From assembly GCA_001779925.1 (NCBI GenBank), contig MFEK01000010.1:19377-83376 (forward strand): DNA of 64,000 nucleotides. Direction: 5' to 3'. The position numbers were made by a program, and so were the translations under genes. Origin of the DNA: Candidatus Doudnabacteria bacterium RIFCSPHIGHO2_01_FULL_46_14 (GTDB lineage Bacteria; Patescibacteriota; Doudnabacteria; UBA920; 2-01-FULL-46-14). Positions 1-64,000 of the stretch are shown one piece after another (positions within the stretch are counted from its first letter, which is position 1; each line of letters begins with the position of its first letter). The notes below the pieces were generated by a model, which had not been told where the DNA came from, ran no database searches, and saw only the letters and a list, made by a program, of their open reading frames with translations.

Positions 1-2
1 CA

Positions 3-200
<198 letters not shown>

Positions 201-244
201 AATGGAAAAATACGCGGCCCCTAGAGGTCGCGTATTTTCTTTGA

Positions 245-955
245 TTACTGGGTCTTTTGCAGACACCAGTAGTCAGCTTTATCATCAGTTGGGGATTTCC
301 TGTGCTGAACCAACTCGATATCATAGCCCCACTCTCTGAGAAGTCGAGTCGATTCGTCCCGAGCTTGCCGCAGATACGGATAAGCTCGTTCGAGCTTTTT
401 CTCTGTCATGTTCATAGCATTCAAGGCTGCCCGCCAATCCGTTGGATGCTTACCCAGTTGCCGCCAAACTCCTTGCAACCGTTGTTTATGTTCGCCAGCT
501 TTCAGCGATTCAGCGATTCGCAATTGCACGAATCCAAACCACGGACAGTGGAATCTTGCTTCACCATCCGAAGTAATTATCCGGTTGATTTCCTGAAACA
601 ATCTCCGCGCCTGTTCTTCATTGAAGCACCACAGGTGCGGTCCGTTGCGAGAAAACAGCAACCTCACCGACTCGCTTGGCAAATCAATATTCACCAGAGC
701 GTTCATTTGCCTGAGATTTGGTGTATCTGGTGATGGCGTGACTTGACCCGCGTAGATCGAAACTATACAATCAGTCCCCATCATTTGCGCGGCCCTACCG
801 ACTTGCCCTGTGCCGCAACCAAGATCAACTACCGAGTTAGGCTCTTGGTATGTGGCTAAGGCTTCCAGGCTTAGATCCACATGACCAAGTGTGCTTTCCG
901 CATACTCTGCCAATTGCAAATCCACTAGCTGCTGAACTACCTTTGTATCCCCCAT
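245..955 (-). CDS. class I SAM-dependent methyltransferase
   Basis: 236-aa ORF with VVDLGCGTG SAM-binding motif I. Confidence 0.65.
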   Translation of the reverse strand: MGDTKVVQQLVDLQLAEYAESTLGHVDLSLEALATYQEPNSVVDLGCGTGQVGRAAQMMGTDCIVSIYAGQVTPSPDTPNLRQMNALVNIDLPSESVRLLFSRNGPHLWCFNEEQARRLFQEINRIITSDGEARFHCPWFGFVQLRIAESLKAGEHKQRLQGVWRQLGKHPTDWRAALNAMNMTEKKLERAYPYLRQARDESTRLLREWGYDIELVQHRKSPTDDKADYWCLQKTQ

Positions 956-1020
956 CCTGAGCCTCCTTTAGAATTTTCTCAATGCATATAAAACTGAAAT
1001 TAAGATATAATAATATAACA

Positions 1021-2535
1021 ATGCCACAGTTTAAGCAAGTCATCCTTATTATTCTCGACGGCTGGGGGTATAGAGAAGATACAAAGCACAATCCTATTGC
1101 CGCGGCAAAAAAACCGTTTTTTGATTATCTCTGGAAAACCTATCCGCATGCTCTTCTGGAAGCGTCCGGCGAAGCAGTGGGATTGCCGCCGGGAACTCTC
1201 GGCGGCAGTGAGGTCGGGCATACCACCATCGGTGCTGGGCGGGCCATGGATACGGATCTGGCGCGAATCAACAAATCGTTTGCGGCAGGCGAGGCTAAAA
1301 CCAACCCGGCTTTTGCCGGTTTGTTTGAGCATGTCAAAAAACATAACTCGATCCTGCACATCCTCGGCATGGTCAGTGACAAAGGCGTTCATGCGCACCA
1401 GGAGCATTTGTTTGAATTTCTAAAAGCCGCACATGACGCCGGAATAAAAAAAATCGCGATTCATGCTTTTACGGACGGACGGGATACGCCGCCCCAGAGT
1501 TCGGATAATTATATCCGAGAGCTCGAGGATATTCTGGAAAAAATCGGTGTGGGCCGCATTGCCACAGTCTCGGGAAGATATTATGCCATGGACCGCGACA
1601 AAAATTGGGACCGTATCGAAAAGGTGGAGCACGTCATGTTTCACGGCAAAGGGCAAGCACATACCGGCCGTCCGTCCAAGGTCATCAAGATGCTTTATGA
1701 GCAGGGTCTGACTGACGAACATTTTGAGCCAATGGTGTTCGTGGATGACTCTGGTAAAAGTCTGACTGTTCAGGCAAACGACGGCTTGTTCTTTTTTAAC
1801 TATCGCCCTGACCGCGCGCGGCAAATCAGCCAAAAAATTCTCGAACGCGCTCACGCTCAGAACCTTTGCTTTGTAACCATGACTGAATACGACGAGAGTT
1901 TTCAGTGCCTGGTGGCTTTTGAAAGCAAACCTGTAGAAACCACTCTGGCTTCGGAAATTTCCAAAGCAGGGTTCACTCAGGCCCACATCGCGGAAACCGA
2001 CAAATACGCCCACCTTACATATTTTCTCAATGGCGGCCGCGAGGAACCACACGATAAAGAAGAGTTTGTGCTCGTCGATACCAGAAAAGACGTGAAAACC
2101 CATGACCTGGCTCCGGAAATGCGAGCAAGCGTTATCGCTGACGAGGCGATCGCGAGAATTAAAAATCAGGTCAATTTTATTGCCATCAATTTTGCCAATC
2201 CTGACATTGTCGGGCACAGCGGCAATTTTAAGGCCATGGTAAAAGCGATTGAAACGGTTGATGCCGAGGTTAAGAGAGTTGTGGAAGCCGCCCTCGCAAA
2301 CCACGCGGTCGTCCTAATCACCGCAGATCATGGCAACGCAGAGATTAGTCATGATGAGGAGGTTGGCCAAAATCACACCGCGCATACCTTGAGTCCAGTG
2401 CCCGTGATTTTGACAATAAAAAATCTCAAACTAAAAAACGGCACTCTGGCCGATATTGCCCCAATGATTTTGAAATTATTTAATCTACCAATCCCCTCCT
2501 CCATGACCGGATCCCCTCTTTTTCCCTCCCCTTGA
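1021..2535 (+). CDS. gpmI: 2,3-bisphosphoglycerate-independent phosphoglycerate mutase
   Basis: MPQFKQVILIILDGWGY... and ...NFANPDIVGHSGNF... iPGM motifs; start set to ATG 1021 inside track ORF 982..2535; the last codons (PSP-stop) are encoded by repeat R1. Confidence 0.9.
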   Translation: MPQFKQVILIILDGWGYREDTKHNPIAAAKKPFFDYLWKTYPHALLEASGEAVGLPPGTLGGSEVGHTTIGAGRAMDTDLARINKSFAAGEAKTNPAFAGLFEHVKKHNSILHILGMVSDKGVHAHQEHLFEFLKAAHDAGIKKIAIHAFTDGRDTPPQSSDNYIRELEDILEKIGVGRIATVSGRYYAMDRDKNWDRIEKVEHVMFHGKGQAHTGRPSKVIKMLYEQGLTDEHFEPMVFVDDSGKSLTVQANDGLFFFNYRPDRARQISQKILERAHAQNLCFVTMTEYDESFQCLVAFESKPVETTLASEISKAGFTQAHIAETDKYAHLTYFLNGGREEPHDKEEFVLVDTRKDVKTHDLAPEMRASVIADEAIARIKNQVNFIAINFANPDIVGHSGNFKAMVKAIETVDAEVKRVVEAALANHAVVLITADHGNAEISHDEEVGQNHTAHTLSPVPVILTIKNLKLKNGTLADIAPMILKLFNLPIPSSMTGSPLFPSP

Positions 2536-2563
2536 TGGGGAGGGACTGAGGAAGGGGTGAAAA
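2524..2563. repeat. GC-rich palindromic repeat family A, locus R1 (single unit: palindrome CCCTCCCC-TTGAT-GGGGAGGG plus GGGTGAAAA tail)
   Basis: Direct reading; the same unit recurs about 26 times in the window; the TGA in the core is the gpmI stop. Confidence 0.85.
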
Positions 2564-2567
2564 TACC

Positions 2568-2596
2568 CTATATTAGCATGTTAACACGCTAATATA
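2568..2596. promoter_or_regulatory. 28-bp near-perfect palindrome CTATATTAGCATGTTAACACGCTAATATA (copy A), centred on GTTAAC
   Basis: Nearly identical copy at 30528-30556 immediately upstream of the YerC/TrpR-like gene; here it lies between convergent gpmI and asnS. Confidence 0.45.
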
Positions 2597-2826
2597 TCTT
2601 CTTTCTGAATTTGCGAAGATTAATTTCACAAACTCGGAAAGAGGGGCTACAACAAGAAATTGTTGAAGTAGCCCACCATAACACGATAAACCGTCGTGTC
2701 GGCGGATAGAACGTTAACGTTGACGCCAGCAGAAAAGCTCTGCACTCCTCCTGGCGCAAAAATCACCGATTCCCTACAAGCCGGACAACTCGCCAGCTCC
2801 GGAAATCTGTAAATGATTGACAGGCT

Positions 2827-4134
2827 CTACGGCGTGAGCCGGTAGAGCATCCGCGGAAACGCAATAGTCTCGCGGACGTGCTCGAGTCCGCAGATCCAAG
2901 TAACCAGCCGCTCAATTCCGGCGCCGAAACCAGAATGTGGCACTGACCCGAATTTCCGCAGATCAAGATACCACTGGAACAAAGGCTGTGGCAAAACGTG
3001 CTCTTTGAAACGTTCGACCAGCAGATCATAGCTCGAAATGCGCTGACCGCCCCCGACAATCTCTCCGTATCCTTCCGGAGCGAGTACGTCAACCGAAAGC
3101 GAAACCTCGAATCGTGTCGGATCCGGATCCATATAGAAAGCTTTGATCCCGACTGGGTGACGATGAACCATGACTGGCCGGTCGAATTCCATCGAGATGA
3201 TGGTTTCGTCGGCGCCGCCAAAGTCCCCTCCCCACTGAATTTCCGAACCATGCTTTTTCAGGATATCGATCGCCTCGTCGTATGAAATGCGAGGAAATGG
3301 TGTGGCGATTTTCTCCAGCCTGGATAGATCGCGCTCGAGCGCTTTCAGTTCTGTCGACCGGCGTTCAATTACCCGCCAGACAACAAACGTGATCATGCGC
3401 TCCGCGAGATCCATGGTATCTTCGACCGTTGCGTAGGCGACCTCCGGTTCGACCATCCAGAACTCGGTCAGGTGACGGCGTGTTTTGGATTTTTCAGCCC
3501 GGAACGTGGGTCCGAAACAATAAACTTTGCCCAGTGCCGCCGCAGTTGCTTCATTGTAAAGCTGGCCGGACTGCGTGAGAAAGGCCCTCTCGTTAAAATA
3601 ATTGACCTTAAACGGGGTCGTTGTCCCTTCGCACGTATTTGCTGAGAGAATCGGCGCATCGCAGAGCGTGAATCCATCCTCATCCAGGAAATCGCGGACC
3701 GCCTTGATGATTTCGTGCCGGATTTTCAGAATTGCTCGCTGACGGGTAGACCGGATCCAAAGATGTCGCTGATCCATCAGGAACTCGATACCGTGTTCCT
3801 TAGGCGTAATCGGGAACGGCTCTTCTGTCACCACAACCTGGTGGATCTTCAGGTCTGTGAGATCAAGCTCGTATCCGCTAGGTGCGCGCTCATCCGCGCG
3901 CACTCTACCAGTGACCTCAATAGACGACTCATGCGTCAAACTGTCAGCCGCCTCAAGAATCTCGGCCGAAACACAACGTTTAACGACAACGGCTTGGATA
4001 TAGCCGGTCCCGTCTCGAACGATTATGAACTGGATCTTACCGCCGGTTCGCTTGTTGTGCACCCAGCCGCGAATCGTGACTAGCTCGCCGTTGTGAGCAG
4101 CGATGTCTTGAATGTAAACAACGTTATCGTTCAT
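2827..4134 (-). CDS. asnS: asparagine--tRNA ligase (class IIb aaRS; AspRS not fully excluded)
   Basis: 435 aa; N-terminal OB fold ([26 protein letters not shown]), [41 protein letters not shown] motifs. Confidence 0.7.
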
Positions 4135-4280
4135 GTCTAAAACTCCTCCTGCTTTCTTGGAATTCTCTTCAGGTTGTATTTGCCAAAAAACGGCACCTTA
4201 AGAGACTTTAAACTATAGCACAAATACCGCAAAAAAACAAGAGCCGACGGCCGGCACAAGCGATAAATACCAAAATTATT

Positions 4281-4372
4281 CCTCCCCCTTGAGGGGGGAG
4301 GTTAGGTGGGGGTGAAAAACAACTCTTTATTACCACCCCTCCCTCAATCCCTCCCCCTCAAGGGGAGGGAAA
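4281..4372. repeat. repeat family A, locus R2 (inverted pair, tails inward)
   Basis: cctcccccttgaggggggagg-ttaggtgggggtgaaaaa ... ccacccctccctcaat-ccctccccctcaaggggaggg. Confidence 0.85.
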
Positions 4373-4411
4373 ATACGTAGGAAAGTTTAAATTTCCCTGT
4401 TCAAAGCTAAA

Positions 4412-4451
4412 TAAAAAGACCCACGATCGCAGCTGCGACGCGGGTCTTTTT
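4412..4451 (-). terminator. rho-independent terminator downstream of desaturase gene (A-run/T-run on both sides, possibly bidirectional)
   Basis: aaaaagacccacgatcgcagctgcgacgcgggtcttttt imperfect hairpin with flanking A5/T5. Confidence 0.5.
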
Positions 4452-4481
4452 GGAGGATACCAGGACACTGTATGGAAAGTG

Positions 4482-5252
4482 CTAGATTTTCGGCAGTTGG
4501 ATGTTTCGAACCATGCGCAGGAAACCCATGAGCCAAATCACATACCAAGCCACATCGATCTGGTAAATCCTGAGCCCATGCCGCGCAGACCACGGCCATT
4601 TGTGATGATTCCGATGCCAACCCTCTCCCCAGGCTAAAACCGCTATCCACCATTTGTTGCGCGGCCGGCCTTTGGCATGCCCGAAAGAGTTCACCGACCA
4701 AATAAAATGCCAACAAACTACCACAGCGCACATCCATGCCAAAACATCGCCGAGTCCGCCGTACCAAAAAAGCAAGCCAGCAAATATTACCGGCGGCACC
4801 CAGAATGCTCGATGCATTAGACTGTAGAATGGATCTATCATGAGTTTTGGCGCATAATGCTTTAACTCATCGTCATGCATGAGGCGATTCTTGGCATAAA
4901 CCCAACCAATGTGAGCCCACCAGAAACCATCCTTTGGCGAATGCGTATCTCCATCTTTGTCTGTATGGTCGTGATGTCTGCGGTGCGATGCGACCCAGCG
5001 CAAAGGATCCTGGAGAAGCAGAGCCGCAAAAATCACCAGCGAGTACTCAACTGGCCTTGAAGTTTTGAAGCCTCCATGCGTCAAGCCCCGGTGAAGCCAA
5101 ATGCAAGTGCCGAGACACCCACAGACAAACCAAACTGCGAAAAATTCAACTAGCCTGCGGCCGTTGAAAAAAAACGGAGCAGCGAAAGCGCCAACGTGAA
5201 ACAGTACGAGGACAAAAACAGTACCCCACTGTATTTTGGTGTCCTTCTTCAT
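4482..5252 (-). CDS. membrane fatty-acid (acyl-CoA/acyl-lipid Delta9-type) desaturase
   Basis: Three histidine boxes HRGLTHG, HRRHHDHTD, HNHHKWP in a multi-TM 256-aa protein. Confidence 0.8.
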   Translation of the reverse strand: MKKDTKIQWGTVFVLVLFHVGAFAAPFFFNGRRLVEFFAVWFVCGCLGTCIWLHRGLTHGGFKTSRPVEYSLVIFAALLLQDPLRWVASHRRHHDHTDKDGDTHSPKDGFWWAHIGWVYAKNRLMHDDELKHYAPKLMIDPFYSLMHRAFWVPPVIFAGLLFWYGGLGDVLAWMCAVVVCWHFIWSVNSFGHAKGRPRNKWWIAVLAWGEGWHRNHHKWPWSARHGLRIYQIDVAWYVIWLMGFLRMVRNIQLPKI

Positions 5253-5306
5253 CTAACCCTCCTTAAGAAATTGTTACCTTCATTATAGCAAGAATAGCTG
5301 GACACG

Positions 5307-5335
5307 TTGACAAAAATAAAAATTACTGGTAAGAT
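5307..5335 (+). promoter_or_regulatory. sigma70-like promoter TTGACA-17-TAAGAT
   Basis: TTGACA at 5307-5312, 17-bp spacer, TAAGAT at 5330-5335; drives the small ORF at 5429. Confidence 0.55.
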
Positions 5336-5428
5336 GACGAATCGGCTTGATTATCCGACCGGTAGCCGTTGATACTAAACACTGCATGACTTGGGATATA
5401 GGTACTGCAGAAAGAAAGGATCATCTAA

Positions 5429-5512
5429 ATGATTGACGACACAAAGCCAGCCGCTACAGAAGCGACAGCAGCCGCCCCGGAACAAAAGCCGGCAGAAGCT
5501 GCGAAGGCATAA
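5429..5512 (+). CDS. stand-alone 27-codon ORF (MIDDTKPAATEATAAAPEQKPAEAAKA), A/P/E/T-rich
   Basis: SD-like AGAAAGGA 7 nt upstream; own promoter (5307-5335) and intrinsic terminator (5517-5543); below the 60-aa track cutoff. Confidence 0.3.
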   Translation: MIDDTKPAATEATAAAPEQKPAEAAKA

Positions 5513-5516
5513 CTGA

Positions 5517-5543
5517 AAGCCCCTCATCGTGAGGGGCTTTTTT
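5517..5543 (+). terminator. rho-independent terminator (gcccctc-atcgt-gaggggc followed by T6), shared bidirectionally with obg
   Basis: Perfect 7-bp GC stem plus T-run; overlaps the obg stop codon on the opposite strand. Confidence 0.75.
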
Positions 5544-6504
5544 ATTTCTGTTTCATAATATTATTTAGAATCTTTTTGACCTTTTCGATACTGTCGAAAT
5601 CATATATGGAAATCAGCAAGACTTTCGGGTTAAGTTTTTTCAATTTCAAAATCAACTTTTTCAGGTCCTTGGCCGGCAAAACATCGCTCTTGCTGATAAA
5701 AAGATGTTCCGGTTTTTTTAACAGGGCTTTTTCGTACGCTCCGAGCTCTTTACGGATGGTTTTATAATCCCTTGTCGGATCCTTCGCCTCCGCGGAAATA
5801 AAATGAAACAAAATTTTAGTGCGCTCCACGTGCTTTAAAAATTTGATACCCAAACCTTTTCCTGTGGACGCCCCTTCAATGAGCCCGGGAATATCTGCAA
5901 GAATGAGCGTATAGTAAACTCCGAGATTTGGCTCGAGCGTTGTAAAATGATAGTTTGCTACTTTACTTTTGCTGGCCGTGAGCTCGTTGAGGAGGCTCGA
6001 TTTGCCGACATTCGGCAATCCTACAAATCCCACGTCCGCGATCATTTTCAGCTCCAGCCGGAGCTTGGCGCTTTCCCCCGGCTGGCCGAATTGAAACTGC
6101 GTAGGGCTGACATTCCTCCCCGAGCGAAACAAAAAATTTCCCTTGCCACCCTTGCCCCCCTTCGCCCACAAGGTCTTTTCTCCCACTTTTATTACTTCAT
6201 GTTTGGTACCGGTTTTGAGATTGTGAATGACTGTACCGACAGGTACCTGGAGCGTAAAATCCTTGCCTGTCGTGCCGTCAGAAAACTGCGCCCGACCGTC
6301 CTGGCCATTTTCCGCCTGGAACTTTTTTTTGAAACGGAGACGGTTCAGAGCCGACAGGTCAGATACTCCCTCGATAAAAACATTGCCGCCGCGCCCGCCG
6401 TTGCCACCAGCCGGCCCGCGTTCCATTTTGGCATTATTAAAAGCGACCGCGCCCCGGCCGCCAGCCCCGCTGGATATTTCTATTGTAATGTCGTCAATGA
6501 GCAT
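5542..6504 (-). CDS. obg: GTPase Obg/CgtA
   Basis: N-terminal Obg fold (glycine-rich GGRGGNV...), G1 GLPNVGKSSL, G-domain; start moved to MLIDDITIEI (6504) inside track ORF. Confidence 0.85.
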   Translation of the reverse strand: MLIDDITIEISSGAGGRGAVAFNNAKMERGPAGGNGGRGGNVFIEGVSDLSALNRLRFKKKFQAENGQDGRAQFSDGTTGKDFTLQVPVGTVIHNLKTGTKHEVIKVGEKTLWAKGGKGGKGNFLFRSGRNVSPTQFQFGQPGESAKLRLELKMIADVGFVGLPNVGKSSLLNELTASKSKVANYHFTTLEPNLGVYYTLILADIPGLIEGASTGKGLGIKFLKHVERTKILFHFISAEAKDPTRDYKTIRKELGAYEKALLKKPEHLFISKSDVLPAKDLKKLILKLKKLNPKVLLISIYDFDSIEKVKKILNNIMKQK

Positions 6505-6617
6505 AAATAACTGTAACCTCATTATACAGGCAATCATAAAAATACGCCCAGCAGTCCAATCTTGGCCACCAGGCGTATTTTAATTTTAACGGCTCAGACG
6601 TGTCTGAGCCGTTCAGG

Positions 6618-7052
6618 TTATTTCCAAACCGCGAGAATGATGCCCATCACCAAAAGCGTGACGAGATAGTAGCTGTTGGTCAGCACCCAGAGCTTCCAGG
6701 GCTTGCCGTCCCAGAGCACATTGCCCATGGTCACCGGGGCGATGAATCCCAACCACATCCAAAAACCAGTGGAGAGTCCAGAGCTTACACCTTCTACTTT
6801 CATGTAACTTTGCGCGAACACAAGCGTGTGCGAAAGAACAAACGCCATGATGAGCGCGCCGACAAAGGCGATGAAATAGGATTTACCCATGCCTTTGCCG
6901 CCGCTTGCTTTGGCCTCGGCTATTTTCTCAGGCGTAAAGCCCATGAGCATCATCCATTGTTTGCCGAACAGCGGGCCGTACCACAAAAAGCCAAGCACCA
7001 TATTGGAAACAGCCCCAGCCATCACCGCAAAATAGTTCACCTCAATACTCAT
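6618..7052 (-). CDS. DUF1761-like small membrane protein
   Basis: FLWYGPLFGKQWMMLMG motif, 4 predicted TM segments; start at MSIEVNYF. Confidence 0.45.
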   Translation of the reverse strand: MSIEVNYFAVMAGAVSNMVLGFLWYGPLFGKQWMMLMGFTPEKIAEAKASGGKGMGKSYFIAFVGALIMAFVLSHTLVFAQSYMKVEGVSSGLSTGFWMWLGFIAPVTMGNVLWDGKPWKLWVLTNSYYLVTLLVMGIILAVWK

Positions 7053-7074
7053 ATTAAAAAATGAATTATTAAGT

Positions 7075-7320
7075 CTACCGGGCCAGCTTGTTGTACAGCA
7101 ATGCCCAGATGTAGCCCACAACCCAACCAGTAACTACCAGCGTGAACAGCACGCCGAAATTGAACTGCACATTGATAGGCGCGAGATCGGCCCCCATAAA
7201 CTGAGCGTTAAACAGATACCGAAACATTTCCGGAGAGACCACAGCGATCACGTAAAACACTATGTAAAATATGGCCATGAGTCCGGCAAGCGACGCGGCA
7301 AAAGCGTTTGGTTTTAGCAT
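7075..7320 (-). CDS. small membrane protein (81 aa), unknown function
   Basis: Two hydrophobic helices; adjacent to DUF1761 gene. Confidence 0.4.
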   Translation of the reverse strand: MLKPNAFAASLAGLMAIFYIVFYVIAVVSPEMFRYLFNAQFMGADLAPINVQFNFGVLFTLVVTGWVVGYIWALLYNKLAR

Positions 7321-7385
7321 TTTAGTTCTTGCCCCGTAGTGTCCGATCTGGATCGGACTACTACTGGGGTTCTTTTATTATTTAA

Positions 7386-7667
7386 TCAATTCGACCTTTT
7401 TTCTATTATAGCAGAGTCGCTTCTATTTTTCCGAGAAGTCATGTATCTCTGCCCTGCGAGAACGAGCCAAGCCGCGGCCACCAGGCCCGTGGAAAAAACA
7501 CTCAGCCACAGCGATAAAGAAGCATAAGTAAAAACATAAACCACCAAAATCACGCCGGTCATCAGGCTCGTTGCCAGCGGCGGCTTTTCTTTGGCACGGA
7601 TAGCGGGGATGAGCGCTATGACAAAAATCCAGGAACCGACCGAGAGCACAATGTCTTGCCACGCCAT
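7386..7667 (-). CDS. small membrane protein (93 aa), unknown function
   Basis: Three hydrophobic segments; 4-bp-gap operon with the REC genes. Confidence 0.4.
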   Translation of the reverse strand: MAWQDIVLSVGSWIFVIALIPAIRAKEKPPLATSLMTGVILVVYVFTYASLSLWLSVFSTGLVAAAWLVLAGQRYMTSRKNRSDSAIIEKRSN

Positions 7668-7668
7668 A

Positions 7669-8076
7669 TTATAACTCTCTTACGGATTTATTTTCACCCC
7701 GCAATTCCTCCAAAACTTTCTTGGAGATTTCTGCAAGATTGAGATCGCTCTTGATCCAAAGCTTTACACCTGGAACTTCGGAAATTCTCACGGTGATGCT
7801 GCTGTCGCTGAGATTAGTCAAAACTATAGCCTTTAAATTTTTGCCGCTAGCGTCTTCTCGGATTTTTTTGAGCATAGTAATCCCATCCATCACCGGCATG
7901 AGCATATCCGTCAGGATCAGATCCGGCCTTTCCGCAAGCGCGGCTTCCAGGCCTTCCTCGCCATTGCGCGCGGCCGCAACCTGAAGGCCCGATTGGCGCA
8001 ATTCCCTGGTTATGAGCTCGAGAAGTTCGATTTCATCTTCGACAATTAAAATTTTTTTCCCTAGCACCGCTCGCAT
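7669..8076 (-). CDS. stand-alone response-regulator receiver (REC) domain protein
   Basis: KILIVEDE...DLILTDMLMPVMDG...KAIVLT CheY-like motifs; no output domain. Confidence 0.75.
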   Translation of the reverse strand: MRAVLGKKILIVEDEIELLELITRELRQSGLQVAAARNGEEGLEAALAERPDLILTDMLMPVMDGITMLKKIREDASGKNLKAIVLTNLSDSSITVRISEVPGVKLWIKSDLNLAEISKKVLEELRGENKSVREL

Positions 8077-8079
8077 AAA

Positions 8080-8505
8080 TTAGTCCTTTTTACCTCCTGG
8101 CTCCTGAATCGGCGGAGCTTCGCAGCCGTAAGATTTCAGAACTCTGCAAACGAGTCCGTAGAGTTCCTCAAAACTCGCGCTCTTGTGGATATACGCATCA
8201 AGACCGAGCTCTTTCCAAAATTTCTGCGCTTCTATCGATACATCCTCGTTCGTCAGCAAAATCACCGGCAAATTTTTCGTCGGCTCCTCGCTTTTGAGAT
8301 AGCTTGTAACCTTGAGTCCGTCAAATATCGGCATCCGGTAATCAAGCATAACCAGCTCCGGCATCAGTCGCCTGGCCATTTCCCGCGCTTCATTACCATC
8401 ACTGGCATAGATAACCTCAAAGCCGTGGCGGGCCAGCTCCCCGCCGATTATCCGGCGCATAATCTGGTCATCATCCGCATAAAGAATATGAACTTTTTCA
8501 ACCAT
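8080..8505 (-). CDS. stand-alone response-regulator receiver (REC) domain protein
   Basis: ILYADDD...LVMLDYRMPIFDG...PVILLT; tandem with previous REC gene. Confidence 0.75.
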   Translation of the reverse strand: MVEKVHILYADDDQIMRRIIGGELARHGFEVIYASDGNEAREMARRLMPELVMLDYRMPIFDGLKVTSYLKSEEPTKNLPVILLTNEDVSIEAQKFWKELGLDAYIHKSASFEELYGLVCRVLKSYGCEAPPIQEPGGKKD

Positions 8506-8507
8506 GC

Positions 8508-9362
8508 CTACAGTCTAGCTGATAGACCCAAAAATTCCAATTGTTCTTTAACGAGCGGCCAAACACAGTCGGCAAGCTCTCTTTGTCCCTCGGCTGACGG
8601 ATGCCAGCCGTCAATAGTAGTAACATGTTCCAAAGAATCTGCGGAAAGCCGCGAGAGAATGTCAGAATAGACGATTCGCAATTTTCCGCCTCCATATTGA
8701 TTTTCACAAAACCCTGCGCCTCGCTCCAGCTCTTTATTCATCATGTCAGCCAATTTGACCGTATGTTCCTTGTACTCGGGACGCATTGCAGGAAACATTT
8801 TGTATCCTTTTTCAAAATGGGGAAACAATGCTGGATTTTGTTCCTTAGCAGTTCCGGCCATCTCACGTATTTGAAATAAAGCACGGATGCTGATGAACCC
8901 TAAAACTATTATCACTGCTCGTTTATTTTCCTTTACCGCCCGCTGGCAAAGCCTTTCCAACTGCTTTTGAAAATCTTCTCGAAAATTCGCAATGATTTTT
9001 ACAAAATCATGGTCTTTTTTGATGAGCCAGTTAAGGTCATTGTGCCCGATCCAAACGACGGTCATATCCGGAAATTCGCCGAGTGCCAAAAGCTCGCTGG
9101 TTTGCGTTTCCATATTTTTGATATGAAATAATTTATCGAGAAAATGGCCGAATATTTTGTCTGCCAGTTTCGAGCCGGCACTGCTGAAATTATGAGCTTT
9201 AACCGGAATGTTCTTCTCTATACGCTTGATGATTTCGGAAAACCAGCTGTTTTTCTCTGCCAGCCACATTCGAAAAAACATGTCAACATCAGTGGAAATA
9301 TGAAAACCGGCAGTGACGCTGTCCCCGATCGCCGCGATTTTGAGTCCGCGATTCAGTTTCAT
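8508..9362 (-). CDS. SGNH/GDSL-family hydrolase
   Basis: LKIAAIGDSVTAG block I, WIGHNDL block III; start at MKLNRGLK (9362) gives ATGA overlap with upstream gene. Confidence 0.6.
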   Translation of the reverse strand: MKLNRGLKIAAIGDSVTAGFHISTDVDMFFRMWLAEKNSWFSEIIKRIEKNIPVKAHNFSSAGSKLADKIFGHFLDKLFHIKNMETQTSELLALGEFPDMTVVWIGHNDLNWLIKKDHDFVKIIANFREDFQKQLERLCQRAVKENKRAVIIVLGFISIRALFQIREMAGTAKEQNPALFPHFEKGYKMFPAMRPEYKEHTVKLADMMNKELERGAGFCENQYGGGKLRIVYSDILSRLSADSLEHVTTIDGWHPSAEGQRELADCVWPLVKEQLEFLGLSARL

Positions 9363-9727
9363 TGATCCAAAAATACGCTCTTGTATTTTTTGCAGATAAA
9401 ATACGCGGGCAGGATGAACATCAGAAAATGCCCCAGGAGGAAAAACACAGTCACCCAGCCGAGTAGGTGATGCTGGATAAAATACATGGCCTGAAGGATG
9501 ACGGCCGGAGTGGCAGAGATCACTGTGGCCAGCGCAAAATGAGTGGTGATAAATTTCCGGAAAACCAGATACCCGACAAACGCCCACAGCGCGCCGTAAA
9601 AAATCTTGTGCGGGAAATACTCGAACGGCACGGAAAACCGGGCATCCATTTGGTGGACAATGTAATCAATCACTGTACCGAGGCTGATGATTATTAAAAT
9701 TAGACCAATTCTTTTAAGCCAGATCAT
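9359..9727 (-). CDS. membrane protein (122 aa), unknown
   Basis: 4 TM segments. Confidence 0.45.
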   Translation of the reverse strand: MIWLKRIGLILIIISLGTVIDYIVHQMDARFSVPFEYFPHKIFYGALWAFVGYLVFRKFITTHFALATVISATPAVILQAMYFIQHHLLGWVTVFFLLGHFLMFILPAYFICKKYKSVFLDQ

Positions 9728-9730
9728 AAG

Positions 9731-10255
9731 CTAATTTGTCACCACCACCGAACCGGTCATTGACGGATGAAAAGCGCATTTATAAGTAAATGTTCCCATG
9801 CTTCCAAAAGTAAAGCTATATTTACCGCCTTGGTTCAAGGTCGGACTATTGAGACCTCCATCTCCTGTCACAGTGTGCGGCGCGCTGTCCTGGTTGGTCC
9901 AGACCACAGTGTCGCCCTTTTTGATTGTGATCGAGGCAGGCCCAAAAGCAAAATTGGCAATGCTCACCGCGCGCGTTTGCGGCGCGCTGGCAGGAGGAGG
10001 CGGTGGAGGTATGGGCTTCGGATTCGGCGCGGCTGGAAGCGCGGGATTGGGATTTGTCGGAGATGGATTCTGGCTCGGAGAAGTTGCTGGTGGAGGTGTG
10101 GTTGGAGTCGGTGAAGTTGTCGAAGGTGACGGCGAAACAGAATGATCCGTCTGTTCTTCTTGTGGTGAGCCTGTCGAACCATTATTAATAAAGTAGAGCA
10201 CTCCGGCAGCTCCTAGAACTATGACAATAACTCCTGCAAAAAATTTGGAATTCAT
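9731..10255 (-). CDS. membrane-anchored cupredoxin (type-1 blue copper protein) with Pro-rich linker
   Basis: N-terminal TM, PTPTTPPPATSP...PPPPPP linker, then GDTVVWTNQDSAPHTV...YKCAFHPSMTG (His...Cys-x2-His-x2-Met copper site, amicyanin/plastocyanin-like). Confidence 0.65.
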   Translation of the reverse strand: MNSKFFAGVIVIVLGAAGVLYFINNGSTGSPQEEQTDHSVSPSPSTTSPTPTTPPPATSPSQNPSPTNPNPALPAAPNPKPIPPPPPPASAPQTRAVSIANFAFGPASITIKKGDTVVWTNQDSAPHTVTGDGGLNSPTLNQGGKYSFTFGSMGTFTYKCAFHPSMTGSVVVTN

Positions 10256-10270
10256 ACTGTTTGTATTATA

Positions 10271-10633
10271 TCAGACATCAACCATGACCTTAAATCCACC
10301 GTAGGCAAAACGCTTCATATCAAACGGCATATCTTTCATTGCATCCTTACCGTACTTTTTTTCATAATACGCCATGACTTTTTTGTTTACCGTGTCGCGG
10401 TGTGCCCGAGATTTATAAACTATAAACGAAAACCATACTGTCTCGTCCGGCTTGGTTTTCGCCATTTTTGGAAATGTGTTGATGACCCATTTGGGTTTCG
10501 CGTCATCGAGAATACACTCTTTGTAATCGAGAGCGCCGAATCTTTTCCATACCTTGGATGCATCGCTTGCCATCTTTTTGTATTTACCAGTGTTCTTTTT
10601 TGGAACAGGAATCACAAAACCGTCTACATACAT
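10271..10633 (-). CDS. DUF1428 family protein
   Basis: MYVDGFVIPVPKKNTGKYKKMA...ECILDD signature. Confidence 0.55.
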   Translation of the reverse strand: MYVDGFVIPVPKKNTGKYKKMASDASKVWKRFGALDYKECILDDAKPKWVINTFPKMAKTKPDETVWFSFIVYKSRAHRDTVNKKVMAYYEKKYGKDAMKDMPFDMKRFAYGGFKVMVDV

Positions 10634-10657
10634 AATTGTTTTAGTTATTAATAATAG

Positions 10658-11182
10658 TTATCGGTTATTATTGTAAGCCTTTTCTAGATCAGCAATTACG
10701 ATTTTTTTCATTTGGAGCATGGCCTGCATCACGCGGCCGGCCTTGTCTTTATCCGGATCGGACAGCAACTCACCTAAAATCCTCGGGGTGACCTGCCAAG
10801 TGATGCCGTATTTGTCCGAAAGCCACCCGCATTGCCGGGTTTTAGGGTCACCTCCGGAGGTGAGTTTATTCCAAAAATGATCCACTTCTTCCTGATTTTC
10901 GCAATCAATGAGCAGAGAAATCTGTCCGCTTTTTGGAAAAATGCCGGGGCCGCCATCGAGGGCCATGAACCTCTGCCCGGCAAGTTCAAACACCGCAGTC
11001 AAAACTTTTCCATTCACTTCTTTTGGCCACGGCGGGTTTGGGATATTATCCGGATACTTCTGGATGCTCACTACTCGGGAATTGCCGGAACCGCCCGGAG
11101 CACTGTTAAATACTGCCACGTAAAAATTTACTGCCTCTTCGCAGTCTTTCTCAAACCATAGAAACGGAGTGATCTTTTGCAT
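10658..11182 (-). CDS. VOC-superfamily protein (PhnB/3-demethylubiquinone-9 3-methyltransferase-like domain)
   Basis: MQKITPFLWFEKDCEEAVNFYVAVF N-terminus typical of PF06983. Confidence 0.6.
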   Translation of the reverse strand: MQKITPFLWFEKDCEEAVNFYVAVFNSAPGGSGNSRVVSIQKYPDNIPNPPWPKEVNGKVLTAVFELAGQRFMALDGGPGIFPKSGQISLLIDCENQEEVDHFWNKLTSGGDPKTRQCGWLSDKYGITWQVTPRILGELLSDPDKDKAGRVMQAMLQMKKIVIADLEKAYNNNR

Positions 11183-11279
11183 TATTTATTCTTTAATTTT
11201 TTTGACTTTCTACTTGCTGGCCAGCAAATCGGACACGGACCTTTTCCCGAATATTTATGGCCGCGGCTGCAGATTTTCA

Positions 11280-11687
11280 TCACATTCCTTTCGGCTGCAG
11301 CATGCCCAGGCGGTTGCCTTCGGGGTCGATAAATGAAGCGAACAGCCCTACTCCTGGGATGTCGTCAAACTCCGCGCCCTGGCCGCCGATAAATTTCCCG
11401 CCTGCATCAATCACTTTTTGCTTGTGCTCGCGGATGTCATCAACCGCGATGACTATGGACGGAACATTGTCTTTATCAACTCTGGGGTAAAGCCCGCCAT
11501 TGATCCTGTTAGTTTGTTTGAGCATGCCCATGCTATCCGTTTCATCTGTCGCGGCAAGGACATAGTTGTTCATCTCGGCTCCAAGCTGCTTGAGATTCCA
11601 GCCAAAAGTCTGCTGATAAAATTTTTTCATCCGCTCCATGTCATCCCCAGGAAGCTCAAAATGCACTACCGGATTCATTTTACCCAT
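11280..11687 (-). CDS. VOC/glyoxalase-family protein
   Basis: VVHFELPGDDMERMKKFYQQTFGW...FIDPEGNRLGM. Confidence 0.6.
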   Translation of the reverse strand: MGKMNPVVHFELPGDDMERMKKFYQQTFGWNLKQLGAEMNNYVLAATDETDSMGMLKQTNRINGGLYPRVDKDNVPSIVIAVDDIREHKQKVIDAGGKFIGGQGAEFDDIPGVGLFASFIDPEGNRLGMLQPKGM

Positions 11688-11807
11688 AAATTTCCGCTAT
11701 TAATTATAAATCAATAATACCTCAACTGATAAAAATTTGCATATGTACAAAATGCCAGTGTCCTGCGATAGATTCCGCAGAACACTGGCATTAACGAACA
11801 ACCGCGT

Positions 11808-12437
11808 TCAGGCCTCAACAACGATGAACTCATTACCGCAATAGATGCACTCGTTACGGCCCAAGCTCAGACTGTAAAGGCTGCGGTGGCAAGTCCGATT
11901 CGGGCAAGCCGCATCGTATGTCCCGGCGTAATACGACCCCGTCACTCTCGGGAGGCCGCGGCCTTGTGAGGTTCCACTGGAACCGGCTCCTGCTCGCGCA
12001 GCCATGACTCGCTGTTCCGGCAGAAACCGCCGGGCGACTTTTTCAGAGAGAACGATCCATTTGTGATCATCACCGACCGCTTCAATCACCTCTCTGGTTC
12101 CCGGCTCAAATTCCGGATCCCAGGGCTTGTTGCTGTCATATGGCCGGCGATCCACGATCTCGGCGCACTTCCGGGCAACCTCTCGGTCAAAAGACAGGGC
12201 GACGATCGGCGCGGAATTGTTCTTCCACGCCTTGTTGTCCGGCCGGAAATCGCGATCACCTCGCTGATCAGGGATCTCATCCAAAAACGTTACGATGCCG
12301 GACCGTTCAGTCAGACCGATAGCGCCTCCGTTGAACGATTGCTCCGCTCCAAAACATTGAGTCAAGGTGGCAAAGCGAACACCGGCAGTAGCTCGCCACA
12401 GTCCGCCCGATTGAGTTACCGCAAAAATCTGTTCCAT
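11808..12437 (-). CDS. hypothetical protein with C-terminal Cys-rich (zinc-ribbon-like) tail
   Basis: 209 aa, GC-rich; ...CPNRTCHRS...CIYCGNEF; no family recognised. Confidence 0.4.
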   Translation of the reverse strand: MEQIFAVTQSGGLWRATAGVRFATLTQCFGAEQSFNGGAIGLTERSGIVTFLDEIPDQRGDRDFRPDNKAWKNNSAPIVALSFDREVARKCAEIVDRRPYDSNKPWDPEFEPGTREVIEAVGDDHKWIVLSEKVARRFLPEQRVMAARAGAGSSGTSQGRGLPRVTGSYYAGTYDAACPNRTCHRSLYSLSLGRNECIYCGNEFIVVEA

Positions 12438-12565
12438 AGCACTTACCTCCTGCTAAAATTTTCCTACATAACCGATAATTTACAGCAAATACCCGGCTTT
12501 GTCTATGCTTGCCGGAAACCCTTTTTTTAGATACCATGCCCCCACCAAACTTTCGGGAGGAAAAG

Positions 12566-12859
12566 ATGAACAAGTTGCTGTTGCAAGTAATGCTTGCGGG
12601 TCTCGGGATCATCGTATTGGGTACTGCCCTCAGCGCGGCATTGGGGAAATCTCTGACGGCGAACCCACTCCACGTCATTGGTCTGACCGTCGTGATCGTT
12701 CCCTTGGCTATTTATCCCATCGTGGCACTCAAGGAAAAACTCGGTCCCGCATATTGGGGTACGTCTTTGTTCCTGGCAGTATCGCTGATCGTTGTTGCGC
12801 TGTTTCTAGGAGCGCATACCAAAGGCTTCGGAGAGCTGTTCTCAAGCTTCATACCGTAA
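12566..12859 (+). CDS. small membrane protein (97 aa)
   Basis: Strong SD GGGAGG 6 nt before ATG 12566; 3 TM helices. Confidence 0.45.
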   Translation: MNKLLLQVMLAGLGIIVLGTALSAALGKSLTANPLHVIGLTVVIVPLAIYPIVALKEKLGPAYWGTSLFLAVSLIVVALFLGAHTKGFGELFSSFIP

Positions 12860-12888
12860 ACAATCAACAGAACTACCACAAAAAACTA

Positions 12889-12935
12889 GCCGTGGCCTTC
12901 ACCAATCGGTGACTGGCCGCGGCTGTTTCATTTTA
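12889..12935 (+). terminator. candidate intrinsic terminator after 12566..12859
   Basis: gccgtggcc...ggccgcggc stem followed by tgtttcatttt. Confidence 0.3.
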
Positions 12936-13144
12936 TATTGGTAATTTTATAGACTTTACCCTTTTTATCATAAGTAATCCACTGCCCAGTCTGTTTGCCT
13001 TTTATAAAATGCCCGGAACGCATGAGACTGTCATCTTTTCTAAACCATTCCCAATACCCATGCATCTTCCCAGCCAGCAAAACTACCCTTGGCCCAGACC
13101 GAACCGTCTTTGTGATAATGAATGTGTTTGGTGATTTTCGGCAT
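12928..13144 (-). pseudogene. frameshifted MORN-repeat (YwqK-like) gene remnant
   Basis: Two consecutive minus-strand reading frames, MPKITKHIHYHKDGSVWAKGSFAGWEDAWVLGMV-stop and MRSGHFIKGKQTGQWITYDKKGKVYKITNIK-stop, both with G-x-W-x-x-Y MORN_2-like repeats, offset by +1. Confidence 0.3.
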
Positions 13145-13154
13145 ATTTCAATTA

Positions 13155-13200
13155 TAGTAAAACAAGAAGCGCAGACATCCCACTTAAAGGATGTCTGCGC
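13155..13200 (-). terminator. rho-independent terminator downstream of RidA gene
   Basis: Perfect 12-bp stem gcgcagacatcc/ggatgtctgcgc with 8-nt loop; T-rich tract follows on the minus strand. Confidence 0.55.
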
Positions 13201-13221
13201 CTTGTAGTCTAGCGATAGGGC

Positions 13222-13623
13222 CTAGTCGTCGACCACAGCAATGAATTGACAACGAATGTTGCCGTAGCTGAGCTTTTCTTCGGTGGTTCCGCGCGTCGGT
13301 TCGGAATGCTCATCAGGAAACATCGATTTCCACGGACCGTTCAGAACCTCTTTGTTCTTTTTGTCGCCCATGAAGACTTTCACATCGATGATGTCGTCAA
13401 CCGTGCCGCCGGCCGTTTCGACCGTGGTTTTCATGTTCTGAAGCAGCAGGGTACTCTCTTCCTGGATCGTGTCTGGAAATCGGTGCCCCTTGCCCTTCTT
13501 TCCTTCCTCGGGATAGAAACCGAAGATGCCGGAACTCGTGATCACGTTCCCCTTTCGAGTCACGTTCGGAATCGGATTATCGTGCAATAGTGTCGGAATA
13601 TGGTAACTCACTCGCTTGCTCAT
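13222..13623 (-). CDS. RidA/YjgF/TdcF-family protein
   Basis: 133 aa from MSKRVSYHIP; chorismate-mutase-like fold signature ...GDKKNKEVLNGPWKSMFPDE... Confidence 0.65.
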   Translation of the reverse strand: MSKRVSYHIPTLLHDNPIPNVTRKGNVITSSGIFGFYPEEGKKGKGHRFPDTIQEESTLLLQNMKTTVETAGGTVDDIIDVKVFMGDKKNKEVLNGPWKSMFPDEHSEPTRGTTEEKLSYGNIRCQFIAVVDD

Positions 13624-13637
13624 ACGTTGCCCCCTTG

Positions 13638-14672
13638 TTATGTAACTGTGATCCACTGCTCGATTTTCGGGTAAACTCGTCGAGCATTTTTTTCGAACAC
13701 TTTGTCTCGGTCATCCTCGCTAATTTCCAGCGCATCGATATACAGCTTGGTGTTGTCGTAGTGATCTCCGGTTTCCGGATTGATCACTTCAGGGAACGCA
13801 CCGTCTGACTCGTCGCCGAACAAGATGAAATCCGCTGCAATCGCGTCAAACAACGCCCTCATGTTTCTCTTTTTATACATGCAGGAGTCCACGAGAAGAT
13901 TGCCCTGTTCCATCAGCTGATGTGGATTCGCCCAGCCCTGTTTCTTGTTGAACGCAGCCAGTGCCTCGAACCTGCCGTCCTGGCAAGCGAGAGGACCTCC
14001 TCCGTGCGGAATCACAAATCGCAGCCGGGGAAAGTCCTTAAAAAGCTGTGAGGCAAACACCATGGGCAAAACAACTCCGACTGTGTCGCCGACGAGATAG
14101 TGCACGGCGGTGTGAGGGAAATTGTCATTGCACGACTCGCTGGCATGAATCACCAGCGGCACATCCATGGCCTCGGCGGCTTCAAACACCGGATACCACT
14201 GCCGGCCTGTGAAAGGCTGTCCTTGCCATCTGGCGCCGGTGCCGTCCGGATCGAAATTGAAACCAATGAATCCCTGTTCCACCCACTTCACCAACTGCTT
14301 TGCACATTTCTCCGCCGGGACGCTCGGGTGCTGCCCCAGCATACCGATCGGCGCGAACGTGCCTTTGTTGAGCTGCGCAGCGCGGAGTACGAGACCATTG
14401 TTCAAATCGGCCCAGATCTCGTTTTGTTCTGCCGTGCCGTCATGAGTGGCCATGGCTTTGGCGCGGGGTGATGCTCCGGCCAAATCAATCCGGCGAGCTG
14501 CCATAAGTCCGAGCACGGTTGCAAGGGTTTGCTGGATAGCCTCATCGCCGAGATCCGGTGGGTCAGGATTTTCGCCTCTGAGCTGTCGCTCGCGGAAATT
14601 CTCGACAATGGCAAGCTTTGCCAGCCTCACCAAATGCTGATGGATATTGATGATCATCCGACGTCTTTTCAT
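13638..14672 (-). CDS. amidohydrolase-2 (ACMSD-like, PF04909) family metal-dependent hydrolase
   Basis: MIINIHQHL N-terminal His pair, ...VIHASESC..., ...VIPHGGG..., TIM-barrel amidohydrolase_2 pattern. Confidence 0.65.
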   Translation of the reverse strand: MKRRRMIINIHQHLVRLAKLAIVENFRERQLRGENPDPPDLGDEAIQQTLATVLGLMAARRIDLAGASPRAKAMATHDGTAEQNEIWADLNNGLVLRAAQLNKGTFAPIGMLGQHPSVPAEKCAKQLVKWVEQGFIGFNFDPDGTGARWQGQPFTGRQWYPVFEAAEAMDVPLVIHASESCNDNFPHTAVHYLVGDTVGVVLPMVFASQLFKDFPRLRFVIPHGGGPLACQDGRFEALAAFNKKQGWANPHQLMEQGNLLVDSCMYKKRNMRALFDAIAADFILFGDESDGAFPEVINPETGDHYDNTKLYIDALEISEDDRDKVFEKNARRVYPKIEQWITVT

Positions 14673-14782
14673 ACTGCCTCCGTTGTTTTTTCAGTCGCAA
14701 AGTAAAAACTGCGATTAACTATTGTATCTATTAATCAGAGCCCGGTCAAAGCAGTATATCCCTAAATAACGATAATAATATA

Positions 14783-14811
14783 TTGACAAACGATAAATAG
14801 TAGATTATTCT
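14783..14811 (+). promoter_or_regulatory. candidate sigma70 promoter TTGACA-17-TATTCT for the DUF2975 operon
   Basis: TTGACA 14783-14788; TATTCT 14806-14811. Confidence 0.4.
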
Positions 14812-14840
14812 GTATTTGTTAATAAACTAATAGCTTGTTT

Positions 14841-15365
14841 ATGAATGAAGAAATGTCCGCCCAAGGCGGATCCGCCTCTGGCGGAAAAAAAGGTTCTACT
14901 TGGTTCTTGAGAGGGGTTCTTTTGATCATGGCGCTCATTGCCCTGGCTGTCGGTATTTTTGCGGTCCCTGCGATATACAACGCCACGCCAAAAGAATATC
15001 CAGTTGATATAAATTATCTCCGCTTATTTGTCGGCGGTTTATACCTCTCCATAATCCCCTTTTACGTGGCACTGTACCAGGCTCTGAAACTTTTGAACTT
15101 CATAGACCACGACACGGCTTTCTCGGAGGCTTCAGTGAGTGCGCTAAAAACTATAAAATACTCCGCAATCGCAGTTAGTGTTTTGCATGGCACAGCTATA
15201 CCATTTTTGTTTCAGATAGCAGAACTCGACGATGCGCCGGGCGTATTAGTGCTGGCCTTGGCCTTTACCTGCGCGCCTCTGGTTATAGCTGTCTTTGCAG
15301 CCGTGCTCGAAAAGCTGCTCCAGAACGCAATCAGCATCAAATCAGAAAACGATTTAACAGTTTAA
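14841..15365 (+). CDS. DUF2975-family membrane protein (paralog 1)
   Basis: 4-TM protein; start set to ATG 14841 (MNEEMSAQGGSASGGKK) matching the paralog at 15582; track ORF begins at TTG 14835. Confidence 0.55.
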   Translation: MNEEMSAQGGSASGGKKGSTWFLRGVLLIMALIALAVGIFAVPAIYNATPKEYPVDINYLRLFVGGLYLSIIPFYVALYQALKLLNFIDHDTAFSEASVSALKTIKYSAIAVSVLHGTAIPFLFQIAELDDAPGVLVLALAFTCAPLVIAVFAAVLEKLLQNAISIKSENDLTV

Positions 15366-15366
15366 T

Positions 15367-15570
15367 ATGGCGATCATCATAAACATAGACGTGATGCTGG
15401 CCAAGCGGAAAATGAGCGTCACTGAACTTGCGGAAAAAGTCGGCATAACCATGGCAAATATATCTGTATTGAAAAATGGAAAGGCGCGAGCCATCCGTTT
15501 CTCAACCCTTGAGGCCATCTGCAAGGCTTTGGATTGCCAGCCCGGAGATATTTTAGAATTTAAAAATTAA
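15367..15570 (+). CDS. XRE/Cro-C1-type HTH transcriptional regulator (YozG-like)
   Basis: MAIIINIDVMLAKRKMSVTELAEKVGITMANISVLKNGKARAIRFSTLEAICKALDCQPGDILEF. Confidence 0.8.
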   Translation: MAIIINIDVMLAKRKMSVTELAEKVGITMANISVLKNGKARAIRFSTLEAICKALDCQPGDILEFKN

Positions 15571-15581
15571 TAACCTATTTT

Positions 15582-16100
15582 ATGAATGAAAATATGTCCG
15601 CCAAAGGCGGATCCGCCTTTGGCGGAAAAAAAAGCTCAACAGTATTTCTACAGGTAGTAATTGTACTAATCGGAATCGTGACACTTGCAGTTATGATACG
15701 GTTTCCCTTGACCGAGGGGAGAGCCGCAAATTTGGACTTGTTTAGTATTTACGCTGATCCATTCCTGGTGTATGGCTACCTAGCGTCTATCGCATTTTTT
15801 GTTGCCCTGTATCAGGCGTTCAAATTACTCGGATATATCGGGCAAAATAAAGTATTCTCGCTAAACTCTGTGAAGGCTTTAAGGACTATAAAATATTGCG
15901 CAATCGTACTGAGCATCTTAATTGTGATGGCGGCAATATACATAAGGCTATCGTTTTCAGTTAAATCAGTTACAGATGATGATCCGGCCGGTTTTATTGC
16001 CGTAAGTATTGTGGCTACTTTTATTTCTGTCGTAATCGCCACGGCGGCGGCGATGTTTGAACGGATTTTACGAAATAATAATTCATCCCACAAATTATGA
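15582..16100 (+). CDS. DUF2975-family membrane protein (paralog 2)
   Basis: MNENMSAKGGSAFGGKKSST... N-terminus nearly identical to paralog 1. Confidence 0.55.
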   Translation: MNENMSAKGGSAFGGKKSSTVFLQVVIVLIGIVTLAVMIRFPLTEGRAANLDLFSIYADPFLVYGYLASIAFFVALYQAFKLLGYIGQNKVFSLNSVKALRTIKYCAIVLSILIVMAAIYIRLSFSVKSVTDDDPAGFIAVSIVATFISVVIATAAAMFERILRNNNSSHKL

Positions 16101-16166
16101 ACCCCGTTAGAAGTTTTGTATCACTTGTGACTAACGAGAAAAAGTTAAGTAAGAAAGCAAAAAAAT

Positions 16167-16508
16167 ATGGATGCTGAATTAAAAAATACTTCTAACGGGG
16201 TGAACAAACTTATACAACGAAGTTTATTCAATGCTCTAGGCACGATCGCCTATGTGTCTGTCGTGGTTACGATCATGCAAAACGGCGAAAAGATATTTGG
16301 GAGCATAAACCAAACCATCGCGCCGATAGCGATGCTAACTCTTTTCGTTCTCTCTGCGGCCGTGACCGGTAGCTTGGTTTTGGGCAAACCCGTGATGCTG
16401 TATCTAAACAACCAAAAAAACGAGGCGATAAAGCTGTTTGTTTACACGCTTTGCTGGCTTGCGTTAGCCGTTATAATTTTATTAATAGTCAGCGTTCAGT
16501 TTAAATAA
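16167..16508 (+). CDS. membrane protein (113 aa), unknown
   Basis: 3 TM helices. Confidence 0.4.
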   Translation: MDAELKNTSNGVNKLIQRSLFNALGTIAYVSVVVTIMQNGEKIFGSINQTIAPIAMLTLFVLSAAVTGSLVLGKPVMLYLNNQKNEAIKLFVYTLCWLALAVIILLIVSVQFK

Positions 16509-16539
16509 AATAAAAAAGAAGCAATCTTTTTAAACATTC

Positions 16540-16797
16540 TTATTTCCCGCGATGGGGGCAGCCCATCCAGCAGCACGGCCGGCGCATCCCGCCTTTAAGC
16601 TTCGAGAGGGCCTTCTCAATACGGATACCCCTTGTCTCCATTTTTTTGCCTGACGTAACCCAGCAGATCCACTCATTGCGCGCGAGCGAGGTGATATCTT
16701 CCCATGCGGCTTGCGCTGCCGGGGCAGAAGCAATGGCCTTTCGTAAATCCGCTGGCATTATGTGTACCGTACCAGTTGAAATTTCTTTTTTAATCAT
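16540..16797 (-). CDS. YdeI/OmpD-associated family protein (C-terminal domain only)
   Basis: ...ARNEWICWVTSGKKMETRGIRIEKAL...GGMRRPCCWMGCPH. Confidence 0.4.
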   Translation of the reverse strand: MIKKEISTGTVHIMPADLRKAIASAPAAQAAWEDITSLARNEWICWVTSGKKMETRGIRIEKALSKLKGGMRRPCCWMGCPHRGK

Positions 16798-16864
16798 ACT
16801 TCATTTTATCACTTTCACATTTAACAAAAAACCGAGGTTTGAACTCGGTTAGTTAATGTTTTTG

Positions 16865-16940
16865 TGGCTCCGGGGGTGGGACTCGAACCCACGACCAATT
16901 GATTAACAGTCAACTGCTCTACCAACTGAGCTACCCCGGA
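16865..16940 (-). tRNA. tRNA-Asn (anticodon GTT), CCA encoded
   Basis: Reverse complement TCCGGGGTAGCTCAGTTGGTAGAGCAGTTGACTGTTAATCAATTGGTCGTGGGTTCGAGTCCCACCCCCGGAGCCA folds as cloverleaf with anticodon loop CT-GTT-AA. Confidence 0.9.
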
Positions 16941-16992
16941 ACATTTTGATACTTTGTTTATAGCCTGAGCGTAAGAGAATTTTACCAAAAAG

Positions 16993-17943
16993 TTATTGTT
17001 TGGTCAAAGCCTCCCTGTATGCAACTAGAACTTTCTGTCCGTGGGAGCCCGGATGGAATGACAGCTCATTGTCAGAAACAAGAATGTTCTCCTGCCTGCG
17101 GATGCGGTGCTTTTGATAGATTCCGAGCAGGTAATTCAAAACCGGAGCGATCGTATAGTCCAGGATCAACTCTAAAATCTTACCCGCGACGCTGAATCGA
17201 AAATCGAAAAATGGCACTGCCCTCTCGTACCGAACATTCGGCAGATAGCCTTTTATCCATTGGTTTTTTTGCCAAAATCTCTTGAGTGTATCGCCGCCGA
17301 TCACCGGCAGGAGACTGGCGTATTCGACCGCGGTATAAAGATTGCGATCATCGGTAATCTCGGTATCGTCCGCCAAATAATGGTTGAGGCAAAATCGGCC
17401 AGCAATTCTTTCCGCATACCTCCGCTGTCCCACCAGCTGAAAATATGCCGAAACCAGCGCGCGGGTCAGCCAAATGCGATTTTTTTTTGTGATGATAAAA
17501 AGATCAATGTCTGATCCGGACTCAGAGTTGAGTAGCGCCTGGGAGCCGGACAGGGCCACGGCCCGCACATATGGCAGGTGCCGCAAAAAACGCAAATATT
17601 TTTTGGTTTTGGCAAATCGCAGCAGCGAGATCTGGTAGCGGTGCTTTCTCTCGGCGATCAATTCTGCGCGACCGCGCAAAAAATACAGGCCTTCGCGATG
17701 CTCGACTTTGCCGGATAATTCTACGGTAATCGTGCTTTCGATTTCAGACAGGATTTCACCCCCACCTTTATCCTCCCCCCTCAAGGGGGAGGAATGGGAA
17801 CCGGTCCCCGCTTTTCCCTCCCCTTGAGGGGGAGGGACCGAGGGAGGGGTGTGAATTAGATAATTTTTCAGTTCCAGGCCCGTCAGCGCCATATCCTGCG
17901 TGTCAAAAAAAACCAGAGTGCTATAGGCTGAATTTTTCTGCAT
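16993..17943 (-). CDS. nucleotidyltransferase (Pol-beta superfamily, MNT-type GS...SDIDL) domain protein
   Basis: LSGSQALLNSESGSDIDLFIIT motif; start chosen at MQKNSAY (17943); repeat locus R3 translated in-frame near the N-terminus. Confidence 0.5.
   Translation of the reverse strand: MQKNSAYSTLVFFDTQDMALTGLELKNYLIHTPPSVPPPQGEGKAGTGSHSSPLRGEDKGGGEILSEIESTITVELSGKVEHREGLYFLRGRAELIAERKHRYQISLLRFAKTKKYLRFLRHLPYVRAVALSGSQALLNSESGSDIDLFIITKKNRIWLTRALVSAYFQLVGQRRYAERIAGRFCLNHYLADDTEITDDRNLYTAVEYASLLPVIGGDTLKRFWQKNQWIKGYLPNVRYERAVPFFDFRFSVAGKILELILDYTIAPVLNYLLGIYQKHRIRRQENILVSDNELSFHPGSHGQKVLVAYREALTKQ
17754..17855. repeat. repeat family A, locus R3 (inverted pair, tails outward) inside NTase CDS
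   Basis: tttcacccccacctttatcctcccccctcaagggggagg ... ttttccctccccttgagggggagggaccgagggaggggtgtgaa; encodes ...PPSVPPPQGEGKAGTGSHSSPLRGEDKGGGE... Confidence 0.85.
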
Positions 17944-18268
17944 CAATTTCTTTCCACTCATCCTCCATGTCATTCCATTTATAAACCTTGAAAGTATTGA
18001 CCAATTCGCTGTCGGAAAATTTATATTCCACACGTGCTCCCTGCCCCTGCTGATGACTGTAGTGGTACTTTTTCCCCTCCACCTTGGGCTTTTGGCCAAA
18101 CTGCAGTTTCATGCGCCCCAGTGGCCCCTCGAAAACAACAAACTCGGCTACCCCGAGCTTGACCGGTCCGTCACCGGTTTCGTGAATGAGATCTTCAGTG
18201 CCTTGATCCTCAAGCGCAAACTGCTTTTTCACGATATCTTTGATTTGTTCCCATTTTTCTGGTGTCAT
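17921..18268 (-). CDS. hypothetical protein (115 aa)
   Basis: ORF immediately upstream of and overlapping NTase gene. Confidence 0.4.
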   Translation of the reverse strand: MTPEKWEQIKDIVKKQFALEDQGTEDLIHETGDGPVKLGVAEFVVFEGPLGRMKLQFGQKPKVEGKKYHYSHQQGQGARVEYKFSDSELVNTFKVYKWNDMEDEWKEIDAEKFSL

Positions 18269-18321
18269 TGATTTTGCAATTGGCGACTGGTGATTAGCGA
18301 TTTGATTTCCTAATCGCTAAT

Positions 18322-19257
18322 TTACTTTTGGCAATGCGGGCAATACGAGCCTGTCCTGCCCCCCAATTTTACACGCATTATCTCTTCCCCGCAAACGCGG
18401 CAATTTTCCCCGTAGCGGCCATAAACCATGTGCACGCGGCCGTAGTGCCCCTCACTGCCGTCTACCCGAAAAAAATCTCCGACCGAGGAACCGCCCGCTT
18501 TCAATGCGCCTTTCAAGACCTTGGGGACAGCTCTATAGATTGCGGAAAAGTCTGCGAGGTCCAATGATCGCAAAACGCGCGCCGGTCGTATCTTGGCCCA
18601 GTATAATATTTCATCGGAATAAATATTACCGATGCCGGCTACGATTTTTGGATCCATGAGAAACTGTTTGATGGACAGCTTTGGCCGGGTCATCGCTTTG
18701 TCCATGAAGTATTGCACTGTAAATTTTTTGTCGTCAGGTTCAGGACCGTATTCCGCCAGCTCGCGCACGTGTTCGAGATCCTGATCACGCACTAGTCTGA
18801 GATATCCAAACTGCCGAATATCATTGTAATACAAATGACTGCCATCCGAAAATTTAAAAATCACGTGCGTGTACTGGTGAGGCAGGGTTTCTCTGCGCGA
18901 ATTCAAGGCATTGAAAATTTTCACAGCCTTTTTTTCGCCTTTTTTGGCAAAGATCATCTGCCCAGTCATTTTCAGGTGAACGAGAATAGTGAGCGGGCCC
19001 TGCCTGCCGGCAGGCAGGCCGGACAAATCAATCATCAGCATTTTGGCGCGCCGCGATACACCGATGATCTTGTGGCCGACAGCGAGCGTGCGGAATTTTT
19101 TTGCCGTAACGGCGGAGTTTTTACGGATGTTGCTCACCACGGCCGGTCCAATGCTGATGATCTTGGGCAAACGCACCTCGACATCAACTATCTTTTTACC
19201 AATGATAGTTTTTTCGAGACCTCTTCTGATGGTTTCAACTTCGGGTAGCTCGGGCAC
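18322..19257 (-). CDS. mutM: formamidopyrimidine-DNA glycosylase
   Basis: N-terminal MPELPEVE catalytic Pro/Glu; H2TH; C-terminal zinc finger CRVCG...CPHCQ. Confidence 0.9.
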   Translation of the reverse strand: MPELPEVETIRRGLEKTIIGKKIVDVEVRLPKIISIGPAVVSNIRKNSAVTAKKFRTLAVGHKIIGVSRRAKMLMIDLSGLPAGRQGPLTILVHLKMTGQMIFAKKGEKKAVKIFNALNSRRETLPHQYTHVIFKFSDGSHLYYNDIRQFGYLRLVRDQDLEHVRELAEYGPEPDDKKFTVQYFMDKAMTRPKLSIKQFLMDPKIVAGIGNIYSDEILYWAKIRPARVLRSLDLADFSAIYRAVPKVLKGALKAGGSSVGDFFRVDGSEGHYGRVHMVYGRYGENCRVCGEEIMRVKLGGRTGSYCPHCQK

Positions 19258-19385
19258 GAATGTAAAGTTTAAAAATCAAAATGTAAAATTACAGTGTAAA
19301 ATTTTAAAATTTTTAATTGTCATTTTGATCTTTGATATTTACATTTTAAATTATCTTCTCCGGGTGTATACTTATCTTACCATAT
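19258..19385. promoter_or_regulatory. AT-rich divergent promoter region (mutM <-> rel) with inverted TGTAAAAT/ATTTTACA repeats
   Basis: aaaatgtaaaattacagtgtaaaatt...atttacattttaaatt. Confidence 0.35.
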
Positions 19386-20879
19386 ATGGACAAATCTTCG
19401 GTCTTCTATCATTTCAAAAAGCACTACAAACCTGACCAGGTCAAGCTGCTTGAACGGGCTTATCAGTTCGCCTCACTGGCACACCAGGGACAAAAACGCA
19501 AATCCGGAGATGATTACATCATGCACTCTCTGGCTGTGGCCAATTACCTCGGAAACCATCTGCATATGGATATGGACACTGTAGTGGCAGGCATGCTACA
19601 CGATGTTCCGGAAGATACAAAAACTACCCTTCCGGAGATCCGTCAAAATTTCGGGCCGCAGGTGGCGTTTATGGTCGAGGGTATTACCAAGCTCGGAAAA
19701 ATCAAGCTACGAAACCAACGCGACGAAAACTATATTGAGACCCTGCGCAAAATGTTTTTGTCCATGGCCGCGGATATCCGCGTGGTGCTCATCAAGCTTG
19801 CAGACCGCCGCCACAACATGAAAACCATTGAGTTTCTCCCCGAAGAAAAACGAAAACGAATCGCCCGCGAAACTCTGGAGGTTTACGCGCCGATCGCCAA
19901 CCGCCTGGGAATGGGAGAGCTGACGGGCGAGCTGGAAGACCTGGCCTTTCCGGTGGTTTACCCCAAAGATTATGAATGGCTAGCCGGCCAGGTCAAAGAA
20001 CGCTATGAAGAAATGGCAATCTACGTGAAGCGCGTTCGTGATACCATTATAAAAAATTTCCACGAGGCGGGGATAAAATGGACTGATATTCACGGCCGCG
20101 CCAAACATCTCTATAGCCTTTATGAAAAAATCTTGCGTCCCAAATATGATCGGGACATTACAAAAATTTATGATCTGGTCGCCCTGCGCATCATCACGAA
20201 AAATCTGGAGGATTGCTATGCTACGCTCGGCGTCCTGCATTCCAAATACCGCCCTTTGCCGGGCCGTATCAAAGATTATATCGCCTTTCCCAAACCCAAC
20301 GGCTACCGCAGTATCCATACCACGGTCTTTGGACCCGAGGGCCGGGTGCTCGAGGTGCAGATTCGCACTGCGGAAATGCATTATGAGGCAGAATACGGAA
20401 TCGCAGCGCACTGGGCATATATTGAACACGGCAAACCAAAATGGGGTTACAAGATTCCCAAACAACTCGAATGGGTCACTCAGCTTCGCGATTGGCAAAA
20501 AGACATTGGCGGGAGTTCCGAGGAATTCATGGAAGCCCTGAAAATCGATTTTTTCAAAAACCGAATTTTTATTTTCACGCCCAAAGGCGAGGTCAAAGAC
20601 CTGCCCGAAGGGGCAACCACCCTCGATTTCGCGTTTGCGGTCCACACTGACCTCGGGCTCTATGCCATGGGCGCAAAAGTCAATGGAAAAATGGGCAAAC
20701 TCTCAGACGAACTTTCCAACGGCGATGTGGTGGAAATCGTCAAAGGCTCCAAGATCAATGTTTCCCGCGACTGGATGGGCGTGGCCCGCACCTCCAGCGC
20801 CCGCTCAAAAATAAAAGCCTACCTCAACCAAAACAACCAAGGCTGGGGCTTCCTGCCGGAATTTATCCGGAAAAAATAA
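19386..20879 (+). CDS. rel: (p)ppGpp synthetase/hydrolase, short Rel/SpoT homolog (HD + synthetase + TGS, no ACT domain)
   Basis: HD motif MLHDVPEDT; synthetase RIKDYIAFPKPNGYRSIHTTV; TGS IFIFTPKGEVKDLPEGATTLDFAFAVHTDLG. Confidence 0.85.
   Translation: MDKSSVFYHFKKHYKPDQVKLLERAYQFASLAHQGQKRKSGDDYIMHSLAVANYLGNHLHMDMDTVVAGMLHDVPEDTKTTLPEIRQNFGPQVAFMVEGITKLGKIKLRNQRDENYIETLRKMFLSMAADIRVVLIKLADRRHNMKTIEFLPEEKRKRIARETLEVYAPIANRLGMGELTGELEDLAFPVVYPKDYEWLAGQVKERYEEMAIYVKRVRDTIIKNFHEAGIKWTDIHGRAKHLYSLYEKILRPKYDRDITKIYDLVALRIITKNLEDCYATLGVLHSKYRPLPGRIKDYIAFPKPNGYRSIHTTVFGPEGRVLEVQIRTAEMHYEAEYGIAAHWAYIEHGKPKWGYKIPKQLEWVTQLRDWQKDIGGSSEEFMEALKIDFFKNRIFIFTPKGEVKDLPEGATTLDFAFAVHTDLGLYAMGAKVNGKMGKLSDELSNGDVVEIVKGSKINVSRDWMGVARTSSARSKIKAYLNQNNQGWGFLPEFIRKK
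20841..20879. repeat. direct repeat DR1 (39 bp, = last 12 codons + stop of rel)
   Basis: ggctggggcttcctgccggaatttatccggaaaaaataa; exact copy at 21535-21573. Confidence 0.9.
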
Positions 20880-20919
20880 GAACATTGACAGGACTGCCAA
20901 ACAAAATTAAACTAAAAAT

Positions 20920-21147
20920 ATGAAATTTACCCGTATTACAATCAATCCAGAAAAAATGGATGGCGTGCCCTGCATCAGGGATTTGCGTATTCCTGTAGCA
21001 ACAGTAGTGCAGATGACCGCTGAAGGCATGACTGCCCCAGAAATCATCAAGACTTTGCCTGATTTGCAGACGGAAGACGTTCGTGAAGCCTTGCAATATG
21101 CCGCAACCGCAGTGCAGGATCGCGTCATGCCCTATGCCCTGCCTTGA
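20920..21147 (+). CDS. DUF433 domain protein (putative antitoxin)
   Basis: 75 aa; ...[18 protein letters not shown]...; 4-bp overlap with DUF5615 gene. Confidence 0.7.
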
Positions 21148-21524
21148 TGAAATTTCTGATTGACAATGCGCTTTCTCCTCAAATCGCTGCTGGCCTGAAA
21201 AGCAGCGGTTTTGATGCTGTGCATGTACGTGATCGCCAAATGCAGTCCGCAACTGACGCGGATATTTTTGAATTCGCCAAATCCCAAAATCGAATCATTA
21301 TCTCCGCTGACACTGATTTTGGTAGCTTGCTCGCTTTGCGGCAAGAGATAAAGCCGTCCGTGATTCTGTTTCGGCGCGGAACACTTCGCCGTCCGCCAGC
21401 ACAACTGGCAATTTTGCTTGCCAATTTGCCAAAACTGAAAGAGTCGCTGACCAAAGGCTGTATTGTCATTCTAGAAAGCGGACGCATCAGGATCCGCCTC
21501 CTGCCTATCGGCGATAAGCTTTAG
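21144..21524 (+). CDS. DUF5615 (PIN-like) domain protein (putative toxin)
   Basis: [18 protein letters not shown]...[10 protein letters not shown]; classic partner of DUF433. Confidence 0.7.
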
Positions 21525-22367
21525 CTCACAAACTGGCTGGGGCTTCCTGCCGGAATTTATCCGGAAAAAATAACCGGCTCTTCCTCGCCCCTTGCGGGAG
21601 AGGATTGCAATGGCTGCCACCGACTCATCAGTGTTCATTTTTTTCAGCGCCGAAATAACATTGCGAAAATAGTTTGCTTCATCATAATTGTCCAAAAAGG
21701 CATCAACATTTTTCAAATCAACAATTTCTGCCAGGGCCGGATAAGGAACTCTGTCCTCATAAAATATTCGATTAAGGTACATTAGATTTTCGGGATTGTT
21801 TCCCATTTTTTGCACAACTGATGCGCAGGCCTGGTAAGCCGGTTTATTATCATATTTAGTCAGACCGTAAGAACCGGTTTCGTGCTTGCCAAATTTGACT
21901 AGCGATTCATGCGTGTTCATCAAAAAATCGCTTTTTGTTACCAAAGGATTGTCATCCTGCAAATCTTCAAGCAACTCGACTATTTTTTTAAAATCTATTT
22001 TGTCAAGCAAACTATTCATTTCTGTCAGCCACTGCTCCTCGGCAAACTCTCTCGATTCTGAATCTTGCGACCAGCTTAGCTTCTGTAATAACATTCTGCG
22101 CCTATTCCAATCTGTGGTGTCAGCAAGCTCGGCTTGGATATCATTCAGACTACTGGGTTCACTTTTTGCTTTCTCAATTAATTCCCGCCTCCTCTGCTCA
22201 ATCTCGGCCAGTCTTACTTGCTCACGCGCTCGGTATTCTTCTTCGCGTTTCCTCGATTCTTCCAACATGCGATCAAATTCTGGCGGACGACTATATATAG
22301 GTCGCCGCCCAGCAGATTCATTCTCTTTTTCAGAACCCGGATCATATCCTGGTATTTCTCTTCTCAT
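21471..22367 (-). CDS. hypothetical charged/coiled-coil protein; its C-terminus reads through DR2 into the TA cassette
   Basis: 298 aa, E/R/K-rich; last ~30 codons overlap DUF5615 gene and DR2 (..[13 protein letters not shown]..). Confidence 0.4.
21535..21573. repeat. direct repeat DR2 (39-bp exact duplicate of rel 3-prime end)
   Basis: Identical to 20841-20879; brackets the DUF433/DUF5615 cassette. Confidence 0.9.
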
Positions 22368-22447
22368 GCCCCAATCATACCAAAAAACCCTGCCTTTTGG
22401 CAGGGCTGGAGTCTTACACTAAATACTTTATACTGACTACTTAATAC

Positions 22448-23041
22448 TTACTTGAATACTTCGTCGTCGGTGCGGGCGTAGTCGTGGATGACGGCGCGGC
22501 CAAACCAGTGCTGCATCTCGTGCTTGGCTTCCGCTTCGGTTTCCGAGGCGTGGACTAGGTTGAATACAGAGCGCTTTTCGCGGTTGGCCACTGCAGGGCT
22601 GTCCACGGAAAAATCGCCGCGGATCGTGCCCAGAGGCGCGTCCACCGGCATGGTCGGGCCGGCAAGTTTTCGGATCATAGCCACGGCATGCACGCCTTTG
22701 ACAGCCATGATCACCACTGGCGCGGAGGTCATAAAATCGATAAGCCATTTGCGCACCATGGGCCCGATTTTGGCTGGATCTTTTGTGCCGAGTTCTTTTA
22801 TCGCGTCAAATCCGAATTTCTCGTAAGTATTCAGGGTCTTTTCGCCGAGCCGGTTGATCCATTCACGGCTCTTTGGGTAATGATCGTCCACCTGCTTGCG
22901 CGACGGACGCTGCAGCTCGAGCCCAACGATCTTCAAACCCACCTGCTCAATACGACGGACGATCTCGCCCGTTAGCCCGCGGCGCACGCCGTCCGGCTTG
23001 ACCATTAAAAAGGTAAGTTCTTCTCTGGGATGTGTAGCCAT
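22448..23041 (-). CDS. ndk: nucleoside-diphosphate kinase (long form)
   Basis: TFLMVKPDGVRRGLTGEIVRRIEQVGLKIVGL..., NLVHASET (N-x-x-H active-site His region). Confidence 0.7.
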   Translation of the reverse strand: MATHPREELTFLMVKPDGVRRGLTGEIVRRIEQVGLKIVGLELQRPSRKQVDDHYPKSREWINRLGEKTLNTYEKFGFDAIKELGTKDPAKIGPMVRKWLIDFMTSAPVVIMAVKGVHAVAMIRKLAGPTMPVDAPLGTIRGDFSVDSPAVANREKRSVFNLVHASETEAEAKHEMQHWFGRAVIHDYARTDDEVFK

Positions 23042-23043
23042 GA

Positions 23044-23646
23044 TTATTTTATAAATGCTTTATTAATTATCACCGGATTTGTTGGTTTGTCGCTGGCATC
23101 AGTTTCAACAGCGGCGATTTTATCCACCACATCCATGCCGGCAGTCACCTGGCCAAACACTGTGTACTGGCCGTCGAGCATAGGCAGGTCTTGAAGGGCG
23201 ATGTAAAACTGGCTGCCGCTTGAGGCGCGGCTGGGATTAGCCTGATCGCCGAGCCTTGCGGTCGCAATACTGCCGCGCTTATGCAGAAGCTTGATTTCCG
23301 CAGGAACAGTATAGCCAGGACCGCCAGTGCCATCTCCCTGCGGGTCTCCGCCCTGAATCACAAATCCGGGAATGATGCGATGGAATGTGAGGTTATTGTA
23401 AAATCCGTCTTTTACCAGCTTCTCAAAATTGGCCGAGGTCTGGGGCGCGGCAGCTTTATCAAGAGCGATCTCAATGTTGCCATAATTGGTTTCCAGAACC
23501 ACGGCAGTGTTTTTGGTTGAATTTGAAATTGAATCTGTCACGTCTTTTTTTACTTCTTTATGCAGCACGATGCCGGAAAAAAAAATCATCCAGACAACCC
23601 CGGCTAGCAGAATAATAGATATTGCAGTTGCGAAATACTTTGTCAT
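23044..23646 (-). CDS. cyclophilin-type peptidyl-prolyl cis-trans isomerase with N-terminal TM anchor
   Basis: [24 protein letters not shown]..., [14 protein letters not shown]. Confidence 0.8.
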
Positions 23647-23671
23647 ATCTAATACTGATTCTATCAAAAAA

Positions 23672-24541
23672 TTATTTATTTAGCAATTCCACCCTGTCTG
23701 GATAAATCTTAAAGCTAACATCGCCCTGCTCGTCTGTGCGCAAAATGTCGGCATGGACACGCGAGAGCGCGTCCATAGCCTCACTGTGCGGGTGTCCATA
23801 GCTGTTTTTACCTACGGAAACCACAGCGTAGCGCGCGCCGACCTTCTGCGCAAAATCCTGGCCAGTAGAATGTCTGGAGCCATGGTGGCCGACCTTGAGA
23901 ATCTCTGCCGATATGGGCAGACCTGCTTTGAGCAAAAAATCCTCAATGACTTTTCCCGCATCGCCTGTGAGTAAAACCTGGCTTTGGCCAAATGACAGCT
24001 TGGCCACAACCGACGAATCATTTATATCATCAGGCGCATGGACAAAATGACCGATAATCGGATAGAGAATATCGAGCGCGGTTGAGTTGTCCAGGAATAT
24101 TCTCTGTCCTAATTTTGGCTGGACTATCTGAACATGGTTTTCTGCCAGTAAATTCAAAAACGCGGTATATGTCGCGGTTTCGTATTCTACCTCGGGTAGC
24201 ATCATTCTCTCCACACGGTAACGCTTGAGCATTTCCACAAGTCCGCTGACATGATCAGCGTGCGGGTGCGTCAAAATCACCAGTTCAATCTTGCGGTCGC
24301 CGTAGGGCAGAACGCGTCCAAGTTTGGAAAGCACCGCATCCCCAGGCCCGCCGTCAATGAGAACATCGTTGCCTGCTGCCGTACGCAGATAAATGGCGTC
24401 GCCCTGGCCGATATCAAACACAGTGAATTCCAAAAAATCGTCCTGTCGGGAAAACACAGCAGACCAGACTGCCAGATTAGCGGCCAACAAAATCCCTACT
24501 GCGTACCAGACAGAACTAAATTTTTGCTTTTTGGGAAACAT
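23672..24541 (-). CDS. ComEC/Rec2-type metallo-beta-lactamase domain protein (C-terminal module of a split comEC)
   Basis: [20 protein letters not shown] motifs; overlaps the upstream ComEC membrane-domain ORF by 26 bp in a different frame. Confidence 0.65.
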
Positions 24542-26069
24542 CGCTAGTAAAAATCAACAAATTTCTAGCTGGAAATTTTCGCAATCGCCAAAATAGGACG
24601 GCGTAATAAACAAAAATCCCTGCGACCGGCACGCCGAGCGCGACCTGAGCAAACGGGATTCGCGCGAAAAATTCCACCACCCAGATTTGAAATGCCAGAA
24701 TCCCCCAAAGCACAACAGCCAATATTTTCGCCACAGGTACATAAATCATACCGAGCACCCCGGCCGTAAGAGCCAAAAACATAGCATAAGGTACTGTCCA
24801 GAGGATCAGCACATTGACCACAATGGAAACAATAGAGAGGCGTTCAAAATAAAAGATGAGGAGAGGCAGAGCGAAAATTTGCGCAGCCATAGTGGAAGCC
24901 AGATTCTTGCGAAATTCCAAGATATTCGGCACCCATTGTAGTTTATTCTCAAACCATGAGCCAAGATAGATAAGCCCGGCTGTAGCCATGAATGAGAGCT
25001 GAAAACCCAAATCAAACCCCAGAATCTTGGGGTTTTCGAGTACCATAAGCGCAGCAACAAAGATCAGGGCATTCAGAGACACATAAATTCGTCCGACATT
25101 TAAAGCCGCAACCGCCAGCATGGCCATGACTGCCGCGCGAACCACAGACGCGTCCGCGCCGGTGATGACGACAAACGCGAGCACCAGCAAAAATGATAAA
25201 ACAAGGGCACTGCGCCGGCCTACATACTGCCGGGTTTTCAAAATATTCTGAGTAATAATCGACATATTATATCCAGAAATTACAATGATGTGGGATACAC
25301 CAACAGCAATCATAGCGTTTTTGAGATCTTCCGGAATCCTGTGCTTCACGCCGAGGATCAGGCCCTGGGCCAAAGCGTTATGCGGCTCTGGTAAAATTTG
25401 CGAGAGCACTCCCTGAAATCGATGCTTTATACTTAGCAGAGCCGCTTTCATCTTATTTCCTTGATCTTCCCCTATTTTTTCAATCTTTGGAAAACGCATC
25501 ACCGCATAAGTATCATAACGCGACAAATAATCTTTATAGGAAAACTCTTCGCTCACAAACGGCTCTTCGACTTTTCCTGAAAATTTTAATCTATCGCCGT
25601 ATTGATATTCCGGATATTTCCCGACATTCAACAAAATATTTCCAGTAAGCTCCCTCTCCTTACCCTCTTTCTCTTCCACTCCCCTCCCTTGCAGTGTCCG
25701 CCGCAGCCTTGCGCGGAGACTGGGAGGGGAGGGTGAAGTTACTTTCACTGTCAAATTCACCTTATCGCTCCTCACATCCGGCTCTTTCACTATTATCCCT
25801 TCCAGTTCAACTTCTTGCCCATAATATTTTCCAATAAAATTTTCTTGATCGGGAAAGCTCGCCTGATATCTTACCGCTCCAAAAAGCGCGACCAATCCCA
25901 AAAATCCCGCCAGCACAAACCTTTTATCACTCCACCAAATCGTAATTAGAATCAAAAAAAACATGGCCGCGATAGCCATGATATAGTAATTAACATACCT
26001 GCCCGCGCCCACCCCGGCCACAAAACTCAAACAGAAAAACAGAAAAATTTTAGATTTTTCGAATTTCAC
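24516..26069 (-). CDS. comEC: ComEC/Rec2 DNA-uptake channel (DUF4131 + competence domains), lacking the MBL domain
   Basis: Multi-TM 517 aa; ...GVSHIIVISGYNMSII...; repeat R4 in-frame in the N-terminal region. Confidence 0.7.
   Translation of the reverse strand: MKFEKSKIFLFFCLSFVAGVGAGRYVNYYIMAIAAMFFLILITIWWSDKRFVLAGFLGLVALFGAVRYQASFPDQENFIGKYYGQEVELEGIIVKEPDVRSDKVNLTVKVTSPSPPSLRARLRRTLQGRGVEEKEGKERELTGNILLNVGKYPEYQYGDRLKFSGKVEEPFVSEEFSYKDYLSRYDTYAVMRFPKIEKIGEDQGNKMKAALLSIKHRFQGVLSQILPEPHNALAQGLILGVKHRIPEDLKNAMIAVGVSHIIVISGYNMSIITQNILKTRQYVGRRSALVLSFLLVLAFVVITGADASVVRAAVMAMLAVAALNVGRIYVSLNALIFVAALMVLENPKILGFDLGFQLSFMATAGLIYLGSWFENKLQWVPNILEFRKNLASTMAAQIFALPLLIFYFERLSIVSIVVNVLILWTVPYAMFLALTAGVLGMIYVPVAKILAVVLWGILAFQIWVVEFFARIPFAQVALGVPVAGIFVYYAVLFWRLRKFPARNLLIFTSDVSQKAKI
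25677..25738. repeat. repeat family A, locus R4 (variant palindrome with 34-nt internal spacer) inside comEC
   Basis: cactcccctccc-ttgcagtgtccgccgcagccttgcgcggagactg-ggaggggagggtgaagt. Confidence 0.7.
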
Positions 26070-26491
26070 AAACGACTCCCGGTTTTACTCGCCTCCCCTT
26101 GCGAAAGGACATCTCCTCTTACTCCCCTCCCTTGACGGGAGGGGCTGGGGAAGGGTGGTGCGCAAAGTTTTCCAATTCTATCAAAGACACCTTCCCGGTT
26201 TTGCAAAACTTCGTTATTCCAGAATCGTAAAATTGCAAACCCCTGTGAGCTTAACCATTCGTCGCGAATCTTATCCTGTTCTAAAGTTTCATCTGCATGC
26301 TGGCCGCCGTCTATCTCGATGATCAATTTAACCGAAAAGCAAACAAAATCAACAATATAATTTCCGATTGGCTCCTGACGGCGGAATTTCGATCCAGAAA
26401 GTTGCTTTGAGCGAAGAAAATACCAGACGGCTTTTTCCGCTTCGGTCATCTGGTTTCTCAACTTTCTGACTACATTTGTTGTTTGTCTCAA
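26066..26491 (-). CDS. DUF559 (Vsr-like endonuclease fold) protein
   Basis: ...EPIGNYIVDFVCFSVKLIIEIDGGQH...WLSSQGFAILRFWNNEVLQN...; C-terminal 30 aa encoded by repeat R5; start codon abuts R6. Confidence 0.7.
   Translation of the reverse strand: MRQTTNVVRKLRNQMTEAEKAVWYFLRSKQLSGSKFRRQEPIGNYIVDFVCFSVKLIIEIDGGQHADETLEQDKIRDEWLSSQGFAILRFWNNEVLQNREGVFDRIGKLCAPPFPSPSRQGRGVRGDVLSQGEASKTGSRL
26092..26160. repeat. repeat family A, locus R5 (within 3-prime end of DUF559 gene)
   Basis: cctccccttgcgaaaggacatctcctcttactcccctcccttgacgggaggggctggggaagggtggtg. Confidence 0.75.
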
Positions 26492-26525
26492 TCACCCTCT
26501 CCTACCTCTCCCATCAAGGGAGAGG
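26492..26525. repeat. repeat family A, locus R6 (variant; immediately upstream of DUF559 start)
   Basis: tcaccctctcctac-ctctccc-atcaa-gggagagg; inverted relative to R5. Confidence 0.7.
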
Positions 26526-26568
26526 AATAAATCACTTCCTGTTTGCCAGTTGCACAAATTCTAAAACG

Positions 26569-27297
26569 CTATTCAAATTCATCTGCCTGAAACGGATACC
26601 GATATTCACCTAGCGCCAGAGTTGCTGTTTCCAGTCTTTTACCAATCTCCATGAGCTTCCCTGCCTTATGGCCCTTGTCTCTCATTGCCTCTTCGATCTT
26701 ACGCTCCGCGTCTTCCACCATGAATGCTCTCTTCTCGTTGCTTGGCACCAAGCTGCCAAATGAGCCGCGTATCTCCCGCGCCCACTCATGGACCTGCCAG
26801 TTGCTTCTGTCTTCGCCCCTGGGAAGTTTAGTTTTGTTCATTTGGTAGGACTCCATTGCACCCTTCCCTGCTTTACGCACTCTTTGATCTAGCGTGGCAG
26901 TAAACCCATACAGCCGCCTCTGTAAAAATTCTGCCAGAGCCTGGTCAATGCTTTGGTTATGCGGGGACCTCATCCGCGCTTGTTCACTTATACGGGAGAC
27001 TGAACCCATCGCAAGTTTTGCTTCCTCTAAAGGCACTCGCGGCAAATTTTTATCCTTTGTGTACCCCGTGGCGATCTTTGCGTAATCTATCAAAGCTTGT
27101 AACGCTTCTCCATTTACTTCGCGGTTGTGGGCCAAGACTTCGCCAAGTTCGCGGGTTCGGCCATCTGATTGTTTAATTGACAACATAACTCCCAAGTCTT
27201 CTCTAAACGCTGCTCTTTGATCAGCGTAAGGGTCGGGGGCTGATTGATCGCGGGAGCGAAAAGCCGCATGTTCCTGAGTTGGGTGCCTCTCATTCAT
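26569..27297 (-). CDS. hypothetical protein (242 aa)
   Basis: Long ORF in operon position upstream of hisS; no family recognised. Confidence 0.4.
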   Translation of the reverse strand: MNERHPTQEHAAFRSRDQSAPDPYADQRAAFREDLGVMLSIKQSDGRTRELGEVLAHNREVNGEALQALIDYAKIATGYTKDKNLPRVPLEEAKLAMGSVSRISEQARMRSPHNQSIDQALAEFLQRRLYGFTATLDQRVRKAGKGAMESYQMNKTKLPRGEDRSNWQVHEWAREIRGSFGSLVPSNEKRAFMVEDAERKIEEAMRDKGHKAGKLMEIGKRLETATLALGEYRYPFQADEFE

Positions 27298-27307
27298 TAT
27301 AATTACT

Positions 27308-28630
27308 TTAATTAATATTTAAAAACTTTACCAAATCTTTTTGTTGCTTCACCTTTTCTTGCTTTCCTGTTTTCAGATTTTTGACGGTCGCCTCGTTTTT
27401 CTTTGCCTCATCCGGTCCGATGATCACAGCAAAGTTAATATTTTTCTTATCCGCATATTTCAGCTGTTTATCAAGCTTGGCAGGTGTATAGTAAAAATCG
27501 GTCTTTACCCCACTTTCCCTAATTTCCCTTACTATTTTAAGATAAAGTTCCTCAAGCGCCTCCTCAAGATTGCAAACCAGCACGTCCGAAACCAAATCAT
27601 ATTTTATCAATTCCAACTCTTCCAGCGCGGCCACAAGCCGGTCAATGCCAATGGACCCGCCGACAGCGGGAACCGACCTCCCCTTTGATTCCCCTCCTCG
27701 TGAGGAGGGGTTAGGGGAGGTTAAAAACATGCCCACAAGGTTGTCATATCTGCCGCCGCCCGCAACACTGCCATATTGCGGCGCGTCCGGCAAGATCACT
27801 TCAAAAACCGTGCCTGTATAATAATCAAGACCGCGGGCCAGGGTGAGATCAATCTGATAATTCTTCATTCCCCATTCCAGCAAAATCTCCACAAGCTCGG
27901 CAAGCTCCCCTGCACCTGACAGGCCAGCGAGTTTGGTCTCAATATCTTTTGAGTCTTCGAGTCCCAATTTGAGAGTTTCAAATAGCTCTTGTCTGGCTTT
28001 GGTTTTGATGCCGACAAGCGTGAGTTCCTCGCGCACTTTCGCTTCTCCGATTTTATCCATTTTATCGATCACCCGAATAGCGTCGACAACTTTATTTTTA
28101 GCCACACCCGAATTCTGTAAAATCGCATCAAGCAGTTTGCGGTTATTGATTCTGATAATTACGTCTTCAATCCCCAAGCTCTTCAGCGCTTCATTTATGC
28201 AAGCAATGACCTCTGCGTCCGCGATAATCGAATCTGACCCCACCACGTCCACGTCGCACTGGTAGAATTCGCGGTACCGTCCCTTTTGCGTATTATCCGC
28301 CCGCCACACTGGGGCAATCTGATAACGCTTGAAAGGCATGGGCAATTCATTCTGATACTGCGCAATCACCCTCGCCAAAGGCACAGTGAGGTCATAGCGC
28401 ATCGCCACATCTCGCTCGCCGCGATCCCGGAAACTGTACATGAGCTTTTCGCCCTCGCTACCGTATTTGCCGGTCAAAATTTCTTTGTATTCAAGGACCG
28501 GCGTTTCCATTGGCAAAAAACCGTATTTCTGAAATACAGCTCGGATGGTTTCAAAGATTTTTTCTCTCTCCAAAGCCTTCTCCGGCAAAAAATCCCGAAA
28601 ACCTTTCAATGTTTGCAATTCTTTTTTCAT
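27308..28630 (-). CDS. hisS: histidine--tRNA ligase
   Basis: MKKELQTLKGFRDFLPE...; motif 2/3 region ...SVAGGGRYDNLVGMF...; anticodon-binding domain; R7 in-frame between motif 3 and PAVGGSIGIDRL. Confidence 0.9.
   Translation of the reverse strand: MKKELQTLKGFRDFLPEKALEREKIFETIRAVFQKYGFLPMETPVLEYKEILTGKYGSEGEKLMYSFRDRGERDVAMRYDLTVPLARVIAQYQNELPMPFKRYQIAPVWRADNTQKGRYREFYQCDVDVVGSDSIIADAEVIACINEALKSLGIEDVIIRINNRKLLDAILQNSGVAKNKVVDAIRVIDKMDKIGEAKVREELTLVGIKTKARQELFETLKLGLEDSKDIETKLAGLSGAGELAELVEILLEWGMKNYQIDLTLARGLDYYTGTVFEVILPDAPQYGSVAGGGRYDNLVGMFLTSPNPSSRGGESKGRSVPAVGGSIGIDRLVAALEELELIKYDLVSDVLVCNLEEALEELYLKIVREIRESGVKTDFYYTPAKLDKQLKYADKKNINFAVIIGPDEAKKNEATVKNLKTGKQEKVKQQKDLVKFLNIN
27677..27728. 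repeat. repeat family A, locus R7, in-frame within hisS
   Basis: cctcccctttgattcccctcctcgtgaggaggggttaggggaggttaaaaa; encodes ...LTSPNPSSRGGESKG... Confidence 0.8.
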
Positions 28631-28736
28631 AAGTTAATAATACCACTTTCCATGTCTTAATTCTAATAGAAATACAGAAAGGCAAGACCGTAGTCTTGCC
28701 TTTCACTAATTCCGACTCCCCAGAACGGCTTGTGTT

Positions 28737-29066
28737 TCAACCGACTTTCACTTCATTGAAGAAACACGAGTTCTGTCCGGGAACGTGGCATGCAGGCCCT
28801 GCAGGCTGAACTAAATACAACAGCGCATCGCTGTCGCAGTCTAGGGTCATGGATACCACTTTCTGTGTATGTCCCGAAGTTGCTCCTTTGATCCAGAGTT
28901 CGTTTCTGGATCTGGACCAAAGGCAAACACCTCCTGTATGTTTAGTGATCACAAATGCTTCTTCGTTCGTATATGCCAGGGTCAGCACTTGCAGAGTGTT
29001 GCTGTCTTGAATGATGACCGGCACCAAACGGTCTGGATATTTCGCAAAATTCGGTTCAGGATTCAT
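28737..29066 (-). CDS. hisI: phosphoribosyl-AMP cyclohydrolase
   Basis: LVPVIIQD...VLTLAYTNEEAF...LWSRSRNELWIKGATSGHTQKV...LDCDSDALLYLVQPAGPACH. Confidence 0.75.
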   Translation of the reverse strand: MNPEPNFAKYPDRLVPVIIQDSNTLQVLTLAYTNEEAFVITKHTGGVCLWSRSRNELWIKGATSGHTQKVVSMTLDCDSDALLYLVQPAGPACHVPGQNSCFFNEVKVG

Positions 29067-29111
29067 TAAGGTTCCTCCCTTTGTCGACGTTCATAATACC
29101 AGATTTTGGTT

Positions 29112-29873
29112 TTACTTCCAATCCGACCACAGACTATTCATGTGCTTGTCCTTATCGCTGTATTCCTCTCTAAGTGCAATAATCTTCCGTGCCAGAAGAT
29201 TGACAACATGCTGCCACGCCTGTCCAGTGTTAGGGCCTTTTGGTCGAATGAACAGCTTTGTTGTGGAAATGCCAAGCTCTTGGATCACATGCAGGCGATT
29301 TTCTCGAAGGCTCTTTCCGCTTGCCACGACCGTAATCCCGTAAGGATACCTTTTTGGGACCATAGCCTCAACAGATCCGTACGAAAAAACTACATCTGCC
29401 TCACGCAGTAAATCTCTTTTGGTCCAGAATGGAAACTCCGAGAGGACTTTTGTGCCCTTTTCAATCTTTTCCAGAACACCCCAAGGCTCTTCTGTATCGG
29501 GTCCGACTAGTGCAATTTTTGCTCGCCCCTCGGCAGCAGCCCTGATTTCTGCCAGAGAATCATCGAGATTGCAGCCGGGATGATATGTACTTGGGAGCGA
29601 ACGCAAAAAGTACTCCCGGTTATTTATGGTGGGGTTGTTCTGGTAAAACCACTCGTAATAACAGTCGAGCCCAGTGATACCCAGATCAACAATTCCATGA
29701 TAAATCATCTCAGGAATATGCTGTGGTCGCATCCAAACGATCTGGGCAATCAGATCATGGTCAACCCTAACCCAGTGCTGACGTGTCGGCTTCGGCAATT
29801 CAATCCCAATTGCGAGAAATAGTTGCAGAATTGCCTTCTGTAAGGTTCCATTAGGTAACGCGATAGTCAACAT
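29112..29873 (-). CDS. hisG: ATP phosphoribosyltransferase (HisG-like)
   Basis: MLTIALPNGTL..., GIVDLGITGLD..., VASGKSLRENRL (S-G-x-[TS]-L-x-x-N) motifs; strong SD AAGGAGG upstream. Confidence 0.55.
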   Translation of the reverse strand: MLTIALPNGTLQKAILQLFLAIGIELPKPTRQHWVRVDHDLIAQIVWMRPQHIPEMIYHGIVDLGITGLDCYYEWFYQNNPTINNREYFLRSLPSTYHPGCNLDDSLAEIRAAAEGRAKIALVGPDTEEPWGVLEKIEKGTKVLSEFPFWTKRDLLREADVVFSYGSVEAMVPKRYPYGITVVASGKSLRENRLHVIQELGISTTKLFIRPKGPNTGQAWQHVVNLLARKIIALREEYSDKDKHMNSLWSDWK

Positions 29874-29886
29874 TTTTCTTCCTCCT

Positions 29887-29918
29887 TAAAAAACAAAAAT
29901 CCCCTGCGCTTGCAGGGG
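29887..29918 (-). terminator. rho-independent terminator between the YerC-like gene and hisG
   Basis: cccctgc-gctt-gcagggg hairpin followed on minus strand by ATTTTTGTTTTTT. Confidence 0.5.
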
Positions 29919-30061
29919 TTCGCCAGATTGAGTATTGAGAAAAATTAAACCATGCTCATACCAAATCTAACCAACCTCTCCAAGCTTGGAGAAGTGAGAA
30001 TGGTTAGAATGATGAGAATTGATAATATCAAACATATTTTTATAAATAAAACGTTTCGTAT

Positions 30062-30190
30062 TTCCCTCCCCTTACCGGCGGTCCCCCGAAAGCGTAATCG
30101 CTTTCGGGGTAGACTTGAGGGGGAGGGACTGAGGGAGGGGTGTGGTATTGAAGTTTCACCCCCACCTTGCCTCCCCCATCAAGGGGGAGG
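30062..30190. repeat. repeat family A, locus R8 (inverted pair; first unit carries a nested 40-nt hairpin insertion)
   Basis: ttccctcccctt[accggcggtcccccgaaagcgtaatcgctttcggggtagac]ttgagggggagggactgagggaggggtgtgg ... tttcacccccaccttgcctcccccatcaagggggagg. Confidence 0.85.
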
Positions 30191-30201
30191 AATAAAATCA
30201 G

Positions 30202-30519
30202 TCACAACTTCTTCAAACGATCAAGAACCAGGCGATAACCTCCCCTGCCGTGCTTGAGCCAATGCGCGACGCGGGTCACTGTGGACGTGCTGGTTTCGGC
30301 TTTATCGGCAATGCTCATATAAGTCATTTTGAGACGCAGCATACGAGCGATGCGAAAGCGCTCGGCCATTTCTTTAAGCTCTCGCATAGTCATGAGGTCG
30401 CGGAAAAAATCCTCGCATTCCTTGACTGTTTTCAACTTCAAAATCCCCTGGAACAGGGTCCTAGTGTCGTCGTTTTCCCAGCCGTACAGCTCGTCGTTCA
30501 ACATGAAAGAAAGCCTCAT
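30202..30519 (-). CDS. TrpR-like YerC/YecD-family DNA-binding protein
   Basis: ...LFQGILKLKTVKECEDFFRDLMTMRELKEMAERFRIARML... Confidence 0.65.
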   Translation of the reverse strand: MRLSFMLNDELYGWENDDTRTLFQGILKLKTVKECEDFFRDLMTMRELKEMAERFRIARMLRLKMTYMSIADKAETSTSTVTRVAHWLKHGRGGYRLVLDRLKKL

Positions 30520-30527
30520 TAATAATG

Positions 30528-30556
30528 CTATATTAGCATGTTAACACGCTAGTATA
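30528..30556. promoter_or_regulatory. 28-bp palindrome copy B (CTATATTAGCATGTTAACACGCTAGTATA), 8 bp upstream of YerC-like start codon
   Basis: Near-identical to 2568-2596; candidate operator. Confidence 0.45.
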
Positions 30557-30576
30557 GCCGTGTCAAGCCCTCTGAA

Positions 30577-30622
30577 TTTTCCCTCCCCTCAATGGGAAGG
30601 GATTGAGGGGAGGGGTGTATAA
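30577..30622. repeat. repeat family A, locus R9 (variant)
   Basis: ttttccctcccctcaatgggaagggattgaggggaggggtgtataat; its 3-prime end creates a TATAAT box 10 bp before the next gene. Confidence 0.75.
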
Positions 30623-30632
30623 TATAAATAGC

Positions 30633-31262
30633 ATGAATATTTTCAGCAATTTAAATACTTCCGAATTGAGAGTCTTTCAAAGGCTCAACTCCCCTGCCAA
30701 GATTCAGGACTATCTGGAAACGATCCCGATCAATTTTGAACGAAACGGACAGACATGCTATTCACCGAGGCAGGTTTTGAAGTTTAATCGCGCGCACTGC
30801 ATGGAGGGGGCGATGCTGGCCGCCACTATCCTCTATTTCCACGGTCATAAGCCGCTCATTGTAGACCTACGCGCTCACAAGCGCGACCGAGATCATGCTA
30901 TTGCGGTTTTTAAAGTCGGCGGCAAATGGGGCGCCATCTCCAAAACCAACCACGCAGTGCTGAGATATCGCGAACCGATCTATAACTCCATCCGCGAACT
31001 CGTTATGTCGTATTTCCACGAATATTTCCTGGACAACGGAAAAAAAACTTTGCGCAGTTACAGCCTGCCAGTGGACTTATCAAAATTTGATTCCAAAAAT
31101 TGGATCACTTCCCCGCAAGACCTCTGGTATATTGATAAGTATTTAAACCAAGTCCACCACATCCCTATTCTAAATAAAAAGCAGATCGCATCTCTGCGAT
31201 CTGCTGACAGAATTGAAATCCAGGCAGGCAAACTCACCGCTCAGAAGAAAAATCAGAACTAG
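30633..31262 (+). CDS. hypothetical protein (209 aa) with conserved Cys/His (..NRAHCMEGAMLAATILYFHG..)
   Basis: Start at ATG 30633 (MNIFSNL); no family assigned. Confidence 0.4.
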   Translation: MNIFSNLNTSELRVFQRLNSPAKIQDYLETIPINFERNGQTCYSPRQVLKFNRAHCMEGAMLAATILYFHGHKPLIVDLRAHKRDRDHAIAVFKVGGKWGAISKTNHAVLRYREPIYNSIRELVMSYFHEYFLDNGKKTLRSYSLPVDLSKFDSKNWITSPQDLWYIDKYLNQVHHIPILNKKQIASLRSADRIEIQAGKLTAQKKNQN

Positions 31263-31786
31263 TTTTCAATTATCTCAACTGGAAAATTCTCGGACTCCTT
31301 AATTAAATAGTCCTGAATAATTCTTGATGCCTCAAAACCTTCAATTCGATCATAGGTGCGCTCCCTGTGCTGAAAATATTGTGAACTATGCTTTTCTTTA
31401 TCGGGCGTCTCTATGAGTATCAATTTACCAAATTTTTGTAGCTTTTGAGGATCCAAAAACGCAGCTTCCATAATCAAATTGTCCGGAAACTTGCTTATCT
31501 CCCTGTCCACATAAAAGGACATACTCTCTCTAACGGCCTTTAAGCCTTTAACCACATTTTCTTCCGTGAGCGCGCCAAATCTCCTGAACGCTTCCTTGGT
31601 TCCCACATACAGGAAGGGGTCTTCTTTTTCGGTTTTTTCTTTTTGTGCCACTACTTCTCGCAGATAATCAGCTTCGACCAAGGGGTAATCTAATTCTGAT
31701 TTCAATCTCCGGCCATAGGTAGTTTTGCCTACTCCCGGCGCTCCATATATAAAAATTTTTGAAACTGGCTCCATAAATCCAATCAT
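31259..31786 (-). CDS. P-loop NTPase/kinase-family protein
   Basis: Walker A IFIYGAPGVGKTT; start chosen at MIGFMEPVSKIF. Confidence 0.45.
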   Translation of the reverse strand: MIGFMEPVSKIFIYGAPGVGKTTYGRRLKSELDYPLVEADYLREVVAQKEKTEKEDPFLYVGTKEAFRRFGALTEENVVKGLKAVRESMSFYVDREISKFPDNLIMEAAFLDPQKLQKFGKLILIETPDKEKHSSQYFQHRERTYDRIEGFEASRIIQDYLIKESENFPVEIIEN

Positions 31787-31918
31787 AACAAAAAAGCGCC
31801 TCTTCAGCGATTGTGATAGCCTTGCGGACAGCCATGGTACAATTCGCGCGAATTGTACCATGCACAAAATAAGGCTCAACACGTGTTGAGCCTTATTTTC
31901 CCAGACTTTTGTGCTAAT

Positions 31919-32170
31919 TCAAACCCGTTTCTCGACAGTGATTGTGCATTTAGCCACTAGCGCGGCGATTGCGCCAACTGCGGCAAAGACTGGCAGCAAA
32001 GCCGCACCAACCACGCCGATGGTCAGCGGAATTTCGATAAGGCTTTTGCCTTCTTCGTTTTTGATGATGATCCGGCGGACATTGCCGGCTTTCACAATTT
32101 CCTTGATCTTGCGCAAAACATCCTCCCCGGAAATCTTGAACTCTTCAATTGTAAATTGTTCTTCTGCCAT
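31919..32170 (-). CDS. DUF4342 family protein
   Basis: ...GNVRRIIIKNEEGKSLIEIPLTIGVVGAALLPVFAAVGAIAALVAKCTITVEK. Confidence 0.55.
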   Translation of the reverse strand: MAEEQFTIEEFKISGEDVLRKIKEIVKAGNVRRIIIKNEEGKSLIEIPLTIGVVGAALLPVFAAVGAIAALVAKCTITVEKRV

Positions 32171-32181
32171 ATAACAAAAAA

Positions 32182-32337
32182 TTAATCAATAAACCCCGGA
32201 CAAGTACATCCTTCAAACCGGCAGCTCGCCTCCCTTTCCGGTTCATCCAAATCTTCGGAAAAAGACTCGTGCGCGCCCGACGGATGACTGCAAGTTTTAC
32301 AAGCTGGCCCTATTTTTTCGTGTTCGTCGTTATTCAT
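32182..32337 (-). CDS. candidate 51-aa Cys-rich mini-protein (MNNDEHEKIGPACKTCSHPSGAHESFSEDLDEPEREASCRFEGCTCPGFID)
   Basis: Unannotated intergenic ORF between DUF4342 and PEBP genes; C-x2-C ... C-x4-C-x-C pattern; weak SD. Confidence 0.25.
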   Translation of the reverse strand: MNNDEHEKIGPACKTCSHPSGAHESFSEDLDEPEREASCRFEGCTCPGFID

Positions 32338-32358
32338 CCCGTTAAATCCTGGTAATAA

Positions 32359-32805
32359 TTATTTCGTTCGGCTATAAAGGCCGATTATTTGGGCTTGGCC
32401 GAGAATATGATTTTCCATGGCTTGTTCCAGGCCGGATTTGTCAATGCTCGCCGGCAAATCCAAAGTCGTATCCAGAGCGTAGAGTTTAAAAAAATAATGA
32501 TGCGCCCCGGAAGGAGGGCATGGTCCGCCGTAGCCAGGTTTGCCAAAACTCGTAGTCCCCTCTACTCCGGCTGGTGGCACGGAATTTTCAGCGATTTGTT
32601 TTGTTGCCGGGTTGATATTCCAGACCAGCCAATGCACCCAGCCATCGGCCACTGGCGCATCCGGATCATCGACAATCAAGGCCAAACTTTTCGCCTCGGC
32701 AGGAATGTCAGAAATCTCCAGAGGCGGATTTACATTTTCCTCGTCGCAAGTATATTTTGCCGGAATATTTTGATTGTTGGCGAATGCCGAGCTTGTGATT
32801 TGCAT
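32359..32805 (-). CDS. YbhB/YbcL-family PEBP (Raf-kinase-inhibitor-like) protein
   Basis: ...LIVDDPDAPVADGWVHWLVWNI...GPCPPSGAHHYFFKLYALD. Confidence 0.75.
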   Translation of the reverse strand: MQITSSAFANNQNIPAKYTCDEENVNPPLEISDIPAEAKSLALIVDDPDAPVADGWVHWLVWNINPATKQIAENSVPPAGVEGTTSFGKPGYGGPCPPSGAHHYFFKLYALDTTLDLPASIDKSGLEQAMENHILGQAQIIGLYSRTK

Positions 32806-32814
32806 ATCATGACT

Positions 32815-33447
32815 TCATTTGTTACTTAAGGTCGCCACTTTGATTCCCAGGGCGATGAGGACTGCGCCCATGACTCGTTCGAGGTAATGCTGGACTCCGG
32901 CAAAACGACTTTTTACGATCGGGCTGGAGAAAATAATACCGACAAGAGAAAACCACAGTAAAGTAGCTAGCGACATTTCCAAACCATACACGAGCTGAAT
33001 AGCAAGCGGCGTGGCGGGATCAATAATCTGCGTGAACAGCGCAAGGAAAAACGCCGTGGCTTTAGGGTTGAGTGCATTGGTCAAAAAACCCATTTTGATT
33101 GCTTCCCATCTGGAAATGTCTGCTGTTCTTGTTTCTTGGATTTCTGTGGGCGCTGCAGGCTTAGCGCGCAGAGACTTAACCCCAATGAAAATCAGGTAAG
33201 CTGCGCCCAAAAACTTAATGGTGTTAAAAATCATCACAGATTTGGTAATGATAAATCCAATACCCACGAGCGAATAAGTAACGTGCAGGGAAATCCCCAG
33301 CGCCAATCCCAAAGCCGAGTACCTGGCGATCCGCCGGGAATATTTAAAACTGTTTCTGACAATCAGGGCAAAGTCCGGCCCTGGGCTCATCACAGCCAGC
33401 AGATGGATGCCGGCAACTGTCAGCAATTGAGGAAGATAATGCATCAT
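32815..33447 (-). CDS. LysE/RhtB-family amino-acid exporter
   Basis: 6-TM, ...AVMSPGPDFALIV... signature. Confidence 0.7.
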   Translation of the reverse strand: MMHYLPQLLTVAGIHLLAVMSPGPDFALIVRNSFKYSRRIARYSALGLALGISLHVTYSLVGIGFIITKSVMIFNTIKFLGAAYLIFIGVKSLRAKPAAPTEIQETRTADISRWEAIKMGFLTNALNPKATAFFLALFTQIIDPATPLAIQLVYGLEMSLATLLWFSLVGIIFSSPIVKSRFAGVQHYLERVMGAVLIALGIKVATLSNK

Positions 33448-33466
33448 AGCTTTATTTTAGCACTTT

Positions 33467-33952
33467 CTAATTGCCCGCAAATAGCAGATAGATAAAATAG
33501 CCGGCCATGGCAAAAACCACGCCGAGCTTGATTGCTGTGCCGATCAAAAATGCGAGAAACGCCCGCCAAGCGGCTTCGGCAGCTTTGTGCGTATCGTAAG
33601 AGGTTAAAAACTCGCCAACGAACGCCCCGATGAGCGGGCCGAAGATTATACCGAGCGGCCCCAAGAGTACCACGCCAAAAACCGTTCCCAATATCGCCCC
33701 GAGCGCGCCCTTTTTCGAAGAACGCACCCCGAGCGCGGGCGCAAAAAAATCCATGGCAAAGGTCAGGATAGTCAGGACCAAAAAAATCGCAATCGCCCAG
33801 CCGGAAAAATTCTCAAAATGCGTGGCAACCCCATAAAGGATCAACCCGCCCAAAACCAACGGCGGCCCCGGCAAAAACGGCGCGACTGTGCCTACAATGC
33901 CGACCAGAATCAAGATCCCTGAAACAATTGTCCAAAGAATGTCGTAATTCAT
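33467..33952 (-). CDS. DUF456 family membrane protein
   Basis: ...GIVGTVAPFLPGPPLVLGGLILYG... pattern. Confidence 0.5.
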   Translation of the reverse strand: MNYDILWTIVSGILILVGIVGTVAPFLPGPPLVLGGLILYGVATHFENFSGWAIAIFLVLTILTFAMDFFAPALGVRSSKKGALGAILGTVFGVVLLGPLGIIFGPLIGAFVGEFLTSYDTHKAAEAAWRAFLAFLIGTAIKLGVVFAMAGYFIYLLFAGN

Positions 33953-34308
33953 CTAGTCAGAATTGCCAGACCGGCAGTCAGAAGCATCAGATCAAATTCC
34001 CAGCCGGTAACAGTCTGACCCATAAACGGCATCTTCCATTTAAAAATTTTAAAATAAATCGCGCCCAGCATGATTAGCGCGACAACTGCGGCCGCGTACT
34101 GGACAAATTGATTTGCAATCAAAGCGACCCCGGCCGCGACCTCGATTGCCCCATGAAGCGTGCCAACAAATGAAGGCGCGCCATAAGCGCTCGCTACCTG
34201 CGCTGGATTTTTCAGCTTCGGCACAGCATGCACGATAAAAATTACACCAACCACTGCCTGCAAAACCCAAAAGGCAATGTCCGCGTACTGGTTTAAGCCT
34301 TCAAACAT
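33949..34308 (-). CDS. DoxX-family membrane protein
   Basis: 4-TM 119 aa with DoxX-like N-terminus. Confidence 0.55.
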   Translation of the reverse strand: MFEGLNQYADIAFWVLQAVVGVIFIVHAVPKLKNPAQVASAYGAPSFVGTLHGAIEVAAGVALIANQFVQYAAAVVALIMLGAIYFKIFKWKMPFMGQTVTGWEFDLMLLTAGLAILTR

Positions 34309-34329
34309 ACGATTTCCTTTCTTTTAATT

Positions 34330-35238
34330 TTAACTTAAAATTTCCTGTAAAAGCGCCATCCGCAGATACAGACCGTTTTTAACCTGGGCAAAATATTTAG
34401 CATTGGGGAGGCTGTCTACCTCCATGGCGATTTCATCAATGCGCGGCAAGGGATCGAGCACCACCACGTCTTTATCCTTGAGCATGTCTGCAGTAAGAAT
34501 CAATGCGCGGCGATACTTTTCAAATTCATTCTTCTCCGCAAAACGTTCCTCTTGCAGACGGTTCATGTATAACACATCTGCGTCCAAACCGGATTTGAGA
34601 TCCGCTGTTTCGGTAAGCTGAATGCCTCGCTGCTTTAACTTTTCCAAAAAATCCGGAGCGGCGCGCAAGCTCTCAGGAGAAATGAAAGTCAGCTTATTCC
34701 CACGATACAAACTGAGCAGCAACGCCAGCGAACGAATTGTTCGCGAGTGTTTCGGGTCGCAAGCCAATGCGACGTGCAAATTATCAAGTCGGCCTGTTTC
34801 CCTTTTAATCGTATAAAGGTCATTTAGAGCCTGGGTCGGATGTTCATTTGCACCGTCTCCGGCATTGATCAAAGGTATGTCAGAAACTTTTGCGGCCGCT
34901 TCCGCACTCCCCTCTTTGGAATGTCTGAATACTACGGCATCGGCATATTGATTAACTACACGAATGATGTCCTCAAGCGGCTCACCCCGCGCCGCTTTCG
35001 TGGATTCCATGGCATTTTCCGCGCTGATCACGCCTGCCCCGAGTTTCAAAGCAGCGGCCTCGAACGACAGACGGGTGCGAGTGCTCGGCTCAAAAAATAA
35101 AGTAGCGACAATTTTCCCAGCCAGCGTTTGAGGAATTTTGCCTTTGTCATCCGCCGCCTGCATCCTGTCAGCCAATTTGAAAAGTTTTTCTAGTTCTTTC
35201 GTGTCTGTGAATTGCTCAGCTTTCAAAATATGTTTCAT
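34330..35238 (-). CDS. pyrB: aspartate carbamoyltransferase catalytic subunit
   Basis: FFEPSTRTRLSFE, HPTQAL, ...LHVALAC... motifs. Confidence 0.9.
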   Translation of the reverse strand: MKHILKAEQFTDTKELEKLFKLADRMQAADDKGKIPQTLAGKIVATLFFEPSTRTRLSFEAAALKLGAGVISAENAMESTKAARGEPLEDIIRVVNQYADAVVFRHSKEGSAEAAAKVSDIPLINAGDGANEHPTQALNDLYTIKRETGRLDNLHVALACDPKHSRTIRSLALLLSLYRGNKLTFISPESLRAAPDFLEKLKQRGIQLTETADLKSGLDADVLYMNRLQEERFAEKNEFEKYRRALILTADMLKDKDVVVLDPLPRIDEIAMEVDSLPNAKYFAQVKNGLYLRMALLQEILS

Positions 35239-38200
35239 GATTTATTATATTCCTGCCACGATTTAATTTTCAAGTCTTCCAATTTATAGGTCGTCAGAGC
35301 GCGGACAAAGGCGCGCGCGAGAAACAGATCCGTAAACAGTGGGGTGTTATTGTCCACGGTTGCCCGGCGAATGAGATGCCCGTCGGTAATGGTTGAGGCG
35401 ACATTACGCTGTTCATCAGGACTGCGCTCCGTCAGGTTAATCACAAACGCGACCTTTTTTTGGTTGATAAATTCCAGGACATTCAGCTTTCGCGATTCGT
35501 GGACTTTGTAGACTTTGGAGCATTTTACCCCGGATTTATTGAAAAAGTCGCACGTAGTATCAGTCGCGTAAATTTTAAATCCAGCTCTGAGAAGCGCTTT
35601 CGCGCTTTCCAAAAACCGTTTTTTGTTCATGATGCCGCCGAGGGACAAGAGCACGGCTTTTTTGTTGATAAACGGCACGGTAGCATAAACAGATTTGAGA
35701 AGGGCTTCGTCCGCATCATCACCAAAACACGCGACCTCGCCGGTGGAAGCCATTTCCACATGCAGGAGCGGATCCGCGCCTGCAAGCCTGGCAAAAGAAA
35801 ACTGCGGCGATTTTACTACAACGCTACTAGGATAAGGGATTTCAATCCTACGACTTTTACCATAGAACGAGGCCACGATCATTTCCGCAAAATTAACACC
35901 GGTGGCCTTGGAAAGAAGCGGAAAGGTTCGGGACGCGCGGAGGTTTGCTTCAATCACGTAAACCCGGTTGTCTTTGACCAAAAACTGCACGTTTAATGGC
36001 CCGGTGATGGTGAGGGCGCGAGCCAGGGCGGCCCCGACCTTCATGATCTTCTGTTCCGTGGAAGCAAAAACCCGCTGGGTCGGATAAACAATCGTCGCAT
36101 CTCCGGAATGCACGCCCGCATTTTCAATGTGTTCGGAGATAGCTTGCACCTGAATGCGGCCATTTTGCGCGACCGCGTCAAGCTCGATCTCCCGCGCGCT
36201 CGTGAAAAATTTGGAAATAGTCACAGGATGGGTCTTGTTAAGAGTCGTTGCTTTATTTACAAACCATTCCAGCTCGTGCTCATTGTAACAAACTGACATT
36301 GCCGACCCGGAGAGCACGTATGAGGGACGCACCAAAACCGGATAGCCCACCTCGCTTGCAAACTTTTGCGCCTCGGCCATATCCGTAAAACTGTTCCAGC
36401 GCGGCTGGGGGATGGCAAGCCTGTCTAGCAGCGCGGAAAATTTATTACGGTCTTCCGCCCGATCAATATTTTCGGCCGCGGTGCCGAGAAGTTTCGCCCC
36501 ATATTCAGAAAGAGCGTTGGCCAGGTTGTTCGGCGCCTGGCCGCCGACCGACACAACCACGCCTTCGGGTTTTTCAAAATCGAGAATCTCGGTCACTGTT
36601 TCAAATGACAGCTCCTCGAAATAGAGCCTTGCCGACATGTCGTAGTCCGTAGAAACTGTTTCCGGATTGCAATTAATAATGATCGACTGCCTGCCGTATT
36701 TCGGAAGCGCAAGCGCGGTATGGACGCACGACCAGTCAAACTCTACGGACGAACCAATATGATATGGGCCGGAACCCAAAACCACCACGCTTTTTTTACC
36801 AAGGGCCCTCACATCATGGTGCGAACCATTATAGGTCAAGTAAAGATAATTGGTTTTCGCCGGTACCTCGCCTGCCAGCGTGTCGATCTGAAATACCGAG
36901 GGCGTAACACGCAGTTTTTTGCGAAGCTTGCGGATCTCTGTTTCCGGCACATTCCTGATATGCGCTATGCGACGATCAGAAAACCCGAGTTGTTTGAGGT
37001 GCCAAAGCTCGTCTGTTTCCAGTTTCTTATTTCTGGCAAGTCCGAGCTCGGCCTCGACAATATTTTTAACGCGATAAAGAAACCATGGATCAATCCCAGT
37101 CAGAGCTTTGATTTTCCTGATCGGCACATTGCGTTTTATGGCTGAAGCCAGGGCAAATAGACGCTTTGGCGTGGGCACGCGCAAATAGCGCTCAAGCTCT
37201 TCCGGAGAAAAATTATTATCCGTTACGCCTTCCACACGGCCATGGAGCATGCGCACGGCTTTCTGCAGAGCCTCCTCAAACGTGCGGCCAACGGCCATAA
37301 CCTCGCCCACGCTCTTCATGGCACTGCCGATTTTTTCCTCGGCCCCGCGGAATTTTTCCAAATCCCAGCGCGGGATTTTCACTACTACGTAATCAAGCGC
37401 TGGTTCAAAAAAAGACTGGGTAACCTTTGTAACTTGATTCTGTACATCAAGAAGAGATTTTCCAAGGGCAAGTTTCGCGGCTACGTATGCGAGCGGATAA
37501 CCCGTGGCTTTCGAAGCCAAAGCCGAAGATCGGGAGAGGCGGGCGTTGACCTCTATAACTTCAAAATCAAATCCACCCCCACCCCGCCTCCCCCCTCGAG
37601 GGGGAGGAATCCTTCTGTACTTCCCTCCCCTTGAGGGGGAGGGACTAAGGGAGGGGTGAGGGTTTACCGCATATTGAACGTTGCACTCGCCGACTATTCC
37701 CAAAGAACGCACGATTTTTATGGAAGCCTCGCGCAACAAATGATATTCGTCATTGGTCAGGGTCTGGCTCGGCGCCACCACAATCGAATCACCGGTATGG
37801 ATGCCGAGGGGATCGAGGTTTTCCATGTTGCAGACAGTAACGCAATTGTCATAGGCATCCCGAACCACTTCGTATTCAAGCTCTTTGTAGTGATGTAGAT
37901 ATTTTTCTACGAGAATTTGCGAGGAGATAGCGAGCGCGTCTCTTGCAATCTTTTCTAATTCCTCCCTACTCCGCGCCATCCCAGATTTTTGTCCACCGAG
38001 CGCATAAGCCGCTCTGACCATGACCGGGTAGCCAATATTTTTGGCAATCTTTAACGCCTGCGGTAAATTTGTAGCCGCCTTGCTTTTCGGCACGGAAATA
38101 TTTATTTTTTTCAAATGATCAGCAAATTTCTGACGATCTTCAGTAAGAACAATGGCCTCAATAGGGGTTCCGAGCACTGCTACGCCATATTTTTTCAGAA

Positions 38201-38546
38201 CGCCTTTTTTGTGCAAAGCCAGGCCGCAGTTGAGCGCAGTCTGTCCGCCAAATGACAGAAAAATTCCATCAGGCCGCTCTTTTTCTATCACCCGTTCCAC
38301 AAAATAGGGCGTAACCGGCAGGAAATAAATTTCGTCCGCAAGAAGCGGCGAGGTCTGAATGGTCGCAATATTGGGATTTACGAGAATGATTTTGATTCCT
38401 TCCTCCCGCAGAGCTTTCATTGCCTGGCTGCCAGAGTAATCAAACTCGCCTGCTTCGCCGATTTTCAGCGCGCCTGATCCCAGAACTAAAACTTTTTTTA
38501 TACCCCCTCTCCTTTCTAAGGAGAGGGTTGGGGTGAGGTCTCTCAT
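35235..38546 (-). CDS. carB: carbamoyl-phosphate synthase large subunit
   Basis: 1103 aa, two ATP-grasp halves + MGS-like domain; N-terminal 14 aa (MRDLTPTLSLERRGG) encoded by repeat R11; R10 in-frame after first ATP-grasp. Confidence 0.95.
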   Translation of the reverse strand: MRDLTPTLSLERRGGIKKVLVLGSGALKIGEAGEFDYSGSQAMKALREEGIKIILVNPNIATIQTSPLLADEIYFLPVTPYFVERVIEKERPDGIFLSFGGQTALNCGLALHKKGVLKKYGVAVLGTPIEAIVLTEDRQKFADHLKKINISVPKSKAATNLPQALKIAKNIGYPVMVRAAYALGGQKSGMARSREELEKIARDALAISSQILVEKYLHHYKELEYEVVRDAYDNCVTVCNMENLDPLGIHTGDSIVVAPSQTLTNDEYHLLREASIKIVRSLGIVGECNVQYAVNPHPSLSPSPSRGGKYRRIPPPRGGRRGGGGFDFEVIEVNARLSRSSALASKATGYPLAYVAAKLALGKSLLDVQNQVTKVTQSFFEPALDYVVVKIPRWDLEKFRGAEEKIGSAMKSVGEVMAVGRTFEEALQKAVRMLHGRVEGVTDNNFSPEELERYLRVPTPKRLFALASAIKRNVPIRKIKALTGIDPWFLYRVKNIVEAELGLARNKKLETDELWHLKQLGFSDRRIAHIRNVPETEIRKLRKKLRVTPSVFQIDTLAGEVPAKTNYLYLTYNGSHHDVRALGKKSVVVLGSGPYHIGSSVEFDWSCVHTALALPKYGRQSIIINCNPETVSTDYDMSARLYFEELSFETVTEILDFEKPEGVVVSVGGQAPNNLANALSEYGAKLLGTAAENIDRAEDRNKFSALLDRLAIPQPRWNSFTDMAEAQKFASEVGYPVLVRPSYVLSGSAMSVCYNEHELEWFVNKATTLNKTHPVTISKFFTSAREIELDAVAQNGRIQVQAISEHIENAGVHSGDATIVYPTQRVFASTEQKIMKVGAALARALTITGPLNVQFLVKDNRVYVIEANLRASRTFPLLSKATGVNFAEMIVASFYGKSRRIEIPYPSSVVVKSPQFSFARLAGADPLLHVEMASTGEVACFGDDADEALLKSVYATVPFINKKAVLLSLGGIMNKKRFLESAKALLRAGFKIYATDTTCDFFNKSGVKCSKVYKVHESRKLNVLEFINQKKVAFVINLTERSPDEQRNVASTITDGHLIRRATVDNNTPLFTDLFLARAFVRALTTYKLEDLKIKSWQEYNKS
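37573..37661. repeat. repeat family A, locus R10 (inverted pair) in-frame within carB
   Basis: ccacccccaccccgcctcccccctcgagggggagg...ttccctccccttgagggggagggactaagggaggggtgagg; encodes ...PSLSPSPSRGGKYRRIPPPRGGRRGGGGF... Confidence 0.85.
38500..38540. repeat. repeat family A, locus R11 (variant) at the carA/carB junction
   Basis: ataccccctctcctttctaaggagagggttggggtgaggtc; carA stop and carB start overlap (ATGA) at 38543-38546. Confidence 0.7.
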
Positions 38547-39646
38547 TCCAATTTCTTTATAAATTCATCGAAAATCCAGCCAGTGTCGAGCGGGCCGGGG
38601 TGAGACTCGGGATGAAACTGCACAGACATGAACGGCAAATGCTCGTGGATAATCCCTTCGTTGGTTTTGTCATTGACATTCACAAACCAAGCCCGAAAAC
38701 CTTTAGGGATTTTTTTGACCGCAAAACCGTGATTTTGCGTGGTGAGATAAGCGCGCTTAGTACCGACCAGAATGGCCCCGTGGTTTTGCCCGCGGTGGCC
38801 GAATTTTAGCTTATAAGTATCTCCGCCAGCGGCCAGAGTGAGAATCTGGTTACCAAGACAAATACCGAGAATGGGAATTTTTTTTTCTAAAGCAATTTTG
38901 GTAATCGCAATCGTTCTCGTGGCCATCTTCGGATCGCCCGGGCCATTGGAAATAACTATACCGTCAAACTTTAACCGCTTGGCAAAAATATCATAGTCCC
39001 AAGGCACAACTGTCACGCGGATTTTTCTTTTGACCAGTTCGCGGATAATATTCTGTTTTACGCCGCAATCGAAAACCACAACTGTCTTTCGTCCGGAACC
39101 GGATTTTACTATTCGTTTTGTGGAGACCTCTGCAACCAAGTTACGCAAATTAGGATCTGCAAAATCACCCCCACCTAACCTCCTCCCTCGAGGGGGAGGA
39201 ATCCGCGATTTTCCCCTCCCTGGAGGGGAGGGGTTGGGGGAGGGTGAAAATGAGATTTTGCCTAGCATTACACCCTTTTCCCGCAATTTTTTCGTAAGCG
39301 CTCTGGAGTCTTTGATTTCCAGGGCTGGGATATTTTCCGCAGCTAGCCACTGCGCTAACGTCCGCCGCGAAGAATAATGCGACGGCGTATCTATATAATT
39401 AGATACTATCAATCCCGAAACTTTGATGCTGGCTGATTCCCAAACTTTTTTGTCTGGCACGCCATAGTTCCCGACCAGCGGATAAGTGAGTACCAAAATC
39501 TGCCCTTGATACGACGGATCAGTGAGGCTTTCCGGATATCCAACCATTCCCGTGGCAAAAACCACCTCACCAGAAACACTCCTCCGCGCACCGAAGCTGG
39601 TCCCGATTAATTCGGTATTATCTTCTAAAATTAGGCGTCCTAGCAT
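38543..39646 (-). CDS. carA: carbamoyl-phosphate synthase small (glutamine amidotransferase) subunit
   Basis: GATase triad region ...GICLGNQ...; R12 in-frame (..SPSPNPSPPGRGKSRIPPPRGRRLGGGDF..). Confidence 0.9.
   Translation of the reverse strand: MLGRLILEDNTELIGTSFGARRSVSGEVVFATGMVGYPESLTDPSYQGQILVLTYPLVGNYGVPDKKVWESASIKVSGLIVSNYIDTPSHYSSRRTLAQWLAAENIPALEIKDSRALTKKLREKGVMLGKISFSPSPNPSPPGRGKSRIPPPRGRRLGGGDFADPNLRNLVAEVSTKRIVKSGSGRKTVVVFDCGVKQNIIRELVKRKIRVTVVPWDYDIFAKRLKFDGIVISNGPGDPKMATRTIAITKIALEKKIPILGICLGNQILTLAAGGDTYKLKFGHRGQNHGAILVGTKRAYLTTQNHGFAVKKIPKGFRAWFVNVNDKTNEGIIHEHLPFMSVQFHPESHPGPLDTGWIFDEFIKKLE
39165..39250. repeat. repeat family A, locus R12 (inverted pair) in-frame within carA
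   Basis: tcacccccacctaacctcctccctcgagggggagg...ttcccctccctggaggggaggggttgggggagggtgaaaa. Confidence 0.85.
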
Positions 39647-39739
39647 AAATTTCTAATTGCTCTAATTTCTAATTGACCTAAATAATGACCAAATCCCAAT
39701 TTCCCAATATTAATCATTGGTGCTTGTTTAGAAATTAGG
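39647..39739. repeat. AT-rich repeat family B, copy X (carA upstream region)
   Basis: atttctaattgctctaatttctaattgacctaaataatgaccaaat...; related copies at 46853-46968 and 47377-47414. Confidence 0.5.
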
Positions 39740-40951
39740 TTAATTCTTTCCATACACTTTCCCTCTCACTATCGTATGCGTAATCCTTCCCGGGAATGTT
39801 ACTCCCTCAAACGGGGACCAGCCGACCTTGGTTTTCAGGTCAGTTTTCTGCACAGTGATTCCAAGTGAAAAATCCAGAATAGCAAGCGAACCAACGTAAC
39901 CGGCCGCAATTTTGCCGAATTTATTTACAGTAAATTGACTGAGAAACAAGCCTGGGTTATAAGAGCAAACTTTGGCAATCTGCATGGGTAGAAAATCATA
40001 GGTCTTCATGAGCCAGCCGGCAAACAGACCGTAAGTATCCAGGTGCGGCAAACCGGCAGCACCTGCTTCTTTCTCCTCCATAGTATGAGGCGCGTGATCA
40101 GAAGCAAGATAATCAATAACGCCGTCTCGCAGTCCACCAATAAGCGCCAAGCGATCGGCTTCTGCACGCAGAGGCGGATTCATCACGAGCGGCGTCGAGT
40201 CGTCGAAATATAAATGATGCGGCGTAACCTCGGCCGTTACCGGCAAGCCGCGAAGCTTTGCCTCACGGATCATTTCCAGACCTTCTCTGGTGGTCAGGTG
40301 GCAGATCTTCCCCTGGATTTCATATTTCTCAATGAGCATGATGGCAAATTTGATGGCAGAAATTTCCGCTTCCCGCGGCCGGCGCGCTTCATGCACTGGC
40401 TCGTTTTGGCTGAACTGGAGGATTTCCGGGTCCTCACAATGAAAACTTACAAACTGCCCCTGATAATTTTTCACCGTCTCTTCTACCTCCGCAAGCGAGG
40501 TAAAAAACAGATCACCAATCGAAGGTCCCAAAAAAACTTTATAAGGCACTCTCGTGGTTAACGGAATCGAACCAGAACGAATCCCCGCGTACAGCACCAC
40601 GTCGACCAGTGATGATCTGGTCAAGGTTTTTTTGAGAGCATAGCTCTCGGAATCGATCGGCGGCACGGTATTGTTGGGCATGTCTGCCACAGTCACAACG
40701 CCGCCATTTATGGCTGCTTCAGACATGGACTGAAAATCTTCCTTATAATTTTGACTGCCGCTCACATCCTCCCGAGCGTGTACGTGCACGTCCACAAATC
40801 CGGGGAAAATAAGCCCCGGAGTTTTGATATCCGCGGTTCCAAGATTTTGTCCAACGCTTTCTATCAATCCAGAATCCTGATCAATGAGAATCTGGCCATC
40901 CTGCTCTCCGTCCACATTTACGATTTTTCCTTCGACAATTAATTTGTTCAC
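39740..40951 (-). CDS. pyrC: dihydroorotase
   Basis: FPGFVDVHVHARED... metal-binding His pair; amidohydrolase fold. Confidence 0.85.
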   Translation of the reverse strand: MNKLIVEGKIVNVDGEQDGQILIDQDSGLIESVGQNLGTADIKTPGLIFPGFVDVHVHAREDVSGSQNYKEDFQSMSEAAINGGVVTVADMPNNTVPPIDSESYALKKTLTRSSLVDVVLYAGIRSGSIPLTTRVPYKVFLGPSIGDLFFTSLAEVEETVKNYQGQFVSFHCEDPEILQFSQNEPVHEARRPREAEISAIKFAIMLIEKYEIQGKICHLTTREGLEMIREAKLRGLPVTAEVTPHHLYFDDSTPLVMNPPLRAEADRLALIGGLRDGVIDYLASDHAPHTMEEKEAGAAGLPHLDTYGLFAGWLMKTYDFLPMQIAKVCSYNPGLFLSQFTVNKFGKIAAGYVGSLAILDFSLGITVQKTDLKTKVGWSPFEGVTFPGRITHTIVRGKVYGKN

Positions 40952-41016
40952 CCCGTTAGAAATTCCTTGTGATTAAATATGTAAATTTACGTAATTTCTC
41001 CATATGTCAACGGTAT

Positions 41017-42186
41017 CTATTGATTATCATGTATTTCTAACGGGGCGAGTCTATGATTTGCTCCAACAACTTCTTTAACTGACCGAAATCCATCAGCTTC
41101 CAATAATTTTACCAAACCCCGTTTAATTTTTTTCGGCAACGAAGGACCTTCATAAATCATACCCGTATAAATTTCCACGAGGCTTGCGCCAGCGCGGATC
41201 TTTTCGTACGCATCCTCAGCGGAAAAAATCCCCCCTGCTCCGATTATCGGTACTCGGCCTTCAAGCTTTTTGTAAAGATAACCGATCACTTCAGTAACTC
41301 TCTTGGCAATCGGGCGGCCAGACAAACCGCCCCCGCCCATGCCCTCAGTGGCAGCGGTATTAGTCGCAATAACCCCGTCAATCTTTGTTTCCAAAACAAT
41401 CTCTGCAATATCATCAAGCTCACCGTCAGTCAGATCAGGTGAGATTTTGAGAAGCAAAGGCCGCCACCCCCACCTAACCTCCTCGCCTCGCCTTCGCTCG
41501 GACGAAGCGGGCCCCCTCAAAGGGGAGGAATTCGTTTGTATTTCCCTCCCCTCGAGGGGGAGGGCTGGGGAGGGGTGATTCAATTTCTGTAATTCCATAA
41601 GCAAATTCCTCAGCTCCTCTTTCCCCTGTAATTCCCGCAGTCCCGGTGTATTTGGAGAACTAACATTGACCACCACATAGTCGGCCAAGGGCGCTAATTC
41701 TGTAAATCCCGTGGCATAATCGCGCAGAGCCTCCTCGTTCGGCGTAATTTTATTTTTTCCTAGATTGACCCCGATCACAAAATCGCGCTTCTCAAGTCTT
41801 TTCAAATTTTTCGCCACTGCCATTGCGCCCATGCTGTTAAATCCCATCCGGTTGATGATCGCCTTATCCGCATCCAGACGAAATAGTCGTGGTTTGGGAT
41901 TGCCCGGCTGCGGCTCAGGGGTCACAGTCCCCACTTCAATAAACCCAAACCCGAGCGCGGCCATGAACCGCGCAAAGCCGCCGGATTTATCATAGCCAGG
42001 TGCAAGGCCGATCGGATTTTTGAATCTGACTCCAAAGACTTCAGTCTCAAGCGATGGATGTTCGTACCGAAACAACGGCGAAAACACTTCGGAAAGTCCC
42101 GAAAAATTCCTGCCCAAAGCCGCCACAGCATTGTGCATGGTTTCTGGCTGGATAGTAAATAAAATCGGCCGCAAAAGTTTATACAT
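41017..42186 (-). CDS. pyrD: dihydroorotate dehydrogenase (class 2-like, with N-terminal extension)
   Basis: FKNPIGLAPGYDKSG..., FIEVGTVTPEPQPGNPKPRLFRL; R13 in-frame. Confidence 0.85.
   Translation of the reverse strand: MYKLLRPILFTIQPETMHNAVAALGRNFSGLSEVFSPLFRYEHPSLETEVFGVRFKNPIGLAPGYDKSGGFARFMAALGFGFIEVGTVTPEPQPGNPKPRLFRLDADKAIINRMGFNSMGAMAVAKNLKRLEKRDFVIGVNLGKNKITPNEEALRDYATGFTELAPLADYVVVNVSSPNTPGLRELQGKEELRNLLMELQKLNHPSPALPLEGREIQTNSSPLRGPASSERRRGEEVRWGWRPLLLKISPDLTDGELDDIAEIVLETKIDGVIATNTAATEGMGGGGLSGRPIAKRVTEVIGYLYKKLEGRVPIIGAGGIFSAEDAYEKIRAGASLVEIYTGMIYEGPSLPKKIKRGLVKLLEADGFRSVKEVVGANHRLAPLEIHDNQ
41464..41578. repeat. repeat family A, locus R13 (inverted pair; first unit with nested hairpin insertion) in-frame within pyrD
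   Basis: cacccccacctaacctcctcgcc[tcgccttcgctcggacgaagcgg]gccccctcaaaggggagg...tttccctcccctcgagggggagggctggggaggggtga. Confidence 0.85.
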
Positions 42187-42982
42187 TGCGGTACTGGTTT
42201 ATCTCATCTCGCAATTTCTTAGCCTCTTTCCCCGGGTCTTTAGCGAAAATTATCGAGCGAGCGGCATTAATTATCATGCCTTTTTTCTCGCTGTTCAGGC
42301 CCGCTTCTACCGCAGCTTTCACATCGCCGCCTTGCGCCCCGATACCGGGCACAAGCAAGGTCATATCGCCCGTGATCTCCCTCACCTTTTTTAACTCTGC
42401 TGGATAGGTCGCACCCACAACTAGCATGCAGTTCTGGTTTTCATTCCATTCGCTCGAGACCTTTTCGGCAACAATCTGCCACAGTGGTTTTTCGTTCGAA
42501 ATCAGATCCTGAAACTCGCCTGCGCCCGTGTTAGAGGTCCGGCACAAAATGATCGAGACCTTATCATAACGAACCAGAAACGGCTGGAGCGCTTCCCGGC
42601 CAAGATAAGGGTGCAGAGTGATCGCGTCAAAACCGAAATAGTCGAAAAATGCAGTCACATAACCCGCATTGGTGTTGCCAATGTCTGCGCGCTTGGCGTC
42701 GCAGATCGTAAAAATCTCCGGGTGCTTCTTATGCAGATAATCCATGGTGAGTTTCAACTCAGTTATTCCGGACTCGCCGCGCGATTCATAAAAAGCCAGG
42801 TTCAGCTTGTAAGCTGCCGCATATTTGTGTGTTTCATTGATAATGTATCTATTGAACGCTAACTGCGGCTGGGACATAGTTTGAAATTCCTGCGGCAATT
42901 TCGTCAGGTCTGAATCAAGTCCTACGCATAACAGAGAATTTATTTCGTCGACACAGGAATTGTATCTATCAATTGGATTCAT
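42179..42982 (-). CDS. pyrF: orotidine-5-prime-phosphate decarboxylase (type 2, long form)
   Basis: 267 aa; ...LLCVGLDSD...; ...ICDAKRADIGNT... motifs. Confidence 0.8.
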   Translation of the reverse strand: MNPIDRYNSCVDEINSLLCVGLDSDLTKLPQEFQTMSQPQLAFNRYIINETHKYAAAYKLNLAFYESRGESGITELKLTMDYLHKKHPEIFTICDAKRADIGNTNAGYVTAFFDYFGFDAITLHPYLGREALQPFLVRYDKVSIILCRTSNTGAGEFQDLISNEKPLWQIVAEKVSSEWNENQNCMLVVGATYPAELKKVREITGDMTLLVPGIGAQGGDVKAAVEAGLNSEKKGMIINAARSIIFAKDPGKEAKKLRDEINQYRNV

Positions 42983-43557
42983 GATTTCCTCCGTTTTAAT
43001 TCTCCTATCACCAAATTTACCAATTTCACAGGATTGCTTTCAAAAATTATTTTCGCCTTACGTTTTTTGGAGGTCTCTTTTAAAAGTCTGGGCAATTCAT
43101 CGGCAAATCCGCCGCTTTTGACGAGCACGCCGATGACCCGGCCGTAATCATGCAAACTGCAAAATTCGTGCATAGTGCCCCAGCGCCCGGCAATGATTAC
43201 GCCCGCATCACACGTAGCAGTAGACATTACGTTCCGGTATTTTCTGGTCACCTCAAGGTCGCGGGCGAAAGGAAAATTTTTCGGCACAAACACTATTTTA
43301 CTGTATACCCGGGGATCATCATCAGGAAAAAATTTACTGTGGTCTTTTTGATTTCTGAGAGGCGAAAAACCCCACACCTCGCCGCCGGATTCATGCGCAC
43401 CGACAGCGGCTGCATAAGGCAGTCCCGGGCAAGCGCCAGTGACGACGATATTTCCAGCTGTGGCAATCGCGCGGCCGATTTTTTCGGACTTCATTGTGGC
43501 TTTGACGATTTCTGCCTCGCCCCCAGCTGAGCCAAAAACTCCGATTTTATATTTCAT
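42979..43557 (-). CDS. LOG/TIGR00725-family Rossmann-fold protein embedded in the pyr operon
   Basis: IGVFGSAGG...; GRWGTMHEF (GGxGTxxE-like). Confidence 0.5.
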   Translation of the reverse strand: MKYKIGVFGSAGGEAEIVKATMKSEKIGRAIATAGNIVVTGACPGLPYAAAVGAHESGGEVWGFSPLRNQKDHSKFFPDDDPRVYSKIVFVPKNFPFARDLEVTRKYRNVMSTATCDAGVIIAGRWGTMHEFCSLHDYGRVIGVLVKSGGFADELPRLLKETSKKRKAKIIFESNPVKLVNLVIGELKRRKS

Positions 43558-44204
43558 ACTTTTTCTTTATTAGCTTCGTGCCAAGCATCAGGGTCTTTAC
43601 TCCAGCTTAGAGCGTTATCCTTTTCCTCATCATTCAAATATTTCTCTTGAGAAGCTAGCTTGATTAAGGTAGAAAGATTGCTGAGTGCAAAAAAATTCAC
43701 GTTGGCATCAGCAAAAGCTTTCTTGGCTTTCTCCATTTCGTAATTAAAAATCGCCAAAACCGCAACAATATTCGCGTCATACTCCCGCTTACAAGCATTC
43801 ACAGAAGAGAGCGAACTCCGGCCTGTTGAAATTAAATCCTCTACAACCAAAACTCTAGCGCCTTTTGCCATTACCCCTTCCACCTGTTTTGCAGCACCGT
43901 AATCCTTTGGTTGGGCCCTGACATATACCAATGATTTTTCTAACTCTGCTGCCAGGAAAGATGCCCAAGGAATGCCAGCTGTTGCAGTGCCTGCTATTAC
44001 ATCGAATTCCAGATTATTTTCTTTGATCAAATCCTTAAATCCTTCCAAAACAACACTTCGCTCTTTTGGATAAGAGATTAAAAGACGATTATCGCAATAA
44101 ATCGGGGCAAGCAATCCCGTATTCCATTCAAACGGTGGATTAACGCTTACTTTCACAGCTTTTATACCCAGTAACAATTTGGCGATAGCTTCTTCTCTGT
44201 TCAT
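43554..44204 (-). CDS. pyrE: orotate phosphoribosyltransferase
   Basis: PRPP-binding motif VLVVEDLISTGRS. Confidence 0.85.
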   Translation of the reverse strand: MNREEAIAKLLLGIKAVKVSVNPPFEWNTGLLAPIYCDNRLLISYPKERSVVLEGFKDLIKENNLEFDVIAGTATAGIPWASFLAAELEKSLVYVRAQPKDYGAAKQVEGVMAKGARVLVVEDLISTGRSSLSSVNACKREYDANIVAVLAIFNYEMEKAKKAFADANVNFFALSNLSTLIKLASQEKYLNDEEKDNALSWSKDPDAWHEANKEKV

Positions 44205-45043
44205 AAACTTTGGACTTTATCTTTAATCGAAACTTTGGCCTGCGGCGAAACAATCGAGTCAGTCGAGAACACGCATTCAGCGAGCTTGCCGATCTGCGCG
44301 GGCGAATCAAACAAAAACAGTCCGTGAACCGCGGCCACGCATATGCGCTTGGCGCCGCAGGCTTTTATTTTCTCAATGCCAGTAATCATCGTGGAACCAG
44401 TACTTATCATATCATCGATTAAAAGCACGTTTTTGTCCTGCACATCAAACTCGCAAACCATTCCTTCGATCGGCCGGTAATCTACCTTACCTTCATACTG
44501 CTTGCGATTCTTTTTCATAAATTTCCCGCCGTGGTTTTTCACGAGGTAGGATGCGCCCTCATCCAAACCAATGATCTCAAAATCCTCGCCGCCGAAAAAA
44601 TCTTTTGCCTGCATGATCAACTCATCTCCCATGGACAGATTTTGAATTTTCAAATTCCCATATTTTTTTTCGCCTTCCTCATTGAGAAAATGACAATCAA
44701 ACGTGATGAGTTTTTCACAGCCCGCGGCCGCTATCAGATTGCACGTTATCGGCGCGCTGGCAATCTCGCCATCAAGGATCTGTTTTTCATGGCGCGCATA
44801 CGGCAGATACGGCGACACCACAGTCACGCGCGCCTTGTGCTCTTTGAGCGCCTCGAGAATGAGGAGGAGTTCTACAAACATGCTGTTTTGTTTGGGATAA
44901 AGGCGATGAAATAGCATGACCTCTTTCCCGGCATACTCCTGGAGATTCGGGATGCGCACATGCGTGTTGCCATCAGGAAATTTGCCGATTTCGACGTTCG
45001 GCTCAAAAAGGTCTGAAAAGTTTGGGGAAACGAGTTTTATCAT
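44201..45043 (-). CDS. prs: ribose-phosphate pyrophosphokinase (PRPP synthase)
   Basis: ...LLIDDMISTGSTM... PRPP motif, N-terminal PRTase-type domain. Confidence 0.9.
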   Translation of the reverse strand: MIKLVSPNFSDLFEPNVEIGKFPDGNTHVRIPNLQEYAGKEVMLFHRLYPKQNSMFVELLLILEALKEHKARVTVVSPYLPYARHEKQILDGEIASAPITCNLIAAAGCEKLITFDCHFLNEEGEKKYGNLKIQNLSMGDELIMQAKDFFGGEDFEIIGLDEGASYLVKNHGGKFMKKNRKQYEGKVDYRPIEGMVCEFDVQDKNVLLIDDMISTGSTMITGIEKIKACGAKRICVAAVHGLFLFDSPAQIGKLAECVFSTDSIVSPQAKVSIKDKVQSL

Positions 45044-45093
45044 ATTTTTGTGCGACCCGTCCCTGCGGCGTCCGCCCTAGGCGGACTGCTGGG

Positions 45094-45118
45094 CAAAAAA
45101 ATAGACCCCATTGGGGTC
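45094..45118 (-). terminator. rho-independent terminator between a short leader transcript and prs
   Basis: gacccc-att-ggggtc hairpin followed on minus strand by T7. Confidence 0.6.
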
Positions 45119-45179
45119 TTATTACACCTTAAGAAAGTTTACGCGGATTGGGCAGTTGAGCTTAGTCATTTCTTCTGGG

Positions 45180-45208
45180 ATCTTACACGAAAAACAGGGG
45201 TTTGTCAA
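45180..45208 (-). promoter_or_regulatory. sigma70-like promoter TTGACA-17-TAAGAT on minus strand
   Basis: Reverse complement of 45203-45208 = TTGACA; of 45180-45185 = TAAGAT; same hexamers as the promoter at 5307. Confidence 0.6.
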
Positions 45209-45224
45209 ACACCCACAAGTTGAA

Positions 45225-45266
45225 TAAAAAAATACAAAAGGGCTGGGAAAACAGGTCCCAGCCCTT
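45225..45266 (-). terminator. rho-independent terminator (gggctggga / tcccagccc stem + T7)
   Basis: Direct reading, minus strand. Confidence 0.65.
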
Positions 45267-45352
45267 TGGGGTGAGTCAAAAAGGTAGCGGAGTTTAGTCT
45301 GAGGCGCGCCAGCTTGGTAAACAGTCTGACGCAGATTGAGGATCCCCTCCTT

Positions 45353-45439
45353 TCATGCCTGCAAAATTTCGGTCTGGCTACCCACGCTCACTCCTTTCAG
45401 GTATGAAATTGGGAATTTCCTGTTGGTCGCGATCTTCAT
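45353..45439 (-). CDS. candidate micro-ORF B (MKIATNRKFPISYLKGVSVGSQTEILQA) with perfect SD AAGGAGG
   Basis: AAGGAGG 6 nt upstream of ATG; lies between ORF A and terminator 45225-45266. Confidence 0.2.
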   Translation of the reverse strand: MKIATNRKFPISYLKGVSVGSQTEILQA

Positions 45440-45442
45440 GGC

Positions 45443-45544
45443 CTACCTCCTTATTCGAAAGAAAAATCCAGAAAGGCTAACTGCTGCGAGCAACTGACGC
45501 CTTTGGTACCATCTGCGGCGAGAGCCGAAATGGCTATTTCCCAT
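45443..45544 (-). CDS. candidate micro-ORF A (MGNSHFGSRRRWYQRRQLLAAVSLSGFFFRIRR; track ORF 45443..45634 extends it upstream) with perfect SD AAGGAGG
   Basis: AAGGAGG 6 nt upstream of internal ATG; its stop overlaps ORF B SD. Confidence 0.2.
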   Translation of the reverse strand: MGNSHFGSRRRWYQRRQLLAAVSLSGFFFRIRR

Positions 45545-45665
45545 CAAGTGCCTCCTTGGAGCTTGGATGATTTTATAATACCGAACTAACCCATAGGAGC
45601 AAAACAAGATACCCACATAAAACAGGTGGCTCATCTAATTTTCAATCAGATGGTAGCAAAACAAT

Positions 45666-45705
45666 GAAAAAGACGGCGACTGCCAGGCAGTGCACCGTCT
45701 TTTTG
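45666..45705. terminator. bidirectional intrinsic terminator (A5-hairpin-T5) after gene 45722..46150
   Basis: aaaaagacggcgactgccaggcagtgcaccgtcttttt. Confidence 0.55.
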
Positions 45706-45721
45706 GATTGGGTTTTAGAGC

Positions 45722-46150
45722 TTAACTAGCTTGTGGCTGATTGCATATCCACGACCTGATAGTCGCTTTCCCAAATATGGGAATTGCCAGCAGGTTGACA
45801 CCGCAGTTTTCCAATCGTATCAACCCGTCGTTATCAATTCTTCCTGCAGTACAAAATCCCGTAAGCACCTTTGATATCTCATTGAGATTCTCAGCCGTGA
45901 TGAATATGCAGTCGGGAATTGTGACAATCGACGTCTCCGGCTGATAAACCGCCACGTACATGAAATCATTGACATCATTGCCCAACCGCGTGTATATCTC
46001 AAACAATGTCACCAAACCCGGACCGTCAGCGAGCACAGTGCCAGAAGGCGGCGGGAACACCTTGGCCTTTGACAGATCAATACCCAGCCAGCGCTTGATA
46101 AAACTTCTAAGCTCAGCCATGTTCATTTCTCCTCTTTGAAATTTGTTCAA
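45722..46150 (-). CDS. hypothetical protein (142 aa; TTG start in track)
   Basis: No family recognised. Confidence 0.4.
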   Translation of the reverse strand: MNKFQRGEMNMAELRSFIKRWLGIDLSKAKVFPPPSGTVLADGPGLVTLFEIYTRLGNDVNDFMYVAVYQPETSIVTIPDCIFITAENLNEISKVLTGFCTAGRIDNDGLIRLENCGVNLLAIPIFGKATIRSWICNQPQAS

Positions 46151-46328
46151 ACGAAAAACGGCCTCTGTTTGAGGCCGCCTGACAAAGTTCGTAAAAACTT
46201 TTACAATTTACAAGCGCTAGCAAATAACCTCAAACAGGGAACCGTTTGAGTGACGCAACATTTGATGCTGTGGAATATTTGCTTCATATTTTGATTATAT
46301 TCCTCTATTATAGACCCGTCAAAGTTAA

Positions 46329-46369
46329 TTCACCCCTCCCTCAATCCCTCCCCCTCAAGGGGAGGGAAG
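46329..46369. repeat. repeat family A, locus R14; supplies the last codons and stop of gene 46355..46852
   Basis: ttcacccctccctcaatccctccccctcaaggggaggg; minus-strand reading gives ...RFLPSP-stop. Confidence 0.85.
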
Positions 46370-46852
46370 AAAACGGGGATCATATCGCTTTACTAACTCG
46401 AAACTCCCAAACATCACTCCTGCATAAAACAAATCCCCGAGGAGAGTATTACGGAAAAATGGGAGGGCGTTTAGGTAGGATTGGATTTGGCCGGAAAGAT
46501 CATGGCTGTACATAGTTGGCTCGTAAAGGAAAACTAAGTTTGTAATTAGATAAAAGAGAGCAGAGCTGGCCACTGTACCGCCAATCATATTTAGCACACT
46601 CTTATTATTTCTCAGCCATAAACCAATAAGCCCTGACAAAATAAAACTGCTGTAAACCGTGGCTCGCGACTGCCACGAATCAAATCCAATAAAATAATCT
46701 GAAACGACCATGGCGGCGACTGGTACAAGCAATGCAAATTTTTTATTGAGATAAGTGCCGCCGAACAATGCGATAGCAGAAATAGGAGCGAAGTTTGCTG
46801 GGTGAGGCAGGAATCTTAAAATGGCACCAATGAGGACTAAAATATACTCCAT
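46355..46852 (-). CDS. small multi-TM membrane protein (DUF6580-like)
   Basis: ...LRFLPHPANFAPISAIALFGGTY... N-terminus; 5 TM. Confidence 0.45.
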   Translation of the reverse strand: MEYILVLIGAILRFLPHPANFAPISAIALFGGTYLNKKFALLVPVAAMVVSDYFIGFDSWQSRATVYSSFILSGLIGLWLRNNKSVLNMIGGTVASSALFYLITNLVFLYEPTMYSHDLSGQIQSYLNALPFFRNTLLGDLFYAGVMFGSFELVKRYDPRFLPSP

Positions 46853-46968
46853 ATAGAATTTCTAATTGTTCTAATTGACCTAATTTCTAAACAATGACCA
46901 ATGCACAATTTCTAAATTTAGGAATTGGGATTTATTTAGGTCAATTAGAAATTAGAATAATTAGAAAT
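46853..46968. repeat. AT-rich repeat family B, copy Y (116-bp imperfect palindrome)
   Basis: tttctaattgttctaattgacctaa...ttaggtcaattagaaattagaataattagaaa (arms are reverse complements). Confidence 0.55.
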
Positions 46969-47376
46969 TTACTTCTGCACTTTCTCCACTACCCACTCGA
47001 TGATATCGCCCTTTTTGGTTTCAAGCTTGTCCGCGCCAACCTGGGAATCCTTGCCGTTTATGTAGAGCTTCCAAAAATGCTCGGCATCAGGCTTCAGTCC
47101 GCCAATCGATTCCACCATCACGCCAAAATCATACTGCTTAAATTCCACCTTATCGTTTACCGCGTTTTTGAGAAGCTGAAAGGCGTTCGCGCCCTCTTTG
47201 CCTGGATAACGGACGTAATCAGATAAAACAATAGTTTTTCCAGCAAGAGCGGGCGCAACTGGATAAAGCCCCTGCTGATAATTTACAGGTGTACGGTTTT
47301 GATACCAATAAACTCCGCCCCCAACTGCGGCAAGTACCAAAACGATAATTAGAATCTTCTTCCATTGTTTATTCAT
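46969..47376 (-). CDS. DUF4430 (transcobalamin-like, cobalamin-binding) domain protein with N-terminal TM anchor
   Basis: ...FWKLYINGKDSQVGADKLETKKGDIIEWVVEKV C-terminal DUF4430 signature. Confidence 0.55.
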   Translation of the reverse strand: MNKQWKKILIIVLVLAAVGGGVYWYQNRTPVNYQQGLYPVAPALAGKTIVLSDYVRYPGKEGANAFQLLKNAVNDKVEFKQYDFGVMVESIGGLKPDAEHFWKLYINGKDSQVGADKLETKKGDIIEWVVEKVQK

Positions 47377-47414
47377 TTGGAATTTATTTAGAAATTAGAA
47401 TAATTAGTAATTTA
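47377..47414. repeat. AT-rich repeat family B, copy Z
   Basis: aatttatttagaaattagaataattagtaattta, near-identical to right arm of copy Y. Confidence 0.5.
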
Positions 47415-47966
47415 CTAGTAATCTATTCCTCTCTCCGCAAGCCGACCCTGGTAATACGGATGCTTGATCATTTTCATTTCCGTAACCAGATCCGCCGCTT
47501 CTAATAACTCATTATATTTATTGTGCCCGGTAAGGGCAAGAGGCACTATATGCTCACGTGCCAAATCCATTATCCCCTTTACATCCGCGACCGTTAAAAG
47601 CTCCACCTCAATCGCAGAAATCAGCTCGTCTGCGATAACCAGGTCATAGTCCCCTGATTTTAAACTTAATTGTAGCCACTCTAAACCCTCTTGAGCTGCA
47701 GTTTTATGGATCTCTTTGTCCTTGGTATCGCCCAAAATGCCCACAAAGCCCCTGCCCAGGATTTTCACAGTTATGCCGGGAATGGATTTGAGAATTTCGA
47801 TCTCACTCGACAATGGCCACTCGCCTGATTCGGTTGCAGTCGCGGCTTTAACAAACTGGCAAAACAGCACGCGCTTTCCCGCACCCGCCGCGCGCACTGC
47901 CAACCCCACCGCGGCCGTAGTCTTGCCTTTCCCATCACCAATGTAAATGATATTCAAGCCCTTCAT
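47415..47966 (-). CDS. cobO: ATP:cob(I)alamin adenosyltransferase (CobO/BtuR/CobA type)
   Basis: IIYIGDGKGKTTAAVGLAVRA P-loop, ...DLVIADE...; start at MKGLNII. Confidence 0.8.
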   Translation of the reverse strand: MKGLNIIYIGDGKGKTTAAVGLAVRAAGAGKRVLFCQFVKAATATESGEWPLSSEIEILKSIPGITVKILGRGFVGILGDTKDKEIHKTAAQEGLEWLQLSLKSGDYDLVIADELISAIEVELLTVADVKGIMDLAREHIVPLALTGHNKYNELLEAADLVTEMKMIKHPYYQGRLAERGIDY

Positions 47967-48565
47967 GCTTTTTTCACAAAAAACATTATCCAATTCTCAT
48001 TTTTGCGAACAGGATGAGGTTTGCTCCCTTTCTTCAGGGTCTTAAATCCGTTTTGTTGCAAAAGTTTTTTGAAACCCTGCAAGGTATGGTACGAAAAAAA
48101 TCTTTTCATCCCAGGATAAGCATCTTCCACCAACCCTTCCCATGGCCGCGATTTGGATTTTAGAGAAATAAAAGCGACGCCGCTTTCTTTCAAGACCTTA
48201 TGCAAAGATTTAAAAACTACAGGCAATTGTTTTTTTGGAATATGCAAAAGAGAAGCACACGCCCAAATCCCATCAAACAGTTTTTCCGGCAGTTTCATTT
48301 TGAGCATATCCATCTTCTGAAATCTTGCTTTTGGCACCAGCTTTCTCGCGACCTTCAACATTGCGGAGGACGCATCAATTCCGAGATAATTGAATTTATC
48401 TTTTATAAAATACTCCGCTTCATGACCGGTGCCACAGCCGACCTCAAGTATGTTTTTGCCTTTCAACATTCTTTTAAAAATGCGGAACTCCGGCATCCAG
48501 AAATCCCTGCGCCTTTGTGCATACTCCTCTGCTACCTTGGCATAAGTTTTAAGAGTTGCGTTCAT
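47963..48565 (-). CDS. class I SAM-dependent methyltransferase
   Basis: ILEVGCGTGHEAEYF motif I. Confidence 0.65.
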   Translation of the reverse strand: MNATLKTYAKVAEEYAQRRRDFWMPEFRIFKRMLKGKNILEVGCGTGHEAEYFIKDKFNYLGIDASSAMLKVARKLVPKARFQKMDMLKMKLPEKLFDGIWACASLLHIPKKQLPVVFKSLHKVLKESGVAFISLKSKSRPWEGLVEDAYPGMKRFFSYHTLQGFKKLLQQNGFKTLKKGSKPHPVRKNENWIMFFVKKA

Positions 48566-48617
48566 AAATTTTCTTATTCATCGTTTATTCACGATCGTAA
48601 ATGGAAACCGAATCTTA

Positions 48618-49037
48618 TTAATTATCAAAAAAATATTTTTTGGTCCTTATAGCTTCCAGATAAATTGGAACGTTGGCAAACAGGGGGTGAGGCAAATTGT
48701 CCAAATCATACCAGGCCCAGTCCTCGGATTTGTCAGGCTCCAGGTTCTGCGGCTCCCCGCTTTTCCAGTCAGCAATTATACCGATATTCACGAAATGCGC
48801 TGGTGGATACGTTTTGAGATTGGAAAGACTCAAAAACCTTAGATTATCTATTTCCATGCCGGTTTCCTCACGGACCTCTCGCCTCGCGCACTGCTCAAAT
48901 GATTCCATATTGTCGAGCCCGCCGCCGGGAGGGGCATATTGTCCTTCGCCATGAGCGCCTTTTCTTTTGCCTAGCAAAACTTTCCCGTCCTTCAGCACCA
49001 TTACTCCGATTCCAACTTTGGGAATATTGTCGTTCAC
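48618..49037 (-). CDS. NUDIX hydrolase
   Basis: NUDIX box GGGLDNMESFEQCARREVREETG. Confidence 0.75.
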   Translation of the reverse strand: MNDNIPKVGIGVMVLKDGKVLLGKRKGAHGEGQYAPPGGGLDNMESFEQCARREVREETGMEIDNLRFLSLSNLKTYPPAHFVNIGIIADWKSGEPQNLEPDKSEDWAWYDLDNLPHPLFANVPIYLEAIRTKKYFFDN

Positions 49038-49486
49038 AAGATTTCGAAAAGCTCTCTTAATTCTCTAATCCTATGCGTCGGCTGGCCTGTTTCCGCATTG
49101 GGCAGTTCCTGTGCATACTTTCCTTTTTCCAACCAAACTGTCGGATGGCCATGCTCGTTTCCGTATTTTATACCGCGCACTGTTCGATCATCAACAATCA
49201 TTATTTCCGAACGAGGCAAATCCCAATTCCTGACAATTTCATCGAGAAATTTATCTTTATACTCTGCGGTCACAAAAAATAAATCCAAATACTGACGCAA
49301 TGGCGAATTTTCGATAAGCTGAGTTCGTCCTTCCACCGTATGATTGCCGCTCACCTTGGAGACCAAAGCCATCCTACAGCCTTTTTCTTTACAGAATCGT
49401 AAAATCTCTTTTGCACCATCGGCTTCGCGGTTCAAATCATTGTCGTAAAGCGTTCGCCCCCAATCAAAAATAACGGCTTTGATCAT
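49034..49486 (-). CDS. HAD-superfamily hydrolase
   Basis: MIKAVIFDWGRTL motif I (DxD/DxG-type), ...MIVDD... Confidence 0.6.
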   Translation of the reverse strand: MIKAVIFDWGRTLYDNDLNREADGAKEILRFCKEKGCRMALVSKVSGNHTVEGRTQLIENSPLRQYLDLFFVTAEYKDKFLDEIVRNWDLPRSEIMIVDDRTVRGIKYGNEHGHPTVWLEKGKYAQELPNAETGQPTHRIRELRELFEIL

Positions 49487-49495
49487 ACCTGTATT

Positions 49496-49531
49496 TCTCT
49501 CCCCCTCGTGAGGGGGATCTGGAGGGGGTTA
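49496..49531. repeat. repeat family A, locus R15 (abuts stop codon of DUF559 gene 2)
   Basis: tctctccccctcgtgagggggatctggagggggtta. Confidence 0.75.
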
Positions 49532-49909
49532 TCATAAATTTAGCTTGTGAATTAAATCATCAAAGACACCGGAAGTATTGTGCATGATATCACGATTACT
49601 GTATCTAACAATCTGGCAACCTAGTGATTTCAGATAATTTTCTCTCATAATATCATTCCCCATTGTGGAGGCTTCTGCATGCGTATCGCCATCAATCTCG
49701 ATAATATATTTTTTTTCTGGACAATAAAAATCGACTACATAATCTCCAATTGCATGCTGGCGCCGGAATTTTAAATTATAGAACTGCTTGCCCCCAACTT
49801 TGGTCCAGAATATTTGTTCTGCAGGGGTCATATCGCGACGCAATCTTCTGCGTATGGAAATGGTTTTTGGAGAACCTGATTTTGGCCCGCGAGATTGATT
49901 GAATTTCAT
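49532..49909 (-). CDS. DUF559 (Vsr-like endonuclease fold) protein, paralog 2
   Basis: ...HAIGDYVVDFYCPEKKYIIEIDGDTH...LGCQIVRYSNRDI... Confidence 0.7.
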   Translation of the reverse strand: MKFNQSRGPKSGSPKTISIRRRLRRDMTPAEQIFWTKVGGKQFYNLKFRRQHAIGDYVVDFYCPEKKYIIEIDGDTHAEASTMGNDIMRENYLKSLGCQIVRYSNRDIMHNTSGVFDDLIHKLNL

Positions 49910-49943
49910 AACCTCCCCTAACCCCTCCTCACGAGGAGGGGAA
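49910..49943. repeat. repeat family A, locus R16 (abuts start codon of DUF559 gene 2; inverted relative to R15)
   Basis: aacctcccctaacccctcctcacgaggaggggaa. Confidence 0.75.
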
Positions 49944-49951
49944 CTAATGCG

Positions 49952-52483
49952 CTACCCGCACTTACTGAACCCGCAGAGGTCGCATTTGAGGCATCCCTCG
50001 GCCATCATCAGCATATTGCCGCAATCCGGACAGGCCGGAGCGTGGCCGAGATTGGCAATGGAGGTTTTGACTTCTAGTTCTGCCTCGCCAGAACTCCCCC
50101 CCGCCCCCTCTTTGGTAAAAGAGGGGGAGACTGATTCAACCTGAGGCGTTTCGTCTTTTCCGAATTTCAGCCCCAGCTCTGTCTGGCCGCGCTTGATGTG
50201 GCTTTCCAAAACCTGGCCGATGGCATCCGGCAGAGAATGAATCGTGCCGCCATTGGCAAAGATAATGTCCGGGCCGCGGATGCCTTTGAGCTGATCGATT
50301 ATTTCCGTGGTCGCAGTGCCGGTGCGCAGAGCCAGGGAAATGAGTCGGCAGATCGCTTCAGTCTGCGCGTGGAAAAAACCGCCCGCTTTGCCAAGACTGG
50401 AGAAGACCTCAAACGGGCCGTGCTCGTCCTCGTTGATCGTCACAAACAGATTGCCGTACGAGGTACGCGTGCGGTAAGTCACGCCCCGCATCACATCCGG
50501 CCGCTCACGCGGAATGGTTTTGTAATTGTTCGAGCCGTTGACGATTTTAGCACTTAAAATTTGCTCGACTTTTTCGGCAACCTTATTTTCTCCCATAGAA
50601 GCTGACATGCTCATGTGTTCCATGCCTGGGGCAAGCGATTTGGCTTTATCGAGGTTCTTATTGAGGTTCAGTACCTGGACTTCGCGTGAGCCATCGCGGT
50701 ACAAGGTGCAGCCTTTGCAGCCCAGTTTCCAGGCCATGATATAGCCATCCTCAATGTCCTGAACAGTGGCTTCATGCGGAAAATTGATGGTTTTGGAAAT
50801 GGAGTTCTCTACGTATTTCTGGAACGCGCCCTGAGCTTTGATGTGATCCTGCGCGGAAATATCCATGGCCACGCGGAACGTATCTTTGACCTCTTGAGGA
50901 ATCCCCGCGATATTTTCCACAGATCCTTCCTGGATAATCTGATTTTTAATTTCTTCCGAGATGCCATGCTTGACGAGGGCGGCTTCCAGATAGCGGTTCA
51001 AATATTTATAAGTATGGCCATCTTTGTCCTGTTTGGTAAAAGCCAGGGCAAAGTTCGGCTCAATCCCGGAACTGGTATCAAAGAACATGGAGATTGAACC
51101 GGTCGGTGCAACTGTGGTGACCATGGTGTTGCGCCGTTTTATGCCCTGGATGGCCCAGGTCGAGTGTTCCCACAAAGGAAATTCTGCTTTTTCCGCGGCC
51201 AGGGCGACAGATGTGTTGTGCGATGACTCCTGAATGGTTTTCATGACCAGCTCACCGGTTTCAAAGCCCTTATCAGAATCATAACGCACATTCATTTGGT
51301 AAAGCATATCTGCATAACCCATGACGCCGAGGCCGAGTCTGCGGGTATTGTGGGACATCTCCTGCACCTCGCGCACCGGGTAGTCGAACAGATCAATGAC
51401 ATTGTCGAGAAAACGCGTGGACACCATGGACACATGCTCGAGGCGCTTGAGATCCAGCTGGCCGTCTTTTACAAAAGCCGCGAGATTGATCGAGCCAAGA
51501 TTGCAGACATCATAAGGCGGCAGACCCTGCTCGCCGCACGGATTGGTGGCCTCGATCGGGGTTTTCGGCATGGTGTTGCCGCGGTTGAACGCATCGAGAA
51601 ATATGACTCCCGGCTCGCCATTGTGCCAGGCATTCTGCACGATCTCATTGTAAAGCTCTTTGGCGGTCATATTGAGCTCTTCGATATTTACGACCACGCC
51701 AAAACGGTCGCGGGTGATACGCCGCGGCTTCATTTTTTCGCCCTGGAAGCGGCAGTACCACTGCTCATTGGGCCGCTCGCTCACCGCTTTCATGAATTCA
51801 TCAGTCATGCCCACGCTGATGTTAAAATTGCGAATGTCACCTTCCACGCGCTTGCAATGCACAAAATCGAGAATATCCGGATGATCAACCGGCAAAATCG
51901 CCATGTTCGCGCCATGCCTGCCCTGCTGTTTTATCACGCCAAAGGCCTGGTTGTAGACTTGCAGGAACGAAACCGGACCAGAGGCCATCCCTACCGAGGC
52001 TTTGACCACAGTGCCGGCAGGCCTGAGCCTGCCAAAAGAAAAACCCAAACCGCTACCGGCTTTTTGGAGGAGCGCCGCGTCCTTCAAAGTCTTGAAAATC
52101 CCTTCCATGCTGTCCTCGATAGGGAGGACTATGCAGTTAGCCACGACCGGCGAAGGTGCGCCGGCATTGGTAATGGTCCGGCCGGCCGGCGTAAACTCTT
52201 TGTGAGCCACAATCTCAAAAAATTCTTTTTCCCAGTAGCGGATCTTATCGGCAGGAAGGCCGTAGTTTTTGTCAGCACCGGCTACCGCATGGGCAATGCG
52301 GTGGATCATTTCAGCCGGGGTTTCCTGGGTGCCATCCTCGCGTTTTACGAGGTAGCGCTTTTTCATCATCCGCAGGGCATTCTCGGAAAAAGAATCATTT
52401 ACTTTTTTTGCCAAATCCGCGCTCAAAAAATCGCAGTTTTGGATTTCGACCATTATTTCTTTTCTTTTGGTTTGTGTGGCCAT
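49952..52483 (-). CDS. nrdJ: ribonucleotide reductase, class II (adenosylcobalamin-dependent) type
   Basis: N-terminal ...SENALRMMKKRYLVKREDGTQETPAEMIHRIAHAVA...; active-site NPCGEQ; C-terminal CxxC...CxxCxxC tail; no nrdB nearby; R17 in-frame in the C-terminal tail. Confidence 0.8.
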   Translation of the reverse strand: MATQTKRKEIMVEIQNCDFLSADLAKKVNDSFSENALRMMKKRYLVKREDGTQETPAEMIHRIAHAVAGADKNYGLPADKIRYWEKEFFEIVAHKEFTPAGRTITNAGAPSPVVANCIVLPIEDSMEGIFKTLKDAALLQKAGSGLGFSFGRLRPAGTVVKASVGMASGPVSFLQVYNQAFGVIKQQGRHGANMAILPVDHPDILDFVHCKRVEGDIRNFNISVGMTDEFMKAVSERPNEQWYCRFQGEKMKPRRITRDRFGVVVNIEELNMTAKELYNEIVQNAWHNGEPGVIFLDAFNRGNTMPKTPIEATNPCGEQGLPPYDVCNLGSINLAAFVKDGQLDLKRLEHVSMVSTRFLDNVIDLFDYPVREVQEMSHNTRRLGLGVMGYADMLYQMNVRYDSDKGFETGELVMKTIQESSHNTSVALAAEKAEFPLWEHSTWAIQGIKRRNTMVTTVAPTGSISMFFDTSSGIEPNFALAFTKQDKDGHTYKYLNRYLEAALVKHGISEEIKNQIIQEGSVENIAGIPQEVKDTFRVAMDISAQDHIKAQGAFQKYVENSISKTINFPHEATVQDIEDGYIMAWKLGCKGCTLYRDGSREVQVLNLNKNLDKAKSLAPGMEHMSMSASMGENKVAEKVEQILSAKIVNGSNNYKTIPRERPDVMRGVTYRTRTSYGNLFVTINEDEHGPFEVFSSLGKAGGFFHAQTEAICRLISLALRTGTATTEIIDQLKGIRGPDIIFANGGTIHSLPDAIGQVLESHIKRGQTELGLKFGKDETPQVESVSPSFTKEGAGGSSGEAELEVKTSIANLGHAPACPDCGNMLMMAEGCLKCDLCGFSKCG
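50094..50129. repeat. repeat family A, locus R17 (variant) in-frame in nrdJ tail
   Basis: ctcccccccgccccctctttggtaaaagagggggag; encodes ..SPSFTKEGAGGSSGE.. Confidence 0.7.
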
Positions 52484-52519
52484 GTGATTTTAATTAATAA
52501 TTGATAAGTTTTTCTCTGG

Positions 52520-52602
52520 TTCCCCTCCCTCGAGGGGAGGGGTAAGGGGAAGGTGATATTTAATTTTCCACCCCCACCTAACCTCCCCCCTCAAGGAGGA
52601 GG
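52520..52602. repeat. repeat family A, locus R18 (inverted pair, tails inward) between nrdR and nrdJ
   Basis: ttcccctccctcgaggggaggggtaaggggaaggtga...ttccacccccacctaacctcccccctcaaggaggagg. Confidence 0.85.
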
Positions 52603-52615
52603 AATACATACACAA

Positions 52616-53062
52616 TCATAACTTCTGCAACTCTTTTTTGAATTCCTCTATATCTTCAAATTGACGGTAGACAGAAGCGAAACGGATATAGGCGACCTGG
52701 TCGAATTTCTTGAGTTTTTTTACCACAATATTGCCGATTTCCTTTGATTCAATCTTGCCATTCTCCAATTTCTTCTGAATCTCCTGTTCAATCTCGGACA
52801 CCAGTTGGCGGAAATTGTCATGAGTAATCGGACGTTTCTCCAAAGCCTTATGGAGTCCTGCCTCCAGCTTTTCGCGAGCATACGGCTCAGTCCGACCGTC
52901 CCGTTTGGCCACCACGAGGTCGAGAATTTCTACCTCTTCATAGGTCGAGAACCTCCCCGAGCAGGATTCGCACTCACGCCTTCGCCTAATCGAAAGCCCG
53001 TCCGAGGCAACCCGGCTGTCTATGACTTTGGTATCTTCTTTTGAGCAGAAAGGGCAGTTCAT
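52616..53062 (-). CDS. nrdR: transcriptional repressor NrdR (zinc ribbon + ATP-cone)
   Basis: MNCPFCSKEDTKVIDSR...CESCSGRFSTYE... Confidence 0.9.
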   Translation of the reverse strand: MNCPFCSKEDTKVIDSRVASDGLSIRRRRECESCSGRFSTYEEVEILDLVVAKRDGRTEPYAREKLEAGLHKALEKRPITHDNFRQLVSEIEQEIQKKLENGKIESKEIGNIVVKKLKKFDQVAYIRFASVYRQFEDIEEFKKELQKL

Positions 53063-53174
53063 TTCATCTTAATTTAAGGAATTTTGGGGACAAAAAAGAG
53101 AGAGGCCTCCAGTTTCTTATATTCCAGCTTAAAAACTACAATCGGTTGGTTTTTGTATCAGGGGTTTTTGCCAA

Positions 53175-53224
53175 ACCACTACATATAGTGGTCTATGTAC
53201 TCAACTTATCCCTATATGTAGTTT
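53175..53224. promoter_or_regulatory. tandem candidate NrdR boxes upstream of nrdR
   Basis: accactacatatagtggt (53175-53192, near-perfect palindrome matching consensus acaCwAtATaTwGtgt) and ccctatatgtagttt (53210-53224); shared core ACTACATATAG; centres about 34 bp apart. Confidence 0.5.
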
Positions 53225-53461
53225 CTGTCAAATCCCCGATTTTTCGGGATTTTTCCGACTTTTCCACAAAAGAGCACGGCAACAATACAACTCCCCCCTT
53301 GCCTGCCCGCAATCGCTGACGCTCAAGCGTCTTGCAGGCGGGCGAGAGGAGAGTACCCCGAGCTCTTCTCGAGGGGGAGAGAGAAAGGTGAATTTACGGC
53401 TCACACGCGCTTGAGCCGTTAGTTGACGAATGTAACATCACAATGGCAAAATAAGGCACTT

Positions 53462-53497
53462 GCCTAAATAGCAAGATTCAAAACGCGCCTAAATAGC
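53462..53497 (+). promoter_or_regulatory. direct repeats GCCTAAATAGC x2 (25 bp apart) just upstream of SD of gene 53512
   Basis: Direct reading. Confidence 0.3.
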
Positions 53498-53511
53498 GCA
53501 CAGGAGGACCT

Positions 53512-54672
53512 ATGAAAAACTATTCGCCATTTCTGGACTTTGCGCCTACAGTCGTGCTCAAGCCCGAGGCAGTTGCGGAACGAATGAAGTCTAACCCTTT
53601 TGACCTGTTCGATGATGCCAACCATTTTCCAGAGGTCAGAGAAAAAATCGTCGGCCACTTAAAATCCGGCTTCGGAGGGCCCTATCGAAGCCTTTTACAA
53701 TATGAATGGGCCGAAAGCCGAATCCTTGGACTGTTTCACGACGGTGATACTCTTTGGCGGCCCTTGCTGGAATGGTATTGCTCAGGCTACGGAAGTAAAG
53801 ATGTAGGATCTGTACGGCCAATCGAGTTTGCAATCAGCATGGCCAGAGACCAACCCTACCTAATTACAGAAATAACTAAGGTAGTTTGCCCCAACGCGAA
53901 GTATAACAACTGCTATTGGAACTCTCCTTCCATGAAAGTGTTTTTAGACGACTGCTGGGCAAGTCTGATTCGTGACGTCGAGGCTGGACATGAATCCAAG
54001 ACAACCATCGCGACTTTTCAGGCAATCAGACGAGTCGCCCGCCTTCTCATCGAGGTCAAAGACACCACATGGCTGCCAAAGCTCGCGGAAATACGAGACA
54101 TGCTCAAAAACATCCATCCGAGATGGATACCGCCGACAGGAAAGGACGAATTTGAGGTACCGATAGTGGGTGGTGTCATTACTCACACCATTCGCATTCT
54201 CGAGGAGGAAGCAGCGGATTGGATGAAAGACCCGCTGGCGGAAGGGATTCGGGAGAGAATCTACGCCAAACCCGAACCCAATGTCATAGTCAATGTGGAA
54301 TACCCGGAAAAATGGCAGGCAGGTTCACCTATGCTTCTCTTAGTTCAAGTGATCTTTAAAAACGTTGCCCCATCGCGTCCCGACCTTCCGAAAATCATCA
54401 TGGAAGATTTTACAGCTGCTATTCGCACGGACGGCTTTGAAAAAGTGTCTGCAGGGGGTCCCTGGGAAAAGCTTCGAGGATACAACTTTCGGTTCCTTGG
54501 ACAAGGCTTTTATCAAGCCTTCGGAGAAAAGACTCCTGAGGTTTTCGAATCAGCATTTACGCTAGTTCCCACTGGCGGCATTAACCGCTTCCACCTATGC
54601 TTAGTATACGAAGACTCGCGCCATGCAGTGTGGGATGTAGGAAAAACCGCTGGTTATGTACTCTGCGAATAA
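53512..54672 (+). CDS. hypothetical protein (386 aa)
   Basis: Strong SD CAGGAGG; followed by strong terminator; no family recognised. Confidence 0.5.
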   Translation: MKNYSPFLDFAPTVVLKPEAVAERMKSNPFDLFDDANHFPEVREKIVGHLKSGFGGPYRSLLQYEWAESRILGLFHDGDTLWRPLLEWYCSGYGSKDVGSVRPIEFAISMARDQPYLITEITKVVCPNAKYNNCYWNSPSMKVFLDDCWASLIRDVEAGHESKTTIATFQAIRRVARLLIEVKDTTWLPKLAEIRDMLKNIHPRWIPPTGKDEFEVPIVGGVITHTIRILEEEAADWMKDPLAEGIRERIYAKPEPNVIVNVEYPEKWQAGSPMLLLVQVIFKNVAPSRPDLPKIIMEDFTAAIRTDGFEKVSAGGPWEKLRGYNFRFLGQGFYQAFGEKTPEVFESAFTLVPTGGINRFHLCLVYEDSRHAVWDVGKTAGYVLCE

Positions 54673-54684
54673 ATGAACAACAAA

Positions 54685-54751
54685 CACATGTCGAGATTGG
54701 AGGATCTCGACATGTGTGATTTTTTAAAAAATCCCGACTTTTGGTCGGGAT
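54685..54751. terminator. tandem hairpins: perfect 13-bp stem (cacatgtcgagat/atctcgacatgtg) + T-run, then atcccgac-ttttg-gtcgggat; bidirectional
   Basis: Direct reading. Confidence 0.65.
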
Positions 54752-54758
54752 TAATTAT

Positions 54759-54800
54759 TTCATCTTCTTCCTGATAAACGCCGGGGTGTCGAATTCTTCG
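54759..54800. repeat. degenerate duplicate of the ftsZ 3-prime end (39/41 identity, 1 indel, to 56235-56276)
   Basis: ttcatcttcttcctgataaacgccggggtgtcgaattcttcg vs ttcatcttcttcctgataaacgcggggatgtcgagttcttcg. Confidence 0.8.
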
Positions 54801-54801
54801 G

Positions 54802-55221
54802 TTACTTTTGTGGAAACATGAAGGAAAAAGAGCTAGGGTGAACGATTGGAATGTTTCGAAATTGTCTCAGTCGAAGCAAATGTTTGTCCATTGATACTAT
54901 TAAATTTGCTCCTGCGGCTAAAGCGCATTCCAAAATTTTGTCATCATCTGGATCGTCCTTGATTACCTGTAAGGTTTCCTTCGGAATAACTTGGTGAATA
55001 TATTCATCGATAATAATCCGCAGATTTGTAACTGTCCTGTGGTCTGCCAATTTCTCATTTACCCAAATTTGTAATTTTTCTTCGATTTCGTCTTTGATGT
55101 CAGGAGAAATAAATACTATATAATTAAAATCCGGGCTGAAAATTTCCCGAAACATCCGAAAAACGAATCCGCCTTCCCGTAATGCGGCCAGATAAATATT
55201 TGTGTCTAGTACAACGCGCAA
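54802..55221 (-). CDS. PIN-domain (VapC-like) toxin
   Basis: MRVVLDTNIYLAAL...; acidic residues D6, E?, D typical PIN. Confidence 0.75.
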   Translation of the reverse strand: MRVVLDTNIYLAALREGGFVFRMFREIFSPDFNYIVFISPDIKDEIEEKLQIWVNEKLADHRTVTNLRIIIDEYIHQVIPKETLQVIKDDPDDDKILECALAAGANLIVSMDKHLLRLRQFRNIPIVHPSSFSFMFPQK

Positions 55222-55224
55222 AGC

Positions 55225-55464
55225 TTAACCAAAATACTTTTCTACGTCATCATCAGTTTTGATCCCTAGCTTTTCAAATGCCGGGGCAAAGCCCTTTTGA
55301 ACCTGTGACCATTGGGACAAAAACAGCTGATAACGCAGGGTTTCTTTTACATATTGACTCACGGGGATATCCTGCTCTTTGGCATACCGAATCAGTTCCC
55401 GCCGTAAGGATTTTGGCAATGATACACTTAAAATTTCGGTCTTTTCTCGTTTTATACTTGGCAT
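55225..55464 (-). CDS. ribbon-helix-helix (CopG/VapB-like) antitoxin
   Basis: 79 aa, ...ILSVSLPKSLRRELIRYAKEQDIPVSQYVKETL... RHH pattern; 3 bp upstream of PIN gene. Confidence 0.65.
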   Translation of the reverse strand: MPSIKREKTEILSVSLPKSLRRELIRYAKEQDIPVSQYVKETLRYQLFLSQWSQVQKGFAPAFEKLGIKTDDDVEKYFG

Positions 55465-55475
55465 AACTTAAAAAT

Positions 55476-55520
55476 TATTATTCTGTAATAATACTATATT
55501 ATTCTGTAATAATTGTCAAG
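55476..55520 (-). promoter_or_regulatory. putative TA promoter/operator: two direct repeats TATTATTCTGTAATAAT 21 bp apart overlapping TTGACA-18-TAGTAT (minus strand)
   Basis: Repeats at 55476-55492 and 55497-55513; -35 rc of 55515-55520, -10 rc of 55491-55496. Confidence 0.5.
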
Positions 55521-55632
55521 GGCAAGAAAAGAGCTCGATCCATAATGGTCGAGCTACCTGTCCATCCGGTCAGGTTCGGTTAAATCACAACAGAGTCTGT
55601 GCCTCTCGTCTGATAGACTTTCACGCAGATAT

Positions 55633-56103
55633 TTAAAACTGCTTGGCAGGACGCAGCATCGCTTCGAGTTTCTCCCTTTCATTGTTTAACCCCCAAGTCG
55701 CCATTGCTGCGGCGCAATCATAGATCATGTAAGGGAATCTCTTGCCCCAAACACCCTCGCCTATCACTGACACGAAAGTTTCGAGCGCGATCTGTTTCGC
55801 CTTTATTTTCGCTACCAGGTAAATAAGATCATCCATAGCATCAGGAGGAAAATCATCCACTGCTGCCGTTAAGATCATTTGACGAACTGCCTCGCAGAAA
55901 GCTTGCCGTGCCTCCGTAGACAGTCTATCAAACAGTGTTTTGAGGGCATCGAGATTCGATTCATACCCCCATATGCCAATTTCCCGGAAGCCGAAAGGGT
56001 CGCGAAGTCTGACACTGAGGTAATACTGGCGGCGCAAGCCACGATCTAGCCATGACTTGAAGTCATCGGCCTGATATCCGTTTAGCTCTAACAAAGTTGC
56101 CAT
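55633..56103 (-). CDS. hypothetical protein (156 aa), GC-rich
   Basis: Between ftsZ and the PIN/RHH pair; no family recognised. Confidence 0.4.
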   Translation of the reverse strand: MATLLELNGYQADDFKSWLDRGLRRQYYLSVRLRDPFGFREIGIWGYESNLDALKTLFDRLSTEARQAFCEAVRQMILTAAVDDFPPDAMDDLIYLVAKIKAKQIALETFVSVIGEGVWGKRFPYMIYDCAAAMATWGLNNEREKLEAMLRPAKQF

Positions 56104-56230
56104 ACTTGCCTCCTGTCTATTGCACTAGTCGGTACATAGCTTTGCATTGCTCCTCCTAACGCGAAATCATAAGAACAACTAAAAATAGCACTTCTGTGCT
56201 ATTTTGTAAAGCCGTCGCCGGATAATAATT

Positions 56231-57388
56231 CTACTTCATCTTCTTCCTGATAAACGCGGGGATGTCGAGTTCTTCGTTTTCCTCGTCCTCTTCGTCCTCA
56301 TCCACGGCTTTGGGGGCATAGGTCGAACGGGCTGGGGTTTCCGAGATCTCCTGAGTAACGCCAAAGCCGAGGGGCGCAGAGATCGGCGCCATCCGCTGCT
56401 GGGGGATAGCTTTTCGCGTGCGCGCCACCTCGTCAAAACCCGTGGCGATCACGGTAATGCGCACCTCGTCTGACATGGCTTCGTCAATCACAGCCCCAAA
56501 AATAATCTTGGCATCGCTGTCCACGCTCTTAGTGATAATCTTAGCTGCTTCATCAACCTCATACATGCCGAGGTCCTTGCCACCAGTAATGTTAAACAGC
56601 ACGCCACGCGCCCCGTCAATGGAAACCTCAAGAAGCGGTGAATCAATGGCTTGTTTAGCTGCCTCAATGGCCCGGTTTTCGCCTGAGCCGCGGCCAATGC
56701 CCATGAGTGCCGAGCCGCTATCCGTCATCACGCTTTTCACATCCGCAAAATCTACATTGATGAGGCCCGGGGTCGTCACCATATCGGCAATGCCCTGCAC
56801 GCCTTGCCGCAGAACATCATCCACGGTGCGAAACGCGTCGAGAAGCGAAGTCTTTTTATCAATAATCTGCAAAATGCGGTCATTGGGGATGATAATGATT
56901 GTATCCACGCTGGACTTGAGCTCCTCGAGCCCTTTTTCTGCCAACTCGCGGCGCTTGGCTCCCTCGAATGCAAAAGGCTTCGTTACCACTGCCACTGTCA
57001 GGATGCCTTCTTCTTTGGCCAGCTCGGCAACCACCGGAGCCGCTCCCGTGCCAGTGCCACCGCCCAAGCCGCAAGTTACGAACACCATGTCAGCGCCATG
57101 CAAAACTTCTAAAATCTCTTCCTTGTTTTCTTCCGCGGCGGCGCGGCCCACATCCGGATTCATACCAGCGCCCAAACCACGCGTAGCTTGTTTGCCAATC
57201 TGAACCTTTCGGTCAGCTTTGGAATGGTGAAGCGCCTGGGCATCAGTGTTGATCGCCACAAACTCAACGCTTTGCAGACCTGCCGTAATCATGCGGTGAA
57301 TCGCGTTATGGCCCGAGCCTCCCACGCCAATGACCTTAATGCGGGCAATGGTCTCGATTTTTGGTTTTAATTCGGTGGATTTCGGCAT
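56231..57388 (-). CDS. ftsZ: cell-division GTPase FtsZ
   Basis: [17 protein letters not shown] tubulin signature, conserved C-terminal [11 protein letters not shown] peptide; start at MPKSTEL. Confidence 0.95.
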
Positions 57389-57489
57389 ATTGTATGGGAA
57401 TAATACATGAGTCCGAATCAATAATCAATAAAAAATAATCGATAATGTCAAGGACCGGTCTGACTGGTCAAGGCACCCTTCGACTTCGC

Positions 57490-58746
57490 TCAGGGCAGGA
57501 ATTGCTTGAAAAACTTACGGATTTTCTCAATACTGGCATTCTGCAAAATATTGGAAGCAAATCGGCCCATACCGCTTCGGGAAGTTTCCAGATATTCAGC
57601 TGCCCAAAGCACTAGGCCGACAGCCGTGGCATAAGCCGGGTCGTCCACTCGGTCGATTATCGTAGAAATATTGAGGGGATAACCGATCTGTACAGGCAGA
57701 CGAAGTTCCTTTTTGGCCAGCTCCACAATGCCGGGGATTTTGGCGCCGCCGCCGGTCAAGAGAGCACCAGCCGGAAGTTGGCCGTCCCGGCCTACGGTTT
57801 TGAGCTCTTTGTTAACCATCGCAAAAATTTCTTCGAGGCGCGCGCTGATAATATCCGTGAGGTGATTGCGGGAAATCTGCCCTTCTTCATTTTTATCAAT
57901 CTTGGAGAGGTTGATGACCTCGTCTTTTTTCCCGGAGGCTGCCGGCAAAACCGCGCGGCCGTACTGAAGTTTTACAGTTTCCGCCACATCTACAGAGGTG
58001 CGCAAACCAATAGCAATGTCATTTGTAATGTGGTCTGCACCGACTGCCAAAATATTAGTATGCAAAAGTTCTGACTCTTCAAAAGCCACGATGCCTGTCG
58101 TGCCGCCCCCCAGCTCAATGAGCACCACACCCAGCTCTTTTTGACGGCGGGTCAAAACAGCTTGCGCTGAGGCCAGAGGGGCGAGTACTAGGTCGTCAAT
58201 ATCAATACCGGCCTGGATCACGCACTTGGTCAAATTCTTAATAAACGGAATCGAAGCCTGAATAATCTGTGCATCCACCTCAAGGCGAATCCCTGTCATG
58301 CCCACAGGGTCTTTGATCCCCGTCTGTCCGTCTACGGTAAAATCTTTAGGGATAACGTGCAGAATCTCGCGGTTGGTGGGAATCTGGATAGCCTGCGCCG
58401 CGTCGATCACACGCACCACATCATTTTCCGATATCTCCCCGTCGGCCCGCGCTACCGCAATCACTCCATGGCTCTCAAGCGACACCACATGCGCGCCACC
58501 CACAGACACGACCGCGTGTTCAGTGGGAATGCCGGTCATTCGTTCGGCTTTCTCCAGAGCCTTGGAAATCGAAGACACTGCCTCTTCAATATCCACAATA
58601 ACACCGCGTCGAATGCCCGAGGCTTTAGCCTCGCCGACTCCGATAATGCTAGGCGCTGTACCTTCGTTTTCTTTTTTACCGACCACCACGCGGATTACGG
58701 ATGTTCCAATATCCAAGCCGACAAGGATTTGATCAGACGAGGCCAT
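57490..58746 (-). CDS. ftsA: cell-division protein FtsA
   Basis: Actin-like ATPase: LVGLDIGTSVIRVVVG..., ...GGGTTGIV... Confidence 0.9.
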   Translation of the reverse strand: MASSDQILVGLDIGTSVIRVVVGKKENEGTAPSIIGVGEAKASGIRRGVIVDIEEAVSSISKALEKAERMTGIPTEHAVVSVGGAHVVSLESHGVIAVARADGEISENDVVRVIDAAQAIQIPTNREILHVIPKDFTVDGQTGIKDPVGMTGIRLEVDAQIIQASIPFIKNLTKCVIQAGIDIDDLVLAPLASAQAVLTRRQKELGVVLIELGGGTTGIVAFEESELLHTNILAVGADHITNDIAIGLRTSVDVAETVKLQYGRAVLPAASGKKDEVINLSKIDKNEEGQISRNHLTDIISARLEEIFAMVNKELKTVGRDGQLPAGALLTGGGAKIPGIVELAKKELRLPVQIGYPLNISTIIDRVDDPAYATAVGLVLWAAEYLETSRSGMGRFASNILQNASIEKIRKFFKQFLP

Positions 58747-59196
58747 CTAAGATAATTTTTCTTTTAACTTTTGTGAAACAATTTGCCCGTTCGCTCGGCC
58801 GGCAATCTTGGGCATTAAAATCTTCATAACTTTGCCGAAATCCGCAGATGAGGAAGCTTTGGTTTCAGCCACGGACTCGTTAATGAGGGTTTGCAGTTCG
58901 CTGTCAGTGAGTTGGGCCGGCAAATACGCCTGAATGACCACAAGCTCCCCCTTTTCTTGCTCCACCAAATCAGGCCGATTGCCGGATGCAAATTGCGCGA
59001 TCGAGTCCTCATGCTTTTTTGCGCTCTGACTAAGAACCCGCATCACGTCTTCATCCGTAGCGGTTTTTTGCTTGTCGATTTCCAGGTTTTTTATCTCCGC
59101 GCTAATCATCCGCAAAACTGAAATCTTGCGCGTATTTTTTTGTTTCATCGCGTCTTTGATGTCAGAAGCGATCTGTTCCTTTAACGGCTTTTCCAT
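58747..59196 (-). CDS. GatB/YqeY domain protein
   Basis: MEKPLKEQIASDIKDAMKQKN...VLRMISAEIKN... typical YqeY. Confidence 0.75.
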   Translation of the reverse strand: MEKPLKEQIASDIKDAMKQKNTRKISVLRMISAEIKNLEIDKQKTATDEDVMRVLSQSAKKHEDSIAQFASGNRPDLVEQEKGELVVIQAYLPAQLTDSELQTLINESVAETKASSSADFGKVMKILMPKIAGRANGQIVSQKLKEKLS

Positions 59197-59417
59197 TTAT
59201 AGCTGACTGGTTTACCTAATTTCTTAAGATTTTCGCGCTCAGCCGTGAGCTCGGCGCGCCTCCGGGCACTAACGCGCGCCAGATTGCGCGATTTGGTCGG
59301 CGTATAAAACTGAATTTTTCTGGCGCGAACCAATACACCGCTTTGCTGGATTTTACGGTTAAAACGCCTCAAGAGGCTTTCAAACGATTCTCCGTCTTTC
59401 CGCTTTACTTCTACCAC
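59181..59417 (-). CDS. rpsU: 30S ribosomal protein S21
   Basis: MVEVKRKDGESFESLLRRFNRKIQQSGVLVRARKIQFY... Confidence 0.7.
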   Translation of the reverse strand: MVEVKRKDGESFESLLRRFNRKIQQSGVLVRARKIQFYTPTKSRNLARVSARRRAELTAERENLKKLGKPVSYKWKSR

Positions 59418-59855
59418 TTTAAATTGAACACCCCCGATCTATAGATAAATTAAAAATCATCCTAAATTATAACATCGCCGGCTCAAATCTGCAAATCACG
59501 AACCGTCACAGTTTAGTGTCTTGGGAATAATTTTCTGGATGCAATTGTAACGGTAATCGCTCGACAAAAAACTAAATATGATCAACGGCTATATTTTTTT
59601 GTATCACCGGGAAGCTCCCGTAATCCACTGCACACCGCACCAAGCATATTATCCTCTCAAAAAAATGGGCCTTGCGCAAATCCAGGTTACAAAAACCCTG
59701 AATCCGGATTGACGATTCAGGGTACCGTATCCTCGAGGGTTTTGTCCAACCAAGTCAGGCTTGGTTCAACCCGCTAACCACGGTTGCTGGTCAAACCTTT
59801 CTCATCCATAAATTTATCCTAATCTCTAATCTCAGAGCGACTGCCTGACAATTGT

Positions 59856-61121
59856 TCACTTACCCAATCGCTTTTTGACCTCTTCGATGATCCGATCGAG
59901 GGCGAAGACTTCCTGCATGCCGGAACGCATATCGCGCAGAATCACGGTTTCGTCGATGGCCTCTTTCTGGCCGATGATCAGGGCGATCTCGCATTTCTTG
60001 GCTACTGCTTCTTTGAGCTGATTTTTGATGCTGGTATTGCCCAAAATCGCCTCGGCCGAAGAAATCCCGGAATGCTGCAGGTCACGGTGCAAAACCATGG
60101 CTTTGCGTGTTGCAATCGGTCCTAACGGCACCATAAAGACCTCGATCCTGGGCCCTGTTCTGCGACGTTCTTCCGGAACCGAATTCATAAGCTTCTCAAA
60201 AGTAGTAACAAATCCCATAATCGGCAAAACATCCTGGTAGCCAAGGATATTGGCCCAGGTGCTATAATTGCCGCCCTGGCCAATGACACCGCCAATGGCC
60301 TCGGGCGCGGTGATTTGGAACACTACTTTTTCCTGAACAAGCGACGCCTTGAGGACTGGGTTGAGCGTATAAGGAATGCCGAGATCATCAATGTCCTCCA
60401 GGACCCCCATGAGATTTGTTTTACAATTTTCATCAAGCGAATCCACAATCTGCGGGGCACCGGCCACGATCTCCTGACAGCCGGAATTATCGCAACGCCA
60501 AATCGCAATAGGATTCTTTTCCAAATCTGTTTCGCATCGGTCGCATAAACGCGGTGCCGCGTTTGTCAGATGGCTCTCCAGAAGCGCTCCATAATTTTTC
60601 TGGCAGAGTTTGCATCCCAAAGAATTCAGCTCGATCATAAATTCCGAAATACCAAGCTCGCGGAAAATCTCGGCCGTGGCGTTAATGAGCTGAGCGCCGG
60701 CCATGGACGTGTCTTCGCCGAGAATATAAAGTCCCAGTTCGTGACTCGCGCTGGGCTTGCTCCCAGGCAGGCTCACTATCGGAGACAAATGAAACCATTT
60801 GCTGACGTGCGGCCCGCGGGCGCGAACATTCTGCAAATAACGACGGATCACAGAAAACATATGAGTCGGTGCTAAAACAAAATCGCTTTCACCCGGTACG
60901 ATCTCTAGCAAATCTTCTCCGTAAAGCCTGACCAATTCCGGGTGTTTGCCAAAAATCTTTCTTTCCTCAACCGGGGATGGCAGGATCTGCTGAAAACCGA
61001 AATTGTTGATTACGCGATGCAGATTATCCAAAAATACATCGGGCTGAGGTGCTTCGGTGGGAACCACTGCGAGGGGCAAATGCTGAGTCTCTGCGCGCTT
61101 CTTTTTTTGCATGTTAATCAT
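59856..61121 (-). CDS. HisRS-like class II aaRS paralog with anticodon-binding domain (possible HisZ, ATP-PRTase regulatory subunit)
   Basis: Degenerate motifs (..GQGGNYS.. instead of GGRYD), C-terminal HisRS-type anticodon-binding domain; second HisRS-like gene in window besides hisS. Confidence 0.4.
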   Translation of the reverse strand: MINMQKKKRAETQHLPLAVVPTEAPQPDVFLDNLHRVINNFGFQQILPSPVEERKIFGKHPELVRLYGEDLLEIVPGESDFVLAPTHMFSVIRRYLQNVRARGPHVSKWFHLSPIVSLPGSKPSASHELGLYILGEDTSMAGAQLINATAEIFRELGISEFMIELNSLGCKLCQKNYGALLESHLTNAAPRLCDRCETDLEKNPIAIWRCDNSGCQEIVAGAPQIVDSLDENCKTNLMGVLEDIDDLGIPYTLNPVLKASLVQEKVVFQITAPEAIGGVIGQGGNYSTWANILGYQDVLPIMGFVTTFEKLMNSVPEERRRTGPRIEVFMVPLGPIATRKAMVLHRDLQHSGISSAEAILGNTSIKNQLKEAVAKKCEIALIIGQKEAIDETVILRDMRSGMQEVFALDRIIEEVKKRLGK

Positions 61122-61737
61122 TGTAAACTGGTGAGGGAATAAACAATTCTAACTCCTGTACGGGAAACAGGCGCAGGTATACCCGCCCGATAATATCATC
61201 CTTGGGCAGAATTCCCCAAACCCGCGAGTCCGAAGAAGAGAGGCGGTTATCTCCGAGGACGAAAAACTCATCCTCTTTCAATTTTCGGTCGATATTGCCG
61301 TAGGTAATATTCTGGCTCACAAGATATGGCTCTTCCAAGAGAATTCCGTCCTGGTTTTCGGAATTGTAAATCGTGACCCGGCCATCGCGGATCACGATGT
61401 GTTCGCTGGGCAAAGCCACGATGCGTTTGATGAAAAACTGCGAGGGGTCTTTGGGAAAACGCATCACGACCACCTCGCCGCGCGAAGGCTCTCGAAAACG
61501 GTAAGTCAGCTCGTCGATAATCAGGTAATTTCCGTCATGAAAATTCGGCCGCATGGAATCGCCCGTAACCACAAACGGCTGAAACAGAAAATAACGCACC
61601 GGAATAATGATGGCTACGGCCATCAGAAAGACTTTTAAAAAATCAAAAAAGAAATAACGCAGCGGCTCATGGCCATCTGCCGGCAAAGCAGACTGCGTTT
61701 CTTTTTGGGTGTCGTTATCGCTCGTGTTTTCCGACAT
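61114..61737 (-). CDS. lepB: signal peptidase I
   Basis: VTGDSMRPN (Ser), FIKRIVALP (Lys), GDNRLSSSDSR boxes. Confidence 0.85.
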   Translation of the reverse strand: MSENTSDNDTQKETQSALPADGHEPLRYFFFDFLKVFLMAVAIIIPVRYFLFQPFVVTGDSMRPNFHDGNYLIIDELTYRFREPSRGEVVVMRFPKDPSQFFIKRIVALPSEHIVIRDGRVTIYNSENQDGILLEEPYLVSQNITYGNIDRKLKEDEFFVLGDNRLSSSDSRVWGILPKDDIIGRVYLRLFPVQELELFIPSPVYND

Positions 61738-61854
61738 ATATTTGATAAATTTATTTCGAAACGAAATTGCGTTCCTATACTATATCAGGAAAAAAAGGTA
61801 AATTCAAGGGCTACAATGCGCTTATTTATGCAATTTATCTGCCTTTTATCAGAG

Positions 61855-61881
61855 CAAACAAAAAAAACGCTCTGAAGCGTT
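61855..61881 (-). terminator. rho-independent terminator ~120 nt downstream of tRNA-Val
   Basis: aacgct-ctga-agcgtt hairpin followed on minus strand by T8. Confidence 0.55.
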
Positions 61882-61999
61882 GTGATTTTGTGCGCAAAAC
61901 CCTGCAGTCCCTGCGATACTTGTCCTGTTGCAATTTTCTGGTGGGCGCAGAAGGGATCGGGCCTTCGGCCTCGCCGACCAGCCTGACTGGACTTTGGAA

Positions 62000-62076
62000 T
62001 GGTGGACCCGAGTGGGTTCGAACCACTGGCCTTACGAATGTGAATCGTACGCTCTAACCAACTGAGCTACGGGTCC
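62000..62076 (-). tRNA. tRNA-Val (anticodon CAC), CCA encoded
   Basis: Reverse complement GGACCCGTAGCTCAGTTGGTTAGAGCGTACGATTCACATTCGTAAGGCCAGTGGTTCGAACCCACTCGGGTCCACCA; cloverleaf with anticodon loop TT-CAC-AT. Confidence 0.9.
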
Positions 62077-62253
62077 ATTCAAAGTCGGGCAGGTGTGAAC
62101 GGCGCGCTCTACCACTGTCCGACCATAGTCGTCCGATCTCACATCGGACTCCGAAATCGGTCGGGAGGACTCCGACACGGGTCGGAGAGCTATGCGCCCT
62201 TTGGAGTATTTAAATAATACCAAAAAGCGTGCTATTTTGCTATAATTGAATCC

Positions 62254-63639
62254 ATGCTTGATGCGATCAATCGCCCGAGTGGCTCGGGACAATTTTCTCC
62301 GGAACCGCCGCAGCGCAAGCGCTCGCGGTTTCGGCTTTATGCGATAATTTTCATGTTTTTGCTTTTGGCCAGCGGGATTTTCATGGGCAGTAAATTGGTA
62401 ATCTTTGCCCAGAAAATTTTCGAGGGACAAAAATTCTCATTCGGAAGGCTATTTATTTCCTCTGACAAACTCGTCATCGGGGAACAGCAGGGAGAAATAA
62501 AAATCCTGCTAATGGGTATTGCCGGCGGCAATCACGACGGAGCTACTCTCGCAGACACTATGATCTTGGCTACCCTCAAACCCTCGCAAAAAAAAGATGG
62601 AGGCGTTGCTGTCAGTTTATTTTCCATTCCGCGCGACCTTGCAGTCGAGGTCCCGGGATTTGGCATAAAAAAAATAAACTCTGCCTATGCCTATGGCGAA
62701 GCGGAAAACAAGCATGACGGACCAAATCTTGCCAGAAAAGCCGTGGAAGGATTTCTAGGCATTGATATTCCTTATTACGCGGTGATTGATTTTCAGGGCT
62801 TCAAACAAATCGTTGACCATGTGAACGGAATAAACGTGAATGTTGAAATGCCGTTCACTGACCGGGAATTTCCAGACGAAAAAGGCGGCTATCTGTCGCC
62901 TCTCGTTTTTGAAAAAGGGCAGCAAAGTATGGATGGTAGGCGCGCTCTACAGTTCGTGCGCTCCAGGCACGGCGACAATGGCCAGGGCTCGGATTTTGCG
63001 CGATCGCGCCGCCAGCAGATCGTGCTCAAATCTCTCAAGGACCGGGTCTTGCGCGTGAAGGTTCTGGCCAATTTTAACCTGGTCAGTAAACTCCTTGATG
63101 ACGTCTCCGATCATTTCCGCACTAACCTCGGGCCTGCGGAGCTGCGCCGGCTCTATGATCTCACCAAAGACGCTGAGCAGGAAAACATTCTTTCGCAAAG
63201 CCTTGATGACGAGAGCGGTCTTTTGTGCGATTATATTTCGCCGGAAGATGGGGCATATCTTTTGGTCCCCTGCCAAGGATTTGGCGATTTCTCAGCGATC
63301 CGGGAGTTCTGGAAAAATCAATTCGTAGACGCACGCCTGGCTAGCGAAAACCCACGGATCGAGATTCAAAACGCTGCTACTGGAGAACCACTAGCCGGCT
63401 ATACTGCCGGGCTTCTGAAAATGCCGCACGTCAAACCGATCCTTGGCAATTTCACCGGCGATGCTGTTTATGCCCAGAGCGTTATCTATGACAACACCGG
63501 CGGCAAAAAACCGCAAACGCTATCCTACCTGCAAGACACCCTAAAGATAAAAACCGCTTCTAGTCCGTTCCCCTTCAGCACACTGGCCACTGACGGCGCG
63601 GATTTTGTGATCATTGTGACCCCTGATATAAAAAGATGA
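62254..63639 (+). CDS. LytR-CpsA-Psr (LCP) family cell-envelope phosphotransferase
   Basis: N-terminal TM, ...ILLMGIAGGNHDGATLADTMILATL...FSIPRDLAVEVPG...INSAYAYG... Confidence 0.8.
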   Translation: MLDAINRPSGSGQFSPEPPQRKRSRFRLYAIIFMFLLLASGIFMGSKLVIFAQKIFEGQKFSFGRLFISSDKLVIGEQQGEIKILLMGIAGGNHDGATLADTMILATLKPSQKKDGGVAVSLFSIPRDLAVEVPGFGIKKINSAYAYGEAENKHDGPNLARKAVEGFLGIDIPYYAVIDFQGFKQIVDHVNGINVNVEMPFTDREFPDEKGGYLSPLVFEKGQQSMDGRRALQFVRSRHGDNGQGSDFARSRRQQIVLKSLKDRVLRVKVLANFNLVSKLLDDVSDHFRTNLGPAELRRLYDLTKDAEQENILSQSLDDESGLLCDYISPEDGAYLLVPCQGFGDFSAIREFWKNQFVDARLASENPRIEIQNAATGEPLAGYTAGLLKMPHVKPILGNFTGDAVYAQSVIYDNTGGKKPQTLSYLQDTLKIKTASSPFPFSTLATDGADFVIIVTPDIKR

Positions 63640-63670
63640 TTTACCCGACTGAAATTTTTCTCTCTATATT

Positions 63671-64000
63671 ATGACAAAAATTAATAAAATTCCGGAAAAA
63701 TTTGGGCGGGTGAAAATTCTTCTAATAACGGGACTCGGCAATCCCGGTAAAAAATACGAACATACGCGCCACAACATCGGCTTTCGGGTGCTGGATGCGC
63801 TAGCGGACAAATTTTCCGCCGTATTTATTGACGAGGTAAAATTTAAATCCCAAACCTCGGCCTTTGATCACCAGACGACTCGGGTGATTTTGGCCAAACC
63901 GCAAACTTTCATGAACGATTCCGGAACTGCTGTGGCGGCCTTAAAAAACTTTTTCAAAATCCAAAACGATCATCTGCTGATTGTCCATGACGAAATGGAT
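63671..64000 (+). CDS. pth: peptidyl-tRNA hydrolase, N-terminal fragment (3-prime end outside window)
   Basis: ILLITGLGNPGKKYEHTRHNIGFRVLDALA... Confidence 0.85.
   Translation, partial: MTKINKIPEKFGRVKILLITGLGNPGKKYEHTRHNIGFRVLDALADKFSAVFIDEVKFKSQTSAFDHQTTRVILAKPQTFMNDSGTAVAALKNFFKIQNDHLLIVHDEMD

Follow-up and report, generated by a model that had tools for sequence, protein, structure and literature searches.

A toxin-antitoxin islet flanked by copies of the ftsZ end in a member of Candidatus Doudnabacteria

An acquired islet of 1,427 bp, consisting of an orphan gene for a 156-aa protein and a toxin-antitoxin (TA) operon of RHH-PIN_3 type, lies directly behind ftsZ in the 64-kb stretch of DNA analyzed here (the window), and the duplication of the ftsZ end around this insert is real. 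As for its origin, we infer that host recombination of an incoming promoter-to-stop cassette duplicated the ftsZ end, an event that on balance is the probable one and that requires no cassette-encoded or site-specific enzyme. It looks like a recurrent gene-adding route needing no integrase of its own. New in this study is an RHH-PIN family that abuts gene 3' ends at seven loci, is low in GC content, and retains its promoter and operator, with significant target-end duplicates at ftsZ, PMT_2, and trmD. The CPR (Patescibacteria) have tiny, tightly packed genomes, and to our knowledge their gene gain is little understood. The window derives from an uncultured groundwater bacterium, Candidatus Doudnabacteria (CPR).

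The insert starts directly 3' of the ftsZ stop codon and is bracketed by a 48-nt direct repeat (54756-54803 and 56232-56279; 43/48 identical, ungapped, spacing 1476 nt), which corresponds to the last 15 ftsZ codons and the stop codon, with one copy on each side. The original prediction, made from the letters of the window, had proposed a PIN/RHH cassette and a gene of unknown function at the ftsZ 3' end with a diverged duplicate of the terminus, and this was borne out by the repeat and by domain matches; the repeat that it had counted as 39/41 identical with one indel is the same one, but the indel is unnecessary. The identical 23-nt core of the repeat occurs exactly twice in the window versus 0.00 times expected (100 shuffles), and gapped local alignment of the two insert flanks gave z = 27.7 relative to shuffles, while extension of the similarity past the stop codon was not significant. 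Additionally, about 20 contigs, obtained from at least 10 independent samples and assemblers, carry the insert region at 99.8-100% identity, which excludes an assembly artefact. An artefact, a chance match (given the identical core with 0.00 expected), and the template repeat of a retroelement (DGR) are effectively refuted as sources of the duplicate. A related genome, L013, does show a true DGR that makes a near-copy of a gene 3' end, but no reverse transcriptase was found near ftsZ in the window, and adenine in the displaced copy is involved in only two of the five differences between the copies.

The reading frame and stop codon of ftsZ are retained in both copies, and three of their five differences are silent or stop-to-stop. 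In a comparison of 156 FtsZ tails, the C-terminal peptide encoded by the in-use copy matched the consensus and the displaced copy deviated at two residues. Because both sides of the islet carry the ftsZ end, the FtsZ C-terminal peptide, which in the FtsZ family binds FtsA, stays intact. The displaced copy is untranslated: its 25-codon frame contains no in-frame start codon, and its translation was rejected on this ground and since no canonical slippery heptamer was seen for a frameshift from the PIN gene. The PIN stop codon precedes it, and an intrinsic terminator that probably was the original ftsZ terminator and now ends the TA operon follows it. The proposal that the insertion is older than the one at rel, as its duplicate has diverged, is plausible in view of the two residues off consensus; nevertheless, the copies may never have been identical if one was a donor and the other a recipient allele, an origin that also fits the enrichment of silent changes (3/5). 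The features of the islet and its surroundings are listed in Table 1.

Table 1. Features of the ftsZ-linked islet, its neighbors, and the companion insertion at rel (positions in the window)
Feature	Position	Strand	Basis or remark
ftsZ, 385 aa from ATG at 57388; intact target gene	56231..57388	-	Pfam Tubulin 175 bits, FtsZ_C 127.5 bits; NCBI OGE79037.1, Candidatus Doudnabacteria
In-use repeat copy; last 15 ftsZ codons and stop TAG (56231-56233)	56232..56279	-	Repeat alignment, shuffle tests
Promoter-like TTTACA-17-TATTTT for the 156-aa gene	56182..56210	-	Overlaps hairpin 56182-56205, which a T-run follows
156-aa ORFan with own RBS; predicted all-alpha helical-repeat protein	55633..56103	-	Fold prediction
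Predicted terminator of the 156-aa gene, hairpin AGCUCGACCAUUAUGGAUCGAGCU then CUUUUCU U-tract	55525..55555	-	RNA fold
Predicted sigma-70-type promoter of the TA operon, TTGACA (55519-55514), 17-nt spacer, TAGTAT (55496-55491)	55491..55519	-	Promoter scan
Two exact 17-nt predicted operator repeats, 55497-55513 and 55476-55492	55476..55513	-	Repeat search; 21 nt start to start
79-aa antitoxin, N-terminal ribbon-helix-helix (RHH), conserved C-terminal tail GIKTDDDVEKYFG	55225..55464	-	Pfam and profile searches
PIN_3 toxin, 139 aa	54802..55221	-	Pfam PIN_3 50.5 bits (cut-off 27); NCBIfam TIGR00305 50.6 bits (cut-off 29.15)
Displaced ftsZ-terminus copy; stop TAA 54755-54757; begins 1 nt past the PIN stop	54755..54803	-	Repeat alignment
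Intrinsic terminator, 9-bp stem AUCCCGACC / GGUCGGGAU and U6	54722..54752	-	RNA fold, z = -2.8
Convergent 386-aa ORFan, own terminator 54684-54717	53512..54717	+	One homolog only
Exact 39-nt rel 3'-end repeat, 20841-20879 / 21535-21573	20841..21573	+	z = 32.9
Cargo of the rel insert, DUF433 and DUF5615/PIN_10	20920-21147 and 21144-21524	+	Domain search

The insert contains two self-contained transcription units, both in ftsZ orientation. The distal one is, as judged from its sequence, a type II toxin-antitoxin operon of VapBC type (RHH and PIN_3). The acidic residues D6, E45, D90/D93, and D112 of the predicted toxin are invariant in 23 homologs. The antitoxin scored under the gathering score of the Pfam family CopG_antitoxin (21.3 bits versus 28; E = 4.8e-4), and its assignment as an RHH protein is based on a profile of eight homologs that matched solved RHH proteins, namely the CopG-family 9kkd (E = 9e-4), SvtR, ArtA, VapB26, and ORF56. 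The antitoxin gene comes first, only 3 nt separate its end from the PIN start, and the RHH and PIN genes were present together in all eight homologous loci.

Each predicted operator repeat contains the palindrome ATTATT-ACAG-AATAAT, whose 16-nt core gave two matches versus 0.04 expected, and the two predicted operators extend over the promoter spacer, -10 box, and start region. Two palindromic operators placed two helical turns apart over the promoter are the standard layout for antitoxin autorepression; this predicted layout is present and conserved here. Thus, the two 17-bp repeats at a distance of 21 nt described earlier hold and are conserved in seven cassettes, but the promoter spacer is 17 nt rather than 18. 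Like other VapBC-type operons, the unit has two adjacent small genes with the antitoxin first, a PIN toxin with conserved acidic residues, a predicted RHH DNA-binding antitoxin, and palindromic operators over the promoter. Unlike them, its toxin belongs to Pfam PIN_3 / TIGR00305 instead of the classical VapC family PF01850, and its antitoxin reaches the RHH families below the Pfam cut-off or via a profile; toxin activity, target, and autoregulation are predictions.

In the fold search, the matches of the 156-aa protein were all generic helical repeats. The hairpin that overlaps the promoter-like element of its gene, with the T-run after it, may now terminate ftsZ, and DNA homology to a related module (L181) begins about 10 nt past the ftsZ stop codon. 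Searches of defence-system libraries gave no matches for any of the insert proteins. The convergent 386-aa gene, for which membership in the same island had been considered, is not part of it, being located outside the repeat-bounded segment on the opposite strand with its own terminator and a host-like GC content (0.49).

Homologous RHH-PIN cassettes adjoin gene 3' ends at seven different loci, namely ftsZ (twice), PMT_2, trmD, a GT2 gene, dnaJ/M23, and a PBP gene. The nearest match of the PIN protein in the window (65%) belongs to the cassette at PMT_2 (L182), which is sited at a different locus. Promoter and operator are common to the seven cassettes and the -35 box is invariant in the seven homologous cassettes; in particular, the proximal operator palindrome is conserved in L182, L183, L184, L186, L187, and L188, and L187 also has the 21-nt pair. 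The RHH-PIN module has a GC content of 0.373, compared with 0.479 in the window and 0.547 in ftsZ (GC3, 0.36-0.40 versus 0.62), and homologous cassettes have 0.34-0.40 in hosts of 0.40-0.51. These low values suggest a foreign origin of the module. The RHH-PIN unit appears to belong to a low-GC family of promoter-to-stop-codon cassettes of CPR bacteria that would be mobile among loci. In viral contigs, relatives of the PIN protein were found only at 34-35% identity, which is uninformative.

Target-end duplicates flank the cassette at PMT_2 (L182, z = 12.4) and trmD (L186, z = 8.9) as well as at ftsZ (z = 27.7), and no flanking repeat was detected at four of the seven loci. The repeats at ftsZ, PMT_2, and trmD are mutually unrelated, and the cassette occurs in either orientation relative to its target. 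No common core was found at the cassette ends, which share only the promoter. In L183, L186, and L189, the -35 box of the cassette supplies the new last codons and stop of the upstream gene (L-D-K-stop), and the left junction in L186 falls inside this box. Junction microhomologies were also seen (ATTGA at the left junction in L186, AAC at the right junction in the window). In L184, the closest relative, ftsZ is likewise followed by a homologous RHH-PIN pair, but no repeat flanks it; this arrangement could reflect an old linkage to ftsZ or a site preference, neither of which is predicted by host recombination of an incoming cassette.

The window contains a companion case at rel with the same architecture, as the original prediction had noticed: an exact repeat of the rel 3' end (39/39 identical) flanks a DUF433 gene and a DUF5615/PIN_10 gene, and its displaced copy overlaps the 3' end of a convergent 298-aa ORF (21471-22367, minus strand). 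A roughly 90%-identical Rel was also found (P0134). The proposed recurrence likewise held, with the duplicates at PMT_2 and trmD and, around unrelated cargo, at ftsA in L045, where an IS200-like gene (Y1_Tnp) lies within an exact 53-nt repeat of the ftsA end. Across the cases, the repeats are target-derived and measure 33, 39, 40-45, 48, and 53 nt. At rel, PMT_2, trmD, and ftsA, the in-use copy ends at the first base of the cargo and the displaced copy starts 0-10 nt after its last stop codon.

No recombinase or transposase was identified among the three insert proteins and 26 further ORFs scanned in the window, no terminal inverted repeats were present at the insert ends, and no att core was shared by the related elements, whose repeats have nothing in common between ftsZ, PMT_2, and trmD. 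A transposon or IS with target-site duplication was ruled out by the lack of transposase and inverted repeats in the insert and by the varying duplication length (33-53 nt). Similar to TA cassettes of chromosomal integrons, the cassettes are small and promoter-bearing, and the boundary of recombination coincides with the end of their coding region; in contrast to them, the repeat copies a host gene end and not an attC-like imperfect palindrome, and there is no integron integrase among the window ORFs scanned. An integron cassette was ruled out because the PIN stop codon is followed by the ftsZ-end copy and a plain terminator hairpin and the scanned ORFs include no integrase.

A miniature non-autonomous element, comparable to a cis-mobilisable one, could have integrated site-specifically in the ftsZ 3' end by means of a tyrosine recombinase encoded elsewhere, with the repeats as attL and attR and the element bringing a replacement gene end. 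Elements that integrate 3'-distally in protein-coding genes and furnish them with a new stop codon have been documented and are a precedent for this event (PMC6563490). Repeats of 39-53 nt are typical for att sites, frame and stop codon are kept in both copies, and the nearest relative has a homologous cassette downstream of ftsZ. As in integrative elements with attL and attR, including integrase-less ones such as cis-mobilisable and cryptic integrated elements, direct repeats of about 40-50 nt are present, one of which serves the target gene as its functional end; this gene is intact and the cargo is of foreign base composition (PMC6563490). We nevertheless consider integration in trans unlikely. 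Within one cassette family, the repeats at ftsZ, PMT_2, and trmD bear no relation to each other and both orientations to the target occur, the cassette ends lack a conserved core, the ftsZ-linked cassette of L184 has no repeat, the left junction in L186 lies within the cassette's -35 box, and an integrase is missing from the insert and the 26 other ORFs. The differences from integrative elements (PMC6563490) also include the size of the insert (only 0.7-1.4 kb) and target-derived repeats that are variable in length and often absent.

Another possibility, which we regard as somewhat unlikely, is homology-facilitated illegitimate recombination with a donor cassette that was already linked to ftsZ; incoming linear DNA would have paired with the recipient in the conserved ftsZ gene and its far end would have joined illegitimately 45 nt upstream of the recipient stop codon, and the in-use end would be that of the donor and the displaced copy the recipient original. 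Recombination that is homologous at one end and illegitimate at the other is established in naturally competent bacteria (PMC3240628). Patescibacteria are considered to be commonly competent (PMC12455944), and comEC (24516-26069) is present in the window and dprA on the same contig. The event would resemble the described ones in the gain of short foreign segments beside conserved genes by a competence-proficient organism, in junction microhomology, and in needing no element-encoded enzyme (PMC3240628). A donor allele is also compatible with the RHH-PIN cassette downstream of ftsZ in the nearest relative, with the predominance of silent or stop-to-stop differences (3/5), with the displaced copy in L182 (KGDIFVDKYQVS-stop versus KGDIYVDQYQISN-stop), and with the contiguity of displaced copy and terminator, and the targets are mostly conserved housekeeping genes (ftsZ, rel, trmD, ftsA) that provide homology across diverged genomes. 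However, the rel copies are identical, and the upstream junction is itself illegitimate in L186, L183, and L189, where the final codons of the host gene are made up by the promoter of the cassette. At several cassette loci, both junctions look illegitimate. Moreover, it is the displaced and not the in-use ftsZ copy that is off consensus, and decay after duplication fits at least as well.

The variable, target-derived repeats and the lack of an att core, inverted repeats, and, among the scanned ORFs, a recombinase argue against a dedicated integrase or transposase and for duplicative illegitimate recombination mediated by the host. Incoming DNA would be joined by the host through illegitimate or short-homology joining with target junctions 33-53 nt apart, and this distance would account for the duplicated gene end. 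The comEC and dprA genes and the presumed competence of Patescibacteria speak for the uptake of such DNA. Compact genomes would retain only those events that leave flanking genes whole, and addiction to the TA pair may help to keep the insert from being lost through recombination between the flanking repeats. The experimental events of homology-facilitated illegitimate recombination are known usually to delete recipient DNA rather than to duplicate 33-53 nt. We know of no well-characterized enzymology for a short-junction illegitimate event with such a duplication, which is a point against host recombination as the source. The att sites of integrase-borne elements in Crenarchaeota measure 29-69 bp (median, 45), and the repeats of 33-53 nt fall within this range, which likewise counts against it (PMC6563490).

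An empty site was not recovered: searches with the exact FtsZ, PIN, and 386-aa proteins gave only insert-bearing contigs, the 90% cluster of FtsZ has a single member, and scans of genome and metagenome contigs for FtsZ gave nothing above 65% identity, the best relative (72% FtsZ identity) being reached via the PIN search. Therefore, the direction of the event, an insertion here rather than a deletion elsewhere, is deduced from composition and the repeat. The check for empty-site variants does not refute the idea of an insertion, since one population was sampled and its relatives share at most 72% FtsZ identity.

These results bear on how accessory genes enter core operons. Small self-regulated TA cassettes and at least one other cargo lie against the ends of core genes (ftsZ, rel, trmD, ftsA), and a short duplicate of the gene end leaves the host gene whole. 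We tentatively suggest, as a doubtful but possible generalization, that CPR bacteria have a recombinase-free, duplicative insertion of short cassettes running from promoter to stop codon, chiefly TA pairs, for which the final 30-50 nt of housekeeping genes are the site. This would be a previously undescribed route of gene gain in streamlined genomes, in which the duplicated gene end lets the host gene survive and the addictive cargo guards the insert against recombination between the repeats. A literature search for a TA cassette with a gene-end duplicate gave nothing specific. If a defined host recombination pathway is responsible, it would explain the entry of accessory genes into essential-gene operons without damage, and the gene-end duplicate would be a signature by which such acquisitions could be found in metagenomes and dated. 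If ordinary illegitimate recombination was filtered by selection, the insert is still a clean and well-bounded acquired TA islet. The stronger claim of a mechanism that targets the 3' ends of essential genes was not established, as there is no recombinase among the scanned ORFs and no terminal repeat or common att core, the repeat lengths range over 33-53 nt, four of the seven cassette loci are without a repeat, and PMT_2 is not obviously essential. The pattern ascribed to targeting could also result from selection acting on a compact genome or from plain illegitimate recombination.

The specificity for 3' ends was screened in about 1,100-1,260 ORFs (1.57 Mb) using ungapped 45-nt windows and a gapped version. 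In the ungapped screen, duplicates with a non-coding second copy came from 3'-end windows only, and all matches of start, middle, and quartile windows fell within another ORF. The gapped screen (score of at least 17) gave 12 matches for 3'-end queries versus one for reversed queries and five for starts against upstream regions. This specificity for 3' ends counts in favor of host recombination as the origin. A tandem duplication of the ftsZ tail could also have preceded the insertion, with the cargo entering later between the copies and the repeat being uninformative on that step. In three other CPR genomes (L024, with three copies, L015, and L075), the ftsZ tail recurs without cargo at 46-99 nt past the ftsZ gene. 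Such an order of events is very unlikely here, because it would have to be repeated independently for rel, PMT_2, trmD, and ftsA, where the junctions abut the cargo (0-10 nt) and a single event fits; furthermore, the cargo-less copies are limited to 27-30 nt and follow a conserved spacer motif that the window lacks. Among the duplicates from the screen, those in L059 and L041 were dismissed as tandem paralogs, that in L013 as a DGR (RVT_1, bAvd, and template/variable differences at adenines), and those in L110, L024, and L015 as short tandem copies.

The 3' end of ftsZ is present twice in the window, part of a Candidatus Doudnabacteria (CPR/Patescibacteria) genome recovered from an aquifer metagenome. 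The two copies form an ungapped direct repeat of 48 nt (43/48 identical, 1476 nt apart). The window has exactly two occurrences of its 23-nt identical core (0.00 expected), and alignment of the two flanks of the insert gave z = 27.7. These results bear out the original prediction of an ftsZ-end duplication behind a toxin-antitoxin (TA) segment. The copy in use forms the true ftsZ end and agrees with the consensus of the 156 FtsZ tails compared, and the displaced copy, beyond the insert, is readable in the same frame and has no in-frame start codon. The copies differ at five points: two amino-acid exchanges (L/F and I/T), silent changes in one Pro and one Lys codon, and the stop codon (TAG/TAA). 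Few of the 156 tails have Thr at the D-I-P position. Past the stop codon, no significant similarity between the copies was found.

Across approximately 20 contigs, derived from at least 10 samples with several assemblers, the ftsZ locus was 99.8-100% identical and therefore is not an assembly artefact. Within the population sampled, the insert is fixed. Because relatives are too thinly sampled, no site lacking the insert was found among them. Downstream of ftsZ lies a convergent 386-aa gene, followed by nrdR and a class II ribonucleotide reductase gene. The 386-aa gene, which had one homolog in total across everything searched, had been named as a possible part of the same island; its position outside the repeat-bounded segment, its own terminator, and its host-like GC content indicate otherwise.

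The 1,427-bp insert contains two units. The first, encoding a 156-aa protein behind a strong RBS, starts approximately 10 nt past the ftsZ stop. Family searches gave no assignment for this protein; its predicted structure is a confident all-alpha helical repeat (pLDDT 87) with generic structural neighbors only. The unit was also identified at an unrelated locus in L181, the sole contig bearing a homolog (77% protein identity), and the DNA homology takes in the promoter region. Relative to the L181 homolog, the window gene has an extra stretch of approximately 47 nt between the first RBS-ATG (TAGGAGGAGCAATG) and the one in use, apparently a short duplication around the translation start. The second unit encodes a 79-aa antitoxin, assigned to the RHH proteins by profile comparison with the solved CopG, SvtR, ArtA, VapB26, and ORF56 proteins, and a 139-aa PIN_3 toxin in which every acidic residue is conserved. 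Among VapBC-type TA systems, this module is an ordinary member of the PIN_3 branch. The displaced ftsZ tail starts one base after the PIN stop.

Positions and settings of the features discussed (L-numbers are comparison loci from other genomes; all other positions are those of the window)
Feature	Position	Strand	Remark
FtsZ, PIN, RHH, 156-aa, 386-aa proteins			NCBI OGE79037 to OGE79033
ftsZ	56231-57388	minus	part of usual S21-YqeY-ftsA-ftsZ array
ftsZ-end copy in use	56232-56279		
Promoter-like site of 156-aa unit	56182-56210	minus	TTTACA-17-TATTTT; overlaps hairpin with T-run
Start region of 156-aa gene (extra ~47 nt)	56104-56160		
156-aa ORF	55633-56103	minus	
Terminator hairpin of 156-aa unit itself	55525-55555	minus	
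TA operon promoter	55519-55491	minus	TTGACA-17-TAGTAT
Two exact 17-nt repeats	55476-55513		21 nt apart; each with palindrome ATTATT-ACAG-AATAAT; cover spacer, -10 box, start region
Displaced ftsZ-end copy	54756-54803		
Terminator after displaced ftsZ tail	54722-54752		9-bp stem + U6
Terminator of 386-aa gene	54684-54717		
Rel end	20855-20879		PEFIRKK, stop
FtsZ end	56231-56257		PAFIRKKMK, stop
298-aa ORFan	21471-22367	minus	convergent to rel
Window cassette			after ftsZ
L182 cassette (PIN 65%, RHH 76%)			between His_Phos_1 and convergent PMT_2 gene
L183, L186 cassettes			between trmD and pseudouridine synthase gene
L184, L185 cassettes			ftsA-ftsZ-70aa-RHH-PIN-upp
L187 cassette			after GT2 gene
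L188 cassette			between dnaJ and convergent M23 peptidase gene
L189 cassette			after PBP gene
L184 second TA pair	8821-9469		PIN_3 with RHH_1
L186 TA pair	4995-5450		ParE-like
L045 duplicate and insert	2019-3310		
L013 retroelement	7474-9922		directly 3' of ftsZ
L013 template copy	~8395-8510		
L013 bAvd	8522-8914	minus	
L013 reverse transcriptase	9104-9922		
Cargo-less ftsZ-tail copies	L024 7130-7275; L015 7180-7310; L075 7070-7145		
Palindromic element copies	2509-2564, 4277-4373, 17753-17856, 30103-30195, 30565-30621, 37568-37663, 39160-39258, 41489-41589, 46329-46386, 49909-49943, 52520-52607		
AT-rich inverted repeats	39646-39702, 46915-46971		57 nt
Related AT-rich direct repeats	46945-46973, 47388-47416		
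Stretch common to tandem paralogs	14819-14899, 15560-15640		81 nt

The RHH-PIN unit had a GC content of 0.373 (GC3 0.36-0.40), and ftsZ one of 0.547 (GC3 0.62); homologous cassettes had 0.34-0.40 in hosts of 0.40-0.51. The cassette promoter, its -35 box, and the proximal operator palindrome were common to seven loci. The cassette nearest to that of the window occupies another locus, which shows that the family has moved, and these comparisons indicate that the RHH-PIN unit belongs to a mobile cassette family. Additional TA pairs lie near the cassettes in L184 and L186; thus, TA cassettes seem common in these small genomes.

Gene-end duplicates were also found elsewhere. In L182, a repeat of the PMT_2 3' end lies on both sides of the cassette (40-45 nt, 80% identical, z = 12.4), which is oriented opposite to its target, and the displaced copy is still readable (KGDIFVDKYQVS versus KGDIYVDQYQISN, each followed by a stop). 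A decayed trmD-end copy of approximately 33 nt begins 5 nt past the PIN stop in L186 (z = 8.9). In the companion insertion of the window, behind rel, an exact 39-nt repeat surrounds the DUF433-DUF5615 pair, and its displaced copy overlaps the end of a convergent 298-aa ORF. A 499-aa Rel from another contig (P0134) is approximately 90% identical to that of the window. Between ftsA and ftsZ of locus L045, an exact 53-nt ftsA 3'-end duplicate brackets an insert of 1,186 nt. The insert contains a RAYT-like gene for a Y1 transposase of the IS200 type, a small membrane ORF, and three occurrences, direct and inverted, of a 25-29-nt REP-like sequence. No flanking repeat was found at L183, L184, L187, L188, or L189. 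In an ungapped 45-nt screen of 1,095 ORFs, a second copy outside any ORF was obtained only for 3'-end windows, and start, middle, and quartile windows matched only paralogs or internal repeats. A gapped screen of 1,264 ORFs gave 12 hits with a score of at least 17 for 3' ends, against 1 in the reversed-query control and 5 in the start-against-upstream control. The original interpretation is partly supported: the proposed recurrence is real and extends beyond this genome, but neither the relative age of the insertions nor a mechanism directed at essential genes was established.

The 298-aa ORFan crosses the displaced rel repeat and stops within the DUF5615 toxin gene, so that inserted DNA supplies the codons for its last 20 residues; at an uninterrupted locus, its C terminus would be KPQPWLFWLR, and the ORF would overlap the rel 3' end.

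Other duplicates were rejected as instances of the same phenomenon: that of L013 is due to a diversity-generating retroelement (DGR), those of L059 and L041 are tandem paralogs, and those of L110, L024, and L015 are short cargo-less copies. The DGR, in another Doudnabacteria genome, has the end of a 201-aa gene as its variable region, with differences at template adenines. In three other CPR genomes, the final 27-30 nt of ftsZ recur shortly after the gene as extra copies with no cargo; those of L024 form a tandem array of three with a period of 60 nt. Ahead of each extra copy stands TTCGGCG-GG-AAG, a sequence able to pair with CCCGCC within the copy, and the second copy in L075 keeps PAFLRQRN and the stop through six synonymous codon changes.

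The repeats come from whichever gene was hit, range from 33 to 53 nt, and have no common core. The cassette ends have no inverted repeats, and no recombinase or transposase was identified among the proteins of the insert or the 26 other window ORFs scanned. These features argue against a dedicated site-specific enzyme. The insert resembles integrated elements with att sites in appearance, but neither an integrase, among the ORFs scanned, nor a core common to the repeats was found, both of which define such elements. Action of an integrase in trans is conceivable, given the att-like repeat lengths and the documented use of 3'-distal gene targets (PMC6563490), although it fits the family-wide data less well than insertion by the host. 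The tests applied also separated the insert from transposons, DGRs, and integron cassettes. In the literature covered, which was incomplete, we found no account of TA cassettes with variable gene-end duplicates at their boundaries.

Short microhomologies were found at the junctions (ATTGA in L186 and AAC in the window), and in L183, L186, and L189 the host gene runs in frame into the cassette -35 box, which supplies its last codons and stop. ComEC is encoded in the window and DprA on the contig; competence is regarded as common in Patescibacteria (PMC12455944). Together with the evidence against a site-specific enzyme, these observations lead us to favor host-mediated insertion, in which incoming DNA would be joined by illegitimate or short-homology recombination with staggered junctions, and selection would keep only insertions leaving neighboring genes whole.

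The copies themselves may have arisen in either of two ways. An initially identical segment may have been duplicated, with later decay of the displaced copy; in support of this, the repeats at rel and ftsA are exact, and the displaced ftsZ copy departs from the consensus. Alternatively, they may be donor and recipient alleles joined by homology-facilitated illegitimate recombination (PMC3240628), which is supported by the excess of silent differences and by the presence of a homologous cassette linked to ftsZ in L184, the nearest relative.

The Rel and FtsZ ends are alike, matching at 15/21 nt, including TTTATC-GGAA-AA. The likeness may be fortuitous, or it may stem from a peptide motif common to both proteins or from a weak preference for such targets.

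A GC-rich intergenic palindromic element of approximately 40 nt (TTCCCTCCCCTTGAGGGGGAGGGA..GAGGGAGGGGTG) is present in more than 20 copies in the window, in both orientations, and looks REP-like; none was found at the ftsZ or rel insertion junctions. AT-rich inverted repeats (86% complementary) surround a 7.2-kb block of pyrimidine-biosynthesis genes. In addition, a pair of tandem paralogs (176 and 172 aa) has a common stretch at the gene starts, 80% identical, which includes a GGATCC-centered palindrome.
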